Below are positions 1 to 64,000 of a stretch of DNA of 64,000 bases, in pieces; the stretch's first letter is position 1; each line of letters begins with the position of its first letter. The translations under genes and the position numbers were made by a program. The stretch is from an uncultured Thermoleophilia bacterium. GTDB taxonomy: Bacteria; Actinomycetota; Thermoleophilia; UBA2241. The notes beneath the pieces were generated by a model, which did not search any database, had not been told where the DNA came from, and worked only from the letters and a program-made list of their open reading frames with translations. The stretch lies in NCBI GenBank assembly GCA_963715985.1, contig CAVQSP010000014.1, positions 96,001 through 160,000 on the forward strand, written 5' to 3'.

Positions 1-937
1 CGCCACCGTCGAGCGGGCGGCCGCCTTCGCCAAGGAGCAGGGCGCGGAGATCGTGGTCGCGCTGGGCGGCGGCAGCGTCATCGACACGGCCAAGATCGTC
101 TGCGCGATCGCGACGCACGGCGGCGGCGTCCTCGACTACGAGGGGTATGACCTGATCCCCGGCCCTGTCACCCCGCTCATCGCACTGCCGACCACGTCCG
201 GTACCGGCAGCGAGGTCACGTTCTGGGCCGTCGCCACGGACGTCTCCCGCAACTACAAGCTTGCGGTGAGCAGCGTGCTGCTGGCTCCGAGTCTGGCCCT
301 GGTCGATCCGTTGCTGACCGTGAGCCTGCCGCCTGCGGTGACCGCGGGCACCGGGTTCGATGCGCTGAGTCACGCCGTCGAGGCGTATACGGCGCGGTGC
401 AGCAACCCGGTCAGCGATGCGCTGGCACTCTACGCGATCGAGCTCGTGGGGCTGAACCTCGAGCAGGCGGTGCGCGATGGAGCGGACGTGGAGGCGCGAT
501 GCGGCATGTCTCTGGCCAGCCTGACGGCCGGCATCTCTTTCGGGAATGCCGACACGTCCGCGGCTCACGCGATGGGTGAGGCGCTCGGCGGTCTCTTCGA
601 CACGCCTCACGGCTTGGCGTGCGCGGCCAGCCTGCCCTACATGACGCGCTTCAACCTGCCGGCGGTCCCTGAGAAGACCGCGCGGATCGGGCAGGCGCTG
701 GGCCTTCCGACCGCCGGCCTTCCAGTCCAGGAGGCGGCAGAGGCGACCGTAGAAGGTCTCATCGAGCTCGGGAAGCGAGTCGGTGTACCCAGCATACGAA
801 GCTTCGGCGCCACGGAAGGGGACATCCCGAAGCTGGTCAGCATCGCGATGCTGAACGTCGGCAACGCGGACAACCCGGTCGACGTCGACGAGGCAGTGTT
901 CACGGAGCTCTTCAAGGAAGCCCTCGCACAGGACTAG
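1..937 (+). CDS. Iron-containing alcohol dehydrogenase (5' truncated by window edge)
   Basis: GGGSVIDTAK, PTTSGTGSEVT, DALSHAVE and AHAMG...HG metal-binding motifs; frame open from window start; TAG stop 935-937. Confidence 0.9.
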   Translation, partial: ATVERAAAFAKEQGAEIVVALGGGSVIDTAKIVCAIATHGGGVLDYEGYDLIPGPVTPLIALPTTSGTGSEVTFWAVATDVSRNYKLAVSSVLLAPSLALVDPLLTVSLPPAVTAGTGFDALSHAVEAYTARCSNPVSDALALYAIELVGLNLEQAVRDGADVEARCGMSLASLTAGISFGNADTSAAHAMGEALGGLFDTPHGLACAASLPYMTRFNLPAVPEKTARIGQALGLPTAGLPVQEAAEATVEGLIELGKRVGVPSIRSFGATEGDIPKLVSIAMLNVGNADNPVDVDEAVFTELFKEALAQD

Positions 938-1091
938 TTCGCGAGCACAGGCGTGCCTCGCGCCTGCACAGTCCCCTCCCGCCGAGACCTACCCGCGGTC
1001 GGCGGTTCGGCGTATAGTCGTTTTGCGCCGCTCAAAGCGGGTGCTCTGCGTCCCGGCTGGGCCGCCGGACCGTCAAGCGTTGCGGCTCAGA

Positions 1092-1165
1092 CGTGCGAGA
1101 TTAGCACGTTCTCGCACGATTTCAAACACAGTCGCACTTGACGCCGCGTCCGTCGAGCCTATGAT
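1092..1165 (+). promoter_or_regulatory. Sigma70-type promoter with upstream inverted repeat
   Basis: TTGACG 1138-1143, 16-nt spacer, TATGAT 1160-1165; perfect 9-bp IR CGTGCGAGA (1092-1100)...TCTCGCACG (1110-1118). Confidence 0.6.
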
Positions 1166-1496
1166 GACCTTTGTTCACGTGCGATTCTGCGAAACGAGGA
1201 TCGTGTAGGGGGAGAGTGCTCGGACCACGTCCATCGTGTGGCGTTCGTCGCCGGCAGTCGTCTGCGTGCCTGGGAGGCCGGATCCGGGCCTCGCGTGCCG
1301 GGGTGAGCGTTTTGGCGCGCGGCTGCTCGCGATTTACCGTCCCGATGCGAAGCCCCTGTGCGGCTCGGCCGTACGTTCGCGGCGTCGACCCGGCCACTCC
1401 CCGGCCGCGGGACCTCGGTAGGCGCCCCCAGGTGTCGAAAGGAGCGAGGCGACAGATGGAGAGAACGGTGATGAGTGTGGGCGAGGGGAGGCCGAC

Positions 1497-2441
1497 GTGA
1501 GCGTCCGGCTCTTCTTCGCCACGGACGTCCATGGCTCGGAGGTCTGCTGGCGCAAGTTCATCAACTCCGCCAAGCACTACGGCGCCAACGTCCTGATCCT
1601 GGGCGGCGACATGACCGGCAAGGCGGTCATCCCCATCATCGACAACGGGGGCGGCACCTACACGTTCCACATGCAGGACATCCGCCACGATCTCCAGGGC
1701 GCCGAGGCGCTGGCGGCCAATCGCGCGCGATCAGGATCACGGCTACTACCCCGTGGTCATGACGGCCGAGGAGGGGACCGAGTTCACCAGCGACCCCGAC
1801 AAGCTCGAGGAGCTCTTCCACGATCGATGCGCCAGCACTGTCAAGGACTGGGTCGCGTGGGCCGACGAGCGTCTCGAGGGCAGCGGCATGCGTGCATCGT
1901 CTGCCCCGGCAACGACGACCGACCCGACATCGACGGGCTGCTCGCCACGTCATCGCAGATCGAGGTGGGCGAGGGCAACATCGTCGACCTGCCGGACGGG
2001 ATACCAGCTGGCCTCCAGCGGCTACACGAACCTCACGCCCTGGGACACCCGCGGGAAGAGGACGACGGACAAGCTCAAGGCGCGCATCAGGGCATCGTCG
2101 CGCAGGCCACGGCGAGTCCCGAGCATCTGGTGATGGGCCTGCACGCGCCGCCGTACGACACGCAGCTCGACGTGGCGCCGAAGATCGACTGGGAGACGCT
2201 CACGGTGCAGGGCCAGGACTCCGCCCACGTGGGCTCCACCGCCGTCAAGGAGGTGATCGAGCAGGTCCAGCCCATCCTCTCGCTGCACGGGCACATCCAC
2301 GAGAGTCGCGCCGCCATCCGCATCGGGCGCACGCTGGCCGTCAATCCGGGGAGCTCGTACGTCGAGGGCACGCTCTCCGGGTGCGTCATCGAACTCGACG
2401 GCAAGAAGAAGATCAAGCGCTACAGGCTGACCAGCGGGTGA
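1497..2441 (+). CDS. Icc-like metallophosphoesterase (contains several compensating frameshifts)
   Basis: Motifs TDVHG, GGDMTG, CPGNDD, LHAPPY, LHGHIHE; the segment GYYPVVMT...WADERLEGSG lies in the frame of ORF 1753..2133, showing indels. Confidence 0.8.
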   Translation: MSVRLFFATDVHGSEVCWRKFINSAKHYGANVLILGGDMTGKAVIPIIDNGGGTYTFHMQDIRHDLQGAEALAANRARSGSRLLPRGHDGRGGDRVHQRPRQARGALPRSMRQHCQGLGRVGRRASRGQRHACIVCPGNDDRPDIDGLLATSSQIEVGEGNIVDLPDGIPAGLQRLHEPHALGHPREEDDGQAQGAHQGIVAQATASPEHLVMGLHAPPYDTQLDVAPKIDWETLTVQGQDSAHVGSTAVKEVIEQVQPILSLHGHIHESRAAIRIGRTLAVNPGSSYVEGTLSGCVIELDGKKKIKRYRLTSG

Positions 2442-2519
2442 GAGCCGCGGCGCCTGAAGAGCAGGGGGGACGGCGCTGGCGGGCCGTCCGAGGAGTCGGT
2501 ACTGGAGGAGGTTGGGCAT

Positions 2520-4159
2520 ATGGCGACAAATAAGCCCGCCGAACAGACGCTGTTCGTGCGAAAGGCCAGTGGTCTGGTCAAGGGCTGGTCGACTGGGGAC
2601 GGGTTCCGCTACTCGTTCTTCTCGACGAACATGTTCTTGGGGATCTGGGGCTTCCCTACGCCGTGTTCATCCCCGGCGGCAGCGTGTTCTGGCTGCCATC
2701 ATGATCTGTACCTTCGTGATTTCGAATTGTGGTGTACCGGGCCTGATCTCGGCGATGCCACGAGCAGGCGGTGACTACGTGTGGCAGTCACGCATGTTCC
2801 ACAGCTCGGTCGGCTTCGTGTTGGGGCCACCGGCTGGTGGTTCATCCTCTGGCTGTGGATCCCGATCTACGCCGCCCTGGGCGTGAACTCGTTCATCGAG
2901 CCCGATCCTGCGCATCGTCGGCGCGGACGGCGCCGCCGATTGGCTCGCTCACCAAGAACGGCGTCTTCGTCGCCTCGCTGGCGACGATCGCCCTTGCCGA
3001 CCTACCTCGTCGCCATCGGCATGAAGGCCTACGCCAAGTTCCAGAAGTGGGCCCTCTGGATCGGCCTTGGCGGGCTGCGCGGTGGCGGCCATCCTGCTGC
3101 TCGTGACCTCGAAGGCCAGCTTCATCGAGTCGTTCAACCGCGAGATGCTCGACCTGTACGGCGCCAAGGACGCGTACAGGCCACGCGTCGAGAGCGCCGG
3201 CGAGGGCATGCCGTCGTCCATGTTCGCCGGCAACGTCTGAGGACACGTTCAAGCTCATCCCGTTCATGGCCTTCTGGCTCCTGTGGCCGGTGTGGGGCGC
3301 CACGCTGTACGGCGAGGTCCGCGGCGCCAAGGACTTCCGCAAGAACATCTACCAGATGGCCGGCGGCCTCCTGGCGGCTGGTCGCCATCGTCATCGTCTT
3401 CCTGATCCTCGTGACGAAGACGATGGGCTGGACACTTCTTCGAGGCCACCGCCAACGGCTACATGGGTTCCCTGTACGCGTACATCGACCCCGCGACGCT
3501 GCCGGCCGGCAGCGACTACCTCTCGCCGACGGCGATGATCTCCTGGATCGTCGAGCAACAACGCCTTCCAGGTCGTCCTCATCGCGGTGATATCGCTGCT
3601 GGTGTTCGGCTGGTGGGGCACCGTGTTCCTCTCGTCGACGCGCATGATCTTCGCCTCGGCCTTCGACCGCATCCTGCCGGAGCGCGTCGCGAGGGTGACG
3701 TCGGGCGGCGTGCCGGTCAACGCGCTGCTGCTCATGGCGATCCCGTCGGTCATCGTCTCCGCCTTCTACGCCTACCAGCCCTCGTTCGTGCAGCTCACCT
3801 ACGACGCCACGCTGGTGATCGCCGTCATGTTCTTCGTCACAGGTCTCGCCTTCATGGTGATGCCGTGGCGCGCCAAGTCGATCTGGGACAACTCGGCGAT
3901 TCCCAAGATGAAGATCGCCGGCATCCCGATCCTGGCGATCGCAGCGCTCATCTACGCGATCTTCATGGGGTTCAACCTCTGGCTCTGGTTCTACGACAAG
4001 ACCAACACCTACGGCATCGGCTACAAGAACAAGAACTCCATGATCTTCATGGGCATCCTGTACGTCGCCGCCATCGTGATCTGGATCGTCGCCTGGGCCG
4101 TGCGCAAGCGCCAGGGCATGGAGCTCGAGGCTGTGGCCAAGGAGATCCCGGTCGAGTGA
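2520..4159 (+). pseudogene. APC-family amino acid/amine permease, multiply frameshifted (pseudogene or assembly error)
   Basis: N-terminal LFVRKASGLVK, MPRAGGDYVWQSR, YGEVRGAK, RMIFASAFDRILP, C-terminal KEIPVE spread over ORFs 2520, 2512, 2781, 3266, 3463, 3587; SD GGAGGAGG upstream. Confidence 0.8.
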
Positions 4160-4263
4160 TCGCCGCAGGCGGATCACCGTCGCGAGGTGACGGAGTCGCT
4201 GAGCGACAATGACTCGTCGAACAGGGGAACGATCGCGAGATTGATTCAGCAGACGCAGGCGCC

Positions 4264-4302
4264 GGCGGCGGCCCGGTGATCTTCCGGGCCGCCGCCGTCT
4301 CT
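4264..4302 (+). terminator. GC-rich hairpin between permease and mtbB
   Basis: GGCGGCGGCCCGG-TGATCTT-CCGGGCCGCCGCC followed by GTCTCT. Confidence 0.55.
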
Positions 4303-4405
4303 GCTCCCGAGTGGGCGTCGCGAAGATGCAGGCGCTCCGCATGAGATCCTCGTGGAGAGGAGCGTTCTACGTGACAACGCCGACGGCAGAGGAGGCCGCG
4401 CTTTC

Positions 4406-5806
4406 ATGAAGATCCTCACAAGAATGGGTGACAGCTCGAACGTCGAGCTGACACGCGACGAGCTGCGCCAGGAGTTCATCGAGGGCTCCGAGCTCGCCGC
4501 GAAGAAGGCCAAGATCCCCGTCCTCACCGAGAACGAGATCGACTACCTCGTCGACATGTTCGCGGCGCCCACGCGTATCTGGGGCGTGCAGCGCGGTAAC
4601 GAGGTCGTCATGACCAAGGACGGCTGCGTCAACGCCCTCAACTCCTCGCGCATGTCGAGCGGCGTGGTCGCTCCTGTCAACCGCGAGGTGGGCGTGCGCC
4701 TCTTCGAGTCGATGCTCGGCTTCGACTCCATGGAGGTCGCGCACAACGACTACTCCGTGAAGCCGCAGCGCTTCCTCAAGGCGCTCGAGCAGCTCCACAT
4801 GGAGATCCTCCAGGAAGTCACCATCTTCCCGCTGTTCTACGGCTTCATGCCCAACCTGGGCCTGTACTACCGGCCGGACGGCTCGTTCGAGAACCCATCG
4901 GACCTCATGCCGCTGGGCAAGATCCCGGAGGCGCGCCGCACGCAGGAAGAAGCGCTCGAGAAGTGCATGGAAGACTGCATGGAGATGAGCGACTGCATGC
5001 TCGAGATGGGCGCCGACGGCATCGACTACGACACCACCGCATCCACCGGCGACGCCGAGTTCCTGGCCGTGCTCAAGACCACCGAGCACGTGGCCGGCGA
5101 GACGGGTCTGCCCGTCGAGGTCGGCATGTCGGCCGAGATGGTGCTCGGCTTCCACGGCGAGCTGGAGTACAACGGCAAGCGGCTCGCCGGCATGTGGCCG
5201 CACCAGCAGCTGCAGGTCTGCGAGGAGGCCGGCGTCGCCATCTTCGGCCCGGTCAGCAACACCAACACCAGGAAGACCGTGCCGTGGAACCTCGCCCGCG
5301 CCCTCACCTTCGTGAAGGCCTGCACCGAGATCGCCAAGATCCCGGTGCACCCCAACGTCGGCATGGGCGTCGGCGGCGTGCCGATGTTCGAGACCCCCGC
5401 CGTCGACGTCGTGACCCGCTGCAGCGCGGCCATGATCGAGATCGGCCACGCCGACGGGTTGTAGGTCGGTACGGGCGACCCAGCCGGCATGCACATGGCG
5501 CATCTGCTGGCCTCGTCGATGGGTGGCATCCGGGCTACCGGAGATCTGGTGGCCCGCATGCAGCTCCAGAAGATGAGGATCCACGAAGCCAAGAAGTACG
5601 TGGCCGACAAGTTGCACGTGACGCCGCTCGACCTGTCCGATCCGACGATGATGCGAGGGCTCAGGGAAGAGCTCGACATCGGCGTTGTGACCGGCGTCCC
5701 GGGCGTCGCCAAGGGCATGGCCGCCAAGGTGCGCATCGCCGAGCTCCTCGACATCGAGATCAACAGCGTGGAGCAGTTCAAGAAGAAGACCGGTCTGCAC
5801 ATGTGA
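4406..5806 (+). CDS. mtbB: Dimethylamine:corrinoid methyltransferase MtbB, pyrrolysine-containing (amber readthrough at codon 353)
   Basis: SD AGAGGAGG then ATG 4406 (MKILTRMGD); ORFs 4352..5464 and 5489..5806 are in one frame, joined as [42 protein letters not shown], matching the MtbB DG(I/L)-O-(I/V)GxGDP...GDLVARM motif; 466 aa. Confidence 0.93.
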
Positions 5807-5909
5807 GCCGGCGGCTGGCGGCCGCGGCCTTCGGGTCGCGGCCGTCCGGCTCCAGCAGATCACGAGCCCCGGCCGCCTGAGGCGGTCGGGGCCCGTTGGC
5901 TTCTGACGC

Positions 5910-6031
5910 GCGCCCCTTGGGCGCGGGGCTTCCGCCGGGTGCGTGCGCCCCTTGGGCGCGGGGCCTCCGCCGGGTGCGTGCGCCCCTTGGGCGCGGGGCC
6001 TCTCGCCGGGTGCATGCGCCCCTTGGGCGCG
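5910..6031. repeat. Tandem 35-36 bp repeat, about 3.5 units
   Basis: GCGCCCCTTGGGCGCG at 5910, 5945, 5980, 6016 with near-identical intervening sequence. Confidence 0.9.
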
Positions 6032-6171
6032 CAGCGCGCCTCGACCGCCTCGCCTGCCCCGACCGCCGCCGCTCAGTCTCGCGCCCGTGTGTCCGCGGGC
6101 ATGTTCCGATCCGCGCTTTCAACTGGGCGTACGTTTGGACGTGTGGTTGCCTGAAACCGTCGTCGGGAACA

Positions 6172-6209
6172 TGCCGGCGCCTGCCGGCGCCTGCCGGCGC
6201 CTGCCGGCG
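6172..6209. repeat. 10-bp microsatellite (TGCCGGCGCC) x about 4
   Basis: atgccggcgc ctgccggcgc ctgccggcgc ctgccggcgg. Confidence 0.85.
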
Positions 6210-6290
6210 GCATCTCGCGCTGAGCGTGCCGTCGGCTGCCAGGGGCGGCCGCGAACGGCGTGCGCCTGCCGGCGCCGAGGCGTGGAAGCC

Positions 6291-7217
6291 TCACACGGCC
6301 TTGAGCCACTCCTCGTAGTCGCGGTGGGCGGCGTTGGCCTGCATGCGGTGGATGCGGTCCATGCCGTACCCGTAGAAGTCGAAGTCGAGCTTGGAGAGCG
6401 TGGCCTGGATCATCGCCCAGATGCTCCACCAGAGGTCGGCGACCAGCTTGTGGAGCATCATGCGCGCGTAGCGGTGCTCGTCCATGCCGCCGCAGTAGGC
6501 GGTGAGCACGGCCGTCTCCTCGTCCTCGGTGAGCGGGGTCTCCACGCAGAAGTCGCCGAGGTCGAAGTACGGGTCGCACATGCCGCCGTACTCCCAGTCG
6601 ATGATCCACATCTTGCCGTCCGGGGCGAGGATGAAGTTCTCGCTGAGCAGGTCGTTGTGACACGCCGTGAAGGCCGGCTGGTCGCGCTTCATCGCTTCTT
6701 CGATGCGCGCGCCCTGCTCGAGCATCCAGTCGGTCTCCTCGGGCCGCGGGGCGCCCACGTCCTGCGCCATGCTCAGGTACTGGCGGATCATGTCGAAGAC
6801 GTGGATCTCGTTGTCGAACACCGCCTTGTCGTGATACGTGCGCATGGCGGCGACGATCTTCTCCAGGCGGTCGGGGTGGCCGGCGATGCTCTCGGGGTGC
6901 ATGGTCTCGCCGGCGATGAACGGGACCACCGTGCAGTCGCCGGGCTGGATGACGTGCAGGAGCGGCGGCGTGACGCCGGCCGCCGCCGCCGCCCGGTGGT
7001 TGTTGAGCTCGCGGGTGCGGTCGATGAAGGTCTCGGTGCCCTCGCCGGGGATGCGCAGCACGAACTTGCCGGCGCCCGGGCTGCCGTCGGCGCCGTCGAC
7101 GGTCACCACGTAGTTGCGGTTGGTGATCCCGCCGCCGAGCTCCTCACAGACGATCTCCCTGCCCTGCCACTCGCCGATCCTCGCGATGACGTCATCGACG
7201 CTGATGCGCTCTGCCAT
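6291..7217 (-). CDS. Choline/ethanolamine kinase family phosphotransferase
   Basis: GGITNRNY, FVLRIPG, Brenner motif CHNDLLSENF, IDWEYGGMCDPYFDLG. Confidence 0.88.
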   Translation of the reverse strand: MAERISVDDVIARIGEWQGREIVCEELGGGITNRNYVVTVDGADGSPGAGKFVLRIPGEGTETFIDRTRELNNHRAAAAAGVTPPLLHVIQPGDCTVVPFIAGETMHPESIAGHPDRLEKIVAAMRTYHDKAVFDNEIHVFDMIRQYLSMAQDVGAPRPEETDWMLEQGARIEEAMKRDQPAFTACHNDLLSENFILAPDGKMWIIDWEYGGMCDPYFDLGDFCVETPLTEDEETAVLTAYCGGMDEHRYARMMLHKLVADLWWSIWAMIQATLSKLDFDFYGYGMDRIHRMQANAAHRDYEEWLKAV

Positions 7218-7338
7218 GTGTCTTCCTCACTCTGGTGTGTACGACTGCGACGAAACGGCCGGGGCCCTCGCGCTCTGGGGGGAGCATACGCGAGGGGCCC
7301 CGGCCGCGTCAGGGGGGACTGCGATCAGTGGACCCGTG

Positions 7339-8721
7339 TCAGAGGGCCGGGACCTCGAAGCCCATCCCGGCGAGGTCGGCGCGGACGTCGTCCATCGCCT
7401 TCTGGTACTCGCTGTTCACGATGGCCTTCGTCTTGGGGTCGTAGACCTCCTGGAAGGTCATGCCCTTGTCCGGGTCCTTCAGCTTGTCGCCGAAGAGCGG
7501 GAAGATCTTCTGGGCGATCGGCTCCGCCTCGGCGCGCGTGAGCTTGGCCGCCGCGAGGCCCATCTCGGCGTGGAACTTGTGGTCGTCCGGCACCAGCGAG
7601 TCGGACTGCACGGCCATGGCCGGGTGCCCGGAGAAGACGTTGCCGCCGGAGGTGACGATGGCGAGCAGGTAGCAGGCCATCTCGTAGTGGTACTGCTTGG
7701 TGCCCGAGCCGCCGCCCAGGTACGGCAGGTTGACCATCGGGTAGCCCATGTTGCGGCCGATGGCGGCGTTGCTCATGGCGATGGCCCAGATGAGCGGCTT
7801 GGTGGACGAGAGGTGCAGCTTGCTGTGCAGCGGCGCGTTGTAGTGGTAGGTGCCGCGGAAGACCAGGTTGCCCATGATCATGTAGGCCGTGGCGGTGACG
7901 GCCACGCCCTCGGCGCCGCCCGCGTACCCGCCGAAGAGCGGGGTGGAGGTGGAGCCGATGTTGGCGCTGATGCTGTTGTAGAAGGCCACCTTCTGCAGCG
8001 CCTCGTACCCGACGACCATCTCGGAGAGGAAGTCGATGAGGAAGCCGTCGCTCGGGCGCAGGCCGAAGTCCGGGTAGCTGGCCGCGAACATCGAGGCCGG
8101 CTGAGAGGCGGCGGAGATGCCGTTGATGATCGGGAGGCCTGAGCGGCCGGAGCGGCGGATGCCCTCACGCGCGAGACGCACCGTCTTGCAGGCGGCGAGG
8201 ATCTCCTGCGGCGAGCGCACGCGGGAGTCCTTGCCGCGCAGGTGCAGGATGCTGGGCACGCTCACCGAGTCGACGATGTTGAAGGACGCCATCTTCTCGA
8301 CGGTGTCCATGAACACTTGTTCGTCGGTGGTGTAGATGCCGCCGCCCACGTGCACCCACGGGCGGTCGTCAGTGGTGTCCGGGCGCCGCCCGTACATGGT
8401 CTTGCGCTCGCGGCCCTCGCCGAAGGTGGCGCCGTTGGGGGCCTGCGAGCAGGCGAGCAGGATCTCGTCGCGCGTGAACTGCATCACGCGGTTGGTCTCC
8501 GGGCAATACGCCCCGGCCTCGGCGATGAGGTCCACGGCCGCCTGGAAGACGCGGTCGGTGAGGTCGTCGTCGGTGTTGATGATGGTCGCCTTGTCCCACT
8601 TGACCGCGTGGCGCGCGATCACCTCGGCGAGGGTGGGCACGTAGCGCTTCATGTAGTAGTCGGTCTCGGACGTGAGCGGACCGGTCTCTGCGCGGTCGAA
8701 CACCTCGATCAGGTCGATCAT
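7339..8721 (-). CDS. mtmB: Monomethylamine methyltransferase MtmB-family protein lacking pyrrolysine
   Basis: FDRAETG, GAYCPETNRV, SPQEILA, PLFGGYAGG, GMTFQEVYD match MtmB; the Pyl region GRPGMGV-O-GPETS reads GRSGLPIINGISAAS with no TAG. Confidence 0.85.
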   Translation of the reverse strand: MIDLIEVFDRAETGPLTSETDYYMKRYVPTLAEVIARHAVKWDKATIINTDDDLTDRVFQAAVDLIAEAGAYCPETNRVMQFTRDEILLACSQAPNGATFGEGRERKTMYGRRPDTTDDRPWVHVGGGIYTTDEQVFMDTVEKMASFNIVDSVSVPSILHLRGKDSRVRSPQEILAACKTVRLAREGIRRSGRSGLPIINGISAASQPASMFAASYPDFGLRPSDGFLIDFLSEMVVGYEALQKVAFYNSISANIGSTSTPLFGGYAGGAEGVAVTATAYMIMGNLVFRGTYHYNAPLHSKLHLSSTKPLIWAIAMSNAAIGRNMGYPMVNLPYLGGGSGTKQYHYEMACYLLAIVTSGGNVFSGHPAMAVQSDSLVPDDHKFHAEMGLAAAKLTRAEAEPIAQKIFPLFGDKLKDPDKGMTFQEVYDPKTKAIVNSEYQKAMDDVRADLAGMGFEVPAL

Positions 8722-8769
8722 TGTCTGGCTCCTGTGCTGGCGGGTTCGCGGGTCGGCTGACGGTCGCGG

Positions 8770-9417
8770 TCAGGAGACCAGCTTGCTGGCGAGGGTGACC
8801 GCATCGTAGGCGTTGGCGGCCCAGCCGTCGGCGCCGATGGATGCGGCCCACTCCTCGGTCGTGGCACCGCCACCGACCATGACCTTGTACTTGTCGCGCG
8901 TGCCCTGGTCCTTGAGTGCGTCGATGACGTCACGCTGACCGATGAGCGTGGTGGTGAGCAGCGCCGACATGGCGATGATGTCGGCGCCGACCTCGTTGGC
9001 CTTGTCGACGAACTTGAACAGGTCCACGTCGATGCCGAGATCGTGGACCTCGTAGCCCGACGTCTCGAAGAGCAGCTTGAGGATGTTCTTGCCGATCGAG
9101 TGCAGGTCGCCCTTGACGGTGCCCAGCACCACGATGCCCTTCTTGGGGCCGCTGCCGCCGGCTTCCTTGATCAGCGGCTCGAGAACGCCCATCGCCGCCT
9201 GGAAGGCGAGCGCCGACTGCATCAGCTCGGGCAGGAAGATCTCCTCGTCCTCGAACTGCTGGCCGATGACGTTCAGGCCGGGCAGCAGGCCCTGGTCGAT
9301 GATCTCCTGCGCGCTCATGCCGTCGGCGAGCGCCTTGTCGACGGACTCGAGCACGGCGTCCTGGTCCTGGTCGACGACGGCCTGCTTCAGCTGGTCATGC
9401 ATCGCTTCGTTTCCCAT
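8770..9417 (-). CDS. Methyltransferase cognate corrinoid protein (MtmC/MtbC/MttC family)
   Basis: Cap domain FEDEEIFLPELM; B12 motif GTVKGDLHSIGKNI, MSALLTTT, MVGGG. Confidence 0.93.
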   Translation of the reverse strand: MGNEAMHDQLKQAVVDQDQDAVLESVDKALADGMSAQEIIDQGLLPGLNVIGQQFEDEEIFLPELMQSALAFQAAMGVLEPLIKEAGGSGPKKGIVVLGTVKGDLHSIGKNILKLLFETSGYEVHDLGIDVDLFKFVDKANEVGADIIAMSALLTTTLIGQRDVIDALKDQGTRDKYKVMVGGGATTEEWAASIGADGWAANAYDAVTLASKLVS

Positions 9418-9477
9418 GAGTGACTCCCCTCGTCTGCTTGCGTGTCTGTGAGTTCGTGCGTGCGCGTGCCCGCGGGC

Positions 9478-10932
9478 CTACGCAGTGACCTCGGTGTCGG
9501 TCCACACGGCGTCGCCGGCCACGAGGCCGGGGAACTCCGCGCGGATGCGCTCGTCCAGTTCGGCCTCCCACACGGCCGGGTTGGGCTGGGACAGGATGCC
9601 GCGGGCCACGGCGCGCGCGCGGCTCTGGGCGTCCGGCTTGCCGGCCGCCTCCCACTGCGCGCGCATGCCGCGGTCGGCGACCTTGGGGAAGAGCGCCGTG
9701 GTCTTCATCAGCGACTTGGTGTGGCGGCTCTTCATGTAGTCGCCGCCGGGGCCCACTTCGGCGATGACATCCAGGGCGAGGTTCTCCTCGCTGTAGTCCA
9801 GGCCGCGGACGACGCGCTTGTTCATCAGCGCGATCTCGTCGTCCACCACGGCCTTGCCGAAGTCGAAGGCCATGAGAGAGCTGAACAGGCCGCCCATGTT
9901 GAGCAGCGTCGCGCCGGCCAGCACCGAGGCCATCGTGTTCATGCCGGTCTCGTAGCCGGACTGGGCGTCGTTGCTGTGCGCGTTGGTGAGGCCGATGTAG
10001 CCACCCGTGGGCACGTGGTAGAAGTGCCCGAGCTGGGCCTGCGCCATGAAGAGGACGCCGCTCTCGATGGCGCCGGGCGCGTAGGCGCCGCTGCGCATAT
10101 CGGCGACGGTGGGCAGGCTGGCGTAGATCAGCGGCGTGCCCTCCTTGACCATCTGCTGGAACACGGAGATGGCGAGGAACTCGGCGTTGCCGACCACAAG
10201 GGTGCCCATGAGGGTCATCGGCGAGGTGAGGCCGGCGTTGGGCACCACGGTGGTGTACACCGGCAGGCCCTCGCCGGTGAGGTACATGACGGCCTCGGTG
10301 GAGTCCACGTCCATCGTGAGCGGGCTCACCATCGGGCAGTAGTGATGGTTGATGCAGGGGCGCTCGCGGTAGGCGTCCTTGCCGCCGGCGATGAGCTCGC
10401 CGAGCTTGAGGACCTGGTGCAGGTCGTCCATGTTGGGCGTGTTGCTGCGTACCGGCTTCAGGCAGTTCTTGAGAGCCGGGTAGAAGCGGCTCAGGCTGAA
10501 CTGCCCGACGGGGGCGTCGTCGGCCAGCGTGGAGATGGAGAAGATGTCGAAGCCCTTGAGCTCGTTGATGAGGTGGGCGATGTTGGCGATGTCGGTGGAC
10601 GTGGCGCGCCGTTCGACGCCGGTGACCGGGTCCACCACGTTGGGCGCGGAGCTGCCGGTGACGACCACGGGGCCGCCGTCGGGGATGGTGCGGTCGAACT
10701 GCGGGTCGCGGCCGCGGAACGTGAAGCGCGGCGGCACGGCCCGCATGTAGCGGTCGACGATCTCCGGCGAGAACTTGACGAGGCCCTCGTCCGATACGGT
10801 GCAGCCGTGGGCCTTGAAGACGTCGCGTGCCTTTGGGTGGTGCGCGAGAATGCCCACGTTCTCGAGCACCCAGAGCGACGCCTCGTGGACGCGTGCCACC
10901 TGCTCTGTGGTGAGCAACTCTGCGTACTTCAT
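9478..10932 (-). CDS. mttB: MttB-superfamily methyltransferase, non-pyrrolysine (MtgB/MtcB-like)
   Basis: VHEASLWVLENVG, GLTSPMTLMGTL, DMRSGA, DAQSGYE, VVDDEI, IAEVGPGGDY; Leu at the Pyl-equivalent site (YIGLTNAH); TAG stop. Confidence 0.9.
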   Translation of the reverse strand: MKYAELLTTEQVARVHEASLWVLENVGILAHHPKARDVFKAHGCTVSDEGLVKFSPEIVDRYMRAVPPRFTFRGRDPQFDRTIPDGGPVVVTGSSAPNVVDPVTGVERRATSTDIANIAHLINELKGFDIFSISTLADDAPVGQFSLSRFYPALKNCLKPVRSNTPNMDDLHQVLKLGELIAGGKDAYRERPCINHHYCPMVSPLTMDVDSTEAVMYLTGEGLPVYTTVVPNAGLTSPMTLMGTLVVGNAEFLAISVFQQMVKEGTPLIYASLPTVADMRSGAYAPGAIESGVLFMAQAQLGHFYHVPTGGYIGLTNAHSNDAQSGYETGMNTMASVLAGATLLNMGGLFSSLMAFDFGKAVVDDEIALMNKRVVRGLDYSEENLALDVIAEVGPGGDYMKSRHTKSLMKTTALFPKVADRGMRAQWEAAGKPDAQSRARAVARGILSQPNPAVWEAELDERIRAEFPGLVAGDAVWTDTEVTA

Positions 10933-11119
10933 GCGGACCCGGTCCTCCCTTGAGGGCGCCGGCGGGCGAGCGACCCACTCGCCAGAGTGCCGGCGGCTTG
11001 TGGCCGGCGCCCGGGGGTCCTGTGCGGACCTCTCCGGCTCACGCCGAGCCCCATCTCTGACGGCATATCGCGATCCGGCCTCGCACGGCCGGCTTGTGGT
11101 CCGTGTGAGCGGGTCACGG

Positions 11120-11902
11120 TCATGCGGAGACCACCCGCAGGCCGCGGCGCAGCATCTCGTCGCGCACGTCCTCGTCCACGTCGTCGACGACGACCGTCTG
11201 CACGTCGTCGAGGCCGCAGATGACGAAGTCGCCCACGGCGCCGAGCTTGCTGCGGTCGGCGAGCACGATGACCTCGCCGCGCGTCTGGCGGATCATGGCG
11301 CGCTCCACGCCGGCGAGGCCGATGCTCGCCGTGGTCACGCCCTCCTCGAGGCTGAGGCCGTCCGCTCCGAGGATGAACCGCGAGGCGTGGAAGCTGCCCA
11401 CGGCCTCGATGGCCATGGGCCCCTCGAGGGTGTTGCTGTGCGGCCGGAAGACGCCGCCGAGCAGGATGACCTCGAGCGCCGAGTCCTGCGCGGACGTGAG
11501 CGCGCCCACGTTGTGGGTGACGATGCGCGCGTGGACCTGCGTGTCGACGTGCGCGAGCACCTGGGTCGCGGTGGTGCCGGACCCCAGGAACACGGTCTCG
11601 CCGGGGAGGATCATGGCCGCGGCGGCGCGGGCGATGCGGTCCTTCTCGGCCGTGTGGGTGCGCACGTTGGTCACGTAGCGGGGCTCCTCCACGATGTGCT
11701 GCTTCAGGATAGCGCCGCCGTGGGTGCGCGAGAGGAGTCCGTCGTTTTCGAGCCGCTCGAGGTCGCGGCGGATGGTCATCTCCGAGACGCCGAGGACCTC
11801 GCTGAGGGACGAGACGCGCACGCCGCGTTGCTGGGCGAGGATCTCAAGGATCCGCCCCTGGCGCTCGGCGGGAAACATCTCGCGCGTGTCGGGCGCTGAC
11901 AC
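11120..11902 (-). CDS. DeoR/GlpR family transcriptional regulator
   Basis: ERQGRILE, GVSEMTIRRDLERLE, RTHGGA, EKDRIA, GSGTT, ADRSK. Confidence 0.93.
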   Translation of the reverse strand: MSAPDTREMFPAERQGRILEILAQQRGVRVSSLSEVLGVSEMTIRRDLERLENDGLLSRTHGGAILKQHIVEEPRYVTNVRTHTAEKDRIARAAAAMILPGETVFLGSGTTATQVLAHVDTQVHARIVTHNVGALTSAQDSALEVILLGGVFRPHSNTLEGPMAIEAVGSFHASRFILGADGLSLEEGVTTASIGLAGVERAMIRQTRGEVIVLADRSKLGAVGDFVICGLDDVQTVVVDDVDEDVRDEMLRRGLRVVSA

Positions 11903-11962
11903 CGCTCCCCCATGGCTGTGAAGTGTTGCCAGAATCGCTCAGATTCGAACGTAGTCTCTCGC

Positions 11963-11990
11963 ATCTTAGGCGCGCATGCACGAAAGTCAA
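11963..11990 (-). promoter_or_regulatory. Sigma70 promoter of the deoR-mttB operon
   Basis: Minus strand TTGACT, 16-nt spacer, TAAGAT. Confidence 0.6.
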
Positions 11991-12055
11991 GCGTGAAGAA
12001 GTGTTCGAGTGTGTGTCCGGGTGGGAGAGCGCTTCCGCTCCGGACGGGGACGAGC

Positions 12056-12089
12056 GACGGGCGGCGGGCCTTTCGGCCCGCCGCCCGTC
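12056..12089. terminator. Terminator hairpin downstream of cydB
   Basis: GACGGGCGGCGGGCC-TTTC-GGCCCGCCGCCCGTC perfect 15-bp stem. Confidence 0.7.
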
Positions 12090-12171
12090 TCAGGAGGTCT
12101 GCTTGTGCTGCGGCGGCGGCCTGGTGAGTGGTGCACCTACGGCGCCCCACTCGTTGACCCGGCTGCGCCGG

Positions 12172-13191
12172 TCAATAGTCCGCGTCGGCCGCCTTTGTCT
12201 TGCCCCAGAACGTCTTGTACACGAGCGCCGTGTACACGAGCACGATGGGGCAGAAGATGAGCGCCACGATGAGCATCACCAGCAGCGTCAGGTGACCCGA
12301 CGAAGCGTTGGTCACCGTGAGGCTGGTCTCTGGCGGCGTGCCGCGCGCCGGCACCATGTCGGGGAAGTTGCCCACGGCGGCGATGCCGGCCAGCCCGATG
12401 ATGATGACGGCCGAGCCGAGGAACGACTTGAGCTCGCCGCCTTCCTTCATCATCTGCCAGGCCGTGTACAGCACGCCGAGGAGGAAGATGACGAGGAACA
12501 GCCAGCCGGCCGGCCGGCCGAACACGTTGTCCGACGCGCGCGAGACCCAGAGGATCGTCGCCAGGGACGTGGCCACGGCCAGCACGGCGCACACCACGAA
12601 GCTCAGGCGCCGCCACTTGAGGGCGCGCTCGTGCAGCTCGCCCTCCGACTTGACGGCCAGCCAGGCCGCGCCGTGCTGTGCGATGAGACACAGCCCGGTC
12701 ACGCCGACCAGTAGCGAGTACGGGTTCAGCAGCTCCCAGAAGGTGCCGATGTAGTTGCCCTGCGCGTCCATGGGCACGCCGCGGATGACGTTGCCGAGGG
12801 CGACGCCGACCAGGAGAGCAGGCACCAGGCTGCCGAGGAAGAAGGCGCCGTCCCACACTCTGGCCCAGCTCGAGTCGCGGTGGCGGAACTCGAGCGACAC
12901 CGCGCGCAGGATCAGGCCGAAGAGCACGAGCATGATGGCCAGGTAGAACCCACTGAAGGTCATGGCATAGATCATGGGGAAGGCGGCGAAGATGGCGCCG
13001 GCGCCGGTGATGAGCCACACCTCGTTGCCGTCCCAGATGGGGCCGATCGAAGCACGGATGACGGAGCGGTCGGCTTCGCTGCGCCCGAGGAAGGGGTACA
13101 GCACGCCGGCGCCCAGGTCGAAGCCGTCGAGGATCACGTAGCCGGTGAGCAGGAACGCGACGAGGAAGAACCAGATGTTGGCCAGGGTCAT
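12172..13191 (-). CDS. cydB: Cytochrome bd ubiquinol oxidase subunit II
   Basis: LDGFDLGAG, IGPIWDGNEVWLI, LILRAVSLEFR; start at MTLANIW. Confidence 0.95.
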   Translation of the reverse strand: MTLANIWFFLVAFLLTGYVILDGFDLGAGVLYPFLGRSEADRSVIRASIGPIWDGNEVWLITGAGAIFAAFPMIYAMTFSGFYLAIMLVLFGLILRAVSLEFRHRDSSWARVWDGAFFLGSLVPALLVGVALGNVIRGVPMDAQGNYIGTFWELLNPYSLLVGVTGLCLIAQHGAAWLAVKSEGELHERALKWRRLSFVVCAVLAVATSLATILWVSRASDNVFGRPAGWLFLVIFLLGVLYTAWQMMKEGGELKSFLGSAVIIIGLAGIAAVGNFPDMVPARGTPPETSLTVTNASSGHLTLLVMLIVALIFCPIVLVYTALVYKTFWGKTKAADADY

Positions 13192-13195
13192 CTCG

Positions 13196-14569
13196 TCACC
13201 TCCCCGCACCGGCGGGAGCGGGCGCCACGCCCTTCTCCGCCTTGAGCATCTCGGCGACGTCCTCGGGACCCTTGCGGATGATGCCGACGAAGATCCGCAG
13301 CCAGGCGACGAAGAGCACCAGGTAGATCAGGCCGAAGAGGCCCAGCGTCGTCCAGATCTCACCCGTGGAGACGAGTGGCGAGACGGCGTCCGTGGTGCGC
13401 ATGAGACCCTGGACGACCCAGGGCTGGCGTCCGACCTCCGCCGCCATCCAGCCCATGTTGATGGCGAACTCAGCCAGCGGGATGCAGATGATCAACAGCC
13501 ACAGCAGCCAGCGCGCGTTCTCCAGCTTCTTGAAGATGTACATGAGCACGGAGACCAGGAAGACCAGCCCGAAGAAGATGCCCAGGGCGATCATGATGTG
13601 GTAGCTCTGGAAGACGGCCGGGATGGGTGGCCGGTCGGCGGCCGGCACTTCCGTGTAGCCCTGGACCGTAGCGTCGGGGTTGAGATGCAGGATCATGCTG
13701 AGGCCGTTGGGGATGCCGACGCCGTGCGTGTCGTAGGTGCCGTCGGCCTCTTTCGAGAGCCAGCCGAACAGCCACAGCGTGGCGCCGTCCTCGGTGTCGG
13801 TGACGTTCTCGAAGGCGGCCATCTTGACCGGCTGCTTCTCGGCCACCACCAGCGCGCCCCAGTGGCCGAGCAGAGGCATGGCGATGGAGATCACGAGACC
13901 CACGCCGAGCGCCCAGATGATGGTCTTCCGGGCGAAGTCAACGTGCTTCTTCTTGAGCAGGTAGTAGGCGCACACACCGGCGGCCACGAAGCAGCCCGTG
14001 ATGAGGGCCGCGGCGATGGTGTGGAAGTAGCGCGGCCCGATGGACGGGTTGAGCGCCGCTCCCCAGAAGCTCGTGAGGATGGCCTTGCCGTTCTCCACCT
14101 TGTAGCCGGCCGGCGTCTGCATCCAGGAGTTGGCGATGAGGATCCAGAGGGCGGAGAGGAGGGAGCCGATCCACACCAGCCACGCGGAGATGTAGTAGAA
14201 GCGCTTGGAGACCTTCCTGCGACCGAAGAGCAACACGCCGAGGAAGGTGGACTCGAGGAAGAAGGCGATGAGGCCTTCGGCCGCGAGCGGCGCTCCGAAG
14301 ATGTTGCCGACGAAGCGCGAGTAGTTGGCCCAGTTCGTGCCGAAGGCGAACTCCATGGTCAGGCCGGTGGCGACGCCGATGGCGAAGGTCGCCGTGAACA
14401 GCTTGATCCAGAAGTTCGAAGCTGCCTTGTCGGCGGGGATGCCGCTCTTGTAGTAGCGGCGCTCCGCGAGGACCACCATCATCCCGACCCCGATGCTGAT
14501 GGGCACGAAGATGAAGTGGTAGCCGACGGTGAACGCGAACTGGATGCGGGCGAGCATTACGGCATCCAT
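13196..14569 (-). CDS. cydA: Cytochrome bd ubiquinol oxidase subunit I
   Basis: ARIQFAFTVGYHFIF, FGTNWANYS, FFLESTF, QPVKMAAFE, AEVGRQPW. Confidence 0.96.
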   Translation of the reverse strand: MDAVMLARIQFAFTVGYHFIFVPISIGVGMMVVLAERRYYKSGIPADKAASNFWIKLFTATFAIGVATGLTMEFAFGTNWANYSRFVGNIFGAPLAAEGLIAFFLESTFLGVLLFGRRKVSKRFYYISAWLVWIGSLLSALWILIANSWMQTPAGYKVENGKAILTSFWGAALNPSIGPRYFHTIAAALITGCFVAAGVCAYYLLKKKHVDFARKTIIWALGVGLVISIAMPLLGHWGALVVAEKQPVKMAAFENVTDTEDGATLWLFGWLSKEADGTYDTHGVGIPNGLSMILHLNPDATVQGYTEVPAADRPPIPAVFQSYHIMIALGIFFGLVFLVSVLMYIFKKLENARWLLWLLIICIPLAEFAINMGWMAAEVGRQPWVVQGLMRTTDAVSPLVSTGEIWTTLGLFGLIYLVLFVAWLRIFVGIIRKGPEDVAEMLKAEKGVAPAPAGAGR

Positions 14570-14850
14570 GCCTCTCCGACACCTCCTTGATACGCGACCT
14601 CCCGCGGCGGGTCTCGATCCCCGTGCACTCGCCGCGGCACTGCGCGGCTATTTTCACTGTCTGGACAGTGAGATGTCAACGACAATTCGTGCCGGGTGGC
14701 ACAAAGGACGCAAGCGCGACAGGTCGTATGGATGAATGAGAAGTATTAAGCGCAGGTTAAGCGGCCTTCTCAGGCTCGGGTGCCCTGTGCTACCATGCCC
14801 GAGGGCCGGCACCGAACGCCGGCCGTTCTGCTGCAGGGAGGCTGATTCGT

Positions 14851-15213
14851 TTGTCTGAACGTTTGTCTGAAGAATCGCTCGAATGTACTGAGTGCTCGGC
14901 GCAGTGCGAGAAGGTCGTCTATCCGGCGGCTTGTCTCAGCATGAACTGCCGCTTCCTCTACGCGTTCAAAGAAGACGGCGACACGTTCTTCGGCTGCATC
15001 GAGAAGGTGTTCCCGCATGAGATCGACCTCAAGATGTTCGAGGACATCGAGCGCGGCAAGGGCGGGTTCGGCGTGGTCAAGGTCGCGCGCACCCCGTTGC
15101 CGCAGTGCTCCGTGGCCGTGCAGAGCTGCTACGCCGCCGGCGAAGGGCCGCTGTGCCGCAACATGTACTTCCGCCGTCGCGACCGCAAAGAGGTCCAGAC
15201 GGTAGAGGATTGA
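14851..15213 (+). CDS. Cysteine-rich hypothetical protein
   Basis: 120 aa with CxxCxxxC, CxxxxC and further Cys; SD GGAGG upstream; normal GC3 codon bias. Confidence 0.7.
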   Translation: MSERLSEESLECTECSAQCEKVVYPAACLSMNCRFLYAFKEDGDTFFGCIEKVFPHEIDLKMFEDIERGKGGFGVVKVARTPLPQCSVAVQSCYAAGEGPLCRNMYFRRRDRKEVQTVED

Positions 15214-15332
15214 GCGGCGAAGCCGACTCAGCGTCGGGTGGTGCGTAGCGACACCCGACACTAGTCGCCGCAGGCGGGTCAACGTCGGGTGCGGCGTAGC
15301 GGCACTCGACACTGATCGGCGAAGCCGGTCAA
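15214..15332. repeat. REP-like tandem palindromic units
   Basis: Alternating CGGCGAAGCCG/CGCCGCAGGCG mini-hairpins and GTCGGGTG..CGTAGC..CACYCGAC hairpins; related inverted copy near 12125-12175. Confidence 0.6.
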
Positions 15333-15390
15333 GATAGGTGATGTGCAGGCGAAACCGCGGCAGTGCCGCGGTTTCGCCGTCTCCGGGGGC

Positions 15391-15399
15391 TGGTATACT
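15391..15399 (+). promoter_or_regulatory. Extended -10 promoter for tmRNA
   Basis: TGGTATACT (TGn-TATACT) about 30 nt upstream of the tmRNA 5' end. Confidence 0.6.
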
Positions 15400-15431
15400 C
15401 CGGAGTGCGGCCACCACCAGGCCGTCCAGTT

Positions 15432-15791
15432 GGGGGCGAACAGGTCTCGACATGGGCTGTACCGCGGTGGGAGCAGCAGGCCGAGGTCCGGTGGCCTCGT
15501 TAAACTGCCGGAACACACTACTTGCCGAGAATAACTCTCTCGCACTCGCTGCCTAATTAGTTAGGCAACGCATCGCGCCCGGCTCGCCCATGGCCGGGAT
15601 CCGCGGTGTCATCTAGTGGGCTGGGGTGCGGTCGCTCTGCTCCGGGCGAGCGCATCCGAGACTGATCGGGGCTGGCGACCGGCACCCCTGCCGACGCGGG
15701 GGCCGCGAGCGAGACTAATGCGACGGCTAAGCCTGTAGAGACTCCGCCGAGGCGTCCGTGGACGCGGGTTCGATTCCCGCCGCCTCCACCA
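15432..15791 (+). ncRNA. ssrA: tmRNA; tag peptide AENNSLALAA
   Basis: 5' GGGGGCG pairs with 3' CGCCTCC-ACCA including the G3.U alanyl identity pair; T-arm GCGGGTTCGATTCCCGC; tag frame 15524-15556 ends LALAA-TAA. Confidence 0.95.
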
Positions 15792-15838
15792 TCTTCTGCT
15801 CGTCTCCCGCGCCTGCGGGCGTGGACTATACTGCGGGC

Positions 15839-17065
15839 GTGGACCAGCCGGCCGACATCCTCTCTCCTCCGCCCGGCGGCGTGCAGGCGCCGGCGGGCGG
15901 GCAGGGCCGGCGCCTCCTCGACGCGGTGCCCGTCAGCATCGGTCTCGCCCTCATCTTCACCGTCTTCGGTCTCGTGGAGCTTCTCTCCCGCGGTCCCGCC
16001 CCGGCGGGCTACCGCGCCGACGGCGCCGCTCTCACCGCCCTCACCGTGGCCAGCGCCCTGTGCCTGGCGATCCTCTGGTGGTCGCCGCTCGCGGGGCTGT
16101 GCGCCGCCCTCGTACTCCTGTGCGCGCAGTCGATCGCGGGGTACGAGCTCACGCAGGCGGCGGTGTTTGCGGTGGTCGTGGCCTCGTTCGCCACGGTGAC
16201 CTTCGACACGCCGCGGCGAGCGGTGGCCGCGGGGTTCGTGGTGGCCGTCGGGATGATCGTGGTGATGGCCACCATCGGGCAGGTGACCTGGGAGGTGGTG
16301 GCAAGCACCTGGGTCGCGCTCTCCGTGGTCTGGGTGGTGGCCGTGGTGATCCGCGTGTATCGCGGCAGCGCCGAGCGCGCCGAGCGGCGGGCCGCGCTCT
16401 TCGCGGCCGACCGCGAGGCGCGCGCCCGCGAGGCGGTGTACGAGGAGCGTGCCCGCCTCGCGCGCGAGCTCCACGACAGCGTGGGGCACGCGCTCAACGT
16501 GGTGGTGCTGCACGCGGGCGCCGCCCAGCGCGTCATCGAGACCAAGCCCGAGCTCGCGCGCGAAGCCCTCTCGTCCATCGAGACCGCCAGCCGCCAGGCC
16601 CTGGGCGACATCGAGCGCATGCTCGGCATCCTCCGCGCCCCCGACGAGGAGACGCGCTACGACGTGGCCCCCGGAATGGGGCAGGTGGAGGCGCTGTGCG
16701 CCCAGGTCCGCGAGGCGGGACTGCCGGTCACCCTGTCCGTGGAAGGCGAGCCGCGACCGCTGCCGGCGAGCCTCGACCTCACCGCGTTCCGTATCATCCA
16801 GGAGGCGCTGACCAACACGCTCAAGCATGCCGGCAAGGCGCACGCATGGGTGAGCGTACGCTGGGAGCCTGCAGCGCTGGCGCTGGACGTGCTGGACGAC
16901 GGTCGCGGAGTAGCCCCCGGTGTCACCGGCGGCGGCCGCGGCCTGCTCGGCATGCGCGAACGGGTGGCCACCTTCAGAGGGGAGTTGGAAGCGGGTCCGC
17001 GCGCCGAGGGCGGCTTCGCCGTGCACGCGCGCCTCCCGTTGGCCGGCGCCGACGGGACATGGTGA
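15839..17065 (+). CDS. Sensor histidine kinase (HisKA_3, NarX/DesK type), probably leaderless
   Basis: ERARLARELHDSVGH, RIIQEALTNTLKHA, DDGRG, GLLGMRER; TATACT 15827-15832 lies 6 nt before GTG 15839. Confidence 0.92.
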   Translation: MDQPADILSPPPGGVQAPAGGQGRRLLDAVPVSIGLALIFTVFGLVELLSRGPAPAGYRADGAALTALTVASALCLAILWWSPLAGLCAALVLLCAQSIAGYELTQAAVFAVVVASFATVTFDTPRRAVAAGFVVAVGMIVVMATIGQVTWEVVASTWVALSVVWVVAVVIRVYRGSAERAERRAALFAADREARAREAVYEERARLARELHDSVGHALNVVVLHAGAAQRVIETKPELAREALSSIETASRQALGDIERMLGILRAPDEETRYDVAPGMGQVEALCAQVREAGLPVTLSVEGEPRPLPASLDLTAFRIIQEALTNTLKHAGKAHAWVSVRWEPAALALDVLDDGRGVAPGVTGGGRGLLGMRERVATFRGELEAGPRAEGGFAVHARLPLAGADGTW

Positions 17066-17156
17066 GGGACGGAGCAGCAGCGCTTCGCGCCGGCCGATCG
17101 GGATCGACCGAGGTGGGGGGCACGGCGTCGCGCCTCCCAGGGGAAACGGAGGGGAC

Positions 17157-17840
17157 ATGAGCATCACCGTGGTGCTTGCCGACGACGAGCAGATGGTGCG
17201 CTCGGGGCTGCGCCTGATCCTCGAGGGCGAGGACGACATCGAGGTCGTGGCAGAGGCCGGGGACGGCGCCGAGGCGGTGGAGCTGGCGCGGCGTCTGGAC
17301 CCCGACGTCGTGCTCATGGACGTGCAGATGCCGAAGATGAACGGCATCGAGGCCACGCGCGCGATCACCGCCCTGGGCCGCGACGAGAGCTCGCGCGTGC
17401 TCATCCTCACGACGTTCGACCTCGACGAGTACGTGTACGAAGGGTTCAAGGCCGGGGCCAGCGGCTTTCTGCTGAAGCGCACACCCGCCGCCGACCTGGT
17501 GGCCGGCATCCGCGTGGTGGCGGCGGGCGACGGCATGATCGCACCGTCGGTGACCACGCGGCTCATCGCCACCTTCCGCGCCAAGGACGGCCGCGCCGGC
17601 GTGCTGCGGGACCCGGCGCTGCTCGACGACCTCACTGAGCGCGAGCGTGAGGTGCTCGTGCTCGTGGCCCGCGGCATGACGAACGGCGATATCGCCGGGC
17701 ACCTGTTCCTCAGCGAGGGGACGGTCAAGACGCATGTGAAGCGCATCTTCGCCAAGCTCGGCCTCCACGACCGCACGCAGGCCGTGATCATCGCTTACGA
17801 GGTCGGGCTCGTGCGCCCGGGCGAGGACCCGCTCGAGTAA
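17157..17840 (+). CDS. NarL/LuxR-family response regulator
   Basis: LADDEQMVR, DVVLMDVQMP, LTTFD, LTEREREVL, TVKTHVKRIFAKLG. Confidence 0.95.
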   Translation: MSITVVLADDEQMVRSGLRLILEGEDDIEVVAEAGDGAEAVELARRLDPDVVLMDVQMPKMNGIEATRAITALGRDESSRVLILTTFDLDEYVYEGFKAGASGFLLKRTPAADLVAGIRVVAAGDGMIAPSVTTRLIATFRAKDGRAGVLRDPALLDDLTEREREVLVLVARGMTNGDIAGHLFLSEGTVKTHVKRIFAKLGLHDRTQAVIIAYEVGLVRPGEDPLE

Positions 17841-17863
17841 GGCGCGCTCTCCGGGCGCGACGA

Positions 17864-17887
17864 CGCGTACCCCGCTGGGGGTACGCA
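17864..17887. promoter_or_regulatory. Palindrome, candidate response-regulator site
   Basis: GCGTACCCC-GCTG-GGGGTACGC between the regulator and the downstream membrane genes. Confidence 0.4.
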
Positions 17888-18007
17888 GGCCGCGCCGCGA
17901 ATCCCTCCGCCGGCGACGGCAGGTTCCCGCTCTGGGGTGACGACCCGCCGCCTCCTCGTCGCTACGCTTGTCTCGCAAGCTGAACGATGATCCGTGGAGG
18001 TGCGCTC

Positions 18008-18901
18008 GTGAACGACTCGCCGCTGGGCCGGTTCTTCGGCGTGGTGACGCGCGCACGCACGTGGCTCAACCTGCTGTTCCACGTGTTCGCGTTCCCGCTC
18101 GGACTGTTCTACTTCGTCTTCCTCGTGGTCGGGCTCTCTGTGGGCCTCGGCACCGTGATCATCTGGGTGGGCATCCCCATCCTGCTCGTGGTGGCCGGCG
18201 CGTGGTGGCTGTTCGGCACCTTCGAGCGCCTGCAGGCACGCCACCTGCTGTGCGCGAACGTGCCGGACGCACCTCGCTCGTGGGAGAGGGCCGAGGGCAT
18301 CTGGGGCAAGTTCAAGGCGCACTTCGGCAACGCGGCCACCTGGAAGGACCTGCTGTACCTGCTGGCCAAGCTCGCCTTCGGCGTCGTCTCCTTCTCGCTG
18401 CTCGTCACCCTCGCCGCATTCGTGGCCTGGCTGTTCGCCCTGCCTTTCGCCGCCGGCTGGCACGTGGCCATGTTCGACTGGGGCAACGGCCAGTCTTGGA
18501 CGCCCCCGTTGTGGCTCGGGATCCTCGGCGTTCCCGCAGGCATCGTCTTCGCCTTCGTGAGCCTGCACGTGATGAACGCCTGGGGCTGGGTGTGCGCTCG
18601 CTGGGCAGAGTTGATGTTCCGCGTCGCCGCTCCGCCGGCGTTGCCGGCCGGGGCGGCTCCGCCCGCACCGCTCGTGTCCACGTCACCACAGCCGCCGGCC
18701 CCCTCGGCTCCCCCGGCGCCTGCGGCACCGCCGGCCCCGCCGGCCCCGGTCGCGCCCCCAGCTGCCAGCGCACCGAGCGCCCCGGCACCGCCCGCGGTCC
18801 CGACACCGCCCGCGTCCGGCACGCCAGAAACGACGGGCCTATCACCTGGCGCATCGCCCGTGGCACCGCCGCCGGCACGCACAGATATCGGATCGGACTG
18901 A
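18008..18901 (+). CDS. Putative sensor-domain membrane protein with Pro/Ala-rich tail
   Basis: FPLGLFYFVFLVVGLSVG, IWVGIPIL, TWKDLLYLLAK; SD GGAGG; low-complexity C-terminus. Confidence 0.75.
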   Translation: MNDSPLGRFFGVVTRARTWLNLLFHVFAFPLGLFYFVFLVVGLSVGLGTVIIWVGIPILLVVAGAWWLFGTFERLQARHLLCANVPDAPRSWERAEGIWGKFKAHFGNAATWKDLLYLLAKLAFGVVSFSLLVTLAAFVAWLFALPFAAGWHVAMFDWGNGQSWTPPLWLGILGVPAGIVFAFVSLHVMNAWGWVCARWAELMFRVAAPPALPAGAAPPAPLVSTSPQPPAPSAPPAPAAPPAPPAPVAPPAASAPSAPAPPAVPTPPASGTPETTGLSPGASPVAPPPARTDIGSD

Positions 18902-18926
18902 CCCCCGCGGTCACGGAGGAAGCGAG

Positions 18927-20403
18927 ATGAACACGCAACGAGTATTCAGGGTCCTGCGACCGTCGCTGGCGCTCGTGGCCATCGCCGCCGCGCTCGTCAT
19001 CCTGGGGGCCGCGCTCACCGGGCCCGCCGGCGCTGCGAGCGCCCCGACGCCGACGCCGACGCTGTATTCAGCGCCGACCGAGGTCAGGGATTCGATCGTG
19101 CAGGCGGGAGAGGACGTGGTCGTCTCCGTCGGGCAGCAGGTGGGGACCGTCGTCGCGGCCGGCGGCGACGTCACCGTGGACGGCACAGTGACGGACGCCG
19201 TCGTCGCCTTTGGCGGCGATGTCACTGTCAGCGGCTCGGTGGGCTCCAGTATCGTCGCCTTCGGCGGCGATGTGACTCTCAGCGGATCCGTGGGCTCCAC
19301 CGTCGTCGCGTTCGGAGGGGATGTCCATCTGCTCCCGACCGCCGTTGTCGGCTCGAACATGACAGCGCAGGATCACTCCGTCGTCCTCTTCGGCGGGGCG
19401 CTGACCCGGGACGCCGGCGCCCAGGTGACCGGGACGACGCAGATCTACGACAATGCCAACTGGGGCGGCGCCATCAGCTGGCTCACGAATCGCACGGTGA
19501 TCCGCCCCTGGTGGGGGTTCAGCCTCCTCGGCTGGATCGTGCAGACGGCCATCTTCCTGGTGCTCGCGCTCGTGGCGGCGGCACTGATGCCGCGGCAACT
19601 GCGTGCCGTGCAGCGCAAGCTCGCGGAGAAGCCCGCCGCATCGCTGGGCTGGGGCGCGCTCACGTTCTTCATCATCGTCCCGGCCGTGCTCGTCGTGCTC
19701 ATCATCAGCATCGTGGGCCTGCTGCTGGTGCTGCCATACGTGGTCGTCGTGCCGCTGTTCTACTTCTTCGTCATCACGGCCGTGGCGGCGTTCATCGCCG
19801 ACAAGGTCCTCGCGGGCTCGCGGCAGAAGAACAACCTCATGCTCGCCGTGACGCTCGGCGTGGTGGGCACGACGATCATCTCCCGCGTGCCGGTGGCGGG
19901 CGGGCTCGTGCTGATGGTCATGGCCATCTTCGGCGCCGGCGCCGCGGCGATGGCGCTCATGGACTGGCGCCGTGCCCGCAGGCCGGCGACCGCGCCGGCG
20001 CCGGTCCCGCCCGGCACGCCCGGCTGGCCGGCGGGCGCTCCGCCGGCCGTGCCCGCGACCGCGCCTGCCGGCATGACTGCGGCTGTGACGACCGCGCCGG
20101 CGATGGAGATCCCTGCGGCGGTGCCGCCGGCGCAGGGACCCGGCCAGGCGGCACCCGCGGTCGTCGAGTCGACCGCGCCGACGGCAGCGCCTGCGACGAC
20201 GGCCGGCGCGGACGAGCGCGACGGCGGCGACCGGCCTCCTCTCCGACGGAGCCTCGGAGGCCGGTGCGGCTCAGGCCGATATCGCGGCTGCCGGGCCGGA
20301 GGTGACTGCGGCCACGGAGGCCCAGTCCGGGCAGGTGGCGCCGGCCGGAGAGCAGCCGGTGGACGACCAGCCGGCCGGCGAAGCTCCGCCGGCCGTGACC
20401 TGA
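18927..20403 (+). CDS. Bactofilin-like repeat membrane protein (probable frameshift near 20205; likely true stop 20401-20403)
   Basis: Signal peptide, 4x VVAFGGDVTVxG repeats, multiple TM helices; Ala/Pro tail continues in another frame to TGA 20403. Confidence 0.7.
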
Positions 20404-20551
20404 GGCCGCGGCAGCGCGGCAGACAAGATCACGCCGGCTTGGTGCCTGAACCGGCCGCGCGGGAATACAGTGGATTGGTGAACGTGGCGGGCCGCGTGGA
20501 GACGCGGCCCGCCACCGGCCGCATCGAGCGGCCGCAGGCAAGGGGGTCGAC

Positions 20552-21357
<806 letters not shown>

Positions 21358-21361
<4 letters not shown>

Positions 21362-23904
21362 TCCGCATCGCCTGGCGCAGCCTCACGGCGCACAAGCTGC
21401 GGACCTTCCTCACCACGCTCGCCATCCTTCTGGGCGTGGCCATGATCGTCGGCACCTACGTGCTCAGCGACCAGATCGACCGCGGCTTCAAGAACATCTT
21501 CACCGACGCCTACAAGGGCATCGACGTCACGGTGACGCGCAAGGCCAAGTTCACCAGCCAGATGTCCGGCTCCACCGAGGGCCTGCCGGAGTCACTGGAG
21601 CAGACGGTCAGAGGCGTGGACGGCGTCGCCGAGGCGTACGGGTACGTGACCGGGGCGGGAGCCATCGCCGTGCGCGGCAAGGTCGTCTCGACCGGCGGCG
21701 CGCCGACGCTGTTCTTCTCGGCGGTGCCCGCCGATATCAGCAACACGAACTACATCACGGGCGGCATTCCCGAGCAGCCCGGCGAGGTCGCCATCATCCA
21801 GAAGCTGGCGCAGGATGAGAAGCTGGACGTCGGGTCCACGCTCACCGTGGTGACGCCCGGCGGCAGCGAGCAGGTCCGCGTCAGCGGCGTGTTCACCTTC
21901 GCCTCACAGTCATCGCTGGGCGGCTCGACCATCATCGACGGGACGTTGTCCGACCTGCAGCGCTGGTTCGGCATGCAGGGGAGCTTCTCGGAGATCGACG
22001 CCAAGGCTGACGCCGGTGTCTCAGCCGACACCCTGGCGCAGCGCGTGAAGGCTGTCGTCCCGGCCTTCGCGGAGGTCAAGACGGGCACGCAGGCCGCCGC
22101 CGACCAGACCAAGCAGCTCAGCGACGCCATCGGCATGTTCCTGAGGCCCATGCTGCTGTCGTTCGGCGGCATCGCCGTGCTGGTGGGCGCCTTCATCATC
22201 TTCAACGCCTTCTCCATGACCGTGGCGCAGCGGCGCCGCGAGTTCGCCATGCTGCGGGCCCTCGGCGCCTCGCGCCGCCAGGTGCTGTCCACGCTCACCA
22301 CGGAGGCCGTCGTCATGGGCCTTCTGGCCTCCATCCTGGGCATCCTCGCCGGCCTCGGCATCGCCGCCGGCATCATCCAGCTCTTCCAGGCCGCCAACAT
22401 CGACATCCCGCACAGCGGCCTGGTGCTGGCGCCGCGCACCGTGGTCATAGCGCTCGCCGTGGGCGTGCTCGTCACCCTGCTGTCGGCGGTCGTGCCGGCG
22501 GCGCGCGCTACGCGCGTGCCGCCCATGGCGGCCCTTCAAGAAGGGTCGACGCTCCCGCCGACCCGGTTCGCGCGTTTCATGCCCGTCGTGGCCGTCGTGG
22601 TGGCGGTGCTGGGCGTGCTCGGCATCGTCGGCGGCATGTACGGCCCCGGCACGACCACCTCGCGCCTCGCCACCATCGCGTCCGGAGCCGTACTCGTCTT
22701 CTTGGCGGTGGCCATCGGCAGCAAGTACCTGATCCGGCCCCTCGCGGGAGCCTTGGGATGGCCTCTGCAGAAGCTGGCGCCGGTGAGCGGGCGGCTCGCC
22801 CGCGACAACACGGTGCGGAACCCTGCGCGCACCGCCGCCACCGCCTCCGCGCTCATGATCGGGCTGGGCGTGGTCGTCTTCGTGGCCGTCTTCGCGCAGG
22901 GGCTCAAGAGCTCGTTCGTGGACGCGTTCGACAAGGTCTCGCGCGCCGACTTCGTCGTGCAGAGCCAGGGCTTCGTGCCGTTGCCCAACGACACGGCGAC
23001 ACGCCTCCAATCGTTGTCCGGCGTGCAGACGGCAACGGGTCTCGACATGCAGCAGGTGCAGGTCGGCGGGAAGTCGAGCGCCATCATGGGGATCGACCCC
23101 GGGCTGTTCAAGCAGCTGTGGAGGTTCGACTGGCTGAACGGCGGGAGTGACACGCTGCTCGACCAGCTGGGGTCGTCCAGCGCGGTCGTGGAGGAGCAGA
23201 CGGCGTCATCGCTCGGCGCCAGGATCGGCGAGACGATCACCGTGACCACCATGGACGGCAAGCGCAAAGGGCTCAAAGTGATCGGTCTGTACCGCGACCC
23301 GATGATGCTGGACGGCATCGTGGTGGGTAACGCCGGCTACCAGGCACTCTTCCCGACGTCGCAGCAGTACATGGTGTTCGTGAAGGCCGCTCCGGGGACC
23401 GACCTCACACAGGCGGCGCAGCAGCTCACGACGGCGCTCGCCGCCGTGCCCACGGCGGAGGTCAAGACGGCGCAGCAGTACAAGGACAGCCTCGTGGGGC
23501 AGGTCAATTCGCTCCTCAATCTGGTGTACGGCCTGCTTGCCATGAGCGTGATCATCTCGCTGTTCGGCATCGTCAACACGCTGGTGCTGGCGGTGTACGA
23601 GCGCACCCGCGAGATCGGCCTGCTGCGCGCCATCGGTTCGTCCCGCGCTCAGGTCCGTGCCACCGTGCGCTACGAGAGCGTCATCACGTCCGTCATCGGG
23701 GCGCTGATGGGGATCGTCGTCGGCGTCGCCTTCGCCTGGGTCATCACGGCCAGGTTCTCCGGGCAGGGGGTCACGTTCTCGATCCCGGGCGGGCAGCTCG
23801 TGGTGTTCCTCGTCGTCGGCGTGATCGTGGGCGTCATCGCCGCGATCCTGCCGGCGCGGCGGGCGGCGCGGATCGACATCCTGGAGGCCATCCAGTACGA
23901 GTGA
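21358..23904 (+). CDS. FtsX-like ABC permease (two repeats)
   Basis: QRRREFAMLRALGASRRQV and ERTREIGLLRAIGSSRAQV motifs. Confidence 0.92.
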
Positions 23905-23940
23905 GCGGCGGTGCGGCCGGCTCTGTGACGATGGGAGCGT

Positions 23941-24477
23941 GTGATGCAGCGGAGTGAGGGCGCGGCGGGCGGCGCACCGCCCGGGGCGCCCGGCAAGCCT
24001 TCGAGGCGCGACGACGCGGCGCTCACCTGGGGCGCCGTCCTCGTGACGGTCGGCGCCCTGCTGCTGGCCGGCCGCCTCAGCCCTCTGGTGTCGGCCGGCG
24101 GCGCGCCGCTCATCATCGGCGCCGGCTGTCTGGTGTGGTGGCTGCTCGACGGCAACTACGCCCTGCTGGTGCCGGCCGGCGTGCTCACGGGCATCGGCGC
24201 CGGCCTGATGGTCGGCACGACCGCCTTCTACGGCAACCCGGTGGCCCTGGGTCTCGGCGCCGGGTTCCTCGCCATCTACGCTCTGGACGCGGTGCGTTGC
24301 CGCGGCCGCACCGCGTGGTGGCCGCTGGTGCCCGGCGCGGTCCTCGTCATCGTCGGTCTTCTGGAGAACACGTCGGGCTGGGAGAGCCTCGGCTCGCTTG
24401 GATGGCCGCTGTTCCTTATCATCATCGGACTCATCATCGTCGCGGTCGCCCTCTGGCGTCGCGGCGCCGGCAGGTAA
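23941..24477 (+). CDS. Small multi-pass membrane protein (LiaF/LiaI-like TM motifs)
   Basis: Hydrophobic; LVPAGVLTGIG, WWPLVPG, WPLFLIIIG. Confidence 0.7.
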   Translation: MMQRSEGAAGGAPPGAPGKPSRRDDAALTWGAVLVTVGALLLAGRLSPLVSAGGAPLIIGAGCLVWWLLDGNYALLVPAGVLTGIGAGLMVGTTAFYGNPVALGLGAGFLAIYALDAVRCRGRTAWWPLVPGAVLVIVGLLENTSGWESLGSLGWPLFLIIIGLIIVAVALWRRGAGR

Positions 24478-24519
24478 GCCGGCGGGGACGCCGGCGGCAA
24501 CGCGAAGGAGCGCGGCGGC

Positions 24520-27198
24520 ATCCTCACCCTGGACGACCAGCACTGGCACGCCCTGCCGGGGGATGAGGTCGCAGACCTCCTGGAGACCGACGCCGAGCAG
24601 GGCCTCGACCTCTTCGCCGTAGAGCATCGCCGCGCCCAGTTCGGCGCCAATGCGCTCACCCCTCCCAAGGGGCCGAGCGCGCTGCGGCGCCTGCTTCAGC
24701 AGTTCCTCGATCCGCTCGTGCTCATCCTCGTCGCCGCGGGAGTCGTCACGTGCGTGCTCGGTGACTGGGTCGACGCGGGCGTCATCTTCGGGGTCGTGGC
24801 GCTCAACGCTCTCGTCGGGTACCTGCAGGAGTCACGTGCAGTGGCAGCGATCGACGCCCTGACCAAGTCGATGACGACCGAAGCCATGGTGGTGCGCGGC
24901 GGCGAGCAGCTGCGCCTGCCGGCCGCGGACATCGTGCCCGGCGATCTCGTGCTGCTGCAGGCCGGCGACAAGGTGCCGGCCGACCTGCGCCTGACGCGGG
25001 CCCGCGAGCTGCGTGTGGACGAATCGGCGCTCACCGGGGAGTCGCTGCCGGTGGAGAAGCCGGCCGAACTGGTCGCCAGGGACTGCCCCCTGGCCGAGCG
25101 CGGCGACATGGCGTACGCCTCTTCGCTGGTCTCCTACGGCACTGCGGCGGGCCTGGTGGTGGCCACGGGCGACGCCACGGAGGTCGGCCAGATCTCGCAG
25201 CTCATCGCCGAGGCCCGCGACCTCAAGACGCCGCTCACGCGCAAGATCGACCAGTTCTCCACCGTGCTGCTCATCGTGATCGTGGCCCTGGCCCTGGTGA
25301 CGTTCGCCATCGGCCTGCTGCGTGGCGAGCACTTCGTGGAGATGTTCAAGGCCTCCATCGCGCTGGCCGTGGCCGCCATCCCGGAAGGTCTGCCGGCGGC
25401 CGTCACCATCACGCTGGCCATCGGTGTGAACCGCATGGCCAGGCGGCGGGCCGTCATCCGCAAGCTGCCCGCCGTGGAGACGCTCGGCTCTACGATGGTC
25501 ATCTGCACCGACAAGACCGGCACGCTCACGCAGAACGAGATGACGGTGCAGCGCGTCTCCGCCGGCGGTCAGCTGCTCGCCGTGAGCGGGGTGGGGTACG
25601 GGCCGGCGGGAGAGATCACGCCCGGCCCGGGTCCGGCGGCGCTCGAGGTACTGCGCGCCGGCCTGCTGTGCAACGACACCGCGCTCGCCGAGGACGAGGG
25701 TCGCTGGCAGGTGGCCGGCGACCCCACCGAGGCGGCGCTGCTGGCGGCGGCGAGCAAGGGCGGCCTCATACGGCAGGCTGAGGAGGCCGCCCTGCCGCGC
25801 CTGGACGCGATCCCCTTTGAGAGCCAGCACCAGTACATGGCCACGCTGCACGACGCCGGTGACGGTCGCCGCGTGGTGTACCTCAAGGGCGCCGTGGAGA
25901 AGGTGCTGGCGCGCTGCTCGGGGGCGCTGGGCGCGGACGGCGAGCCCTCTGCGCTCGACGCCGCCGGTGTGCACGCGCGGGTGGACGCCCTGGCCGCCGT
26001 GGGCCTGCGCGTTCTTGCCTTCGCACGGGGCGGACTCCCGGGCGGCGGCGATGACCTCGGCCACGACGACGTGGACGCCGGTCTCACCTTTCTCGGCCTG
26101 CAGGCGATGATGGACCCGCCGCGGCCGGAAGCGATCGCGGCGGTCGCCGCCTGTCACACGGCCGGCATCACCGTGAAGATGATCACCGGCGACCACGCCG
26201 CCACGGCGGCCGCGATCGCGCGGCAGATCGGCATCGCCGGACCGGACGACGCTGCCGCTGTCACCGGCGCCGAGATGGCCGCTCTCAAAGACAAGGAGTT
26301 CATCGAGCTGGCGCAGCGCGTCAACGTCTTCGCGCGCGTGACGCCGGAGCAGAAGCTGCGCCTGGTCGAGGCGCTGCAGGCGCGCGGGCTGGTGGTCGCG
26401 ATGACCGGCGACGGTGTGAACGACGCGCCGGCGCTCAAGCAGTCCGACATCGGCGTGGCCATGGGCATCACCGGCACCGACGTGGCCAAGGACGCCGCCG
26501 ACATGGTGCTGACCGACGACGACTTCGCCACCATCGAGGCCGCCGTGGAGGAAGGGCGCGGCGTCTTCGACAACCTGATCAAGTTCATGATGTTCGCGCT
26601 GCCGACCAATGTCGGGCAGGGCCTCGTGCTCATGGCCGGCATCGTCCTCGGCACGGCGCTGCCGATCCTGCCGCTGCAGATCCTGTGGATCAACATGATC
26701 ACCGCGGTGCTGCTCGGGCTCGGGCTTGCCTTCGAGCTCAAGGAGCCCGGCATCATGACGCGCCCGCCGCGCCGACCCGGCACGCCGCTCGTCTCCCGGG
26801 GCGTGATCACGCGCATCATCATCGCCGGTGTCATCCTGCTGATCTGCGCGTTCGCGCTGTTCGAATGGGCCGAGGCCCGCGGACTCGGCGAGGCGGTGGC
26901 CCGCACCGCCGCCGTCAACGTGTTCATGTCGGTGCAGCTCTTCTACCTCTTCGCCTGCCGCTCGCTGCGCCGCTCGCTGTTCCGCTTCAGCCCCTTCGGC
27001 AACCGCATGATCGTGCTCGGCGTGGCCGTGGTGGTCGTGCTGCAGCTCCTCTTCACGTACGCTCCGTTCATGAACGTCGCCTTCGACACGGCGCCGCTGA
27101 CGCTCAACGAGTGGATCGTGATCCTCCTCTTCGGGTTCGGGGCCATGGTCCTCATGGACTTCGTCGGCTTCCTGCTCCGCCGCCTCCACATCGACTGA
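24520..27198 (+). CDS. Cation-transporting P-type ATPase (P2A, Ca2+-type/CtpF-like), non-canonical start
   Basis: DESALTGES, AIPEGLP, ICTDKTGTLT, MITGD, TGDGVNDAPAL; N-terminal WHAL..GL..FGAN domain lies in frame upstream of 24718; SD AAGGAG 9 nt before ATC 24520. Confidence 0.92.
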   Translation: MLTLDDQHWHALPGDEVADLLETDAEQGLDLFAVEHRRAQFGANALTPPKGPSALRRLLQQFLDPLVLILVAAGVVTCVLGDWVDAGVIFGVVALNALVGYLQESRAVAAIDALTKSMTTEAMVVRGGEQLRLPAADIVPGDLVLLQAGDKVPADLRLTRARELRVDESALTGESLPVEKPAELVARDCPLAERGDMAYASSLVSYGTAAGLVVATGDATEVGQISQLIAEARDLKTPLTRKIDQFSTVLLIVIVALALVTFAIGLLRGEHFVEMFKASIALAVAAIPEGLPAAVTITLAIGVNRMARRRAVIRKLPAVETLGSTMVICTDKTGTLTQNEMTVQRVSAGGQLLAVSGVGYGPAGEITPGPGPAALEVLRAGLLCNDTALAEDEGRWQVAGDPTEAALLAAASKGGLIRQAEEAALPRLDAIPFESQHQYMATLHDAGDGRRVVYLKGAVEKVLARCSGALGADGEPSALDAAGVHARVDALAAVGLRVLAFARGGLPGGGDDLGHDDVDAGLTFLGLQAMMDPPRPEAIAAVAACHTAGITVKMITGDHAATAAAIARQIGIAGPDDAAAVTGAEMAALKDKEFIELAQRVNVFARVTPEQKLRLVEALQARGLVVAMTGDGVNDAPALKQSDIGVAMGITGTDVAKDAADMVLTDDDFATIEAAVEEGRGVFDNLIKFMMFALPTNVGQGLVLMAGIVLGTALPILPLQILWINMITAVLLGLGLAFELKEPGIMTRPPRRPGTPLVSRGVITRIIIAGVILLICAFALFEWAEARGLGEAVARTAAVNVFMSVQLFYLFACRSLRRSLFRFSPFGNRMIVLGVAVVVVLQLLFTYAPFMNVAFDTAPLTLNEWIVILLFGFGAMVLMDFVGFLLRRLHID

Positions 27199-28328
27199 TG
27201 CCGCAGACGCCGCCGTTCGAACAGGGTCCTATCCGCCCGCCCAGCGAGGCGCAGAGCCTGCTGGTGCGCGTGATCCGCAACTGCACGTGGAACCGCTGCA
27301 CGTTCTGCCCTGTCTACAAGGGGACCTCGTCGTCGCTGCGCTCGCTGGAGGACGTCCTGGCCGATGTGGACGCCATGGCCGCCGCGGCGGAGGCGATCCG
27401 CACGGCCGGCATCGATGCGATCCGCGACGGACGTGTGCCTCGCGAGGCCTACCAGGTGGCGCTCTTCGTGCGCGCCGGCATGCGCACGGTCTTCCTGCAG
27501 GACGCGGACCCGTGCGCGGTGAAGCCCGATAAGCTGGCGGCCGTGATCGGCCGCGTGAGAGAGCGCTTCCCGACGGTGGACCGCGTGACCACGTACGGCC
27601 GCGCCTCGACGCTGGCACGGCGCACGCCGGAGCAGCTGGGGCTGCTCGCGGAGGCGGGCCTCACGCGCGTGCACCTGGGCCTGGAGTCGGGCGCCGACGA
27701 GGTACTCATGGCCGTCGACAAGGGCTGCTCGAGCGGCGACCTCATCGGGGCCGGCGAGAACGTGGTGCGTGCCGGCCTGGAGCTGTGCTTCTACCTGATG
27801 CCCGGGCTGGGCGGGCGCGCGGCGTCCGCCGCGCACGTCGCGGGCTCCGCCCGCGTGATTCGCGCGGTGGCCGCGGCCGCGCCCGCCGAGCGGCCGCTCG
27901 TGGTGCGCCTGCGCACCGCTGCGGTGCCGCCGGGCACGCCGCTGGCCGAGCGCGAGGCGGCGGGCGAATTCGTGCTGCCCGACGACGTGGAGGTCGCGGA
28001 GGAGCTCCGCGACCTCCTCGGGCAGCTCGGCGACGCCCGCCTGGAGCTGCGTTCGGACCACGTGCTCAACCTGATGCAGGGGCTGGAGGGCTCGCTGCCG
28101 GCCGACCGCGAGCGCCTGCTGACCATGCTGGGCGAGTTCCTGGCGCTGCCGCGCGAGGAGCAGGGCCGCTTCGCGATCGGCGTGCGGCTCGGTCTCTTCC
28201 GGACCCTCGCCGACCTGCACGACCCCGGCCGCGCGGCTGCGCTCGAGCGCCAGTTCGAGGGCTACCGACAGCCCTCGGCTGACGAACTGCTGGACACTGC
28301 GGCCGCCCTGCGGGCGCGGTTCATCTAG
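27198..28328 (+). CDS. Radical SAM protein of unknown function
   Basis: EQGPIRPPSEA, CTWNRCTFC, GLESG, SDHVLN; TGATG overlap with the ATPase. Confidence 0.88.
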   Translation: MPQTPPFEQGPIRPPSEAQSLLVRVIRNCTWNRCTFCPVYKGTSSSLRSLEDVLADVDAMAAAAEAIRTAGIDAIRDGRVPREAYQVALFVRAGMRTVFLQDADPCAVKPDKLAAVIGRVRERFPTVDRVTTYGRASTLARRTPEQLGLLAEAGLTRVHLGLESGADEVLMAVDKGCSSGDLIGAGENVVRAGLELCFYLMPGLGGRAASAAHVAGSARVIRAVAAAAPAERPLVVRLRTAAVPPGTPLAEREAAGEFVLPDDVEVAEELRDLLGQLGDARLELRSDHVLNLMQGLEGSLPADRERLLTMLGEFLALPREEQGRFAIGVRLGLFRTLADLHDPGRAAALERQFEGYRQPSADELLDTAAALRARFI

Positions 28329-28428
28329 TGAGCGGTGTGCCTGCGGCGCCCCGCTCGCTGTTGTGCCTGCGGCAGCTCGTGAGCGGTGTGCCTGCGGCGC
28401 CCCGCTCGCTGTTGTGCCTGCGGCAGCT
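28328..28428. repeat. Tandem 51-bp direct duplication
   Basis: GTGAGCGGTGTGCCTGCGGCGCCCCGCTCGCTGTTGTGCCTGCGGCAGCT at 28328 and 28379 fills the gap between convergent genes. Confidence 0.92.
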
Positions 28429-29068
28429 AGTCCGCAGGCCCGAGCTCACCAGTGAGGTACCGCTGCAGCGTGGGCCCCAGGGCCGCGACGACCTGCTCCT
28501 GCGTCGCCGACGCCAGGGGTTCGATGCGCGCGACGTACCGCACCATGGCCAGCCCGATGAGCTGCGAGCCCACGAGCGCGGCACGCAATTCGGCGTCCGG
28601 CAGCCCGAGGGCCTGCGTGATGGGCCCGAAGATCCGCCGCCCGAGATACTCGCGCACGAGGCCCATGGCGACCTCGTTGGTCATCGCCGAGCGGATCATG
28701 GCGAGCAGCGGCGCGCGGCTCTCCTGCGGCTCCCAGGCGGCGAGGAACGTGCGGACCACGGTGGCGCCCATGTGCGCGGCGTCCTCGCGCATCACGCGCC
28801 GCACCACCTCGCCGGGCTCCGCCGGGATCTGCAGCGCCGCCGTGAAGAGCTGCTCCTTGGCGCCGAAGTAGTGCAGGACGAGCGACGGGTCTACCTCCGC
28901 GCGCGCGCCGATGCCGCGGATGGTGGCGCGGTCGTAGCCGAGCTCGGCGAACTCCAGCCTGGCGGCCTCCAGGATGGCCTCGCGCGTGAGGCTCTCCCCG
29001 GGCCGTCGACCGCTGCGCCCGCCGCCGCGTCGCGCCTCGGCCGGCGTCCCGTGCGCGTCGCCGCTCAC
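28427..29068 (-). CDS. TetR family regulator
   Basis: TREAILEAARLEFAELGYDRATIRGIG, LHYFGAKEQLF. Confidence 0.93.
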   Translation of the reverse strand: MSGDAHGTPAEARRGGGRSGRRPGESLTREAILEAARLEFAELGYDRATIRGIGARAEVDPSLVLHYFGAKEQLFTAALQIPAEPGEVVRRVMREDAAHMGATVVRTFLAAWEPQESRAPLLAMIRSAMTNEVAMGLVREYLGRRIFGPITQALGLPDAELRAALVGSQLIGLAMVRYVARIEPLASATQEQVVAALGPTLQRYLTGELGPAD

Positions 29069-30798
29069 AGCTCGATCAGCGGCGCGCCGGCCTCGGCCGC
29101 CTCGGCCTCACCGGCGGCCTTCATGCGCTCCTCGCGCGACATCTCCTGGTGCCCCTCGTGCTCGCCCAGGCGCCGCCCGGTGAACAGGGCGGGGATGATG
29201 GCGATGAGCGCCGCCAGCGCGGCCGCGTAGAAGGGCCAGCTGAACGAGCGCGCGATGTCGCGCTTGTAGATGGCCGCGACCCCGGCGTTGACCTTGCTCC
29301 ACTGCAGCGCCTCCGGCGTCCCGGCCGGCGGCCGGGGGGCGCCCTTCAGCGGGTAGGTGGTGAGGCCTGACCCGCCGCCTCCGCTCTTCGCGGCGGCCTT
29401 GGCGTTCTTGATGATGGTCGCCGAGTACAAGCCTTTCTCGGCGGCGCTGAGCTGCTGCTGCGTGGCCACGAAGCCCATGGCCTGCTTGGTCGCTTGCTGG
29501 GCGTTCTGCGCCACCGTGTGCGTGAAGATCGCCACCACCAGCGCGACGCCGATGGTGAAGCCCACCTGGCGCATCGTGTTGAGCGAGCCGGAGCCGACGC
29601 CGCGGACCTCGGTCGGCAGGGAGGCCATCGACGCCGCGGACAGGGTCGGCATGGCGAGGCCCATGCCCACGCCCAGGAAGACGACCCGCCACATCACGTC
29701 CAGCAGCGTGGTGCCCCCGCCGAGCTGGGCCAGCAAGATGAGGCCGATACCGAAGCACGCCGCCCCGACGGCGGCGGGCAGCCGCGGACCGATGCGGTCG
29801 TTGAGGCGGCCGGCGTTGGGGGCCACGATCAGGGCGATCACCGGCATCACCGTGAGCGCCATCGCGGCGCGGAGCTCTGAGTAGCCCAGCACCGAGACGA
29901 GGAAGATGACGACCATGAGGAAGGTGCCGCCCATGGCGAGGCCGATGAACATGATCGACGAGTTGGCGGCCGTGAACGAGCGGATGCGCAACAGCTTGAC
30001 CGGGAACATCGGCGACGGCGTGCGCATCTCCCACCAGATGAACAGCGGGAAGGTGGCGGCGGCCGCCACGAGCAGCCCGATGACCGCGGCCGAGGTCCAG
30101 CCCCAGGTGTTGCCCTGCACCAGCCCCAGCGTGAGCATGAAGAGACCCGCGCCCGAGATGAGGATGCCGGGGATGTCGATGCCGCCCTGGGAGCGGGCCT
30201 TCTTGACCGAGACGGGGAGGACGATGCCGCAGACGACGAGGGCGGCGATGCCGATGGGGACGTTGACGAAGAAGATCCACGACCAGTGCCCGTAGGTCAC
30301 GAGCACGCCACCCAGCACCGGCCCGACGGCCGCCGCCGCCGTACCCAGCGCCCCCCACAAGCCGACTGCCATGCCCTGCTGGCGCTTCGGGAACGCGCCC
30401 AGCACGATCGGCAGCGAGATGGTCAGCAGCGCGGCGCCGCCGATGCCCTGGGCGGCGCGGAAGGCGATCAGCCAATCGATGGTGGGGGCGAAGCCGCAGG
30501 CCATCGATGCCAGCGTGAAGGTGACGAGGCCGAACATGAAGACACGCTTGAGGCCGTAGCGGTCGGCGATGCGCCCCATGGAGAGGAAGCACACGGCGAG
30601 CACCAGGCTGTAGGCGTTGAGCACCCACGAGGCATGCGTCACCGTGGTGTGCAGGTCGGTGATGATGGCCGGCATCGCGATGTTGACGATGGTCACGTCG
30701 AGCAACCCCATGAACATGCCGATGGAGACGGCCGCGAGGATCCACCACTTGCGCGGGTGGCCCCGGTCGAGGGTGGGGTCGAGTGAGGGGTCGCTCAC
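29065..30798 (-). CDS. DHA2 (EmrB/QacA) MFS efflux transporter
   Basis: FMGLLDVTIVNIAMP, GRIADRYGLKR, WSWIFFVNVPIG; start at GTG VSDPSLD. Confidence 0.92.
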   Translation of the reverse strand: MSDPSLDPTLDRGHPRKWWILAAVSIGMFMGLLDVTIVNIAMPAIITDLHTTVTHASWVLNAYSLVLAVCFLSMGRIADRYGLKRVFMFGLVTFTLASMACGFAPTIDWLIAFRAAQGIGGAALLTISLPIVLGAFPKRQQGMAVGLWGALGTAAAAVGPVLGGVLVTYGHWSWIFFVNVPIGIAALVVCGIVLPVSVKKARSQGGIDIPGILISGAGLFMLTLGLVQGNTWGWTSAAVIGLLVAAAATFPLFIWWEMRTPSPMFPVKLLRIRSFTAANSSIMFIGLAMGGTFLMVVIFLVSVLGYSELRAAMALTVMPVIALIVAPNAGRLNDRIGPRLPAAVGAACFGIGLILLAQLGGGTTLLDVMWRVVFLGVGMGLAMPTLSAASMASLPTEVRGVGSGSLNTMRQVGFTIGVALVVAIFTHTVAQNAQQATKQAMGFVATQQQLSAAEKGLYSATIIKNAKAAAKSGGGGSGLTTYPLKGAPRPPAGTPEALQWSKVNAGVAAIYKRDIARSFSWPFYAAALAALIAIIPALFTGRRLGEHEGHQEMSREERMKAAGEAEAAEAGAPLIEL

Positions 30799-32402
30799 GG
30801 TGAGGTCCTTCCGGTGCGGGAGTGGTCTGTGGCTGATGCGCGTCGCTCGTCGTGCGCGCCGGCGAGCGCGACGAAGGTCTCTTCCAGGGTGGCGGGGACG
30901 GTGGTGAGGGCGGCGGCGACGCCGCCCGCGTCGAGCGCAGCCTGTACGCGGGCGGCGTCGCCGCCCGGCACGCGCAGCGTGCGCCCGACGAGTGCGGCCT
31001 TGAGACCGGCCCCGTCGAGGGCGGTGAAAGCGGCCTCCCAACGCGGCGCCTCGACGGCCACGGCCAGGCGCCGCCCGACGATCTCGGCGAGGGTGCCCTG
31101 CGCGACCACGCGGCCGGCGGCCATCACGACCAGGCGGTCGCAGTAGCCCGCCTCGTCGAGGTGGTGCGTGGTCACGAGCACGCCGGCGCCGCCGGCGGCC
31201 GCGTCGCGGATGGACGCCCAGAGGCGCGCACGCGCGGCAGGGTCCACGCCGGAGGTGGGCTCGTCGAGCACGAGCAGCTCCGGCGCGTGCGAGAGCGCCG
31301 CCGCGAAGGCGAGGCGGCGGCGCAGGCCCTGCGACAGGCTCCGCACCACGGAGTCGCGGCGGGCCTCGAGCTCGGGGTCGAGGGCCGGGGCGGTGCCGCC
31401 GAAGGCGCGCGCCGCGAACTCGAGGTTCTCGCGCACGGTGAGGTCCTCCCAGAGGCCGAGGCCCTGCGGTACGTAGCCGAGGCGCAGTCGCGCCTGCCGG
31501 GACGGCGGCCGCCCGAAGAGCCGCACGGCGCCGGACGTCGGGTGGAGCAGCCCCAGAAGGAGCCGGATAAGGGTCGTCTTGCCGGCGCCGTTGGCGCCCA
31601 GCAGCCCGACGACCTCGCCGGCGCGCACCTGCAGGTCCACGCCGTCCACCGCCGCGGTGTGGCCGAAGCGGCGCACCACGGCGGTCGTCGAGGCCTGACT
31701 CGGGGCCGAGGCCGACGGCGTCCGCGCGGCGCGGGCGGATGACGCGGCGGCGCCCGTGGGAAGTGCCGACGCGACCGCGTCCGGCGGCCCGGCCGCCAGC
31801 GCGCGCCCTTCGTCGAGCAGCAGGACCCAGGCGGCGCGCCCGGCCTCGTCGAGGTAGGTGGTGGACACGACGACGCCGGCGCCCGCCGCCGCCGCGCCGG
31901 CGATGAGGCGCCACAACTCGGCCCGGCTCACGGGGTCCACGCCGGTGGTGGGCTCGTCGAGGATCAGCAGGTCGGGCTCGTGCAGCATGGCCAGGGCGAA
32001 CGCCAACTTCTGGCGCATGCCGCCGGAGAGGCGGCCGGCGAGCCGCTTCTCCACGCCTTCGAGCCCGACGTCACGGAGCAGGTCCCCGCGCCGCGACGCC
32101 AGCGTCTCCCCGCGCATTCCGTACGCGTCCCCGACGAACTCGATGTTCTCGGCCACGCTGAGGTCGGTGTACAGGCCGGAGGCGCCGGAGACGTAGCCGA
32201 TGCGGCGCCGCTCCGGCGCTCGCACCGACCCGTGCTCCACGCGGGTCACGCCGGCGAGGGCGCGGAGCAGGGTGCTCTTGCCGGCACCGTCGCCGCCGAT
32301 CACGGCCGTCACGGCGCCGGCAGGCACCGCCAGGGAGACGTCCGTGAGGGCGGCGTGACGGCCGTAGCGCACGCTCACGCCGCTGAGCCCCCAGCCGCTC
32401 AC
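30795..32402 (-). CDS. ABC transporter ATP-binding protein with two ATPase domains
   Basis: GGDGAGKS/LSGGMRQK/LDEPTTGVD and GANGAGKT/LSQGLRRR/LDEPTSGVD. Confidence 0.88.
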   Translation of the reverse strand: MSGWGLSGVSVRYGRHAALTDVSLAVPAGAVTAVIGGDGAGKSTLLRALAGVTRVEHGSVRAPERRRIGYVSGASGLYTDLSVAENIEFVGDAYGMRGETLASRRGDLLRDVGLEGVEKRLAGRLSGGMRQKLAFALAMLHEPDLLILDEPTTGVDPVSRAELWRLIAGAAAAGAGVVVSTTYLDEAGRAAWVLLLDEGRALAAGPPDAVASALPTGAAASSARAARTPSASAPSQASTTAVVRRFGHTAAVDGVDLQVRAGEVVGLLGANGAGKTTLIRLLLGLLHPTSGAVRLFGRPPSRQARLRLGYVPQGLGLWEDLTVRENLEFAARAFGGTAPALDPELEARRDSVVRSLSQGLRRRLAFAAALSHAPELLVLDEPTSGVDPAARARLWASIRDAAAGGAGVLVTTHHLDEAGYCDRLVVMAAGRVVAQGTLAEIVGRRLAVAVEAPRWEAAFTALDGAGLKAALVGRTLRVPGGDAARVQAALDAGGVAAALTTVPATLEETFVALAGAHDERRASATDHSRTGRTSP

Positions 32403-33496
32403 CCGTCCGCCTCTTCGCCGGGGCGCTGCCGGGCGGGCGCCAGCTCGCGGCGGAACCGCAGCGTGGAAACCGTGGACACCACGGTCGCCATGACCGCGAG
32501 GACGACCAGCGGGAGCCAGAGCGCGCCCAGCGGCGCCCCGCGCACCATCACGCCCCGCGCCACCTTGATGAAGTACGTGAGCGGCAGGAGGTAGCCGATC
32601 CAGCGCACGGCCCACGGCATGGAGTAGAGCGGGAAGAAGAGGCCGCTGAGCAGGAACTGCGGCAGCAGCGTCATCATCGCCAGCTGGATGGCCTGCCCCT
32701 GGGTCTGGGACACGGTGGAGATGAGCACGCCGATGCCCAGCGTGGTGAAGAGGAACAGGGCGGCGCCCAGGGCGAACACGGCCACGGAGCCGCGGAACGG
32801 CACGTCGAAGAGGAGCATGCCGGCACCGACCACGATGACCATGTCGATGGCGGCGATGACGAAGTACGGGGCGATCTTGCCGATGAAGACGTCGCGGGGG
32901 CGGAAGGGCATGACGGCCAGCTGCTCCATGGTGCCGGCCTGGCGCTCACGCACCACACCGAGCGCTGTAGCCACGGTACCGACGAACACCAGGATGATGC
33001 CGCAGAGCCCCGGGATCATGATCACGGCGGTGCGCAGGTCGGGGTTGAAGAGGACCTCAGTGCGGACGGCGAGGGCGGGCGAGGCGGCGCCTGCGCCCGC
33101 ACCCGGGGACGCCGCGGCCTGCGCCTGCACCTCCGCCAGAGCGCGGAGCGCCGCCTGGGCCGCGAAGAGCTCCGTGCCGTCGATGAGCAGCCGCGGCACC
33201 GCGTTCACCGTGGCCGGCGCCACCACGGCCACCACGGCCTCGCCGCGGCGCAGCGCCTCGCGCGCTTGCGCGTCCGAATCTGTGGGGCGGACGGCGACGA
33301 CGTCGAACTGCGCCGGCAGGGCGGCGGACACGAGGGCCGCACTCGGCCCTGTGACCAGCGTCGGCACCTGCTTGATGTCGAAGCTGGCCGCGTACCCGAA
33401 CACGACGAGGAAGAGGAAGGGCAGAAGGAAGAGCATGGCAACGGTGCGGCGGTCGCGCCGCAGTTGGCGGAACTCCTTGAGGATGATGGCCCACAT
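32399..33496 (-). CDS. ABC-2 type permease (YbhR/YbhS-like)
   Basis: KEFRQLRRDRRT, VRERQAGTMEQL, LSGLFFP, LPLTYF. Confidence 0.92.
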   Translation of the reverse strand: MWAIILKEFRQLRRDRRTVAMLFLLPFLFLVVFGYAASFDIKQVPTLVTGPSAALVSAALPAQFDVVAVRPTDSDAQAREALRRGEAVVAVVAPATVNAVPRLLIDGTELFAAQAALRALAEVQAQAAASPGAGAGAASPALAVRTEVLFNPDLRTAVIMIPGLCGIILVFVGTVATALGVVRERQAGTMEQLAVMPFRPRDVFIGKIAPYFVIAAIDMVIVVGAGMLLFDVPFRGSVAVFALGAALFLFTTLGIGVLISTVSQTQGQAIQLAMMTLLPQFLLSGLFFPLYSMPWAVRWIGYLLPLTYFIKVARGVMVRGAPLGALWLPLVVLAVMATVVSTVSTLRFRRELAPARQRPGEEADG

Positions 33497-33535
33497 GCGC
33501 GCCTCCGCGGCCGCGTCAGGGCGGCGCCGTCGGTG

Positions 33536-33571
33536 AATTCAACACGTGATGAATTCTACGCGCGTTGAATT
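33536..33571. promoter_or_regulatory. Two overlapping palindromic operators, probably for the TetR
   Basis: AATTCAAC-ACGT-GATGAATT (33536-33555) and AATTCTAC-GCGC-GTTGAATT (33552-33571) directly upstream of the efflux operon. Confidence 0.7.
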
Positions 33572-33805
33572 ATCGGGTCAATTGCCGATTCCTACAAGAT
33601 GATGGGCTGATTCCGACGTCTGTGCGGACGTGTCCGAGACTGTTGATCTTGCCGAATCAGAAACGTCGACACCGGAGTCTGTTCTCCTGCCCTTGAGCCG
33701 TTGATGGCCGTCTGGTAGGTTTCGGACCCGCCCCGCGGCCCCCTCGGGCTGCCTCGGGGCCACCGCGGCCGCCCTCACGGGCCCCGCGGCCGTCGAGGAG
33801 GCGCA

Positions 33806-34843
33806 GTGGTCCGCAGTCACCCCAGACGTCTGCTTGTCGGCGTCGCGTTCGTCGGTCTCGCCGCGCTGGCTGCCGTCACCGTCGTCTCCGCTCTCCCCGA
33901 CACCCTGCGTGCCGCCTCCACCCAGCTGCTCTCCGCGCGCGAGCAGGCGCAGCGCCTGGCCGACGAGATAGCCGGTCTGGACGGGCGCATCGACGCGGCG
34001 GTGCGGGACTGCGCCGAAGCCACCGACGCCCTGCACTCCGTGCGCCGCCAGATCAGAGACACCAGCCGGCTGCAGAAGACCGGCAGGCAGGAGCTGCAGA
34101 CGGCGCGGGTCACGCTCGCCAACCGCGCCGTGGCGCTCTACAAGCACGACGACATCTCCACGCTGGACGCCATCCTCAGCGCCGGCGACTTCGCCGAGAT
34201 GGTGGACCAGCTCGCCCTCGTGCAGAGCGTGGCGCGTGCGGACCGCCAGATGCTGCGCGCCGTCGAGTCGGCGCAGCGCCGGCTCGAGCGCCGCGCCGCC
34301 AAGCTCGCGGCCGACGCGCGCACCGCCGAGAAGCTCGTCAAGCGCCGCGACCGGCAGCTCGCCACCATCCGCGCTCAGCTCGGTGAGCGTCAGGCGCTGC
34401 TGGACAGCACGCGCGCCGACATCCGCAGGCTCGCGGCCCGGCAGACGCCGGCCGCGCCGTCGCCCGGCCCCACGGTGGCGCCGCCGGAGCCGTCCGCGGA
34501 CGGGGGAGGCGACGGGGACGCGGGCGGCGAGGTCGCCGGCGGCCAAGGCCAGTGGTGGCCGCTCATCGAGCAGGCCGCGGCCGTCAACGGCGTCAGCGCC
34601 AAGGGCATGTACCGGCTGATGATGATCGAGTCGGGCGGCTACGCCTCCATCGTCGGCCCGGGCGGCTACTACGGCCTGTTCCAGTACGCGCCCTCCACCT
34701 GGAAGGGCTCCTGGAACCCGTACCGCTCCCACAGCATCACGGACGGCGCGGCGCAGATCCACGCCACGGCGCTCGCCCTCAAGATGGGCTACGGACACGC
34801 CTGGTGGGACCCGTCCTACTCCTGGGCCTTCGGCGGAGGGTGA
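33806..34843 (+). CDS. Secreted coiled-coil protein with C-terminal lytic transglycosylase/Rpf-like domain
   Basis: Signal peptide, PcsB/CwlO-like coiled coil (RAVALYK...LDAILSAGDF), MIESGG and YYGLFQY lysozyme-like motifs. Confidence 0.75.
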   Translation: MVRSHPRRLLVGVAFVGLAALAAVTVVSALPDTLRAASTQLLSAREQAQRLADEIAGLDGRIDAAVRDCAEATDALHSVRRQIRDTSRLQKTGRQELQTARVTLANRAVALYKHDDISTLDAILSAGDFAEMVDQLALVQSVARADRQMLRAVESAQRRLERRAAKLAADARTAEKLVKRRDRQLATIRAQLGERQALLDSTRADIRRLAARQTPAAPSPGPTVAPPEPSADGGGDGDAGGEVAGGQGQWWPLIEQAAAVNGVSAKGMYRLMMIESGGYASIVGPGGYYGLFQYAPSTWKGSWNPYRSHSITDGAAQIHATALALKMGYGHAWWDPSYSWAFGGG

Positions 34844-35496
34844 GCAAGCCGCTGCTGATGCTCGACCACGACGGGGTCGTGGTCGATTCGCTCGAGATCT
34901 TCTCCTCCGCCTTCCTCGAAGGCTGCCGCCGCTATGGCGTGACGGGCATCGCCACCCAGGACGACGTGCTCCGGCTCTTTCACGGCAACGTCTACGAGAG
35001 CCTGCGCGCGGCGGGGGCCGGCGACGAGCAGGTCCGCCGCGTGGTACGCAGGGCGGCGGACGCCCTGCGCCTGGCGCTGCCGGCCCTCCGTCCGTTCCCG
35101 CTGATGCCCGAGGTGCTGCGCGAGCTCGCGGAGGCGCGGTACCTGGTCATCGTGAGCTCCAACACCGCGGACGTCGTCGAGGCGTTCCTGAGACGTCACC
35201 TGATCCGTGGAGTGGCGGAGATCGCCGGGGCCGAGGTGGGGCGGAGCAAGGTGGACAAGATCGGCGCGCTCGTGGCGCGGTTCCCGGGCCAGGAGCGCTA
35301 CTGGTTCGTGGGCGACACGGCCGGAGACATGCGCGAAGCGCGCCTCGCCGGCGTCACGCCGCTGGGGGTCAAATGGGGCTGGCACGACCCCGAGGTGCTC
35401 GAGGAGGCCGGCGCGGAGTGCATCGCGGACTCGCCGGCCGACCTGCTCGCCATCGTCGCCCCCGAGCTCTCGGCGGACTTCCTCGGCGTCGGGTAG
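34840..35496 (+). CDS. HAD-superfamily hydrolase
   Basis: LDHDGVVVDS, VSSN, VGDTAGD, GVKWGW. Confidence 0.88.
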   Translation: MSKPLLMLDHDGVVVDSLEIFSSAFLEGCRRYGVTGIATQDDVLRLFHGNVYESLRAAGAGDEQVRRVVRRAADALRLALPALRPFPLMPEVLRELAEARYLVIVSSNTADVVEAFLRRHLIRGVAEIAGAEVGRSKVDKIGALVARFPGQERYWFVGDTAGDMREARLAGVTPLGVKWGWHDPEVLEEAGAECIADSPADLLAIVAPELSADFLGVG

Positions 35497-35580
35497 CCTG
35501 CGTAGACTACCGGCGCGCCGACGGCGTTCGGGTGTGCCGGCCTCCGCGTGCCCGGCGCATGCGCGCCGCACGGCGTCGTC

Positions 35581-36057
35581 TCAGCCGGGCTCGCCGAGCT
35601 TCTCCACCGCCGCGGCCAGCCGCGCCGACGCCGCCTCGCTGAACCCGCCGGCGTCGTGAAACACGACCACGCCGGCCGCGTCGAGCAGCACGACCTGGGT
35701 GCGGTTCCCGCCCTCGTCGCCGAGGAAGGCGCGAGCCTTGCCGCCCTGCTCGTACAGCGTGACCACGCGCGACCACTGGCGCCGCGGCACGCCGCCGCGC
35801 ATGCCGCCGTCGATCAAGCCCTGCAGGGGGCGCCACACGAGGGCGGGGATGATGGGGAGCTCGAAGACGGGGAGCCAGGGCCACTCGCGGGCCGCGAGCT
35901 CGGCCCAGCGGTCCACGTCGGCCTGGGTGAGGCGCCGGTAGGCGCACAGCAGCAGCGCCGGCGCCCCCATGACGTCCTCGGGGAAGCGCACGCGCTCGCC
36001 GGAGAGGGCGAGGCCGGCGACGGAAGGGAAGCGGCGCCCGACGATGTCTTCGCTCAC
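35581..36057 (-). CDS. ATP10-like thioredoxin-fold protein
   Basis: FPSVAGLALSG, QADVDRW, LIDGGMRGGVP, VVLLDAAG. Confidence 0.6.
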   Translation of the reverse strand: MSEDIVGRRFPSVAGLALSGERVRFPEDVMGAPALLLCAYRRLTQADVDRWAELAAREWPWLPVFELPIIPALVWRPLQGLIDGGMRGGVPRRQWSRVVTLYEQGGKARAFLGDEGGNRTQVVLLDAAGVVVFHDAGGFSEAASARLAAAVEKLGEPG

Positions 36058-36091
36058 GCGCGCCGCGCCTCGTCCCGGGCCGTCGGCTGCA

Positions 36092-37246
36092 TCAGCGGCG
36101 GCGTGGCGGTCGCAGGCGGCCCGCGTCGCCGGGGCGCGGCGTGCCGGCGCCGCGCGTGCCGGTGCCGGCCCCATTGCCGCGCAGAGCGTACCGGCCGCCG
36201 CCGCGGTCCTCGATGACCGGCGAGTAGGCGATGCGGTTGTTGAAGCTGGAGCGCTTCATGCCGGCGGCCGCGCAGAGGCGCTCCAGCTCGTGCCTGTCCA
36301 TCGTCCCGCCGCTCTGGCGCAGGAGGCGGACGAGCGTGAGCTCCGTGGTCTCCAGCACCTCCTCAGCGGTGATCGGTCGCGTGGCCCGCACGCGATCCCC
36401 GGTCACGGCGAGGCCCGGGACGCGCTCGCACAGCTCGCCGAGGATGTACTCGGGCATGACGAAGTCCTTCATGCGTTCATCGCGGCGGATGCCTGCATGC
36501 AGGTCGGCGAGACTCGCCTCGCCGGCTACGCTGAGGATCTTGATCACGCGCCCCACGACGCCGTTCCTGGCCACGGACGGCAGGTAGAACCACCCGCTCC
36601 GGCGCTCGAGCCACACGAAGTCGTCGGGCTCGGCGACCACGGCAGTGACCAGCGCGTCGTCCACCCACACGGCAAGCTCGGCGGCCACGCGGCCGGCGAC
36701 GTCGCCCACGCGGGCGGCGCCGGTGCGGCGGACGATGGAGCGCGCCGTGTCGACGATGGCGGCGATGACGGCGGCCGTGTCTGCCGTAGGGTCCGGCGGG
36801 TTGGGCAGGACCACCCTCATGTCCTTGACCGTGTCCAGCACGAACGGCTGCTCGTGGCCGAGGATCTCCGCCGCGCGCAGCAGGCCGGCGGGGTCGAAGG
36901 GACGTTCTGTCACGTGCTCGTCGGCGAGGCGGCGTGCCAGCTCGAGCGCCGTGGTGGGGGCGCCGCCGCCGGCCACGCCCAGGGCGCGCTCGAGCGCCGG
37001 CGCGGGGACGGCGCCGCCGGCGTCCAGGTCCGCACCGGCGCGGATGCGCGTGATGAGCCGCTCGCACAGCTGCCGCACGCGCTCGCGGGTGATGCCGCCG
37101 AACTCACGCCCCGTAGCGTCCAGGGTGGCGCCCCCGCGCCCGTCCCAGCCCCAGTGCCGCACGGCGACCCTGGCGGTGCGGCCGTGCTCGGCGCGTTCGG
37201 CGATGGCGGCCAGTTCGGCCTCGAGTGAAGGGATCGACAGCTGCAC
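36092..37246 (-). CDS. Hypothetical protein with sigma-70 region 4-like HTH
   Basis: TLDATGREFGGITRERVRQL. Confidence 0.65.
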   Translation of the reverse strand: MQLSIPSLEAELAAIAERAEHGRTARVAVRHWGWDGRGGATLDATGREFGGITRERVRQLCERLITRIRAGADLDAGGAVPAPALERALGVAGGGAPTTALELARRLADEHVTERPFDPAGLLRAAEILGHEQPFVLDTVKDMRVVLPNPPDPTADTAAVIAAIVDTARSIVRRTGAARVGDVAGRVAAELAVWVDDALVTAVVAEPDDFVWLERRSGWFYLPSVARNGVVGRVIKILSVAGEASLADLHAGIRRDERMKDFVMPEYILGELCERVPGLAVTGDRVRATRPITAEEVLETTELTLVRLLRQSGGTMDRHELERLCAAAGMKRSSFNNRIAYSPVIEDRGGGRYALRGNGAGTGTRGAGTPRPGDAGRLRPPRRR

Positions 37247-37363
37247 GTGTTCCTCGTTCCGCGCTGTGAGCTAGCGAAAGGATACTACAGGGATGCTCCC
37301 ATGCCCGGCGCACCTGCACTATGATGGGTGGACACCTCCAAGCCTGCGCCCGGGGGGGAGCCG

Positions 37364-38203
37364 ATGGCCACTGAGAAGCCAAAGAAGAAGCACGACGAGG
37401 TCATGCCCGAGCACGGCGGGCACGTCAAGAAGCTCGACCTCAAGACCTACGAGGATGAGCTGGTCAAACTGCAGATCAGGCTCGTCACCCTACAGGAGTG
37501 GATCAAGCACGCCGGTCTGCGGGTGGCGGTGATCTTCGAGGGTCGCGATGCAGCCGGCAAGGGTGGCACCATCAAGCGCATCACCGAGCACCTCAACCCG
37601 CGCGTGGTGAGCATCGCCGCCCTGGGTACGCCCAACGACCGCGAGCGCACCGAGTGGTACTTCCAGCGCTACGTGGAGCACCTGCCGGCGGCGGGCGAGA
37701 TGGTGCTCTTCGACCGCTCCTGGTACAACCGCGCCGGCGTCGAGCGCGTCATGGGCTTCTGCAGCGAGGACGAGGTGTGGGAGTTCTTCCGCACCTGCCC
37801 GGAGTTCGAGCGCATGATCATCCGCAGCGGCATCATCCTGCTCAAGTACTGGTTCAGCGTGAGCGACGAGGAGCAGGAGCGGCGCTTCCAGAGCCGCCTC
37901 AAGGATCCTCTCAAGCTGTGGAAGCTCAGCCCCATGGACCTGGAGAGCCGCCTGCGTTGGGTGGAGTACTCCAAGGCCAAGGACGAGATGTTCTCGTACA
38001 CCGACACCAAGGATTCGCCGTGGTGGGTGGTGGACGCGGAGGACAAACGCCGTGCCCGTCTCAACATGATCCACCACCTGCTCGAATGCATCCCGCACGA
38101 GGACGTGTTGCCCAAGGACCTCAAGCTGGAGGAGCGGCCGGCCGAGAAGGGCTACGTGCGGCCGCCCATGGAGTCGCAGACCTTCGTGCCCGAGGTGTAC
38201 TGA
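37364..38203 (+). CDS. ppk2: Polyphosphate kinase 2
   Basis: FEGRDAAGKGG, WYFQRY, FDRSWYNRAGVERVMGF, WKLSPMD. Confidence 0.96.
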   Translation: MATEKPKKKHDEVMPEHGGHVKKLDLKTYEDELVKLQIRLVTLQEWIKHAGLRVAVIFEGRDAAGKGGTIKRITEHLNPRVVSIAALGTPNDRERTEWYFQRYVEHLPAAGEMVLFDRSWYNRAGVERVMGFCSEDEVWEFFRTCPEFERMIIRSGIILLKYWFSVSDEEQERRFQSRLKDPLKLWKLSPMDLESRLRWVEYSKAKDEMFSYTDTKDSPWWVVDAEDKRRARLNMIHHLLECIPHEDVLPKDLKLEERPAEKGYVRPPMESQTFVPEVY

Positions 38204-38319
38204 GCGCCACGCGCGAGAAGCCTCGCACTCACGCTCGCGCCCTCCCTGCCCGCGGCCGTGCCGGGTGAGGTGGGCTGCGGTGTCCCACGGGGTATACAGG
38301 GGGCACGAAGGAGTGAGCC

Positions 38320-38472
38320 ATGAACGAGTACTCATCTGAGCGGGACAGGACCAAGGTGGCCGCGGCAGAGCGCCCGATGTACGGACGCGCCCTCGCCGTG
38401 GGCGCAGTCGTGGTGTGGCTGGCGACGATGCTGCTGGTGCTCGGCCCCGCTGCCACGCGCGGGCTCTTCTAG
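38320..38472 (+). CDS. 50-aa single-TM small protein (not in the ORF track)
   Basis: SD AAGGAG; MNEYSSERDRTKVAAAERPMYGRALAVGAVVVWLATMLLVLGPAATRGLF; followed by terminator. Confidence 0.6.
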   Translation: MNEYSSERDRTKVAAAERPMYGRALAVGAVVVWLATMLLVLGPAATRGLF

Positions 38473-38491
38473 CAGCCGGCGGACAGGACGA

Positions 38492-38533
38492 GTGACGAGG
38501 CCCCCGGCAGCTTGCTGCCGGGGGCCTCGTCAC
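38492..38533. terminator. Bidirectional terminator hairpin
   Basis: GTGACGAGGCCCCCGGCAGC-TT-GCTGCCGGGGGCCTCGTCAC. Confidence 0.75.
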
Positions 38534-38581
38534 GCCTCGACCACCGCAGAGGCGGCTGCGACTCCCCGCGGTCGCGAACGA

Positions 38582-38875
38582 TCAGTCGGTGCCGCCCTGC
38601 CCGCCGAACGGCTCGCCGATGAGCGGCAGGTCGGGCAGGGAGCGGGCGTCCCGCAGCGCGGCTCGCACCGCGTGCCCGACGTGATGGGTGAGAGCGTCGA
38701 GGTAGAAGCCGGACTCAGGCGCGGCAAGCACTCTCTCGAACGCGTCGAAGGAAGCGGTCATCTCGGCGAGGTCGTCCTGGGTGGCGGCTCGAGCCTCACC
38801 GGTGATCGACTCCGGAACGTCCAGGACCCACTGCAGCAACTCGTCGACCTCGACGAGGACGGACGGACGCGGCAC
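38582..38875 (-). CDS. Hypothetical protein
   Basis: 97-aa acidic ORF with normal codon bias; SD AAAGGGGG upstream. Confidence 0.55.
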   Translation of the reverse strand: MPRPSVLVEVDELLQWVLDVPESITGEARAATQDDLAEMTASFDAFERVLAAPESGFYLDALTHHVGHAVRAALRDARSLPDLPLIGEPFGGQGGTD

Positions 38876-39171
38876 GGCGAACCCCCTTTGTCCGGCGTGG
38901 GCCGGCCTGCGATGTGGCGACGACGCCGGCCGGCGGAGATGCGAACGCCGCCGCCGGACGTGGGGCGACACGTGGTCTGCAGCGACCGGTCGCGAGCACG
39001 GTGCGCGGCGCCTGGCGCGGGGCCGGCATTCGGCGGCGGCGTTCGCAGCGGATGGTAGCAGGGAGGTCGGACGGAAGTTGGTGCACTCGTGACCTCCGGA
39101 GCGGCTTCACCTGGCCGCCACAGGCGGGTATCATCCCGCCACACGTCCCTGCTCCAAGCGAAGGAGAGCGC

Positions 39172-39387
39172 ATGTCCGACAGCGTCTACAAGGTCATGGA
39201 AGTCATCGGCTCGAGCCCCACCTCCTGGGAAGAGGCCGCGAAGAACGCAGTAGAGAAGGCCGGCATCCATCGCGAGGACCTGCGTGTGGCCGAGGTCATC
39301 GAGTTCGACATGAAGATCGACAACAAGCAGATCGTCGCGTTCCGCTCCAAGGTGAAGATCTCGTACAAGTACCACGAGGTCGTCTGA
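39172..39387 (+). CDS. Dodecin (flavin-binding)
   Basis: SVYKVMEVIGSSPTSWEEAAKNAV...DLRVAEV...KVKISYKY; SD AAGGAG. Confidence 0.9.
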   Translation: MSDSVYKVMEVIGSSPTSWEEAAKNAVEKAGIHREDLRVAEVIEFDMKIDNKQIVAFRSKVKISYKYHEVV

Positions 39388-39582
39388 CGCTCTGCCACGG
39401 GCGGGGCGGGCGAGGCCGCAGGCCTCGCCCGCCCCGCCCGTGTGCATCTGGCCTCCGGCGCAGGGCCGACGGCGGCCACTCCGTGCGCCGCGGCGTCGGG
39501 GCCGGCCACCGGGCGCGAGGTGGTGACGCGGCCTCGCAGGGTAGATGATTCGACGGAGCCGTGCGACGAAAGGACCGTCCTC

Positions 39583-40905
39583 GTGGCGAAGCCGACCTGG
39601 GCCGATTTCGGCAGCATCTGGAAGACCATCCGCGAGGTGGACGTCAACGCGATCCGCCACGAGGCGGAGCGTGGCGTGGCCATCGTGTGTGTGGGGCAGG
39701 TCGCGGCGCTGTGGCAGGCGGACCGCCTGCTGCGTGAGGGGCCCGACCGCTTCGCGCCGCAGCCGGACCCGCTGGCGCTCGTTCGCCTGGACGAGGCCGG
39801 GCGGTACCTGGACTACATCCGTGCGGCCGACCTGCTGATCCTGGCGCTGGATGCGGCGCCGGTGATGGGCGCCGGCGACCTCGACGGCCTGCGCACGCTC
39901 TCGGCGGCGGCGCGGCCGACCCAGGTCGTGCTGCTCGTCGGCGGCGGCGCCGGGGGTGAAGGGCCGGCCGGCCCGGGCGTGGGCGTCACGGGCGCCGATC
40001 CCGCCGTGCTGGCGTCCACCGCGTGGGCGCCGTATCTGGACGCCCGCCTCGCGCACTTCATCGATCCGGACGCGCCGGGCGCGGGCCTCAAGGTGGCCGG
40101 CGCCGTACTGGACGCCCTGCCGGCGGAGGCTTGGCTGGCGGCGGCGCGGCGCCTGCCGGGGCTGCGGCCCCTGTACGCGCAGCGGCTCACCGGCGAGGTC
40201 TCCGTGTCCAACGCGGCGTTCGCGCTGGCCTCGGGCGTGCCCTCGCTGGTGCCCTTCCTCGGCATCCCCATCTCGGCCGCCGACACCATCGTGCTCACCA
40301 AGAACCAGGCGCTCATGGTCTACCGCCTGGCGCTGGCCTGCGGCGCGCCGCCCGAGTTCCAGCGCCGCATGCTCGAGATCACCCCGGTCATCGGCGGCGC
40401 CGTGCTGTGGCGGCAGATCGCCGGGGCGCTGGTCGGCCTCGTGCCGGGGTACGGCATCGTGCCCAAGACCGCGGTCGCGTTCGGCGGCACCTACGTGGTC
40501 GGCCTGGCGGCGACGCGCTACTACGAGGCCGGCATCCTCACCGACGAGGAGCGCAAGCGCATCACCAGCGAGGCGGCGGCCAAGGCCCGCGACGCGGCCA
40601 CGACGATGGTGGCGCAGGCGCGCGCCGCCGGGGACAAGGCCGGCGCGCAGTCCAGGGGCGCAGCGGCGGCCGTGGCCGAGCGGGCGCGCGCCACGCGCGA
40701 CGAGCTCGCGGAGCGGGTGCGCGTCTCGCGCGACAAGGCCGCTCAGACTGCGCGTGCCGCGGGTCGCAAGGTGACACGGCGCGGCAAGGACGCCACGGCT
40801 GTGGACCCCGTGCCGTGGCCGGACGTCGCCCCGGAGCCGCCGGCCGGCACCGCTCCCTGGCCGGACGTTCCTCCCGAGCCTCCGCACGGAGGCGACGGCG
40901 GCTGA
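39583..40905 (+). CDS. DUF697/EcsC-like domain protein
   Basis: ADTIVLTKNQALMVYRLA, LVPGYGIVPKTAVAFGGTYVVG; repeated PWPDVxPEPP tail. Confidence 0.6.
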   Translation: MAKPTWADFGSIWKTIREVDVNAIRHEAERGVAIVCVGQVAALWQADRLLREGPDRFAPQPDPLALVRLDEAGRYLDYIRAADLLILALDAAPVMGAGDLDGLRTLSAAARPTQVVLLVGGGAGGEGPAGPGVGVTGADPAVLASTAWAPYLDARLAHFIDPDAPGAGLKVAGAVLDALPAEAWLAAARRLPGLRPLYAQRLTGEVSVSNAAFALASGVPSLVPFLGIPISAADTIVLTKNQALMVYRLALACGAPPEFQRRMLEITPVIGGAVLWRQIAGALVGLVPGYGIVPKTAVAFGGTYVVGLAATRYYEAGILTDEERKRITSEAAAKARDAATTMVAQARAAGDKAGAQSRGAAAAVAERARATRDELAERVRVSRDKAAQTARAAGRKVTRRGKDATAVDPVPWPDVAPEPPAGTAPWPDVPPEPPHGGDGG

Positions 40906-40948
40906 CAGCGGCGGCCGGGTCGCGACCCGGGTGCGATAGGCTTGAGCG

Positions 40949-42538
40949 GTGACGGCGTGGTCCCCCCTTCGGTACCGCATCTACCGCGATCTGTGGATCG
41001 CCCTGCTCGTCTCCAACATCGGCACCTGGATGCAGACGGTGGGGGCGGCGTGGCTCATGCTGGAGCTCAACGCCTCGCCGGCCGTCGTCGCGCTCGTGCA
41101 GACGGCCACGTACCTCCCGGTGCTGTTCGTGGGCATCGCGGCCGGCGCGCTGGCGGACCTCGTCGACCGGCGGCGGATGCTGCTCGTCACGCAGGGGTTC
41201 ATGCTCATCGCGGCGGTGTCGCTGGCCGTGGTCACGGCCACGGGCGCCGTCACGCCGGTCATCCTGCTCGCGCTCACCTTCGCCTTCGGGCTGGGCAGTG
41301 CGCTGAGCTTCCCCGCCTGGCAGGCCATCCAGCCTGAGCTCGTGCCCGCGGGCGAGTTCCGCCAGGCCCTCACGCTGGGCAGCGCCAACCAGAACATCGG
41401 TCGCGCCATCGGTCCGGCTCTTGGCGGCGTGCTGATCGTCGCCGCCGGGCCGTGGCTCGTGTTCGCCCTCAACGCCGTCTCGTTCGTGGTCGTGCTGTTC
41501 GTGCTGATGCGCTGGCGGCGGGAGACCGACGAGGGCGCCGGCCCGCCGGAGGCGTTCGCCGGCGCCATCCGCGCGGGGGTGCGGCACGCGGCCTTCTCCC
41601 ACGTCCTGCAGGGAGTGGTGGTCCGCGCCCTCGCCTTCGGCCTCGCGAGCGCCGGGCTGATGTCGCTGCTGCCGGTGTACGCGCGGGACGTGCTCGGCGT
41701 GGGCTCCGGCGGCCTCGGCCTGCTGTACGCCGGCTTCGGCGTGGGGGCGGTGGCGGTGGCCGTCTTCCTGCCACGCCTGCGCGCGCGGTTCAGCGCCGAC
41801 CGTGTGTTCGCGCTCGGCACCGGCGTCGTGGCGGCGGCGCTCGTCGCGCTGGCTCTCGTGCACGGGATGGCGGCCGCCCTGGTGGTGAGCTTCGTCGCCG
41901 GCGGCGGCTGGCTGGTCTGCCTGTCGGGCCTCATGGTGGCCACGCAGGAGGCCGTGCCGGCGTGGGTGCGGGCGCGCGGCCTGGGCTTCTACCTCACGGC
42001 CATCTCGGCCGGCATCGCGGGCGGCAGCGCCCTCTGGGGCTGGGTGGCCAACCACGCCGGCGTGCAGGCCACGTATGCCTGGGGCGCTCTGGCCCTTGCC
42101 GGCACGCTTGCGCTCGCGCTGCGCTGGCGCTTCGACCGCATCGCCGAGATCGATCTGCGACCGGCGCCAATGTCCGAGACCCGCGAATCCGTGGCCGGCA
42201 CGAGCCCCGACAGCCCGACGCTCGTAGTGGTTGGGTACGAGGTGCTGCCGGAGGCGGAGCAGGACTTCCTCAAGGCGCTCCGCCTGGTCGGCCGCGGGCG
42301 CCGCCGCACCGGGGCCACCGACTGGTCGGTGTACCGCGACGCCGACCGCGAGCACCGCTTCGTGGAGACCTTCGTGCTGTCGTCCTGGGACGAGCACCGG
42401 CGGCAGCACCAGCGGCGCACCGTCACGGATCTGGAGCACCAGGAGGCGCTGCTCGAGTACCTGCGCCCCGGCAGCGCCCCGACGGCGAGGCACTTCGTGG
42501 CGCCGTCCGGCCCCTCGATGCGGCTGTGGACGTTCTGA
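40949..42538 (+). CDS. MFS transporter (DUF894/MFS_3 type) with C-terminal soluble domain
   Basis: SNIGTWMQTVGAAW, LADLVDRRR, FVETFVLSSWDEHRRQH; TAGGCT -10 6 nt before GTG (leaderless). Confidence 0.9.
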   Translation: MTAWSPLRYRIYRDLWIALLVSNIGTWMQTVGAAWLMLELNASPAVVALVQTATYLPVLFVGIAAGALADLVDRRRMLLVTQGFMLIAAVSLAVVTATGAVTPVILLALTFAFGLGSALSFPAWQAIQPELVPAGEFRQALTLGSANQNIGRAIGPALGGVLIVAAGPWLVFALNAVSFVVVLFVLMRWRRETDEGAGPPEAFAGAIRAGVRHAAFSHVLQGVVVRALAFGLASAGLMSLLPVYARDVLGVGSGGLGLLYAGFGVGAVAVAVFLPRLRARFSADRVFALGTGVVAAALVALALVHGMAAALVVSFVAGGGWLVCLSGLMVATQEAVPAWVRARGLGFYLTAISAGIAGGSALWGWVANHAGVQATYAWGALALAGTLALALRWRFDRIAEIDLRPAPMSETRESVAGTSPDSPTLVVVGYEVLPEAEQDFLKALRLVGRGRRRTGATDWSVYRDADREHRFVETFVLSSWDEHRRQHQRRTVTDLEHQEALLEYLRPGSAPTARHFVAPSGPSMRLWTF

Positions 42539-42557
42539 GCGCCGGCGCCGCTCCGGG

Positions 42558-43142
42558 TCAGGGCCCCAGCACGGCGTAGAGGGCGTCCGCGAACCCCATC
42601 GTCAGCAGGTGCCGCGTCGCCTCGTGGCGCAGCATGTACGGGTCGGCCTGCTCGCCCAGCCGCACGCGATCGAGAGCGTCCGCATCCTTGAGCAGCCAGA
42701 GGACGCGGAGAGCGCGCTCGTCGCCGGGCCGCGAAGGGTCGTCGGCGCTCGCGCGCGCCTCGTGGTCGGGGAGGGAGTGGAACCGCACGGCGAAGAGGAC
42801 GGCGGCGGCGTCCGCCGGGGCCAGCCCTCGGGTCAGACCGAGATGCTCGGCGCGGGTCGCGCTCTTGGCCCCGTGCGCGTCGTCGACGCCGTCGTCCGTG
42901 CGTCCGATGTCGTGCCACAGCGCGGCGGACAGCGCGAGGTCCGTGTCGCCGGCATCCCAGCCGAGGGCGCTCGTCAGCCGCTGAGCGTGCACGTGGACGC
43001 GCTGCGTGTGGCTCACGCCGTGGAGCCGGGAGTGCCGGCGAAACCACTTCTCCGGCACCGTCGGGGCGAGCGCAGCCCAAGCCGCGGCCTCCACCCTGCG
43101 GCCGGCCGCTTCGTGACTCACACCGTAGGGATCCGCGCTCAC
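42558..43142 (-). CDS. HD-domain phosphohydrolase
   Basis: HGVSHTQRV, WHDIGR, HGAKSA, KDADALDRVR. Confidence 0.85.
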   Translation of the reverse strand: MSADPYGVSHEAAGRRVEAAAWAALAPTVPEKWFRRHSRLHGVSHTQRVHVHAQRLTSALGWDAGDTDLALSAALWHDIGRTDDGVDDAHGAKSATRAEHLGLTRGLAPADAAAVLFAVRFHSLPDHEARASADDPSRPGDERALRVLWLLKDADALDRVRLGEQADPYMLRHEATRHLLTMGFADALYAVLGP

Positions 43143-43143
43143 G

Positions 43144-44466
43144 CTACTCCAGCCCCAGGTGCGCCAATGCCTGCGCCAGCGCGCCGGTCTCGAGGCAGAG
43201 GGCGGCGGCCGCGTCCTCGAGGCTGAGCCGGCCGTCGCGCACGGCGGCGAGCGCCCAGGCGCGCATGGCGGCCGGCACGCGCAGCACGGCCGGCTCACCG
43301 AACGACCCGGGCGGCAGCACCTCCTGCGGGGTGAGGTGCGCGAGCGTGTCGCGCACGCCGCCCAGGAAGGCCTGCCGCGGCAACAGCTGCCACTCGTCGC
43401 GGCGCATCTCCCGGCGCAGCAGCGAGAACTGGCGCGGTGAGAGGCGGCCGGCGGCTCTGGTGCGGAACAGGGACGCCCAGGCGCTGATGCCGAAGGCGTT
43501 GCCCAGCTCGAGGAGGGTGTCCAGGGTCGGGTTCTTCGGCAGGTCGGGGCGGCGTGCGTACCAGCGCTCGACGGCGCGCACCGGCGCGAGGAGCTCCTCC
43601 GCGAAGTCGTTGGCGGCCGCCTCGCGCGGATTGGCGCGGCTCCAGCCGATGCGCTCGTCGACCACGTCGCCGTGCGCCAGCATGAGGTGGGCGAAGCCGT
43701 GGGCGAGCGCGAACCGCTGCAGCACGACCGGGCGCGCGGCGTTGACGAAGAGGAACGGTACCCCATCGGTGACGAACGCGGCGGCCACGGGACGGAGCGC
43801 CGATCCCGTCGCCGACGGCTGGTCGTCCGCAGGTGAGGTGGCCGGCGCGCGCTCCTCGTGCGCCACGCGCGCCACGATGATCTGGATGCCGAGCCCGTCT
43901 TCGAGCAGCGGGACCAGGTCGGGCAGCGGGCCGTCGTCCGGGTCCACGTGCAGCTCGCTGCGCCAGAAGCGGGCGACGCGGTCGTAGAGAGCATCGCCCG
44001 TGCCGGGAGTCGTGGCGGGTGGTCGCCACGGCTGGGGGGAGTACGCCGGCTTGCCTTCGGCGGTCTGTCCCGTGCTCCAGAGGAGCGTGGGGCTCGGCCT
44101 CACGGCGAGCGCTCGCAAGGCGAACCAGTCGCGCACCACGCCGGCGATGGCGGAGGACCACTCGCCGGCGGCGGGAGCCGGCGCCGCCGAGAAGGAGGGT
44201 GCTTGCGACGGCGGCTCCGCGCCGAACGCCGTCTGCCGCTCCCGGTGGACGCGTGCGAGCGGCGGGACGGAAGGAGCCGCCCGGCGCAGGAGCAGCCGAG
44301 CCGGCGACGGCGACGGCTGTTCGTCCCAGGAAGTCGGCATCCGCCGGGCGGCGGATCCGATGTCGCCATGCTCGCGCGAGAGGCCGTAGGCGAAGCCGTG
44401 GACCTGCGGCTCGACGGCCTCGAAGTCCCCTTCCTCCCGAGAGAACGCACGAGCTGCCGGCGTCAT
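43144..44466 (-). CDS. ImmA/IrrE (peptidase M78)-like protein with HGFAH instead of HExxH
   Basis: LFVNAA..QRFALAHGFAHL..EAAANDFAEELLAP; C-terminal LSLEDAAAAL. Confidence 0.8.
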   Translation of the reverse strand: MTPAARAFSREEGDFEAVEPQVHGFAYGLSREHGDIGSAARRMPTSWDEQPSPSPARLLLRRAAPSVPPLARVHRERQTAFGAEPPSQAPSFSAAPAPAAGEWSSAIAGVVRDWFALRALAVRPSPTLLWSTGQTAEGKPAYSPQPWRPPATTPGTGDALYDRVARFWRSELHVDPDDGPLPDLVPLLEDGLGIQIIVARVAHEERAPATSPADDQPSATGSALRPVAAAFVTDGVPFLFVNAARPVVLQRFALAHGFAHLMLAHGDVVDERIGWSRANPREAAANDFAEELLAPVRAVERWYARRPDLPKNPTLDTLLELGNAFGISAWASLFRTRAAGRLSPRQFSLLRREMRRDEWQLLPRQAFLGGVRDTLAHLTPQEVLPPGSFGEPAVLRVPAAMRAWALAAVRDGRLSLEDAAAALCLETGALAQALAHLGLE

Positions 44467-44906
44467 GGGCAGATCCAGGGCCGGGCTCGCGCCTCCTGAG
44501 GCGCCGGCGGCGGCCTCGAGTCAGGGCCCTCTTCGCCGCCGCTCGCCTCGGCCGGCGCCGGCCCGGTGGCCTGCCGGATCGCGGACTGCAGCCGCAGTTC
44601 CTCCGGTGAGCCCGTTGGCGCCGAGGTCTCGCCCGGGGCCTGCGCGACGGAGGGCACCGTCCACGCCTGAGGCGGCGCGGACTCCGTCGCCGCCCTGCTC
44701 GTGAGCAGTTGGTCGGCGGAGACGCTGAAGAGGTCGGCGAGGCGCTGCAGCTCAGAGGCCGAGACGCGCCGGCGGCCGGCCTCGATGCGGCTCACGGCCG
44801 ACTGGTCGAGACCCACGGCCTTGGCGAGCTCCCGCTGGCTCCAGCCCTGCTGTTCGCGCAGGCCGGCGATGAGGCTGCCGATGCTCGCCTGATGCTCATC
44901 GCGCAT
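44463..44906 (-). CDS. XRE-family HTH regulator (possibly the N-terminus of a frameshifted fusion with the ImmA-like gene)
   Basis: LREQQGWSQRELAKAVGLDQSAVSRIEAGRR; ATGA overlap with downstream ORF. Confidence 0.85.
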   Translation of the reverse strand: MRDEHQASIGSLIAGLREQQGWSQRELAKAVGLDQSAVSRIEAGRRRVSASELQRLADLFSVSADQLLTSRAATESAPPQAWTVPSVAQAPGETSAPTGSPEELRLQSAIRQATGPAPAEASGGEEGPDSRPPPAPQEARARPWICP

Positions 44907-44928
44907 CGGTTCCGTCTCCTTCGGTCGC

Positions 44929-45020
44929 TACACTGACTGCATCAGTGTACGTCATCGCTGCGCCTCATTCCTTCGTGTGGGCGGAGCCATGAGCTTGACG
45001 ATGATGTTATTATTACATCA
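44929..45020. promoter_or_regulatory. Palindromic operators between divergent XRE and ARPP-1 genes
   Basis: TACACTGA-CTGCA-TCAGTGTA (44929-44949) and TGATGT-N7-ACATCA (45002-45020) in an AT-rich patch. Confidence 0.55.
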
Positions 45021-45168
45021 GACTGTGGAATAGAAACACAACACACGATGTCACTGTGGCATTGATTGCGTAGTCGTCACCGCCGCAGGTATCAGAGACA
45101 CGATGCAAGCCAACAGCCGCTCGTCGCACGGCCGGACCGGCGAGCGGCTCACACCATGGAGGTGGATC

Positions 45169-46224
45169 ATGGCCGATCAGCACGACACGTACACAGGCGC
45201 CACGCTGGTGCAGGCGCTGCGGCTCGGCGAGCGACAGGCTCACGGGCCGCTCGCCGTCTTCCCGCTCTTCCTGGAGCGGCATGGGGAGGGTCACGGGCGC
45301 CCGCACTTCATCACGCTGAGGCAGGCTCTCGGTGAGGGGCGCGCCCTCATCACCGAGGTCGACGAGGGCGGCTCGGTGCCGGAACTGCGTGTGGTCAACA
45401 AGGGCGACGCGCGCCTCCTCATCGTGGACGGTGAGGAGCTCCGCGGGGCCAAGCAGAACCGCGTGCTCAACACCAGCATCCTCGTCGACCACTTCGCCAC
45501 CATCGTCGTCCCCGTGAGCTGCACCGAGCGGGGGCGCTGGTCCTACGCCACGCGCGAGTTCGCCGAGAGCGAGATCGTCGCCGAGCGGCAGGTACGGTAC
45601 GCCATGCGCGAGACCACCCAAGCCTCTCTCGTGCGCGGGGCCGGCCACCTTGCCGATCAAGGAGAGGTGTGGAGCGAGGTCGACGCCATGCACGCCCGCC
45701 AGCACACCGCCTCGCCCACGAGTGCCATGCGCGACGCGTACCAGTACAAGAAGCGCGACCTGGATGCCGTCATCGCCGCCTTCCCGCTGCAGGCGGAGCA
45801 GAACGGCGTGCTCGTTCTGCACGGCGACCGCGTGGTGGGGCTGGACCTCGTCTCGCGCTCGCCCCAGTACGGCGAGCTCCACGAGAAGCTGCTGCGGAGC
45901 TACGCCTTCGAGGCGCTCGTCAGCGACGGCGAGCCCGGCGACCGCGCCGTCGCCGACGCCTTCCTCGAACGCATCGCCGGCCTGTCCGGCCGGCGCTTCA
46001 AGAGCCCCGGCCTCGGCTGGGACGTGCGCTTCGAGGGCGCCGGGGTGCTTGGCTCGGCCCTCGTGTACCGCGGCCGTACCGTTCACGCCGCCTTCTTCGA
46101 CGTCGGCGGCGCCATCGGCCACACGGGCGACGTCGCGGGCACTGCCGGCGAGGGCCGGCCGCGCGTCATGGACTGGCGCATCGCCGACGCCCGCGAGCGC
46201 GCTCGCCGCAGGGGCATGCGCTGA
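45169..46224 (+). CDS. ARPP-1 (DUF6569) family protein
   Basis: EVDEGGSVPELRVVN, DGEELRGAKQNRVLNTS, PVSCTERGRW, QGEVW, KLLRSYA; SD GGAGG before ATG 45169. Confidence 0.75.
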   Translation: MADQHDTYTGATLVQALRLGERQAHGPLAVFPLFLERHGEGHGRPHFITLRQALGEGRALITEVDEGGSVPELRVVNKGDARLLIVDGEELRGAKQNRVLNTSILVDHFATIVVPVSCTERGRWSYATREFAESEIVAERQVRYAMRETTQASLVRGAGHLADQGEVWSEVDAMHARQHTASPTSAMRDAYQYKKRDLDAVIAAFPLQAEQNGVLVLHGDRVVGLDLVSRSPQYGELHEKLLRSYAFEALVSDGEPGDRAVADAFLERIAGLSGRRFKSPGLGWDVRFEGAGVLGSALVYRGRTVHAAFFDVGGAIGHTGDVAGTAGEGRPRVMDWRIADARERARRRGMR

Positions 46225-46260
46225 CCGGCACGTCGCCGGTCCGATCAGAGAGGAGACACC

Positions 46261-47109
46261 ATGCCGAAGAACAGGGACGATCGCGAGAAGGCCTACAGGG
46301 CCGCGGCCGCCATCACGCGCGAGCAGCTCAGGCGCGACGCGCCGGAGCGGGCCCGCGCCCTCGACGAGGTCGAGAAGAGCGACGTCGTGGTGGTCGCCGG
46401 CACCTACGACCACGTGGAGTCCGTGCTGTAGGCGCTGGACGTGCCGCACACGGTGATCTACGTCGGCGCCGTGGACCGGCTTCGGCTGCGCCCCGAGCAG
46501 CTGCTCATCGTCAACTGCCCGGGCCAGGTCTCGCCGCGGGGCGTCACCCGCATCCGCCGCTTCGTGGAGGAGGGCGGCAGCCTGTTCACCACCGACTGGG
46601 CGCTCAAGTACGTGGTTGAGCCGGCGTTCCCGGGTGTGCTCGCCTTCCAGAAATCGCCGACCGCCGACGATGTGGTGCGCATCGAGGTCAACGACCACGA
46701 CAACATCTACCTGCAGGGCGTACTGGACGGCCAGGACGATCCGCAGTGGTGGCTGGAGGGCTCCTCGTATCCCATCACCATCCTCGACCCGGAGCGCGTG
46801 CAGGTGCTCATCACCAGCCGCGAGCTCGGCGAGAAGTACGGAGAGACCCCTGTGGCCGTGTGGTTCCGCTGGGGCGAGGGCGATGTGTTCCACATGATCA
46901 GCCACTACTACCTGCAGCGCACCGAACTGCGCACGGCGCGGCACCAGAGTGCCGCCGCCGGCTACTTCGCGGAGAAGGGCGTGGCGATGAGCCAGGCCAT
47001 GGTCCGCGAGTACGCCGACCTCAGTCTGGCCGACGTCGAGTCGGCCAAGCCTTCGGCCGCCTTCATGGCCAATGTGATCATCGAGAAGAGGCGGAGGCGG
47101 AAGCCCTGA
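46261..47109 (+). CDS. Class I glutamine amidotransferase-like hypothetical protein with in-frame TAG at codon 57
   Basis: SD GAGGAG then ATG 46261; VVAGTYDHVESVL-TAG(46429)-ALDVPHTV in frame with ORF 46441..47109 (VNCPG, FVEEGGSLFTTDWA). Confidence 0.75.
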
Positions 47110-47197
47110 ACGTCGCTGCGGACACGGGCTGCGCCCGACAAGGCTGAGCGGCGGAGCCCGACCCGTGAGGCACCGAAGGACCGTCGCCGTCAACGGG

Positions 47198-47236
47198 ACG
47201 GGGCGGCGGGGCGCTGTGCGCCCCGCCGCCCCGTTT
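47198..47236. terminator. Terminator hairpin
   Basis: ACGGGGCGGCGGGGCGC-TGT-GCGCCCCGCCGCCCCGT-TT. Confidence 0.75.
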
Positions 47237-47256
47237 CAGGCGCTGCATGTGGTCTT

Positions 47257-47454
47257 TCAGGCTACGTTCTCGTGCTCGTCACGCATGTGGTCAAGCCACG
47301 TCGCGCAGGCCATGAACTCCTCGTCGCAGGTCACGCAGCGGTACTTCTCCGCCTCGTGCGACTCGGCGTGCGCGGTCTTGATGTGGTGCTCGAGGACGTG
47401 GAACGTATCGAACTCCGCTTTGCAGTGAGGGCAGGGATACATCTGCATGCTCAT
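47257..47454 (-). CDS. Small protein with two C2H2 zinc fingers
   Basis: YPCPHCKAEF..LEHHIKTAH and YRCVTCDEEF..WLDHMRDEH; SD AAAGGGGG. Confidence 0.8.
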   Translation of the reverse strand: MSMQMYPCPHCKAEFDTFHVLEHHIKTAHAESHEAEKYRCVTCDEEFMACATWLDHMRDEHENVA

Positions 47455-47612
47455 CGCCGGGCCCCCCTTTCGTTTGGTGGGTAAACACCAAGCGCGTAGT
47501 TTTTACCCACCTATGCCCGGCCTGACACTACGAAACTCGCACGCCATGCGGCCGACAACGACGCCGGGCGCAGACAAGCGGGGACACTCTAGATTGAACG
47601 AAGGGAGCTGGG

Positions 47613-48164
47613 ATGGCTGAAGAGCGCACAGGGCCGCCGCCGGCGGAGCTCGTGGCGAGGATGCGGGTGGCGGAGGGCGACATCACGCGCCTGTGCGTGG
47701 ACGCGATCGTCAACGCCGCCAACGAGTCGCTGCTCGGCGGAGGCGGCGTGGACGGCGCCATCCACCGGGCCGCCGGACCGGAGCTGCTGGCGGAGTGTCG
47801 GTCCCTCGGCGGCTGCCCGACCGGCGAGGCGCGCATCACGGGTGGCTACGCTCTGCCTTCGCGCCACGTCATACACACGGTGGGGCCGGTATGGAAAGGC
47901 GGGGGCCGCGGCGAGCCCGATCTGCTGCGCTCGTGCTACACGGAGTCGCTGCGCCTGGCGGCCGAGTCGGACCTCGAGACCATCGCGTTCCCCGGCATCT
48001 CCACAGGCGTGTACGGCTATCCCGACGATCGCGCCTGCGACGAGGCCGTGAGCGCCGTCGCCGCCTGGCTCGCCGCGCACGAGCTGCCGCGCACCGTCAC
48101 CTTCTGCTGCTTCAGCGACCGGGCCGCCGGCCTCTATCGCCGCCGGCTCGGCCTCGTGAGCTGA
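47613..48164 (+). CDS. Macro domain O-acetyl-ADP-ribose deacetylase (YmdB-like)
   Basis: [46 protein letters not shown]. Confidence 0.95.
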
Positions 48165-48223
48165 AGGGGGCTGCAGCGACGCCGGCGGGGCCGGTGCCCG
48201 TCCCCGCGGCCTCGCGTCCAGAG

Positions 48224-48270
48224 TGCATGCGCGCATGCATGGTTGACAGCATGCGATTGTGAACTACGCT
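48224..48270 (+). promoter_or_regulatory. TA operon promoter with palindromic operator
   Basis: Perfect palindrome TGCATGCGCGCATGCA (48224-48239), TTGACA 48243-48248, TACGCT 48265-48270. Confidence 0.65.
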
Positions 48271-48330
48271 GAGCTTGCACCGGGTCGCGTCGCGGCCCAG
48301 ACCCAGATCATGGAGCACGGAGCCGCCGTC

Positions 48331-48573
48331 ATGAGCCGCACGCCGACACGACCGGTCCAGGTCCGCCTGCCGGAGTCACTGGACGACTTCCTCAGCGGTC
48401 TCGCCGACGAGCGCGGGGAGAGCAAGACGCGGATCGTCGTCGAGGCGCTCGAGTGCCTGCGGCAGCAGCTGCTGGAGCGCCGCATGGAGGCCGGCTATCG
48501 TGTGCTGGCCGGCGAGCAGGATCACCTGGTGCGGGCCGGCCTGGAGGCAGCCCTGCCGGCAGTTCCGCAGTGA
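48331..48573 (+). CDS. Ribbon-helix-helix antitoxin
   Basis: VQVRLPESL..LADERGESKTRIVVEALE; RMEAGY motif; directly upstream of the toxin. Confidence 0.8.
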   Translation: MSRTPTRPVQVRLPESLDDFLSGLADERGESKTRIVVEALECLRQQLLERRMEAGYRVLAGEQDHLVRAGLEAALPAVPQ

Positions 48574-48576
48574 GTC

Positions 48577-48918
48577 ATGCCGGAGGGGGATCCCCAGGTC
48601 GTTCCACGTCGCGGCGAGGTGTACTGGGTCACGTTCGCCGCGCCCGTCGGCCGCCGCCCTGTACTCATCGTTCAGAACGACGTCGGTAACCGGGCCTCGT
48701 CGAGCACCATCGTGGCTCACGTCTCGGCGACCCCTCGACCCGACTATCCCTTCCTCGTGGCTCTTGACGCCTCCGAGCTGGGCAAACCCGCGTGTGTGCA
48801 CTGCGAGACGATCAACACCATCCCCGTCTCGCTGCTCGAGGACCGGCTCGGCGCGCTGACGCCCGCGGCCATGGGCCGGGTCGACGAGGCGCTGCGACTC
48901 TCCCTCCGTCTCGGCTAG
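48577..48918 (+). CDS. mazF: MazF/PemK endoribonuclease toxin
   Basis: RRGEVYWV, RRPVLIVQNDVGN, MGRVDEALRLSL. Confidence 0.9.
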   Translation: MPEGDPQVVPRRGEVYWVTFAAPVGRRPVLIVQNDVGNRASSSTIVAHVSATPRPDYPFLVALDASELGKPACVHCETINTIPVSLLEDRLGALTPAAMGRVDEALRLSLRLG

Positions 48919-48967
48919 GCCGCCGCCGGCCTGCGGCGAGCGGCGGCCCTCAGCCCTCAGCCGTGCG

Positions 48968-50458
48968 TCACAGCGGATCTGCCTTGAACACCGTCCACGG
49001 TTGCGTGGGACGGTCGTCCAGGTAGCCGTCCAGGTACTCCCATTGCGGATGCGCGGCGAAGAAGTCCGCGGCCACGAACGGCGCGCCGCACGAGCGGCCC
49101 CAGCGCGCCGAGAAGCTCAACTGCGTCGCCATGTCGCCGTCCATGACCTTGCCGTCCAGACAACCTTGCGGCGAGTAGGGACGCCGCGCCTGCCAGTACT
49201 GGAACGGGTCCACGTCGTAGTGGCCGCACACGGTGCGTGAGCAGGGGTTGTCGGCCTTCTCCAGGTACACGTCGTAGTGGTCGGCGAGGATGGTCTTGGC
49301 GACATCGACGTCGATGGACCCCTTGTACTGCTGCATGAGCTGGGTGAGGCGCACGCGCCGTGCCCCGGTCGGGGTCCTGACGTCGAAGAAGGTCGGGTCG
49401 CCGCCGCACTCGAGGTCGCGGATCTTGTCGTCCGTAGCGCCGTTGAAGCCCACGAAGTAGCCGTCGGTGGTGCGCTCGACGCTGTCGTACTTGAGGCCCT
49501 GCTCGAAGCGCATGATCTCGTTGGTGTGCGTGTCCGCCAGCAGCCAGCTGTTGGCGTAGCCGCCGTTGTTGCCGGTGCGCATGATCTGCACCCACTGGTC
49601 GAGCGTGCCGGCGTACTGGGTGGCGCGGCGCATGCGGAAGAACTCCGGCATCTTCCTGGGGTCGTACTTGGCGAAGTTGCCGATCGTGGTCTCGGTGCCC
49701 ACGAGGCCGGCGTCGGTGGCGAAGTAGTCGGTCATGCTGGCGATGCAACCGGGGAAGCCCTGCATGATCATGTGGTGCCCCTGGGAGGGGTCGATGTCGA
49801 GCACCACGTGGGCGAACTGCCCGGTGACGAAGTGGTCCCAGTCGTTGTGGGCCATGACGACCTTGCCGTCCTTCGTGTACGAGCCGGTGGCGATGAAGGC
49901 GCTGCAGTGCTCCCTGTCCACGCCGAGCGTGTAGGCCCCGGATTCGATGCCCGGATACCAGTAGCCGAGCAGCTCCATGTTGCCGTTGATGGCGAGGACC
50001 TCACGCCAGGTCAGCGGGGTGCCGGCACTGGTGGCCCCGGCGGCGATGCCCTTCATCTCCTGGACGTACTCGCTCTGCTTCTTCTTGTCCCAGAGGATCG
50101 AGGCGGCCTTGATGAAGAAGTCCCAGTCGTGACCGGTGTCGATGGGGGTGGTGTACTCGAGCGTGCGCTGGAACTCGCCGATCTCGGCGGCCATGAGGCG
50201 GCCGTGCTGGTACCCGCGCTCGTAGGGCTTGCCCTCGATGTGGACGAAGGTCCAGCCGTTGGCCTCGAAGCGGTAGCCGGCGCCGTACCGGGTCACGTCC
50301 CCGGCGGGGCTGGCGTCGACCTGGGGTGCGGCGGCCTGGACGGTCGTCGTGGCGCCGCCGGCCGGGTCGGCGCCGCGCCACACCAGGGTGGCAGAGAGCG
50401 CCGAGGCCGCCAGGACCACGGCGGCGAGGATCAGCAGTGCTCTGGTCGTCTTCTTCAT
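48968..50458 (-). CDS. Secreted Ntn-hydrolase (peptidase C45/phospholipase B-like)
   Basis: Signal peptide MKKTTRALL; GKPYERGYQHG, HCSAFIATG nucleophile site, AHNDW, NNGGYANSW. Confidence 0.85.
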   Translation of the reverse strand: MKKTTRALLILAAVVLAASALSATLVWRGADPAGGATTTVQAAAPQVDASPAGDVTRYGAGYRFEANGWTFVHIEGKPYERGYQHGRLMAAEIGEFQRTLEYTTPIDTGHDWDFFIKAASILWDKKKQSEYVQEMKGIAAGATSAGTPLTWREVLAINGNMELLGYWYPGIESGAYTLGVDREHCSAFIATGSYTKDGKVVMAHNDWDHFVTGQFAHVVLDIDPSQGHHMIMQGFPGCIASMTDYFATDAGLVGTETTIGNFAKYDPRKMPEFFRMRRATQYAGTLDQWVQIMRTGNNGGYANSWLLADTHTNEIMRFEQGLKYDSVERTTDGYFVGFNGATDDKIRDLECGGDPTFFDVRTPTGARRVRLTQLMQQYKGSIDVDVAKTILADHYDVYLEKADNPCSRTVCGHYDVDPFQYWQARRPYSPQGCLDGKVMDGDMATQLSFSARWGRSCGAPFVAADFFAAHPQWEYLDGYLDDRPTQPWTVFKADPL

Positions 50459-50474
50459 GTGGTCCCTCCCATCA

Positions 50475-50930
50475 CTATGTGCCCCTGTTTGAGGCCGCAT
50501 CGACCGTTGCGGCATCTGCGCGTACGCCGGCGACCCAGCGGCTCCAGCGAGACTCGAAGCGGGTGAACTGCCGCTGCTTGTCCGAGGCGGGCAGCGTGCT
50601 CTGTCGTATGGACTCGAGGGTGAGTTGCTTGAGCGTCGCCAGGTCGAGGCCTCAGGCCGGGTAGGCGACGGCGAAGTCGTCGCTCAGCTCCCCGCTGCCG
50701 AAGATGCCCGGGTCGTCGGAGGACAGGATGCAGTGCACGCCGCGCCGCAGCCGGCCTCTGGCCGGATGGCGGCGCAGGGCCTTCACGTAGCGCACCGCCT
50801 GGTTGCTGATCGGGCAGACCTCCACGCTGACGCCCTGCTCGCGTACGTCGGCCCCCAGCCCGGGGAAGAGGTCCATGTTGCGGCCGTGCCCGATGCGCTC
50901 GACGCCGAGGTCCAGGGCCTCGCCGGCTCG
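50475..50930 (-). pseudogene. Adenosine deaminase C-terminal remnant
   Basis: RIGHG, EVCPISNQ, ILSSDDPGIFG, then AYPA-TGA(50652-54)-GLDLATLKQL; N-terminal part absent. Confidence 0.75.
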
Positions 50931-50989
50931 CGATTCATGGACCTGCGTCGCGCCGGATCGCGACCCGCCGGCCTGCGCCGCTCCCGCGC

Positions 50990-51253
50990 TCACGACGTGC
51001 CGTAGTCGTCGCAGAGCTTCCCTCTGCCGGGCTGGTGCCGCGTTGGCCGCTTGCGGCTCCCGCCGACCGCCTCGAGCCGGGCGTGGCCGAGCCGGTCCAA
51101 CAGGCCGGAGATCTCCGCGGCGCTGCAATCGAAGCCCTCGCCGCGGATGAGCGCCATCCGCTCGTCGACGTCCGCGAGGGCCATCACTCTGGCGCGGAAG
51201 CCGGCGTCGCGGTGTACCCGTTCTATGAACATCCTGGCCTGAGCTGCGGACAT
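50990..51253 (-). CDS. Nif11-like leader peptide RiPP precursor
   Basis: MSAAQARMFIERVHRDAGFRAR..IRGEGFDCSAAEI..LEAVGG then 22-aa core. Confidence 0.75.
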   Translation of the reverse strand: MSAAQARMFIERVHRDAGFRARVMALADVDERMALIRGEGFDCSAAEISGLLDRLGHARLEAVGGSRKRPTRHQPGRGKLCDDYGTS

Positions 51254-51395
51254 GCCGGCCTCCTGCGCGGCGAGAGCCCCTGGTGCGTGCTCCCTCTATC
51301 GGCAGGGCGGCGTCGGGAGTCCACCTCTGGTCAGGACGCGGGGGATGCGGGTCGGCGGCGGGAACGGGCAGCGCGGCCGGGATGTGCGCCGCTGC

Positions 51396-51764
51396 TCAGG
51401 CGCCGCGGAGCACGCCGCGTCGCTCGTACACCGTGGCGGCCTCGAGCACGAGGGCTGCGCAGAGCGGCGCGCCGGCCGCCTCCAGGCGCGCCGCCACGGC
51501 ACGCAGCTCGGCGGCCGTGGAGCGGCCCGGGCGCAGGGCCTCGTAGATGCCCAGGACCTCGTCGTCGGGAAGGGCCGTGAGCTCCGCCGCGCGGCGGAGG
51601 TTCTCGCCGAGCTGAGGGTTGCCATGCTGCTCGGCGACGGCCGCCTGGTGGCGCAGGGTCTCGGGGTGGACCCGCAGGTCCTCTGGAGAGAGCTCGCCGC
51701 GCACGGCCGCCTCGAGGGTGATCTCTTCGAGGGGGCGGCCGCTGAGGGCGCGCCGCGCCGTCAT
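51396..51764 (-). CDS. pduE: B12-dependent diol/glycerol dehydratase small subunit
   Basis: SGRPLEEITL, ETLRHQA, NLRRAAEL, IYEALRPGRST, EAATVYERR. Confidence 0.9.
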   Translation of the reverse strand: MTARRALSGRPLEEITLEAAVRGELSPEDLRVHPETLRHQAAVAEQHGNPQLGENLRRAAELTALPDDEVLGIYEALRPGRSTAAELRAVAARLEAAGAPLCAALVLEAATVYERRGVLRGA

Positions 51765-54142
51765 CGCGCCGCCTCCACGTCCACCGGCGGCGCGCCGGGC
51801 GCCGTCTCGCCGCGCTCGACGGCGATGAGGGAGACCACGTCGGCGTGGTAGCGCGCCTCGATGGCCTGCTCGGTGTACGGGTTGCGAACCGGCGCCGGCC
51901 GCTCGCCCCTGGCGTGACGGGCCGCGTTGGCGCCAAGCGCGCGATACATCTCGAGGGTCAGAAGCGGCGCGATCGAGAGCAGTTCCAGGCAGGCCAGCGG
52001 CGGCAGGCCACGGCGGTGGATCAGCGCCGTGCCCTTGGCCTGCAGACCGACGGCGACGCCGGAGCCGGCCAGATCGGCGGCGGTCAGCCCGATGACGCCG
52101 AGGTCCACGGTGGACGGCACGCGCACGAGGCGGGCCGTGCAGCCCTCGTCCTCGATGCCGGCGACGATCTCGGCGAGCACGTCGCCCACCGGCAGCCCGG
52201 ACATCGTCAACCAGAGCCGGGTGGCGAGCGCCGGTGAGAGGCCGACGCAGACCTCGCGGGGGTCCGTGCCCGGCCGGGCCGGGCCCCGTTCGACGAGGCG
52301 GAACGAGGCGGCGCCGGCCGCGTGCTGCGCCAGCAGGTCGTCTCGCGAGCGCTGCTGGCGGATGCCGGCCATCTCCTCCCGGCGGGCCGGCGAGACCTCG
52401 TAGCCGGTTCCCGGCCCCTGGTAGTCGTTCGGGTCCGTGACCTTGGACAGCACGTTCATCTGCTCGTCGAAGATCGCGGCCGTCTGCAGGTAGTCCCCGG
52501 CTACACGGGCGCGGCCCATGGCGAGCACGCGCTCCGCCTCCTCCTCGAACCCCGTGGCCCAGAGTGCGCGCACCACGTCGAGGATGCCGATCTGCTTCTC
52601 GAGGATCGCGTCGGCCGCCCGCAGCACCGCCTGCGGGTCGGGCGGCGAGATGTCTTTGGAACCCTCCGCGATAACGACTTCGGCCATGTGCTCTTCAGTG
52701 AAGCCCGCTGGAGGATGGCCGCCGGGCGCGCGGCCGGGTGCCGAGCCGTCAGCCTCTCCCTCGACCAGGCCCAATTCCCAGTACGCCGCCAGCGTCGCCT
52801 GTGCGGCCCGCTCGCGCACCTCGCGCAGCCACTCCTCGCTCACCGGCCGCAGTGCCCCGTCCACGCCCCAGTCGCGCTGCAGCACGAGGAAGTCGTCCAG
52901 GTCCTCGCCGTTGAAATTGGAGGGGCCGAACATGTTGTCGTAGCGCAGGACCGCGCCGAAGCCCGAGAAGATGAAGTCCGAGCCCGCGAGGAAGAGGGGC
53001 ACAGTGTGCGCCGTGCGGCGCATGTCCGACTCGCTGACAAGCGAGTCGTTGCCGGAGCACGACTCCAGATCGCGGAGCATGACGAGGAGGTTCTCGGCGA
53101 GCAGCTCGCGCATGCCGTCCGGCACGCTTCCGACTACGCTCGCCCCGTCGATGCCGCCGTTCTGCACGCCCTGCGCGCCCATGGCGCGGGCCAGCGCGAC
53201 GCAGCGGGACTCGAGGCTGAACATGGAGCGGCCTTCGGCGGCGCCCATGAGCGCCTCCGCGCCGCCGCCGCTGGTGACGCGCATCTTGAGGCCGCGCGAG
53301 GCGTACGCCGAGCAGAGGAAGGCCTTGGACCAGGGTGTGTCGTCGCCGTCGAGGAAGGCCTTCTCGGTGCCGTAGAGCGAGACGGTCTCGGCGTAGGTGG
53401 TGAGACCGCGCAGCCCGAGGTCGAGCTCGAGGGCCTCCTCCACGGAACACTGCGTGAGTGCGCCGGCGGCACCGACCTGCGAGCCGATGAGCACGGCGAG
53501 GGCGTTGGACGGCGCATCCGCGTTGACCGGCACCGTGGTCTCGACCTCGCGGAACCCGAAGGCGACCGCGGTGGCCGCGTCGGCGGCCAGCAGCAGCGGG
53601 TCGTCGAGCAGGTTGGTGACGTGCGCCTGACTGCTGGGCGTGCGGCGCACGCGCATCTTGGAGACGGCCATCTGCAGCTCGACCGGCCGGAGCACGGCGA
53701 CGACGCGGGCGAGCTTCTCCGGGGTTGCGCCGCCGGCGAGGCGCACGACGTCCTCGCGCGGCACGGAGGGGCCGACGATCAGGCGGGCGAACGCGACGTC
53801 GTCGAGGGCGTTCGCCTCCTCCGCGACCGTGACGTCCAGGCCGCGAGCGGCGATGAACTCGTCGATGAGGTCGAAGGCGGTCGCCGGCCTGCCGTCGAGC
53901 TCGGTGACGCGGCCGCGTTCGTCAACCTGAACGGAGGGCTCGGGGTCGTTCGCGCTCGCGAACGCGACGAGCCCGGCCTCGTGGTCCTCGCGCGCTAGGC
54001 CATCGAGGTTGACCGGTCGCCTGTCGAGGCCGGCGAAGCGACCGAGCCGCGGCGGCGTGCTGCCCGGGGCGCGACCTGGAGTGCGGTCCGGCCGTGCGCC
54101 GGTCCGGTCGCTCGCGTCGGGTCTCGCGCCTTGGTCGGCCAT
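51761..54142 (-). CDS. pduC: Diol dehydratase, fused large and medium subunits
   Basis: RPVNLDG, QAHVTN, ETTV, TQCSVEEA, YAETVSLYGT, DGDDTPWSK, YASRGLKMR, DYLQTAAI; C-terminal beta domain AGIEDEG, GSGVAVGLQAKGT, LELLS. Confidence 0.9.
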   Translation of the reverse strand: MADQGARPDASDRTGARPDRTPGRAPGSTPPRLGRFAGLDRRPVNLDGLAREDHEAGLVAFASANDPEPSVQVDERGRVTELDGRPATAFDLIDEFIAARGLDVTVAEEANALDDVAFARLIVGPSVPREDVVRLAGGATPEKLARVVAVLRPVELQMAVSKMRVRRTPSSQAHVTNLLDDPLLLAADAATAVAFGFREVETTVPVNADAPSNALAVLIGSQVGAAGALTQCSVEEALELDLGLRGLTTYAETVSLYGTEKAFLDGDDTPWSKAFLCSAYASRGLKMRVTSGGGAEALMGAAEGRSMFSLESRCVALARAMGAQGVQNGGIDGASVVGSVPDGMRELLAENLLVMLRDLESCSGNDSLVSESDMRRTAHTVPLFLAGSDFIFSGFGAVLRYDNMFGPSNFNGEDLDDFLVLQRDWGVDGALRPVSEEWLREVRERAAQATLAAYWELGLVEGEADGSAPGRAPGGHPPAGFTEEHMAEVVIAEGSKDISPPDPQAVLRAADAILEKQIGILDVVRALWATGFEEEAERVLAMGRARVAGDYLQTAAIFDEQMNVLSKVTDPNDYQGPGTGYEVSPARREEMAGIRQQRSRDDLLAQHAAGAASFRLVERGPARPGTDPREVCVGLSPALATRLWLTMSGLPVGDVLAEIVAGIEDEGCTARLVRVPSTVDLGVIGLTAADLAGSGVAVGLQAKGTALIHRRGLPPLACLELLSIAPLLTLEMYRALGANAARHARGERPAPVRNPYTEQAIEARYHADVVSLIAVERGETAPGAPPVDVEAAR

Positions 54143-54276
54143 GTGGTCATCCTCCCGCGCGGATTCTAGCGGGTCGGGCGGGTGGCGCCCAGTAGGCAAG
54201 CTATCCAGTCGTGGCCCCCTGCGGTAGTCTCGTGATGAGTGCTCCCGCATGAGACCAGGACACAGGAGGGGTTCGC

Positions 54277-55047
54277 GTGAGGGTGAAGGACAAGGTGTGC
54301 TTGATCACGGGCGCGACGTCGGGCATAGGTGCCGCGACCGCCACGGTCTTCGCGGCCGAGGGGGCCCGCCTCGTCCTCACCGGCCGTGACGAGCAGCGCG
54401 GCGCCGACGTCGCCGCCGCGTGCCAGGCGCGGGGCGCCGCCGACGTGGTCTTCACCGCCGGCGATGTGACGGACGAGGCCGATGTGAACGGGATCGTGGC
54501 GGAGGCTCTGGCGAAGCACGGTCGAATCGACGTGCTCTTCAACAATGCCGGCACCATCGCTGATGGCACGGTGGCGACGACCAGCCAGGAGGCCTTTCGC
54601 AGGGTATTGGAAGTGAACCTGCTCGGGCAGTTCCTGTTCGCCCACGCCGTCGTCCCGGTCATGCAGCGTCAGGGGAGCGGCGTCATCGTGAACAACGCCT
54701 CCGACTGGGGACTGGTGGCGGGCCCGGAGGCCGTGGCCTACTGCTGCAGCAAGGCGGCTGTCGTGATGCTGACCAGGTGCATCGCTGTCGACCACGGGGC
54801 GGAAGGCATCCGGTGCAACGCCGTGTGTCCGGGTGACACGCTGACTCCCATGGTGCTGGAGGCGCGGGCGGGCCGTGACGGGGCGAGCGCTGCGGACTTC
54901 GTCGCGGCCGCGTCTCAGAGCGTGCCGCTGCGGCGAATGGCGGAGCCGGAGGAGATCGCTGCCGTCGTGCTCTTTCTGGCGAGCGACGAGTCGAGCTTCA
55001 TGACCGGCTCTGCGGTACCGGTCGACGGCGGCAACACCTGCCGGTGA
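54277..55047 (+). CDS. Short-chain dehydrogenase/reductase
   Basis: TGATSGIG, NNAG, YCCSK, PGDTLT, DGG. Confidence 0.93.
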   Translation: MRVKDKVCLITGATSGIGAATATVFAAEGARLVLTGRDEQRGADVAAACQARGAADVVFTAGDVTDEADVNGIVAEALAKHGRIDVLFNNAGTIADGTVATTSQEAFRRVLEVNLLGQFLFAHAVVPVMQRQGSGVIVNNASDWGLVAGPEAVAYCCSKAAVVMLTRCIAVDHGAEGIRCNAVCPGDTLTPMVLEARAGRDGASAADFVAAASQSVPLRRMAEPEEIAAVVLFLASDESSFMTGSAVPVDGGNTCR

Positions 55048-55111
55048 AAGCGGCGGCGCGCGTCCTGCCCGGCGCGCCGCCGCTCTCCGCGGACCCCCGC
55101 CGCGACTTGGG

Positions 55112-56278
55112 TCAATGGTCCTCGCCGGCCGCCTGCGCTGCCTCGAACAGGTCCATGAAGTCGGCTTGGGTGGCCACTCGCGGGTTGCTCTCCACCGACA
55201 CGTTCACCGACGATGCTTTGGCCAGCCGAAGGAAGTCCTCGCGGCGTACGCCGGCCTCGCCGGCGGACGGGATGGCGAGATCATCGGTGAGCTTGCGGAT
55301 GGCTGTGGACGCGAGACGCGCCGCCTCCAGCTCCGACAGCCCGGAGACGTCCTCGCCGAGTGCCTCGGCGACGACCGCGTACTTGTCCGGGACGGCCTCG
55401 CAGTTGAACGCCGTCACGACGGGGAGGTAGATCGCCATGGCGATGCCGTGGGGCGTGTCGTAGAGCCCGCCGATCGCCTCTCCCATGCAGTGCACGGCGG
55501 CGATGTCGGAGTTGCCGAACGCCACGCCGGCCAGGAGGCTGGCGAGCGACATGTCGTGGCGGGCGTGAGCGTCAGCTCCGTTCGCGTAGGCCTTGCGCAG
55601 CGAGGCGGCGACGAGCCGCATGGCGGACACGGCCAGGCTGTCCGTGAGGGGTTCGGAGGGCACGGATGTGAACCCCTCCACGGCGTGCGTCAGCGCATCC
55701 ACGCCGGTGTAGGCGGTCACCGTGGCGGGAAGCCCGAGGGTCAGCTCGGGGTCGACGAGGGCGACGGTCGCGGCGCACAGCGGGCTGCCGACGCTCATCT
55801 TGAAGGAGCGCTCGGTGTCGGTGATCACCGCCCAGAACGTCACTTCGCTACCCGTCCCCGACGTCGTGGGGATGGCGATCAGGGGGGTGATCGGCCTGGT
55901 CAGCATGCCGAGGCCCTCGTAGTCCTGGATCCTGCCCCCGTGCGTGGCCACCACCCCGATCGCTTTGGCCGTGTCCATGGGGCTGCCGCCGCCGATCGCG
56001 ACGAGCACGTCGCAGCCCTCGGACTCGACGAGCTGCGCACCCATTGCGACCGACGTGTCCCTCGGGTTGGGGGCCACACCGTCGAACAGGACGGTGGTGA
56101 GGCCGGTCGCCACGAGCCGGTCATTGACCGGCTCGACCAGGCCGGCCGCCAGCACGCCCGGATCGGTGACGATGAGGGCCCGCGTGCCGCCCAAGGCCTT
56201 CGCCTCGTCGCCCACCGTCGCCGACACGCCGGTGCCGAACTCGATGCGCGTCGGCAGCTGAAAGCTGAAGCTCTTCAT
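55112..56278 (-). CDS. Iron-containing alcohol dehydrogenase (paralog of the gene at 1-937)
   Basis: GGGSPMDTAK, PTTSGTGSEVTFWAV, DALTHAVE, VHCMGE..PHG. Confidence 0.93.
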   Translation of the reverse strand: MKSFSFQLPTRIEFGTGVSATVGDEAKALGGTRALIVTDPGVLAAGLVEPVNDRLVATGLTTVLFDGVAPNPRDTSVAMGAQLVESEGCDVLVAIGGGSPMDTAKAIGVVATHGGRIQDYEGLGMLTRPITPLIAIPTTSGTGSEVTFWAVITDTERSFKMSVGSPLCAATVALVDPELTLGLPATVTAYTGVDALTHAVEGFTSVPSEPLTDSLAVSAMRLVAASLRKAYANGADAHARHDMSLASLLAGVAFGNSDIAAVHCMGEAIGGLYDTPHGIAMAIYLPVVTAFNCEAVPDKYAVVAEALGEDVSGLSELEAARLASTAIRKLTDDLAIPSAGEAGVRREDFLRLAKASSVNVSVESNPRVATQADFMDLFEAAQAAGEDH

Positions 56279-56280
56279 CC

Positions 56281-56988
56281 TCACACCCCCAGAAACGTGC
56301 GGTGGATCTCCTCGTTCTTGCTGAGCTCCTCGGTGGTCCCTTGCATGACGATGTGACCCTCGCGGATGACGTACACGCGCTCCGCCACCTCGAAGCTCAG
56401 CTTGACGTTCTGCTCGACCAAGCAGATGACTACGTTGTGTTGGTTGACGATCTCCATGAAGGCCTCCGCCAGCTTCTTGCGCACGATCGGCGCCAAGCCC
56501 AGCGTCGGTTCGTCCAGGAACAACAGCTTCGGGTTCGCGAGCAGGGCGCGTCCGATGGCGCACATCTGCGCTTCGCCGCCGCTGAGCGTGCCGGCCTGCT
56601 GCCCCAGGCGCTCCTCGAGTACCGGGAACAGGTCGAACACGTTGCGCAGCGTGATGGCGCTGTCCTTGGGGGCGTTGTAGCCGCCCAGCATGAGGTTGTC
56701 CTTGACGCTCATGTAGTCGAAGAGGTAGCGCCGTTCCGGGCACTGCACGACGCCCATCTGCACGAGCTGGCGGTTCGACAGACCTGCGATGGTCTCACCC
56801 TTGTAGATCGCGGAACCCTTCCACTTCAGCAGCCCGGTCATCGCATTGACGAACGTGCTCTTGCCGGCGCCGTTGGGGCCGACCAAGGCGATGCACTTCT
56901 CGCCGTCCTCGATGTGCACGTCGATGCCCTTCAGCGCCTCGACGCCGCCGTACTCCACACGGAGATCCTGTACCTCGAATAGGCTCAT
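56281..56988 (-). CDS. Branched-chain-type ABC ATP-binding protein (LivF-like)
   Basis: GPNGAGKS, LSGGEAQM, LDEPTLGLAP, VEQN. Confidence 0.9.
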   Translation of the reverse strand: MSLFEVQDLRVEYGGVEALKGIDVHIEDGEKCIALVGPNGAGKSTFVNAMTGLLKWKGSAIYKGETIAGLSNRQLVQMGVVQCPERRYLFDYMSVKDNLMLGGYNAPKDSAITLRNVFDLFPVLEERLGQQAGTLSGGEAQMCAIGRALLANPKLLFLDEPTLGLAPIVRKKLAEAFMEIVNQHNVVICLVEQNVKLSFEVAERVYVIREGHIVMQGTTEELSKNEEIHRTFLGV

Positions 56989-56994
56989 CTGACG

Positions 56995-57711
56995 TCACCC
57001 CATGTACGCGTCGATGACGACGGGGTTGTTGACGATCTCCTGGAACGGACCCTCGGCGATGACGGAGCCCCGGTCGATCACCGTGGTGACCTGAGCGACC
57101 TGCTCGACCAGACCGAGGTTGTGGTCCACGACGAGGATGGTGATGTCGTAGTCCTTGGCCACCATCCTGATGATGCGGGCCATCTCCTCGCCCTCTTCGA
57201 ACGACAGGCCCGCGAAGCATTCGTCGAGCATCAGGAAAGACGGACCCGTGGTCAGCACCTTGCCGAGCTCCAGCTTCTTGGCGCCCACCGCAGACAGGGC
57301 GGTCGGGAGCTCGTCGAGTGCGTCCTCGAGATCGACGATCCTGGCCACGCGCTCGACATCCTCCTTTGGGAACTTGTTGACGTCGACGCCGAGCTCGATG
57401 TGGCGGCGGATGGTCAGATCGGATACGTAGGTCGCGGTCTGGTTCGTCCAGTTGATACCGAGCCGCACCCGGTCCCACACCCTGGTCCCGGCGAGGTCCT
57501 TGCCCTCGAACAGAACCCTGCCGCCGTCCGGCCGGTAGTTGCCCATGATGGTCGCGATCATCGTCGACTTGCCCGACCCGTTGGGGCCGATGAGCCCCCT
57601 GATCTCACCCTTGTGGACGCTGAGGCTCACGTTGGTGAGGGCCTTGACGCCGGGGAACACTTTGTCGACGTTCTGCAGTTCCAGCACCGGTGTGCTCATT
57701 GACGTCGCCAT
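56995..57711 (-). CDS. Branched-chain-type ABC ATP-binding protein (LivG-like)
   Basis: GPNGSGKS, LDECFAGL, VIDAYMG. Confidence 0.88.
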   Translation of the reverse strand: MATSMSTPVLELQNVDKVFPGVKALTNVSLSVHKGEIRGLIGPNGSGKSTMIATIMGNYRPDGGRVLFEGKDLAGTRVWDRVRLGINWTNQTATYVSDLTIRRHIELGVDVNKFPKEDVERVARIVDLEDALDELPTALSAVGAKKLELGKVLTTGPSFLMLDECFAGLSFEEGEEMARIIRMVAKDYDITILVVDHNLGLVEQVAQVTTVIDRGSVIAEGPFQEIVNNPVVIDAYMG

Positions 57712-57712
57712 C

Positions 57713-58684
57713 TCAGGCCCCCGCCGATTCGTCCTGCGGCTTCTTCGCCTGACGCCCCACGCGTCGCACGCGCTCCGTGAGGCCGTCGATCATGCCGACC
57801 AGGCCCTTGGGCGCCAGGAAGTAGATGATGAAGCCGAGACCGTAGATGATGAGCCACTGCACGTAAGCGTCGACGTACTGCATCAGCTCCATGCTGAGGA
57901 AGACCACGAGATAGGCGCCGAGGATGGCCCCCCGCAGGCTGAAGCGCCCGCCGATGATGGCCATCACGATGATCCTGATCATGAACGCCAGAGCGAACGT
58001 GTTGGAGACCACGGCGGCGCCGGAGTAGTGCACGTACACCACGCCGCCGATGGCGCCCACGAGACCGCTGAGCAGCAGGAGCCGCCCCGTGTACTTGTGC
58101 GGGTCGGCGCCGGCCTGGCGGACGATCGACTGGTCCTCGCGGGCGAAGTCGATGACTTTGCCCGAATCCGACTTCAGGTACCAGGCGAAGAACATGCCGC
58201 AGGCACAGAGGAAGCCGGCGAGCACGAGGGCCAGCCACAGCTCTGAGAAGAGACCGTCGATAGGCGACAGGCCGATGTCGCCGCCGGTCAGCGGCCGCGC
58301 GTAGCTGGAGACGATGAGATTGGAGAGCGCGATGATGGACAAGAAGCTCACCATCTCGAAGCTCAGGCCGCTGATGCGTTTGTGGATCGGGTTGAGGTAG
58401 AGCCAGCCGCCGCCCGTGCCCACGACGACTCCGCAGATCATGCAGAGCCACATCGGCCAGCCCCAGTGGAAGTTCAAGGCAGCGCTGGTGTAGCCGGCGA
58501 GCCCGATGAAGATGACGTGCCCGAGGTTCAGGTAGCCGCTGAAGGTCGTGAAGAAGGACCAGCTCATCGCGAACACGGCGAAGAGCGTGGCGGTGATCAC
58601 GAACGACAGCTGGTCCGGCATAACGATCGCGATGACCGCCAGCACTCCAAACGTCGCGAGCCACTTGTACAGCTCTCTGGTCAC
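57713..58684 (-). CDS. Branched-chain-type ABC permease (LivM-like)
   Basis: SGYLNLGHVIF, LTGGDIGL, IIGGRFSLRGAILG. Confidence 0.88.
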   Translation of the reverse strand: MTRELYKWLATFGVLAVIAIVMPDQLSFVITATLFAVFAMSWSFFTTFSGYLNLGHVIFIGLAGYTSAALNFHWGWPMWLCMICGVVVGTGGGWLYLNPIHKRISGLSFEMVSFLSIIALSNLIVSSYARPLTGGDIGLSPIDGLFSELWLALVLAGFLCACGMFFAWYLKSDSGKVIDFAREDQSIVRQAGADPHKYTGRLLLLSGLVGAIGGVVYVHYSGAAVVSNTFALAFMIRIIVMAIIGGRFSLRGAILGAYLVVFLSMELMQYVDAYVQWLIIYGLGFIIYFLAPKGLVGMIDGLTERVRRVGRQAKKPQDESAGA

Positions 58685-58718
58685 GGACGCCTCTTTTCAG
58701 TATGTCGGGTCCGCGCGC

Positions 58719-59573
58719 TCATCCGATGCGGATCCCGGCCAAGCCCTTCGGGCGGTAGATGAGGATCCCGACCGCCACGCCGAGAAGGACGAAGGCTCTG
58801 ATTCGAGGGTCGATGAACGTCACGACGCCCACTTCGAGGACGCCGATGAGCAGCGTCGCGTACATGACGCCCTTGATGCTGCCAAGGCCTCCGAGGGTCG
58901 TGATGGTGAACATGATTACCAGGGGGTAGGCCCACATGTGGACGCTGACCCCGATGTAGCCGCCGTAGAAGTAGGCGCCGATGCCGAGAAGGACGCCGCC
59001 GACGAAGTAGACGAGCATCTGGATCTTGACGACGTCCAAGCCGATGACCTGGCTGCCGCGCACGCTCTGCGGTATGGCGATGATGGCGCGACCCATGTTG
59101 GTGTGCGTGGTGAAGTACTGCAGCGCGAAGAGGGCGATCCACCCGATCACGCCGCCCAGGATGAGCTCGCGCCGGACGGAGACCGTCAGCAGGTCGAGGG
59201 TACCGGGGAGGAGCGGGGAGATCTTGAAGCTGTAGCCCGAAGAGAAGACCATCGCCATGATGCTCTCCACGCCCAGCGCCAGGAGGATCGTGGCGAAGAA
59301 CACCCGGTACGGGTTGTCGCGCTGGGGCCGGATGAACACGTAGTAGTGCGCCAGGCACAAGGCGCCCAGGCCGAGCGCCACGATGGGCAACGCCCACTGA
59401 TCCACGTAGGGGCTCAGCTTGACGATGGCGAAGGCGCCGACCATCAGGTACGCGGGCAGGGTGATGTCGTAGAACCCACCCAGCCCGCAGATGAGCGAGA
59501 AGCCCACGGTCATGATGCCGTAGAGCGACGCGAAGATGACTCCGTAGATGATGACGTACGCCAGGTCGTGCAT
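58719..59573 (-). CDS. Branched-chain-type ABC permease (LivH-like)
   Basis: YGIMTVGFSLI, LGGLGSIKG, YRPKGL. Confidence 0.88.
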   Translation of the reverse strand: MHDLAYVIIYGVIFASLYGIMTVGFSLICGLGGFYDITLPAYLMVGAFAIVKLSPYVDQWALPIVALGLGALCLAHYYVFIRPQRDNPYRVFFATILLALGVESIMAMVFSSGYSFKISPLLPGTLDLLTVSVRRELILGGVIGWIALFALQYFTTHTNMGRAIIAIPQSVRGSQVIGLDVVKIQMLVYFVGGVLLGIGAYFYGGYIGVSVHMWAYPLVIMFTITTLGGLGSIKGVMYATLLIGVLEVGVVTFIDPRIRAFVLLGVAVGILIYRPKGLAGIRIG

Positions 59574-59698
59574 CAGGCTGGCCTCCCGGGGTGGACGACG
59601 TGGAACGAGCAGCCGCGCCGGGACCGCGCGTAGTGCGCTGCGCCCGTCACGACTGCCCGTTCCCGGTCAGTGTGCGCTCAGGCCGCCGTCCCCGCCCG

Positions 59699-61174
59699 TC
59701 AGGCGTTCGGCGAGCCGGGGAAGAACGGCGGCTCTTGGTAGATGCCGTTCGCCAGGTGCTTGGGATACACGGTGACGAGCCTGCCGTAGTCGTCCGGCTG
59801 GCCGGGCAGCACGAACGTGTCCGGCGGAGCGATCTCCGGCGGCATCCACTGCGTCATCGGCGAGTACGGCGAACTCTCCCAGAGCCCCTCGCCGCGCTCG
59901 GGGTCGGGTGAGGCCGCCGCGGTCTCGTCGATGGGCGAGCACCAGGCGTGCGGCCACTCGCCCTGTCCGGGACCGTAGAACCCGCCACGCGTGGGCGCGT
60001 CCGCGTAGTACGTCTTCTCGAGCTCGGGGATGAGGGCCGCCGTCTCGACCGAGTCGGCGCGCTCCGCGGCCTCCTTGTACGACTTGATGCCCCGCCAGGT
60101 GCACTCGCCCAGCCACATCGGTGTCCTGGGGTCGTCCGGGTAGGTGGTGAACCACTCCGAGACGAAGTCCCGCCACTCCTGGGTGTGCTTCTCGAGGCTG
60201 CCCCACGTGGACGTGGTGGCCATCGTCCCCCAGGCGCCCTTGCTCCGCTCCCAGTAGCCGTAGTCGTTCAGGATACCGTTGTGGCCGGCAATGGCGATGG
60301 GGACCTTGTTCTCCCAGGCCTGGTTGGCGAGTCGCTCGCCGAACACCGAGATGAAGGTCATGATCTGCTGCGCGCCGGCCTGCTCGGCGGCGCGGAAGTA
60401 CGGCGTGAGGTCCTCGACGTCCACGGGGACGACGGAGACACCTGCGAGCTCCAGGCCCGCCTTGGGTGCCTCCTCCTTGAAGAAGACCTCGATGCCCTCG
60501 GTCCACACCATGTCCTCGCGCAGCATGTGGACCTTCTTCCAGCCGTAGTCGTTCATCAGCTGGACGGCGGGATCCTGACAGCAGAAGTAGAGGCCTTGGT
60601 CGGTGGGTGTGTACATGAAGTAGTTCTTGTAGTTCTCGTAGTCCGTGTACACGTTCTCCATGAACGCCTGCGTGGAGGCGAACATGGAGAGGTAGAGGAC
60701 ATCCTGCGCGCGCGCGATTCGGCTCAGCAGGGCGGCCTCCACGTCATCGATGGAGGCGCCGAGGATGACGTCGACCTTCTGCGACACCAGCGTCTCAAAG
60801 CCCTGGATGGCCTGGGCCGTCTCCATGTGGTCGTCGATGGGGCCGACGATCTCGCACTGACGGCCCAGGATGCCGCCTGCCTCGTTGATGTGCTTGAACG
60901 AGATCTCGGTGGCGCGCAGCACGTTCTTGCCCGAGGGGTCGCCCATGCCGCCCAGGATGCCGAACTTGATGGGCTCGCTGGAGGACCCGCCGCCGGAGGA
61001 TGAGCCGTCGCCGCTGCTGCCGCAGGCGCTGAGGATCCCGCCAAGGCTCGCCCCCATGCCGAGGGTGACCCCGGCGGCACCGGCTATCTTGAGGAAGTCC
61101 CGGCGGCTGTGGGTGCCGCCCAGCGGTGGCTTATCGTCGCGATCAACGGTCGGGCGATCATCGTCGGTCTGCAT
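59699..61174 (-). CDS. Tat-exported lipoprotein ABC substrate-binding protein (LivK/J fold)
   Basis: SRRDFLK Tat motif, LSAC lipobox, INEAGGILGRQ. Confidence 0.88.
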   Translation of the reverse strand: MQTDDDRPTVDRDDKPPLGGTHSRRDFLKIAGAAGVTLGMGASLGGILSACGSSGDGSSSGGGSSSEPIKFGILGGMGDPSGKNVLRATEISFKHINEAGGILGRQCEIVGPIDDHMETAQAIQGFETLVSQKVDVILGASIDDVEAALLSRIARAQDVLYLSMFASTQAFMENVYTDYENYKNYFMYTPTDQGLYFCCQDPAVQLMNDYGWKKVHMLREDMVWTEGIEVFFKEEAPKAGLELAGVSVVPVDVEDLTPYFRAAEQAGAQQIMTFISVFGERLANQAWENKVPIAIAGHNGILNDYGYWERSKGAWGTMATTSTWGSLEKHTQEWRDFVSEWFTTYPDDPRTPMWLGECTWRGIKSYKEAAERADSVETAALIPELEKTYYADAPTRGGFYGPGQGEWPHAWCSPIDETAAASPDPERGEGLWESSPYSPMTQWMPPEIAPPDTFVLPGQPDDYGRLVTVYPKHLANGIYQEPPFFPGSPNA

Positions 61175-61554
61175 GCCTGCTCCTCTCGATCCGGCCAACA
61201 CCTGTCGACGAGCGGAAACACAGGTAGGGGGAGACGGCATAAGCACGGCTCCCCCGACCAGTGCTGATGCGCCTGAAGGCTAGTCTCGCTGTCTGCGGGC
61301 GTCAAGGCTCGACGCGCAGGAAGTGCGAGCGGCTTCAATCTCGAACGTACACCACACCGGCGGGCTGCCTTCTGCGCACACGAACGCGCAAGTACGGCCA
61401 GATTGTCACGGGCAAGTGCGTTGCTGGCCGTCGCTGCCGCCCAAGCCGCTCGATGTCTGCGCCCGTGCGGCGCGGCACCGTCTCTGGAACGGTGCCACCC
61501 GGCTGAGTAGACTGCCATGTAGATGTGCCGCGGCTGCGCGTGCGGAGGTACCAG

Positions 61555-62103
61555 ATGGGGATCTTCAGCCCGCCGGACTTCGAACAGATGAGGGTCAACG
61601 GCGACTGGCCGCGCCTGATCCACTGGTGTCTGTACGACAAGGACCCCGCGTCGTGCCGCGCCGCGCGAGACGTGCTCCGCTCAGACCCCTACCCGCTGGT
61701 GGAGTACCTCTATGAGACGGCGCGGTGGGCCCAGCAGCACAGCGTCGGACGCAACAAGCGTCTCCCGCGGCGCAGCGTGATGCTCCTCAACGAGGCCGAC
61801 CGCGCGTTGACTCGGGTAGGCAGACCGGCGGTGGCTCCGCTGGTCGACGCCGTCCGGCTCTACGGAGAGTACGGCGATCCGGACGAGGACCTGAGATACC
61901 TCGTGTTCTGCCTCATCTTCGACATCCTGCAGAAGATCGGCCGGCCGGCGGTCGGCGGGCTGCGTCAGCTCGCAGGGTCACCCGACGCGAGCGTGGCCAC
62001 CCCGGCCCAGGAGGCGCTCGACGACCTCGAGGCACGCGGCCTCCTGGAGCCGGACACGAGCGCGGACGACGAGGCCGGCAACGAGGCTGACGAACACTCC
62101 TGA
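61555..62103 (+). CDS. Hypothetical helical (HEAT-like) protein
   Basis: SD GGAGG; RVGRPAVAPLV and KIGRPAVGGL repeats. Confidence 0.6.
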   Translation: MGIFSPPDFEQMRVNGDWPRLIHWCLYDKDPASCRAARDVLRSDPYPLVEYLYETARWAQQHSVGRNKRLPRRSVMLLNEADRALTRVGRPAVAPLVDAVRLYGEYGDPDEDLRYLVFCLIFDILQKIGRPAVGGLRQLAGSPDASVATPAQEALDDLEARGLLEPDTSADDEAGNEADEHS

Positions 62104-62203
62104 CGCGCCGGCGAACAGGTGCGGCTCAGCGCCGACCACGGACTGCCGTGGCGCCCGAGCGGGTACATCATGAGCGTCGTCGCAGCGTGCGGAGGGGGTC
62201 GTG

Positions 62204-62644
62204 ATGGCGTACACGATCGTTGTGGGGTTCGACGGTTCCGAGCATTCCAGGAAGGCGCTCGACGCGGCCATTGAATGGGCCAGAACGGTCTCCGACGGGG
62301 AGATCATCGTCGCGTGTTCCCAGGAGCGTCACGGGCCCGGCGTTGGGTTCCGCGGCCCAGAGATCGGAACGGAAGAGTACTGGGACGAGCTCGAGAAAAG
62401 GGTCAACGCGGACCTGGATGAAGCTGCCTCGCTGGTCACGTCGGCGGGCGTCAACGTGGCCACCGCCTGTACTCCCGACCGCCCCGACGTCACGATCGTC
62501 AACGTGGCCCGCGAGTCAGGGGCCAGGCTGATCGTCGTAGGCACCAAGGGCGCCGGCTACCGTGAAGGCCAGCGGTCAGTCCTGGGGTCCACGACCACCA
62601 AGGTACTTCACGAGGCCGCGGGGATCCCGGTCCTGGTCGTCTGA
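62204..62644 (+). CDS. Universal stress protein
   Basis: IVVGFDGSEHS, IVVGTKG, LGSTTTKVL, PVLVV. Confidence 0.93.
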   Translation: MAYTIVVGFDGSEHSRKALDAAIEWARTVSDGEIIVACSQERHGPGVGFRGPEIGTEEYWDELEKRVNADLDEAASLVTSAGVNVATACTPDRPDVTIVNVARESGARLIVVGTKGAGYREGQRSVLGSTTTKVLHEAAGIPVLVV

Positions 62645-62663
62645 GGCGCCGGCGAGACCGCTC

Positions 62664-62717
62664 GTAGACGGGCACCCCGGCGGAGGCGCTGACGCCTCCG
62701 CCGGGGTGCCCGTCTAC
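62664..62717. terminator. Long bidirectional terminator hairpin
   Basis: GTAGACGGGCACCCCGGCGGAGGCG-CTGA-CGCCTCCGCCGGGGTGCCCGTCTAC. Confidence 0.8.
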
Positions 62718-62774
62718 TCCTGCCCGTGTCGCTCGTCGTGCGGTGCGCAGAGCGTCGCCGGCGAGGTCAGATCG

Positions 62775-64000
62775 TCACACCCAGAAGATGACGTAGCCGA
62801 TCGTCATGCAGGCCAGGCCGCCGGCCACCGCGACGTACGGCAGCGGCCCGCACCTCGTGGGCCCCAGCGCGGTCTGGCCCTCGGGGATGAGGTCGTCGAA
62901 CATGTGTGTCGGGAACTTGCCCTTGTCCGTGACGTAGTGCCGGTAGTAGAAGACCGGGAGGGCGATCAGGGCGGAGATCCAGCCCATGAGCAGCGTGCCC
63001 TTGCCCCAGTAGTTCGCGCCGGCTCCCAGAAGGAACACGTTCATGTAGGCGAAGCAGGTACCCAGCACGAAGAGCGGCAGCGGCGCCTTGAAGGGCCGCG
63101 GCACCTTGGGGTTGTCCCTGCGGTGGATCCAGCCCGCGTTCAGGTTGAGGAAGTTGAAGATCATGTAGTTGCAGTTGGAGACGGCGAGCACGAAGACGTA
63201 GTCCGACATCAGCAGAAGGAACAGGTTGAAGATGAGGTCGGTCCACATCGCGTAGGTCGGCACCTTGTGATTGTTCAGGTGCGCCAGGTACTTGGGCAGC
63301 CAGCCGTCCTGACCACCCTGGAAGAGGGTCCGCGACGAGCCCGACATGGCCGTCATGACGGACAGCATCACCGTGAAGAACATCGCGACCGCGCAGAACT
63401 TGGTGAAGGTCGCGCCGGCATTGAACATGGCCGCGAACCCCTCGGGAACGCCGGCTCCCGAGTAGATCTCGGGCTTGAGCATGTAGTCGGTGCCGAGGAC
63501 GCCCTGCCACACGAACGGGATCACCGTGTAGCACACGATGCAGAACACGCCGGACCAGAGGATGGCCTTGGCCTGGTCGCGCCCGGGGTTCTTGAACTCG
63601 CTCATGTAGCAGATCGCCGTCTCGAAGGCGTAGGCCGACCAGGCGGCGATGAAGAAGCCTCCCAGGAACGCTGTCCAGCCGTCGAGGTTCCACGAGCCGT
63701 TGACCGGCACGAACGGCGAGAAGTTGCTCGCCACCACGTCGCCGGTGATCAGCGGGATGACCGTCAGAAGGATCAACGGCGTCATCGCTCCGATCGTGAG
63801 GACCATCTGGACGCGCGCCGTGCGCAGGATGCCGTAGTGCTGGATGTTCCACACGGCGAGCATGATGAGGGCGCCGATGATGAACACCGCGTTGATGCGC
63901 AGCGTCAACCCGTCCTTCAGGAAGTCGAGATTGACGATTGTGACCGACCACGTGTTGATGGTGGCGTCCGGGGCAAAGAAGACCGACAGCAGATACCCGG
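62775..64000 (-). CDS. APC-family permease (5' truncated by window edge)
   Basis: AWSAYAFETAICY, GSSRTLFQ, WLPKYL, RPFKAP. Confidence 0.88.
   Translation of the reverse strand, partial: GYLLSVFFAPDATINTWSVTIVNLDFLKDGLTLRINAVFIIGALIMLAVWNIQHYGILRTARVQMVLTIGAMTPLILLTVIPLITGDVVASNFSPFVPVNGSWNLDGWTAFLGGFFIAAWSAYAFETAICYMSEFKNPGRDQAKAILWSGVFCIVCYTVIPFVWQGVLGTDYMLKPEIYSGAGVPEGFAAMFNAGATFTKFCAVAMFFTVMLSVMTAMSGSSRTLFQGGQDGWLPKYLAHLNNHKVPTYAMWTDLIFNLFLLLMSDYVFVLAVSNCNYMIFNFLNLNAGWIHRRDNPKVPRPFKAPLPLFVLGTCFAYMNVFLLGAGANYWGKGTLLMGWISALIALPVFYYRHYVTDKGKFPTHMFDDLIPEGQTALGPTRCGPLPYVAVAGGLACMTIGYVIFWV

Follow-up and report, generated by a model that had tools for sequence, protein, structure and literature searches.

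The stretch analysed here, which we call the window, comprises 64,000 nucleotides (positions 96001-160000 of contig C14) of a metagenome-assembled genome (MAG) of 4.35 Mb, which consists of 22 contigs that all have a GC content of 69-71%; rpoB of this genome is in one frame, so errors are not everywhere in the assembly. The gene on which we focus, mtbB, which encodes a dimethylamine:corrinoid methyltransferase, occupies positions 4406-5806 of the forward strand and has 466 codons including one in-frame TAG. As read from the sequence, its start ATG lies at 4406-4408 and its stop TGA at 5804-5806, and a Shine-Dalgarno-like AGGAGG (4390-4395, forward strand) is found by direct reading 10 nt 5' of the ATG. 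Translation table 11 yields two ORFs here, one of 370 amino acids and another of 105 (4352-5464 and 5489-5806, both on the forward strand), which lie in the same frame and are separated at TTG TAG GTC GGT ACG GGC GAC CCA (5459-5482, forward strand). A previous reading that was made from the sequence only had described the two ORFs as one frame that is divided solely by the TAG at 5462-5464, codon 353 of 466, and had noted an intact block downstream of it. This description proved to be exact: translating 4406-5806 with TAG as pyrrolysine (Pyl, O) gave 466 residues with O at position 353, no other stop and an intact ATGDLVARM after the TAG. The GC content of the third codon positions is 0.85-0.99 over 4350-5800 and is unbroken across the TAG. 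A consensus scan of 4100-6350 yielded no sigma-70 promoters and no intrinsic terminators.

Directly upstream of mtbB lies an APC-family permease gene (2517-4159, forward strand), whose frame is broken between about 2517 and 3590 and is clean only in the last 190 codons (3587-4159). The permease of locus L021 matched the window in two frames in a tblastn search, and the third-position signal of coding sequence is absent over about 2550-3450. In two relatives that were inspected, an intact AA_permease_2 gene of 542-551 amino acids ends about 130-210 nt before mtbB, and of the 44 loci with a match to the 190-residue permease piece, most carry it immediately upstream of mtbB. The genes downstream of mtbB are on the opposite strand: a choline/ethanolamine-kinase-like gene comes first, then genes for a Pyl-free homologue of MtmB, a corrinoid protein and a Pyl-free member of the MttB family, and finally those for a DeoR regulator and cydAB. 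The corrinoid protein (8770-9417, reverse strand) reached 202.7 bits against 215.3 and lies within this neighbouring Pyl-free operon; no corrinoid-protein gene stands next to mtbB on its own strand. The nearest pyl_corrinoid match above the cut-off (C14:94850-95425, reverse strand) lies about 0.6-1.2 kb before the start of the window. Searches of the window for RNA genes and elements yielded just a tmRNA and a match to PYLIS_2. Elsewhere the window is unremarkable, with no further Pyl candidates. Five TAG-bearing stop-to-stop frames beyond 15 kb were scanned as such and rejected; the Pfam domains, where any were found, start after the TAG.

The read-through product matched the Pfam family PF09505 (Dimeth_Pyl) with 608.2 bits over positions 5-463 of 463, and the NCBIfam model TIGR02368 with 498.4 bits over profile positions 7-465 of 466, the cut-off being 369.1. 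TIGR02368 is an equivalog model of the dimethylamine:corrinoid protein Co-methyltransferase, and the product thus aligns as a full-length MtbB, as had been supposed. Dimethylamine is the probable substrate, judging from membership in this family. An AlphaFold model that was built from 14 sequences (pLDDT 83.8, pTM 0.89) predicts alternating strands and helices that resemble a TIM barrel, in which residue 353 would be placed within the strand 351-355. Among the matches listed by Foldseek for this model against the PDB, there were only generic TIM-barrel enzymes (TM 0.3-0.4 by query length), with betaine-homocysteine methyltransferase at the head and no structures of MtmB or MttB, and no PDB entry was matched when the product was searched by sequence.

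A scan for homologues, which considered one genome per species, found 63 mtbB loci. Together with six copies from the same genome, these loci (59 from actinobacterial MAGs and four from Bacillota MAGs) formed an alignment of 69 MtbB sequences, all 69 of which have a TAG in one and the same column, within the motif DGL-O-VGxGDP. The six are part of the eight full-length copies of the genome; the two that were omitted, L004 and L006, are encoded on the minus strand of the respective locus and have one TAG each. Such conservation of the column signifies that the TAG is neither a chance event nor a sequencing error. When the 59 orthologous loci were compared with the copy in the window, the differences at codon positions 1, 2 and 3 amounted to 0.114, 0.075 and 0.246 upstream of the TAG and to 0.121, 0.052 and 0.278 downstream of it. 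Since the differences after the TAG fall mainly on third positions, as they do upstream, the tail of mtbB is evidently under protein-coding selection.

Of the 120 best homologues that were listed from a collection of 5.8 billion proteins, most have a length of 352-353 amino acids, which indicates that gene callers cut them at the TAG and that surveys based on called proteins consequently see only fragments. In a library of representatives at the level of 50% identity, the distant, nearly full-length N-terminal pieces that were aligned (354-356 amino acids, 36-45% identity) end with DG(L/V) right before the TAG site, and separate proteins of 103-116 amino acids begin just after it. The TAG had been proposed to coincide with the Pyl site of Methanosarcina MtbB, which we take to be the DGI-O-IGVGDP motif near residue 356. 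The ends of these distant representatives agree with this proposal, as does the Rfam model RF02509, which starts at the TAG. Alternatively, the TAG could have arisen by nonsense mutation or through faulty assembly, leaving a pseudogene or two unrelated ORFs, and the separate 370-residue and 105-residue ORFs of table 11 are what such an event would present. However, the column is also kept in the Bacillota genes, which are only 47-48% identical, VGTGDPAG, the stretch of eight codons that separates the TAG from the next ATG, is part of the conserved motif, the substitutions after the TAG follow the same third-position pattern as those before it and the Rfam element of mtbB begins exactly at this codon. 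For practical purposes, this explanation is refuted. We therefore read 4406-5806 as one gene for a 466-residue MtbB in which UAG 353 (5462-5464) is translated as pyrrolysine, and we put the probability of this reading at roughly 90%.

The gene in the window is one of many of its kind in the genome. The mtbB loci, with one TAG each, comprise eight intact and three fragmented ones that are spread over the contigs C4, C7, C9, C10, C11, C13 and C14. The MttB superfamily has 89 matches in the genome, among them nine MttB-family genes whose TAGs fall into a common column. Two copies of mtmB carry a TAG, and Pyl-free homologues of MtmB are present as four intact genes and one that is frame-split. Among the possible partners, there are 22 matches to corrinoid proteins, four of which exceed the pyl_corrinoid cut-off, two RamA-like activases and seven matches to the URO-D family as candidate methyltransferases. 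A genome-wide list of TAG read-through candidates that was derived from third-position GC was discarded, as it was dominated by neighbouring genes that are in frame by chance. In six RNA runs, 0.10-0.13 of the sampled words were present.

The sequence-only reading had taken the organism to decode UAG as Pyl and had seen no pylTSBCD in the window. None was found there; the machinery lies on contig C13, where pylB, pylC, pylD, the gene for tRNA-Pyl(CUA), pylSn and pylSc are located within about 8 kb, pylB being split between two frames. The tRNA-Pyl (C13:555126-555198) is the sole tRNA with a CUA anticodon that was detected by ARAGORN. In its fold, the acceptor stem has 7 bp and is followed, after a single base, by a D stem of 4 bp whose loop has 5 nt; the anticodon stem is long and the variable region comprises 2 nt. 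A compact D arm and a short variable region are expected for tRNA-Pyl. The proteins scored above their cut-offs: PylC 317.9 bits (248.3), PylD 199.5 (150.05), PylSc 316.5 (TIGR02367, 178.15) and PylSn 124.6 (TIGR03912, 51.15). As in the bacterial pyl cassette, the split synthetase, pylBCD and pylT share one neighbourhood. The order is pylB-pylC-pylD-pylT, with pylSn about 1.1 kb downstream of pylT and pylSc about 4 kb downstream of it on the opposite strand, and an ORF with a radical-SAM domain and a corrinoid-protein gene lie between pylSn and pylSc. According to Guo et al. (2022, PMC9630628), PylSn and PylSc of bacteria are always separate genes.

It could be argued that the UAG is read as some other amino acid, by a near-cognate tRNA or another suppressor, or that the contig with the pyl genes stems from a contaminant. 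The MAG has a completeness of 88.8% and a contamination of 7.29%, and the pyl genes (C13) and the window (C14) are on different contigs, which leaves room for the second of these possibilities. However, C13 itself holds an mtbB with a TAG and an MttB-family gene with a TAG, the GC content is uniform over the contigs and 51 of 55 sampled members of the family have PylSc, while the absence of any further CUA-anticodon tRNA in the ARAGORN prediction speaks against another amino acid. Both variants are thus very improbable, and decoding as Pyl by the genome's own machinery is preferred.

The split of pylB deserves more weight. The gene matches its model in two frames, C13:551949-552686 (303.8 bits) and 552649-552972 (125.8 bits), each of which is below the cut-off of 348.2, and a one-base frameshift is visible at about positions 5668-5672 of locus L011. 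It could be either a local assembly error or real decay. If real, the strain could not make Pyl, and UAG would mostly terminate translation with a dead product of 352 residues, unless Pyl or a precursor were scavenged. Other genes of the assembly are frame-broken as well, namely the permease and several MttB and mtbB fragments, which fits with decay. To examine the site, Logan contigs were placed on pylB; they came from four metagenome runs of wetlands, each containing 0.68-0.73 of the mtbB words. The spot of the frameshift was covered by one contig from one of the four runs: a 228-nt contig of run X4, from a near-identical strain with six other differences, lacks exactly one base at position 5671 of L011, and without this base the frame is restored. 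Moreover, PylB exceeded the cut-off in 47 of 60 sampled members of the family, and the retention of eight intact mtbB, nine TAG-containing MttB-family genes and two TAG-containing mtmB would be unlikely after a loss of Pyl long ago. A strain with genuinely broken Pyl synthesis is therefore improbable in our estimation, and we retain the translation of UAG 353 as pyrrolysine.

Pyl insertion must nonetheless take place in a genome that also uses the codon as a stop. In a rough gene call by length and third-position GC that covered 55% of the genome, the stops of 2020 ORFs were TGA in 1569, TAG in 381 (about 19%) and TAA in 70, and an intact gene for the release factor RF1 is present (479.7 bits, cut-off 423.25). 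One copy of mtbB in this genome (on C4) and six orthologues also terminate in TAG. As TAG ends about 19% of the ORFs and RF1 is present, UAG is both a common stop and the Pyl codon, and termination at codon 353 must compete with the insertion of Pyl. Such ambiguous decoding has been described in other Pyl users. For comparison, amber stops account for at most 11% in the seventh order of methanogens, as reported by Borrel et al. (2014, PMC3941956).

In regard to its host, 59 of the 63 mtbB loci, at 82-91% identity, come from MAGs that are titled Thermoleophilia (42), Actinomycetes (11) or Actinomycetota (6) bacterium, and the remaining four, at 47-48% identity, from MAGs of Bacillota or Syntrophomonadaceae. 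The actinobacterial origin that had been suspected is borne out by these orthologues, all of which at 82-91% identity belong to MAGs with such titles, and it is because of these relatives that we assign the host to a class: it is most likely an uncultured wetland actinobacterium of the class Thermoleophilia. PylSc was found in 60 of 300 other sampled genomes of the class. Its distribution is uneven, with 51 of 55 genomes in the family of the window, 9 of 55 in a second family and none of 190 in the remaining ten.

The RNA element at the UAG was analysed separately. The Rfam family RF02509, PYLIS_2, "pyrrolysine insertion sequence mtbB", matched positions 5462-5561 of the forward strand (cmscan, 63.2 bits against a gathering score of 36, E-value 7.6e-13) over the entire model (1-100 of 100); the model begins with UAG, so that its positions 1-3 fall on the TAG of codon 353. 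Within this match, an 8-bp hairpin with an AGAU loop (5534-5553, forward strand), which corresponds to helix 2 of PYLIS_2, was picked out by RNAalifold from 55 distinct orthologous stretches without use of the Rfam model. The hairpin lies 72 nt after the U of UAG on the codons A-T-G-D-L-V-A, which read A-A-G-D-L-V-A in most orthologues, and 99.3% of its cells are paired in the 55 orthologues. Six of its pairs are fixed by the amino acids, whereas the other two join synonymous third positions and covary. The first of these is CG in 28 orthologues, AU in 14, UA in 8, UG in 3 and other in 2; the second is GC in 20, CG in 17, UG in 12, UA in 5 and other in 1. The covariation score was 0.294 compared to 0.073 +/- 0.014 after shuffling (0 of 500 shuffles reached 0.294), and it did not exceed 0.145 with slid partners. 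On a tree of 53 full-length orthologues from which the hairpin columns were removed, and which did not include the paralogues of this genome, the four Bacillota loci and seven partial loci, the two pairs changed their state at least 14 and at least 11 times, with 52 and 51 of the 53 tips paired, and the G:C state arose in at least four places. The synonymous entropy at the hairpin codons is high (1.3-1.6 bits), which means that these codons vary freely, but together. As U:G pairs are tolerated, the pattern points to the sense-strand RNA and not to a DNA palindrome. The paralogues in this genome and the Bacillota genes retain the inner five to seven pairs, and all eight are present in 57 of 70 rows.

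Helix 2 of the Rfam model is thus kept with compensatory changes in this lineage, whereas helix 1 is not: 65.8% of its cells are paired, no compensatory changes were found and three of its 11 pairs never pair. A further helix that RNAalifold proposed to pair the UAG itself (alignment columns 1-26) was rejected, as no pair had changed on both sides. The synonymous-codon entropy along mtbB showed no unique depression after the UAG, with windows ranging from 0.16 to 1.1 around a mean of 0.61. PYLIS_1 (RF01982) gave two sub-threshold matches in the genome (53.8 bits against 70), both of which lie in the two mtmB copies and not in mtbB.

The prevailing view is that the insertion of Pyl needs no cis element. 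A working recoding signal in the hairpin would contradict this view, and its covariation provides a concrete handle for testing an mRNA signal in bacterial Pyl insertion. A consensus structure after the UAG of mtbB had already been drawn in a figure by Theil Have et al. (2013, PMC3639795). A more far-reaching scenario can be sketched, in which the hairpin would help UAG to be read as Pyl in mtbB despite RF1 and a share of about one fifth of TAG stops, and in which the whole wetland Thermoleophilia family would have inherited its use of Pyl vertically, with some 20 Pyl enzymes in each genome, and would form an overlooked bacterial methylamine sink that competes with methylotrophic methanogens. 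Taken as a whole, we consider this scenario rather unlikely and put it forward as speculation.

By analogy with MtbB and MtbC of Methanosarcina and with the methylamine and betaine systems of bacteria, the following course can be proposed. Pyl-tRNA would compete with RF1 at the UAG of mtbB, and a conserved hairpin 72 nt downstream, as part of PYLIS_2, may affect how this codon is read, although such a role is putative. The Pyl imine of the full-length MtbB would bind and activate dimethylamine, one methyl group would be transferred to the Co(I) of a corrinoid protein and monomethylamine would be released. A second methyltransferase would then move the methyl group on, in bacteria probably to tetrahydrofolate, and the oxidised corrinoid would be re-reduced by an activase of the RamA type. 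The amine would probably be imported by the upstream APC permease, which is conserved in the relatives. Because the host is a bacterium and not a methanogen, the methyl acceptor would presumably not be coenzyme M and the route would not serve methanogenesis. The demethylation of tri-, di- and monomethylamine in wetlands is probably possible for these bacteria, and this bears on the supply of methylamines to methylotrophic methanogens.

The system resembles that of Methanosarcina in several respects: MtbB belongs to the same family as the products of mtbB1-3, with their read-through amber codon, a single in-frame UAG occupies the Pyl site and corrinoid proteins and RamA-like activases are present in this genome too. 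It differs in its bacterial host, with a GC content of about 70%, in the division of PylS between pylSn and pylSc and in that no corrinoid gene is adjacent. Among bacteria, the delta-1 symbiont of Olavius algarvensis likewise has several Pyl-containing copies of mtbB. The account of this symbiont in Zhang and Gladyshev (2007, PMC1976440) lists six Pyl-mtbB and two Pyl-mttB genes in addition to pylT, pylSn, pylSc and pylBCD, and calls this set of eight Pyl genes the largest in bacteria at that time. The symbiont is, however, a deltaproteobacterium with eight such genes, whereas the present genome has eight intact mtbB, nine MttB-family and two mtmB genes with a TAG.

What the present data add is a well-documented expansion of the genetic code in a high-GC actinobacterial lineage with all the parts of the system present, pylB being frame-split in the assembly. 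Pyl-encoding mtbB in Actinobacteriota is itself already in print, where it was reported briefly. Guo et al. mentioned PylRS genes in "two Actinobacteria", a count that is repeated in a 2025 review. Ellenbogen et al. (2023, PMC10805028) stated that some Actinobacteriota MAGs from Stordalen Mire, a site of thawing permafrost, express Pyl-encoding mttB and mtbB, and named the genus Bog-752; these MAGs share phylum, type of habitat and genes with the genome that is described here. The passages of both papers that touch on the trait give it a sentence each, without the pyl locus, the family-wide spread or the mRNA element. In full-text literature searches, no relevant paper on Pyl in Thermoleophilia was found, Pyl in Actinomycetota was not treated in the titles and abstracts that were retrieved and the search on Bog-752 returned only Ellenbogen et al. 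A MAG that is titled 'bog_752' is among the genomes of our scan, and it holds an orthologue of mtbB (locus L058) that is 86% identical and has its TAG at codon 353.

A few homologues showed an ordinary residue at the site of the mtbB TAG, the pyrrolysine (Pyl) codon. In the library of 50%-identity representatives, P0128, which is a full-length MtbB homologue of 463 aa with 39% identity, had tryptophan at the Pyl position, within a modified motif (DML-W-ATTGDP), and may be a Pyl-free relative of MtbB, while a few short representatives from the same library carried Q, L or S in this column. In some of the mtbB genes, TAG was found to be the terminator as well as the internal Pyl codon. This was the case for the copy on contig C4 of the same genome (C4:33498-36305; 5499-8306 of the excerpted locus L084), after which comes an MFS transporter gene, in frame with it, and for those in the excerpted loci L017, L021, L023, L031, L053 and L054. 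Another copy in this genome (C11:37927-40956; L082 4928-7957) continues in frame and with no stop into an MttB-family domain, the single frame containing Dimeth_Pyl (20-471) and MTTB (501-963), and it represents either a natural fusion or the result of a lost stop or a frameshift.

Downstream of mtbB, four genes on the minus strand (7339-11902) are arranged in an operon-like manner and encode a Pyl-free MtmB homologue (7339-8721; full-length match, 225 bits), a corrinoid protein (8770-9417), a Pyl-free MttB-family protein whose gene terminates with TAG (9478-10932) and a DeoR regulator (11120-11902). In the MtmB homologue, which three relatives carry at 94-95% identity, the Pyl site is filled by ordinary residues. 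The gene adjoining mtbB, here and in about 20 relatives, was assigned by a family match to the choline/ethanolamine kinases (6291-7217, minus strand); the top NCBIfam match of its product was the guanitoxin pathway kinase GntI, but its 178 bits were far under the cut-off of 357.

Several frames are broken in the assembly. A one-base frameshift near L011 5671 interrupts the Pyl biosynthesis gene pylB (C13:551949-552972; L011 4818-6009), and one contig from a near-identical strain does not have the base in question. The APC permease gene located 5' of mtbB (2517-4159, plus strand) is also frame-broken, its counterpart being intact in both of the relatives inspected, and in the metallophosphoesterase-like ORF that precedes it (1497-2441, plus strand) the third-position GC frame switches at approximately 1650-1950. 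The breaks in these two reflect either assembly indels or decay.

The window also contains the cytochrome bd oxidase genes cydAB (12172-14569, minus strand), the presence of which suggests that this Pyl-using, predicted methylamine degrader tolerates or uses oxygen to some extent. Further features were a B12-dependent diol/glycerol-dehydratase with the large and medium subunits in a single frame (51761-54304, minus strand), a tmRNA with the tag peptide AENNSLALAA (15432-15791, plus strand) and, elsewhere in the genome, a tRNA-Sec (C13:139538-139635).

Follow-up and report, generated by a model that had tools for sequence, protein, structure and literature searches.

The window, a 64,000-nucleotide stretch of DNA, carries a locus whose genes point to the kinase-coupled, corrinoid-dependent demethylation of a choline-type amino alcohol via a phosphate ester, and which we read as a rearranged copy of a cluster conserved in Thermoleophilia. 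Our confidence in this reading is evenly balanced. The cluster probably strips several methyl groups off choline-like compounds by a route that is only partly known, and we infer the stepwise loss of all three methyl groups as an attractive scheme. What we observe directly are the identities of the genes, the pyrrolysine (Pyl) status of each methyltransferase, the operon-like conservation of the cluster and a linkage between kinases and methyltransferases that crosses phyla.

Layout of the locus

An earlier note on this DNA had described the genes between 4406 and 11902, and profile matches together with the in-frame TAG in mtbB confirmed that gene content. On the minus strand, a unit of deoR (11120..11902), a Pyl-free mttB (9478..10932), a corrinoid protein gene (8770..9417), a Pyl-free mtmB (7339..8721) and a kinase gene of the choline/ethanolamine family, kin (6291..7217), converges on mtbB (4406..5806, plus strand). 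A metallophosphoesterase gene and an APC-superfamily permease gene lie upstream of mtbB, outside the coordinates 4406-11902 given in the earlier note. The mtbB unit in the window is a separate, converging transcription unit.

The first gene of the minus-strand unit, deoR, matches PF00455 and PF08220, and its product belongs to the DeoR family, with an N-terminal HTH_DeoR domain (68 bits) and a C-terminal DeoRC sensor domain (129 bits). Regulators of this family usually respond to phosphates of sugars or polyols. Upstream of deoR a weak sigma-70-like promoter match, by consensus only, is found at 11963..11990 on the minus strand; a promoter scan of 4100-12300 gave one site, against 0.5 expected from shuffles.

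The mtbB strand opens with an iron-type alcohol dehydrogenase gene, of which the window includes only the 3' part (1..937, plus strand; PF00465 and PF25137); its start lies before the window, at about G000:C14:95534. At full length its best NCBIfam model is the GbsB-type choline dehydrogenase, with 368 bits, under the 550-bit cut-off. The calcineurin-like metallophosphoesterase (1497..2441, plus strand) has a weak PF14582 match and is 61% identical over 315 aa to an intact homologue in a related locus (L064); it probably contains a compensated frameshift pair near 1650-1830. The permease (about 2478..4159, plus strand) matches PF13520 and PF00324 in fragments, and tblastn pieces place it over frames 3, 1 and 2 in the present assembly. 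Compared with public wetland contigs, the window shows indels of 1-2 bases exactly within the permease (2824-3434), and four related loci (L056, L007, L104 and L010) have an uninterrupted homologue, so the frameshifts are probably assembly errors.

The methyltransferases and the corrinoid protein

MttB (484 aa) belongs to the MttB superfamily, matching PF06253 with 287.8 bits against a gathering score of 25, residues 4-464 covering positions 31-489 of the 500 in the profile. Its gene has no internal stop, and its own stop codon is TAG. The Pyl of PDB 7XCL aligns to Leu315, which is kept in all 59 of 59 orthologue hits. We ruled out a Pyl-dependent trimethylamine methyltransferase, given the lack of an internal stop and a TIGR02369 score of 351 against a 525-bit cut-off. 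With MttBs encoded after MthK-like kinases in Firmicutes, Deltaproteobacteria and Anaerolineae the protein shares 59-68% identity, and with its paralogues in the same genome only 25-34%. An orthologue of MthB, the methyltransferase of the Eubacterium limosum Mth system, was also rejected, the identity being 27.7%, no higher than to the in-genome paralogues. The reference for this figure is a presumed MthB, taken from a kinase / MttB-EamA-pterin methyltransferase-corrinoid arrangement that matches the E. limosum description and that we found in two Acetobacterium-family genomes of 4.3-4.4 Mb (G034 and G036).

According to the available text of PMC13080624, Arg312 (MtgB numbering) is kept in MthB and in all characterised MttBs for acidic quaternary amines. 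Gly310 and Asn345 of the window's MttB align to Arg312 and His348 of MtgB and are invariant across 8 sequences of the same type, which we call type b; the presumed MthB has Arg at the 312 site. Because Gly310 replaces Arg312, the alignment does not support an MthB-like mode of phosphate binding. By its sequence the window's MttB represents a second, uncharacterised MttB clade, found beside MthK-like kinases in several phyla.

MtmB (460 aa) matches PF05369 over its full length (225 bits, residues 2-454) and PDB 1L2Q with an E value of 5e-41, and its gene has no internal stop. Pyl202 of the Methanosarcina barkeri enzyme aligns to Ile199, and I-I-N stands at positions 198-200 in all 67 of 67 orthologue matches. 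Since the family match holds with Ile at the Pyl position, we assign MtmB as a Pyl-free member of the family, and not as a monomethylamine methyltransferase in the strict sense. The corrinoid protein encoded between mttB and mtmB (PF02310 and PF02607) has MtgC (231 bits) and MtbC (207 bits) as its nearest NCBIfam models, both under cut-off. We know of no Pyl-free enzyme acting on a tertiary amine, and this counts against the reading preferred here.

In mtbB, PF09505 matches with 427 bits before the internal stop and 144 bits after it. This stop, a TAG at 5462-5464 (codon 353), lies at the pyrrolysine site and recurs there in all 11 mtbB copies of the host genome and, across related loci that were not de-duplicated, in 45 of 45 orthologue matches with 70% identity or more. 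With the TAG read through, MtbB scores 498.4 bits against TIGR02368, the dimethylamine methyltransferase equivalog with a cut-off of 369.1, and the genome encodes PylS (316 bits) and PylD (199 bits) elsewhere, both over cut-off. The product is thus predicted to be a Pyl-dependent dimethylamine methyltransferase. Having passed this cut-off, MtbB may simply use plain dimethylamine, which again counts against the preferred reading.

The same score would suit an island of independent methylated-amine modules with a common neighbourhood, and perhaps a common regulator, and no relay between them. A kinase-dependent MttB would then serve one quaternary amine, an MtqB-like MtmB would take choline or tetramethylammonium directly, and an ordinary Pyl-MtbB would handle dimethylamine with its own permease. 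We consider such an arrangement unlikely, though worth weighing. The inverted orientation of the mtbB unit fits it, as does the finding that MtqB takes unphosphorylated choline (PMC13044021). The lineage of mtbB argues against it: the window's copy falls into a separate group of orthologues, with 82-90% identity from one genome to another, and is 43-63% identical to its ten in-genome paralogues, and only 52-63% to mtbB of the genome's canonical Pyl island.

Two kinases beside the methyltransferases

The 308-aa product of kin is a member of the choline/ethanolamine kinase family, matching PF01633 (Choline_kinase) with 110 bits against 29 and carrying two motifs of the family. It resembles PDB 3DXQ (E 9e-41) and LicA, 4R77 (E 7.5e-24), and its HNDLLSEN and IIDWEYGGMCDPYFDLGD (IDWEY...D) align to the matching motifs of both; we take these to be the Brenner phosphotransferase motif and the choline-kinase motif, respectively. 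No NCBIfam equivalog was matched, the best model being GntI at 178 bits, under its 357-bit cut-off.

A second kinase, X, which is MthK-like and of the APH family, was missed by the earlier note. It lies between deoR and mttB in most relatives and is absent from the window's locus; within three genes of mttB an MthK-like kinase is found in most relatives and in 37 of 59 loci from other phyla, and not in the window. The host genome has an X homologue about 26 kb upstream (G000:C14:78416-79846), beside a deoR paralogue; the first 100 aa of this homologue could not be located in frame. The nearest models of X are type-II homoserine kinases, at only 64 bits.

These scores leave some room for the same kinase-coupled mechanism acting on another hydroxylated methylated amine, such as homoserine or serine betaine, or a methylated amino alcohol of lipids or plant litter. 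The homoserine kinase match of X, the lack of an equivalog for kin, the type-b MttB without the Arg312/His348 pair of known enzymes, and a permease of APC type where the mth cluster has an EamA type would all agree with such a substrate. On the other side, kin is closest to choline kinases (LicA, 3DXQ and PF01633), and the nearest model of the adjacent alcohol dehydrogenase is a choline dehydrogenase. Sporomusa malonica, which grows methylotrophically on choline according to the available text of the Mth paper (PMC12155760), has a single X-like kinase, and this adjoins a type-b MttB. We therefore regard a different amine as distinctly improbable and keep to a choline-type substrate.

Conservation across genomes

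The bacterium itself is an uncultured wetland actinobacterium. Its genome contains more than 60 mttB hits, 11 mtbB and 7 mtmB, with about 80 such methyltransferase genes overall and many mixed clusters; this wealth would also agree with independent modules, and it makes a single co-location unremarkable by itself. What is remarkable is the conservation across genomes, and the cluster is not a chance product. We centred the neighbourhood counts on 64 loci with MtmB orthologues (82-95% identity), the denominators for the downstream genes being the loci with enough flank. A corrinoid gene and mttB lie upstream of mtmB in 49 of 51 related Thermoleophilia loci, and deoR lies upstream in 44 of 45. 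The full array, carried by 16 of the 38 loci with enough flank, runs in one direction as deoR, X, mttB, corrinoid gene, mtmB, kinase, phosphoesterase, permease and Pyl-mtbB.

The earlier note had made co-conservation of kinase and methyltransferases a test of its own proposal, and the proposal withstood it: a kin-family kinase is directly downstream of mtmB in 34 of 50 loci, and such kinases also stand beside Pyl-free mtmB and a corrinoid gene in Spirochaetota. These downstream kinases are 45-82% identical to kin, against 82-95% for MtmB in the same set, which indicates that the slot is kept while paralogues are swapped. Among the 38 loci whose downstream flank reaches 6.5 kb or more, kin, phosphoesterase, permease and mtbB follow on the mtmB strand in 16, an arrangement that speaks against independent modules; four more have phosphoesterase, permease and mtbB in this order without kin, and in 6 the downstream partners are all missing. 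The absence of kin or mtbB from some loci is what independent modules would lead one to expect.

Among 47 kinase-centred loci, the phosphoesterase adjoins the kinase or the permease in 33, and in 21 the flank has no methyltransferase or corrinoid gene, so the kin family works in other contexts too. Taken further, this could mean that kin has nothing to do with the methyltransferases and acts on an aminoglycoside, thiamine or another small molecule, its place nearby being a matter of descent alone. JGI labels relatives of kin 'thiamine kinase-like enzyme', and close relatives all come from one class, in which gene order could be inherited. Against this stand the slot downstream of mtmB, kept through the exchange of paralogues, and the recurrence of the pairing in Spirochaetota and Firmicutes in different gene orders; we judge an unrelated kinase very improbable.

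Beyond Thermoleophilia, 37 of 59 X loci have, within 6 kb, an MttB that shares 56% identity or more with that of the window, and the pairs of X with type-b MttB include Sporomusa malonica, Desulfosporosinus and Acetobacterium. In Spirochaetota, kin and/or X occur with a corrinoid protein, a Pyl-free MtmB (38-56% identity), RACo and a pterin methyltransferase, and MttB is absent from those loci. Five Firmicutes loci (L197, L198, L200, L202 and L208) have a Pyl-MttB beside X, with a kin-like hit in L197, L198 and L208. The kinases thus accompany MtmB in one phylum and Pyl-MttB in the other, which is a further point against independent modules.

Proposed pathway

In the preferred reading, demethylation of a choline-type amino alcohol via its phosphate ester, the APC permease would import the amine, and its hydroxyl would be phosphorylated by kin, or by X, encoded 26 kb upstream here. 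The type-b MttB would take a methyl group off this quaternary amine phosphate, with phosphocholine as the likeliest donor, and load it onto the Co(I) form of the corrinoid protein whose gene separates mttB from mtmB. MtmB and Pyl-MtbB may act on further members of the series (phospho-dimethylethanolamine, phospho-monomethylethanolamine or the free alcohols), and pyrrolysine would be required for the secondary amine only. The metallophosphoesterase could remove the phosphate of an end product. Methyl groups would pass from the methyl-corrinoid to tetrahydrofolate via a pterin-binding methyltransferase, with reactivation by a RACo/RamA-type activase; RACo and Pterin_bind genes exist elsewhere in the genome (G000:C11:149.6-151.9 kb). 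DeoR might sense a phosphorylated intermediate.

Several observations count against this route. A search of the genome, 88.8% complete, turned up no ethanolamine ammonia-lyase (EutB); the mtbB unit converges on the rest and X is absent from the locus; 16 of 50 loci lack a directly adjacent kinase, besides the 6 of 38 without partners and the 21 of 47 kinase loci noted above. The interpretation in the earlier note is thus borne out in part: the kinase linkage stands, and its idea of a phosphorylated choline-type substrate fits the published Mth system, where MthB is supplied with phosphocholine by MthK (PMC12155760, available text). Its claim that the gene combination had not been described does not hold. 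A kinase with a Pyl-free MttB and a corrinoid protein was published in 2025 (PMC12155760, available text) and a choline-demethylating Pyl-free MtmB in 2026 (PMC13044021), and the combination is partly in print already.

Comparison with known systems

LicA serves cell-wall phosphocholine decoration. With LicA of Streptococcus pneumoniae (4R77) and with 3DXQ, kin shares the Pfam family and the aligned Brenner and choline-kinase motifs; it differs in matching no curated equivalog and in its catabolic context.

Like Methanosarcina MtbB/MtbC (TIGR02368), the window's MtbB has a full-length equivalog match, a TAG at the conserved site and PylS and PylD in the genome. Unlike that system, its gene forms an orthologue group of its own and is linked to genes for a kinase, a phosphoesterase and a permease, not to those for Pyl-MttB and Pyl-MtmB.

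MtqB/MtqC of Methanococcoides methylutens Q3c (Kashyap et al. 2026, PMC13044021) includes a Pyl-free MtmB homologue that demethylates tetramethylammonium and choline. Compared by description and not by sequence, the two systems are alike in a Pyl-free MtmB homologue encoded beside a corrinoid protein. MtqB is a methanogen enzyme that takes choline without phosphorylation and delivers to coenzyme M, whereas the window's MtmB is bacterial, is followed by a kinase gene and has a corrinoid gene in common with MttB. Membership of the MtqB type is defined by a shared clade with ACT9XH_RS04775 and a conserved pocket of Met, Cys and aromatic residues, which the paper locates by logo position.

The closest parallel is the Mth system of Eubacterium limosum (MthK, MthB, MthC and MthA; Jiang et al. 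2025, PMC12155760), in which, in the available text, a Pyl-free MttB-superfamily enzyme methylates a corrinoid protein and the methyl group then passes to THF. In relatives of the window, the gene for an MthK-like APH kinase immediately precedes mttB and the corrinoid gene, and related Firmicutes clusters likewise have an EamA transporter and a pterin methyltransferase. One of them (L153), ordered X, EamA transporter, MttB, corrinoid protein, pterin methyltransferase and HAD phosphatase, equals the published mth cluster in its parts except for the HAD phosphatase, which is missing from mth as described there. Demethylation in E. limosum ends at dimethylaminoethanol, according to the same text. 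In our case the MthK homologue lies outside the window, and the locus goes beyond the Mth set with a Pyl-free MtmB, a Pyl-MtbB, a metallophosphoesterase, a second kinase resembling LicA, and an APC permease in place of the EamA type.

Gene content and pyrrolysine sites

The earlier note had described three methylamine methyltransferase families and a choline kinase between 4406 and 11902, and this inventory is borne out by Pfam matches, the TAG in mtbB, alignment of the pyrrolysine (Pyl) sites of MtmB and MttB, and the kinase motifs. On the minus strand, deoR (11120-11902), a Pyl-free mttB (9478-10932), a corrinoid protein gene (8770-9417), a Pyl-free mtmB (7339-8721) and a choline/ethanolamine-family kinase of 308 residues (kin, 6291-7217) each give a full-length Pfam match. 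Plus-strand genes run towards this unit: an iron-type alcohol dehydrogenase (to 937) is followed by a metallophosphoesterase (1497-2441), then by an APC permease (about 2478-4159) and finally by mtbB (4406-5806), in which a TAG at 5462-5464 forms codon 353. With this TAG read through, MtbB scores 498 bits against a cut-off of 369 for the dimethylamine-methyltransferase equivalog. Alignment places Ile199 of MtmB at the position of Pyl in PDB 1L2Q, and Leu315 of MttB at that in 7XCL. Kin comes closest to 3DXQ, from the choline/ethanolamine kinase family (E 9e-41), and to LicA (E 7.5e-24); its catalytic motifs align with theirs. For the alcohol dehydrogenase the nearest model is the choline dehydrogenase GbsB, with a score under cut-off.

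The mttB gene itself stops at a TAG, and the 60 bases (9418-9480) to the corrinoid start are open and in frame, as an MttB-corrinoid fusion by read-through would require. TAG is the stop in 20 of 50 distinct mttB orthologues and only 11 of the 50 are in frame and open, so we dismissed this fusion as probable chance. We found no terminator-like sites in 4100-12300 and, on searching 10900-12200 for repeats, no convincing operator.

Genome context and assembly quality

The window spans C14:96001-160000 of its genome (G000), an assembly of 4.35 Mb in 22 contigs, with 70% G+C, 88.8% completeness and 7.3% contamination. The genome encodes PylS (316 bits) and PylD (199 bits); ARAGORN found no tRNA-Pyl within 3.7 kb around pylS. 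TAG terminates about a fifth (250 of 1299) of the long frames with high GC3. The genome is rich in methyltransferase copies, with more than 60 mttB matches (about 10 with TAG at the Pyl site), 11 mtbB matches, all 11 with TAG, and seven mtmB matches (two with TAG), so a single co-location of the three families could be chance. Among themselves the Pyl paralogues share just 43-63% identity, and their number in a single genome hints at a substrate range wider than the three simple methylamines.

Single-base frame changes are numerous in this assembly, and several fall in the phosphoesterase and permease (1400-4200), which raised the question of whether these two genes are decayed pseudogenes. 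The permease, here in three frames, is intact in four related loci, and against public wetland contigs the window shows 1-2-base indels in two places only, the permease (2824-3434) and the mtbB-kinase spacer; stretches without coverage in this comparison carry no meaning. Given the intact orthologues and these indel differences, we read the frameshifts as probable assembly errors and not as decay. The indel pattern is one typical of long-read assembly errors, which probably affect further G000 genes too. Contigs from one rice-paddy RNA-library run are 92-95% alike across mtbB, mtmB, permease and phosphoesterase; as they come from relatives and DNA carry-over is possible, we set them aside as evidence of transcription. 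At two contig ends, 9.9 kb are 98% identical (C2:10001-19928 and C15:172689-182566), each with a 51%-identical kinase paralogue; the pair is either a genuine repeat or a strain variant that the bin contains in duplicate.

Several further features lie elsewhere in the window. A tmRNA gene at 15432-15791 (plus strand) encodes the tag peptide AENNSLALAA, and 45034-48915 holds genes for an ARPP-1 domain protein, a macro-domain protein and, preceded by a small ORF, a PemK/MazF-family toxin. At 51764-54304 (minus strand) the large and medium subunits of a B12-dependent propanediol/glycerol-type dehydratase share one 847-codon frame, adjoined by a divergent short-chain dehydrogenase gene. A branched-chain-type ABC importer operon at 56284-63998 (minus strand) is followed by an APC permease, cut off at the window end, whose best model is trimethylamine N-oxide permease (576 bits, under the 690-bit cut-off).

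Conservation of the cluster

MtmB orthologues of 82-95% identity occur at 64 loci in a species-representative genome collection, the related loci being titled as Thermoleophilia/Actinomycetota MAGs from wetlands, peat and sediments. Neighbours were counted by tblastn with the window proteins against 6-8 kb flanks, and with some contigs taken more than once the corrinoid gene and mttB lie upstream of mtmB in 49 of the 51 loci with enough flank, the two exceptions being a split match and a Coriobacteriia contig end. An upstream deoR is present in 44 of 45 loci, a kin-family kinase directly downstream of mtmB in 34 of 50, and mtbB within 6.5 kb in 25 of 38.

The order of the downstream genes varies among the 38 MtmB loci with at least 6.5 kb of downstream sequence. 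Sixteen carry kinase, phosphoesterase, permease and mtbB co-directional with mtmB, and four have this set without the kinase. The inverted form of the window occurs in two, and in another two an extra deoR-phosphoesterase-permease set stands ahead of the kinase, with mtbB converging. Five loci have duplicated kinase-phosphoesterase-permease sets and no mtbB, three are incomplete in other ways (kinase alone; kinase-phosphoesterase-permease; kinase with converging mtbB), and six have no kinase, phosphoesterase, permease or mtbB. The downstream kinases are 45-82% identical to kin, compared with 82-95% for MtmB; judged from these sequences, the kinase slot is kept and paralogues are swapped within it.

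Counted over loci that were not de-duplicated, TAG is retained in 45 of 45 mtbB matches of at least 70% identity, Ile-Ile-Asn at 198-200 in 67 of 67 mtmB matches, and Gly310 with Leu315 in 59 of 59 mttB matches. A wider search returned 771 MtmB superfamily representatives at E ≤0.001 among 1.84 billion, and in this search only two full-length relatives of the window MtmB exceed 50% identity, at 70% and 57%. In one locus (L073 9616-12516) mtmB is followed by a 967-residue fusion of a GcvT-like folate-binding aminomethyltransferase and a serine hydroxymethyltransferase domain.

Seen from the kinase, the linkage is weaker, and the kin family serves further contexts too. Among 47 kinase-centred loci the flanks contain deoR in 34, phosphoesterase in 33, permease in 31, mtbB in 19 (converging on the kinase in 17) and mtmB in 11; in 21, methyltransferase and corrinoid genes are absent from the flank. 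A recurrent set that lacks a methyltransferase, seen for instance at L025 7127-13880 and L033 7887-13901, may represent an amino-alcohol route: deoR and a kinase of 62-65% identity precede a 270-340-residue protein that matches no Pfam family, after which come the phosphoesterase, the APC permease and a class-III aminotransferase resembling argD. We also considered a phospholyase link for the class-III aminotransferase found beside kinase-phosphoesterase-permease sets, and set it aside, the protein being argD-like and without a specific match.

A second kinase and its partners in other phyla

In most relatives a second kinase, a 408-residue APH-family protein that we call X, sits between deoR and mttB. 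Its homologue in G000 lies 26 kb upstream, adjoining a 70%-identical deoR paralogue, and we could locate no in-frame sequence for the first 100 residues of this homologue. Relatives of X are present in Firmicutes, Deltaproteobacteria, Anaerolineae and Spirochaetota. Beyond Thermoleophilia, 37 of 59 X loci have an MttB of at least 56% identity to the window protein in the 6 kb after X; Sporomusa malonica, S. acidovorans, many Desulfosporosinus and Acetobacterium are among them. The window MttB is only 25-34% identical to its own paralogues in G000, far below these X-linked proteins. We refer to this kinase-linked Pyl-free MttB clade, which includes the window protein, as type b. One X cluster runs X, EamA transporter, MttB, corrinoid protein, pterin-binding methyltransferase and HAD phosphatase.

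The methyltransferase partner differs between lineages. In Spirochaetota, a Pyl-free MtmB (38-56% identical) and a corrinoid protein stand beside kin and/or X. Genes for a RACo activase, an ABC importer and a pterin methyltransferase accompany them, whereas MttB is absent. Two of these loci (L186 3603-10687 and L188 3560-13132) each combine a pair of Pyl-free MtmB paralogues, with 56% and 42% identity to the window protein, with two corrinoid genes, two kin-like kinases and X, likewise with no MttB. In five Firmicutes loci (L197, L198, L200, L202 and L208) an MttB with TAG at the Pyl site adjoins X; a kin-like match is also present in L197, L198 and L208, and a type-b MttB in all but L208. By title, L208 4212-8260 is from Ca. 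Formimonas warabiya and L202 958-10185 from Dehalobacterium sp. These Thermoleophilia, Spirochaetota and Firmicutes loci indicate that the kin and X families accompany Pyl-free MttB, Pyl-free MtmB, Pyl-MttB or Pyl-MtbB according to lineage. The type-b clade or the kinase link spans at least five groups at phylum level: Firmicutes/Bacillota, Deltaproteobacteria/Desulfobacterota, Anaerolineae, Spirochaetota (as the kinase-MtmB pair) and Thermoleophilia.

A possible relay for phosphocholine demethylation

In the route we consider most likely, the amine would be imported and then phosphorylated, the phosphorylated amine would be demethylated on the shared corrinoid protein, and dephosphorylation would be the last step. 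The methyl-corrinoid would be discharged to tetrahydrofolate (THF) through a pterin methyltransferase and the corrinoid reactivated through RACo; both proteins are encoded at C11:149.6-151.9 kb of G000. Three methyltransferases for three methyl groups, with Pyl only in the secondary-amine family, make stepwise conversion of phosphocholine to phosphoethanolamine an attractive idea. In its full form, a relay would strip all three choline methyls as the phosphate ester, type-b MttB acting on the quaternary amine, Pyl-free MtmB on the tertiary amine and a specialised Pyl-MtbB on N-methylethanolamine phosphate. We regard this full relay as possible but rather unlikely. Several observations count against the proposed route as a whole: the substrate contact at Arg312 (MtgB numbering) is missing in type b, MtbB satisfies the dimethylamine equivalog, the window's mtbB unit is separate and inverted, one partner or another is missing from many loci, and ethanolamine ammonia-lyase (EutB) has no match in G000, which at 88.8% completeness may still encode it. 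Were the relay correct, Pyl-MtbB would take pyrrolysine enzymes for the first time to a substrate beyond mono-, di- and trimethylamine. The 10-11 paralogues of Pyl-MttB and Pyl-MtbB in these wetland Thermoleophilia would, on the same argument, have diversified to substituted tertiary and secondary amines, and the Pyl-MttB beside kinases in Peptococcaceae and Dehalobacterium likewise.

Novelty and significance

Plant litter and membranes are rich in choline and its partly methylated relatives, and in wetlands the fate of these compounds determines whether their methyl groups are channelled into trimethylamine and methane or into bacterial biomass and acetate. Methanococcoides is said, in work by Watkins et al. 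from 2012, to demethylate choline stepwise to ethanolamine, which would provide the physiology for such a relay and not its enzymes. The cluster described here is a defined, conserved nine-gene set that rests on enzyme precedents of 2025 and 2026, and a direct test case for pyrrolysine enzymes accepting substituted amines. Its components are of known kinds; what is new is their conserved combination of nine genes, together with the type-b clade of MttB and a Pyl-MtbB group linked to a kinase. Current names (trimethylamine, dimethylamine and monomethylamine methyltransferase, 'thiamine kinase-like') misstate the likely pathway.

Our literature searches found no account of pyrrolysine in Thermoleophilia, giving one unrelated match only, and nothing on the present cluster under phosphocholine, MttB and corrinoid. 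Actinobacteriota of the genus Bog-752 are described as expressing Pyl mttB and mtbB, and this group as the most versatile expressed methylotrophs of a thawing mire; the main text of that study mentions neither mtmB nor kinases (Ellenbogen et al. 2023, PMC10805028). Type-b members may already be among the co-localised homologues in supplementary Tables S4/S5 of the Eubacterium limosum study (PMC12155760).

Comparison with known choline demethylation systems

In E. limosum, choline is phosphorylated by MthK, the MttB-family protein MthB methylates MthC from phosphocholine only, and MthA carries the methyl group to THF; the mth cluster is described as having an EamA transporter, with mthK divergent from mthB (Jiang et al. 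2025, PMC12155760). From the published kcat of 13.8 per s and Vmax of 17.3 µmol per min per mg (PMC12155760) we computed a mass for MthK of about 48 kDa, which matches the size of X and not that of the 308-residue window kinase. We place X with MthK. X-like kinases of 33-34% identity occur in five genomes (3.6-4.4 Mb) of the family of the Acetobacterium MAG, and in two of the five the kinase is divergent from an MttB-EamA-pterin methyltransferase-corrinoid set, as described for mth (PMC12155760). By its gene arrangement, the set in these two genomes is a candidate E. limosum-type cluster.

The MttB of this mth-like arrangement shares only 27.7% identity with that of the window, and the residue aligned with MtgB Arg312 is Arg in it but Gly310 in the window's clade. 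This arginine is reported to be kept in MthB and other characterised enzymes and to bind the acidic group of the substrate (PMC13080624). No E. limosum protein is among the best 120 matches of the Clostridia and Acetobacterium type-b MttB queries. At 27.7% identity, and with Gly310 for Arg312, we assign the window MttB to a second kinase-linked clade, type b, and do not consider it an orthologue of MthB. S. malonica, for which methylotrophic growth on choline is described (PMC12155760), has a single X-like kinase and this adjoins a type-b MttB, so phosphocholine stays a reasonable guess as the type-b substrate. The first function for a Pyl-free MtmB was reported for MtqB, which removes methyl groups from choline and, less well, from tetramethylammonium (Kashyap et al. 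2026, PMC13044021).
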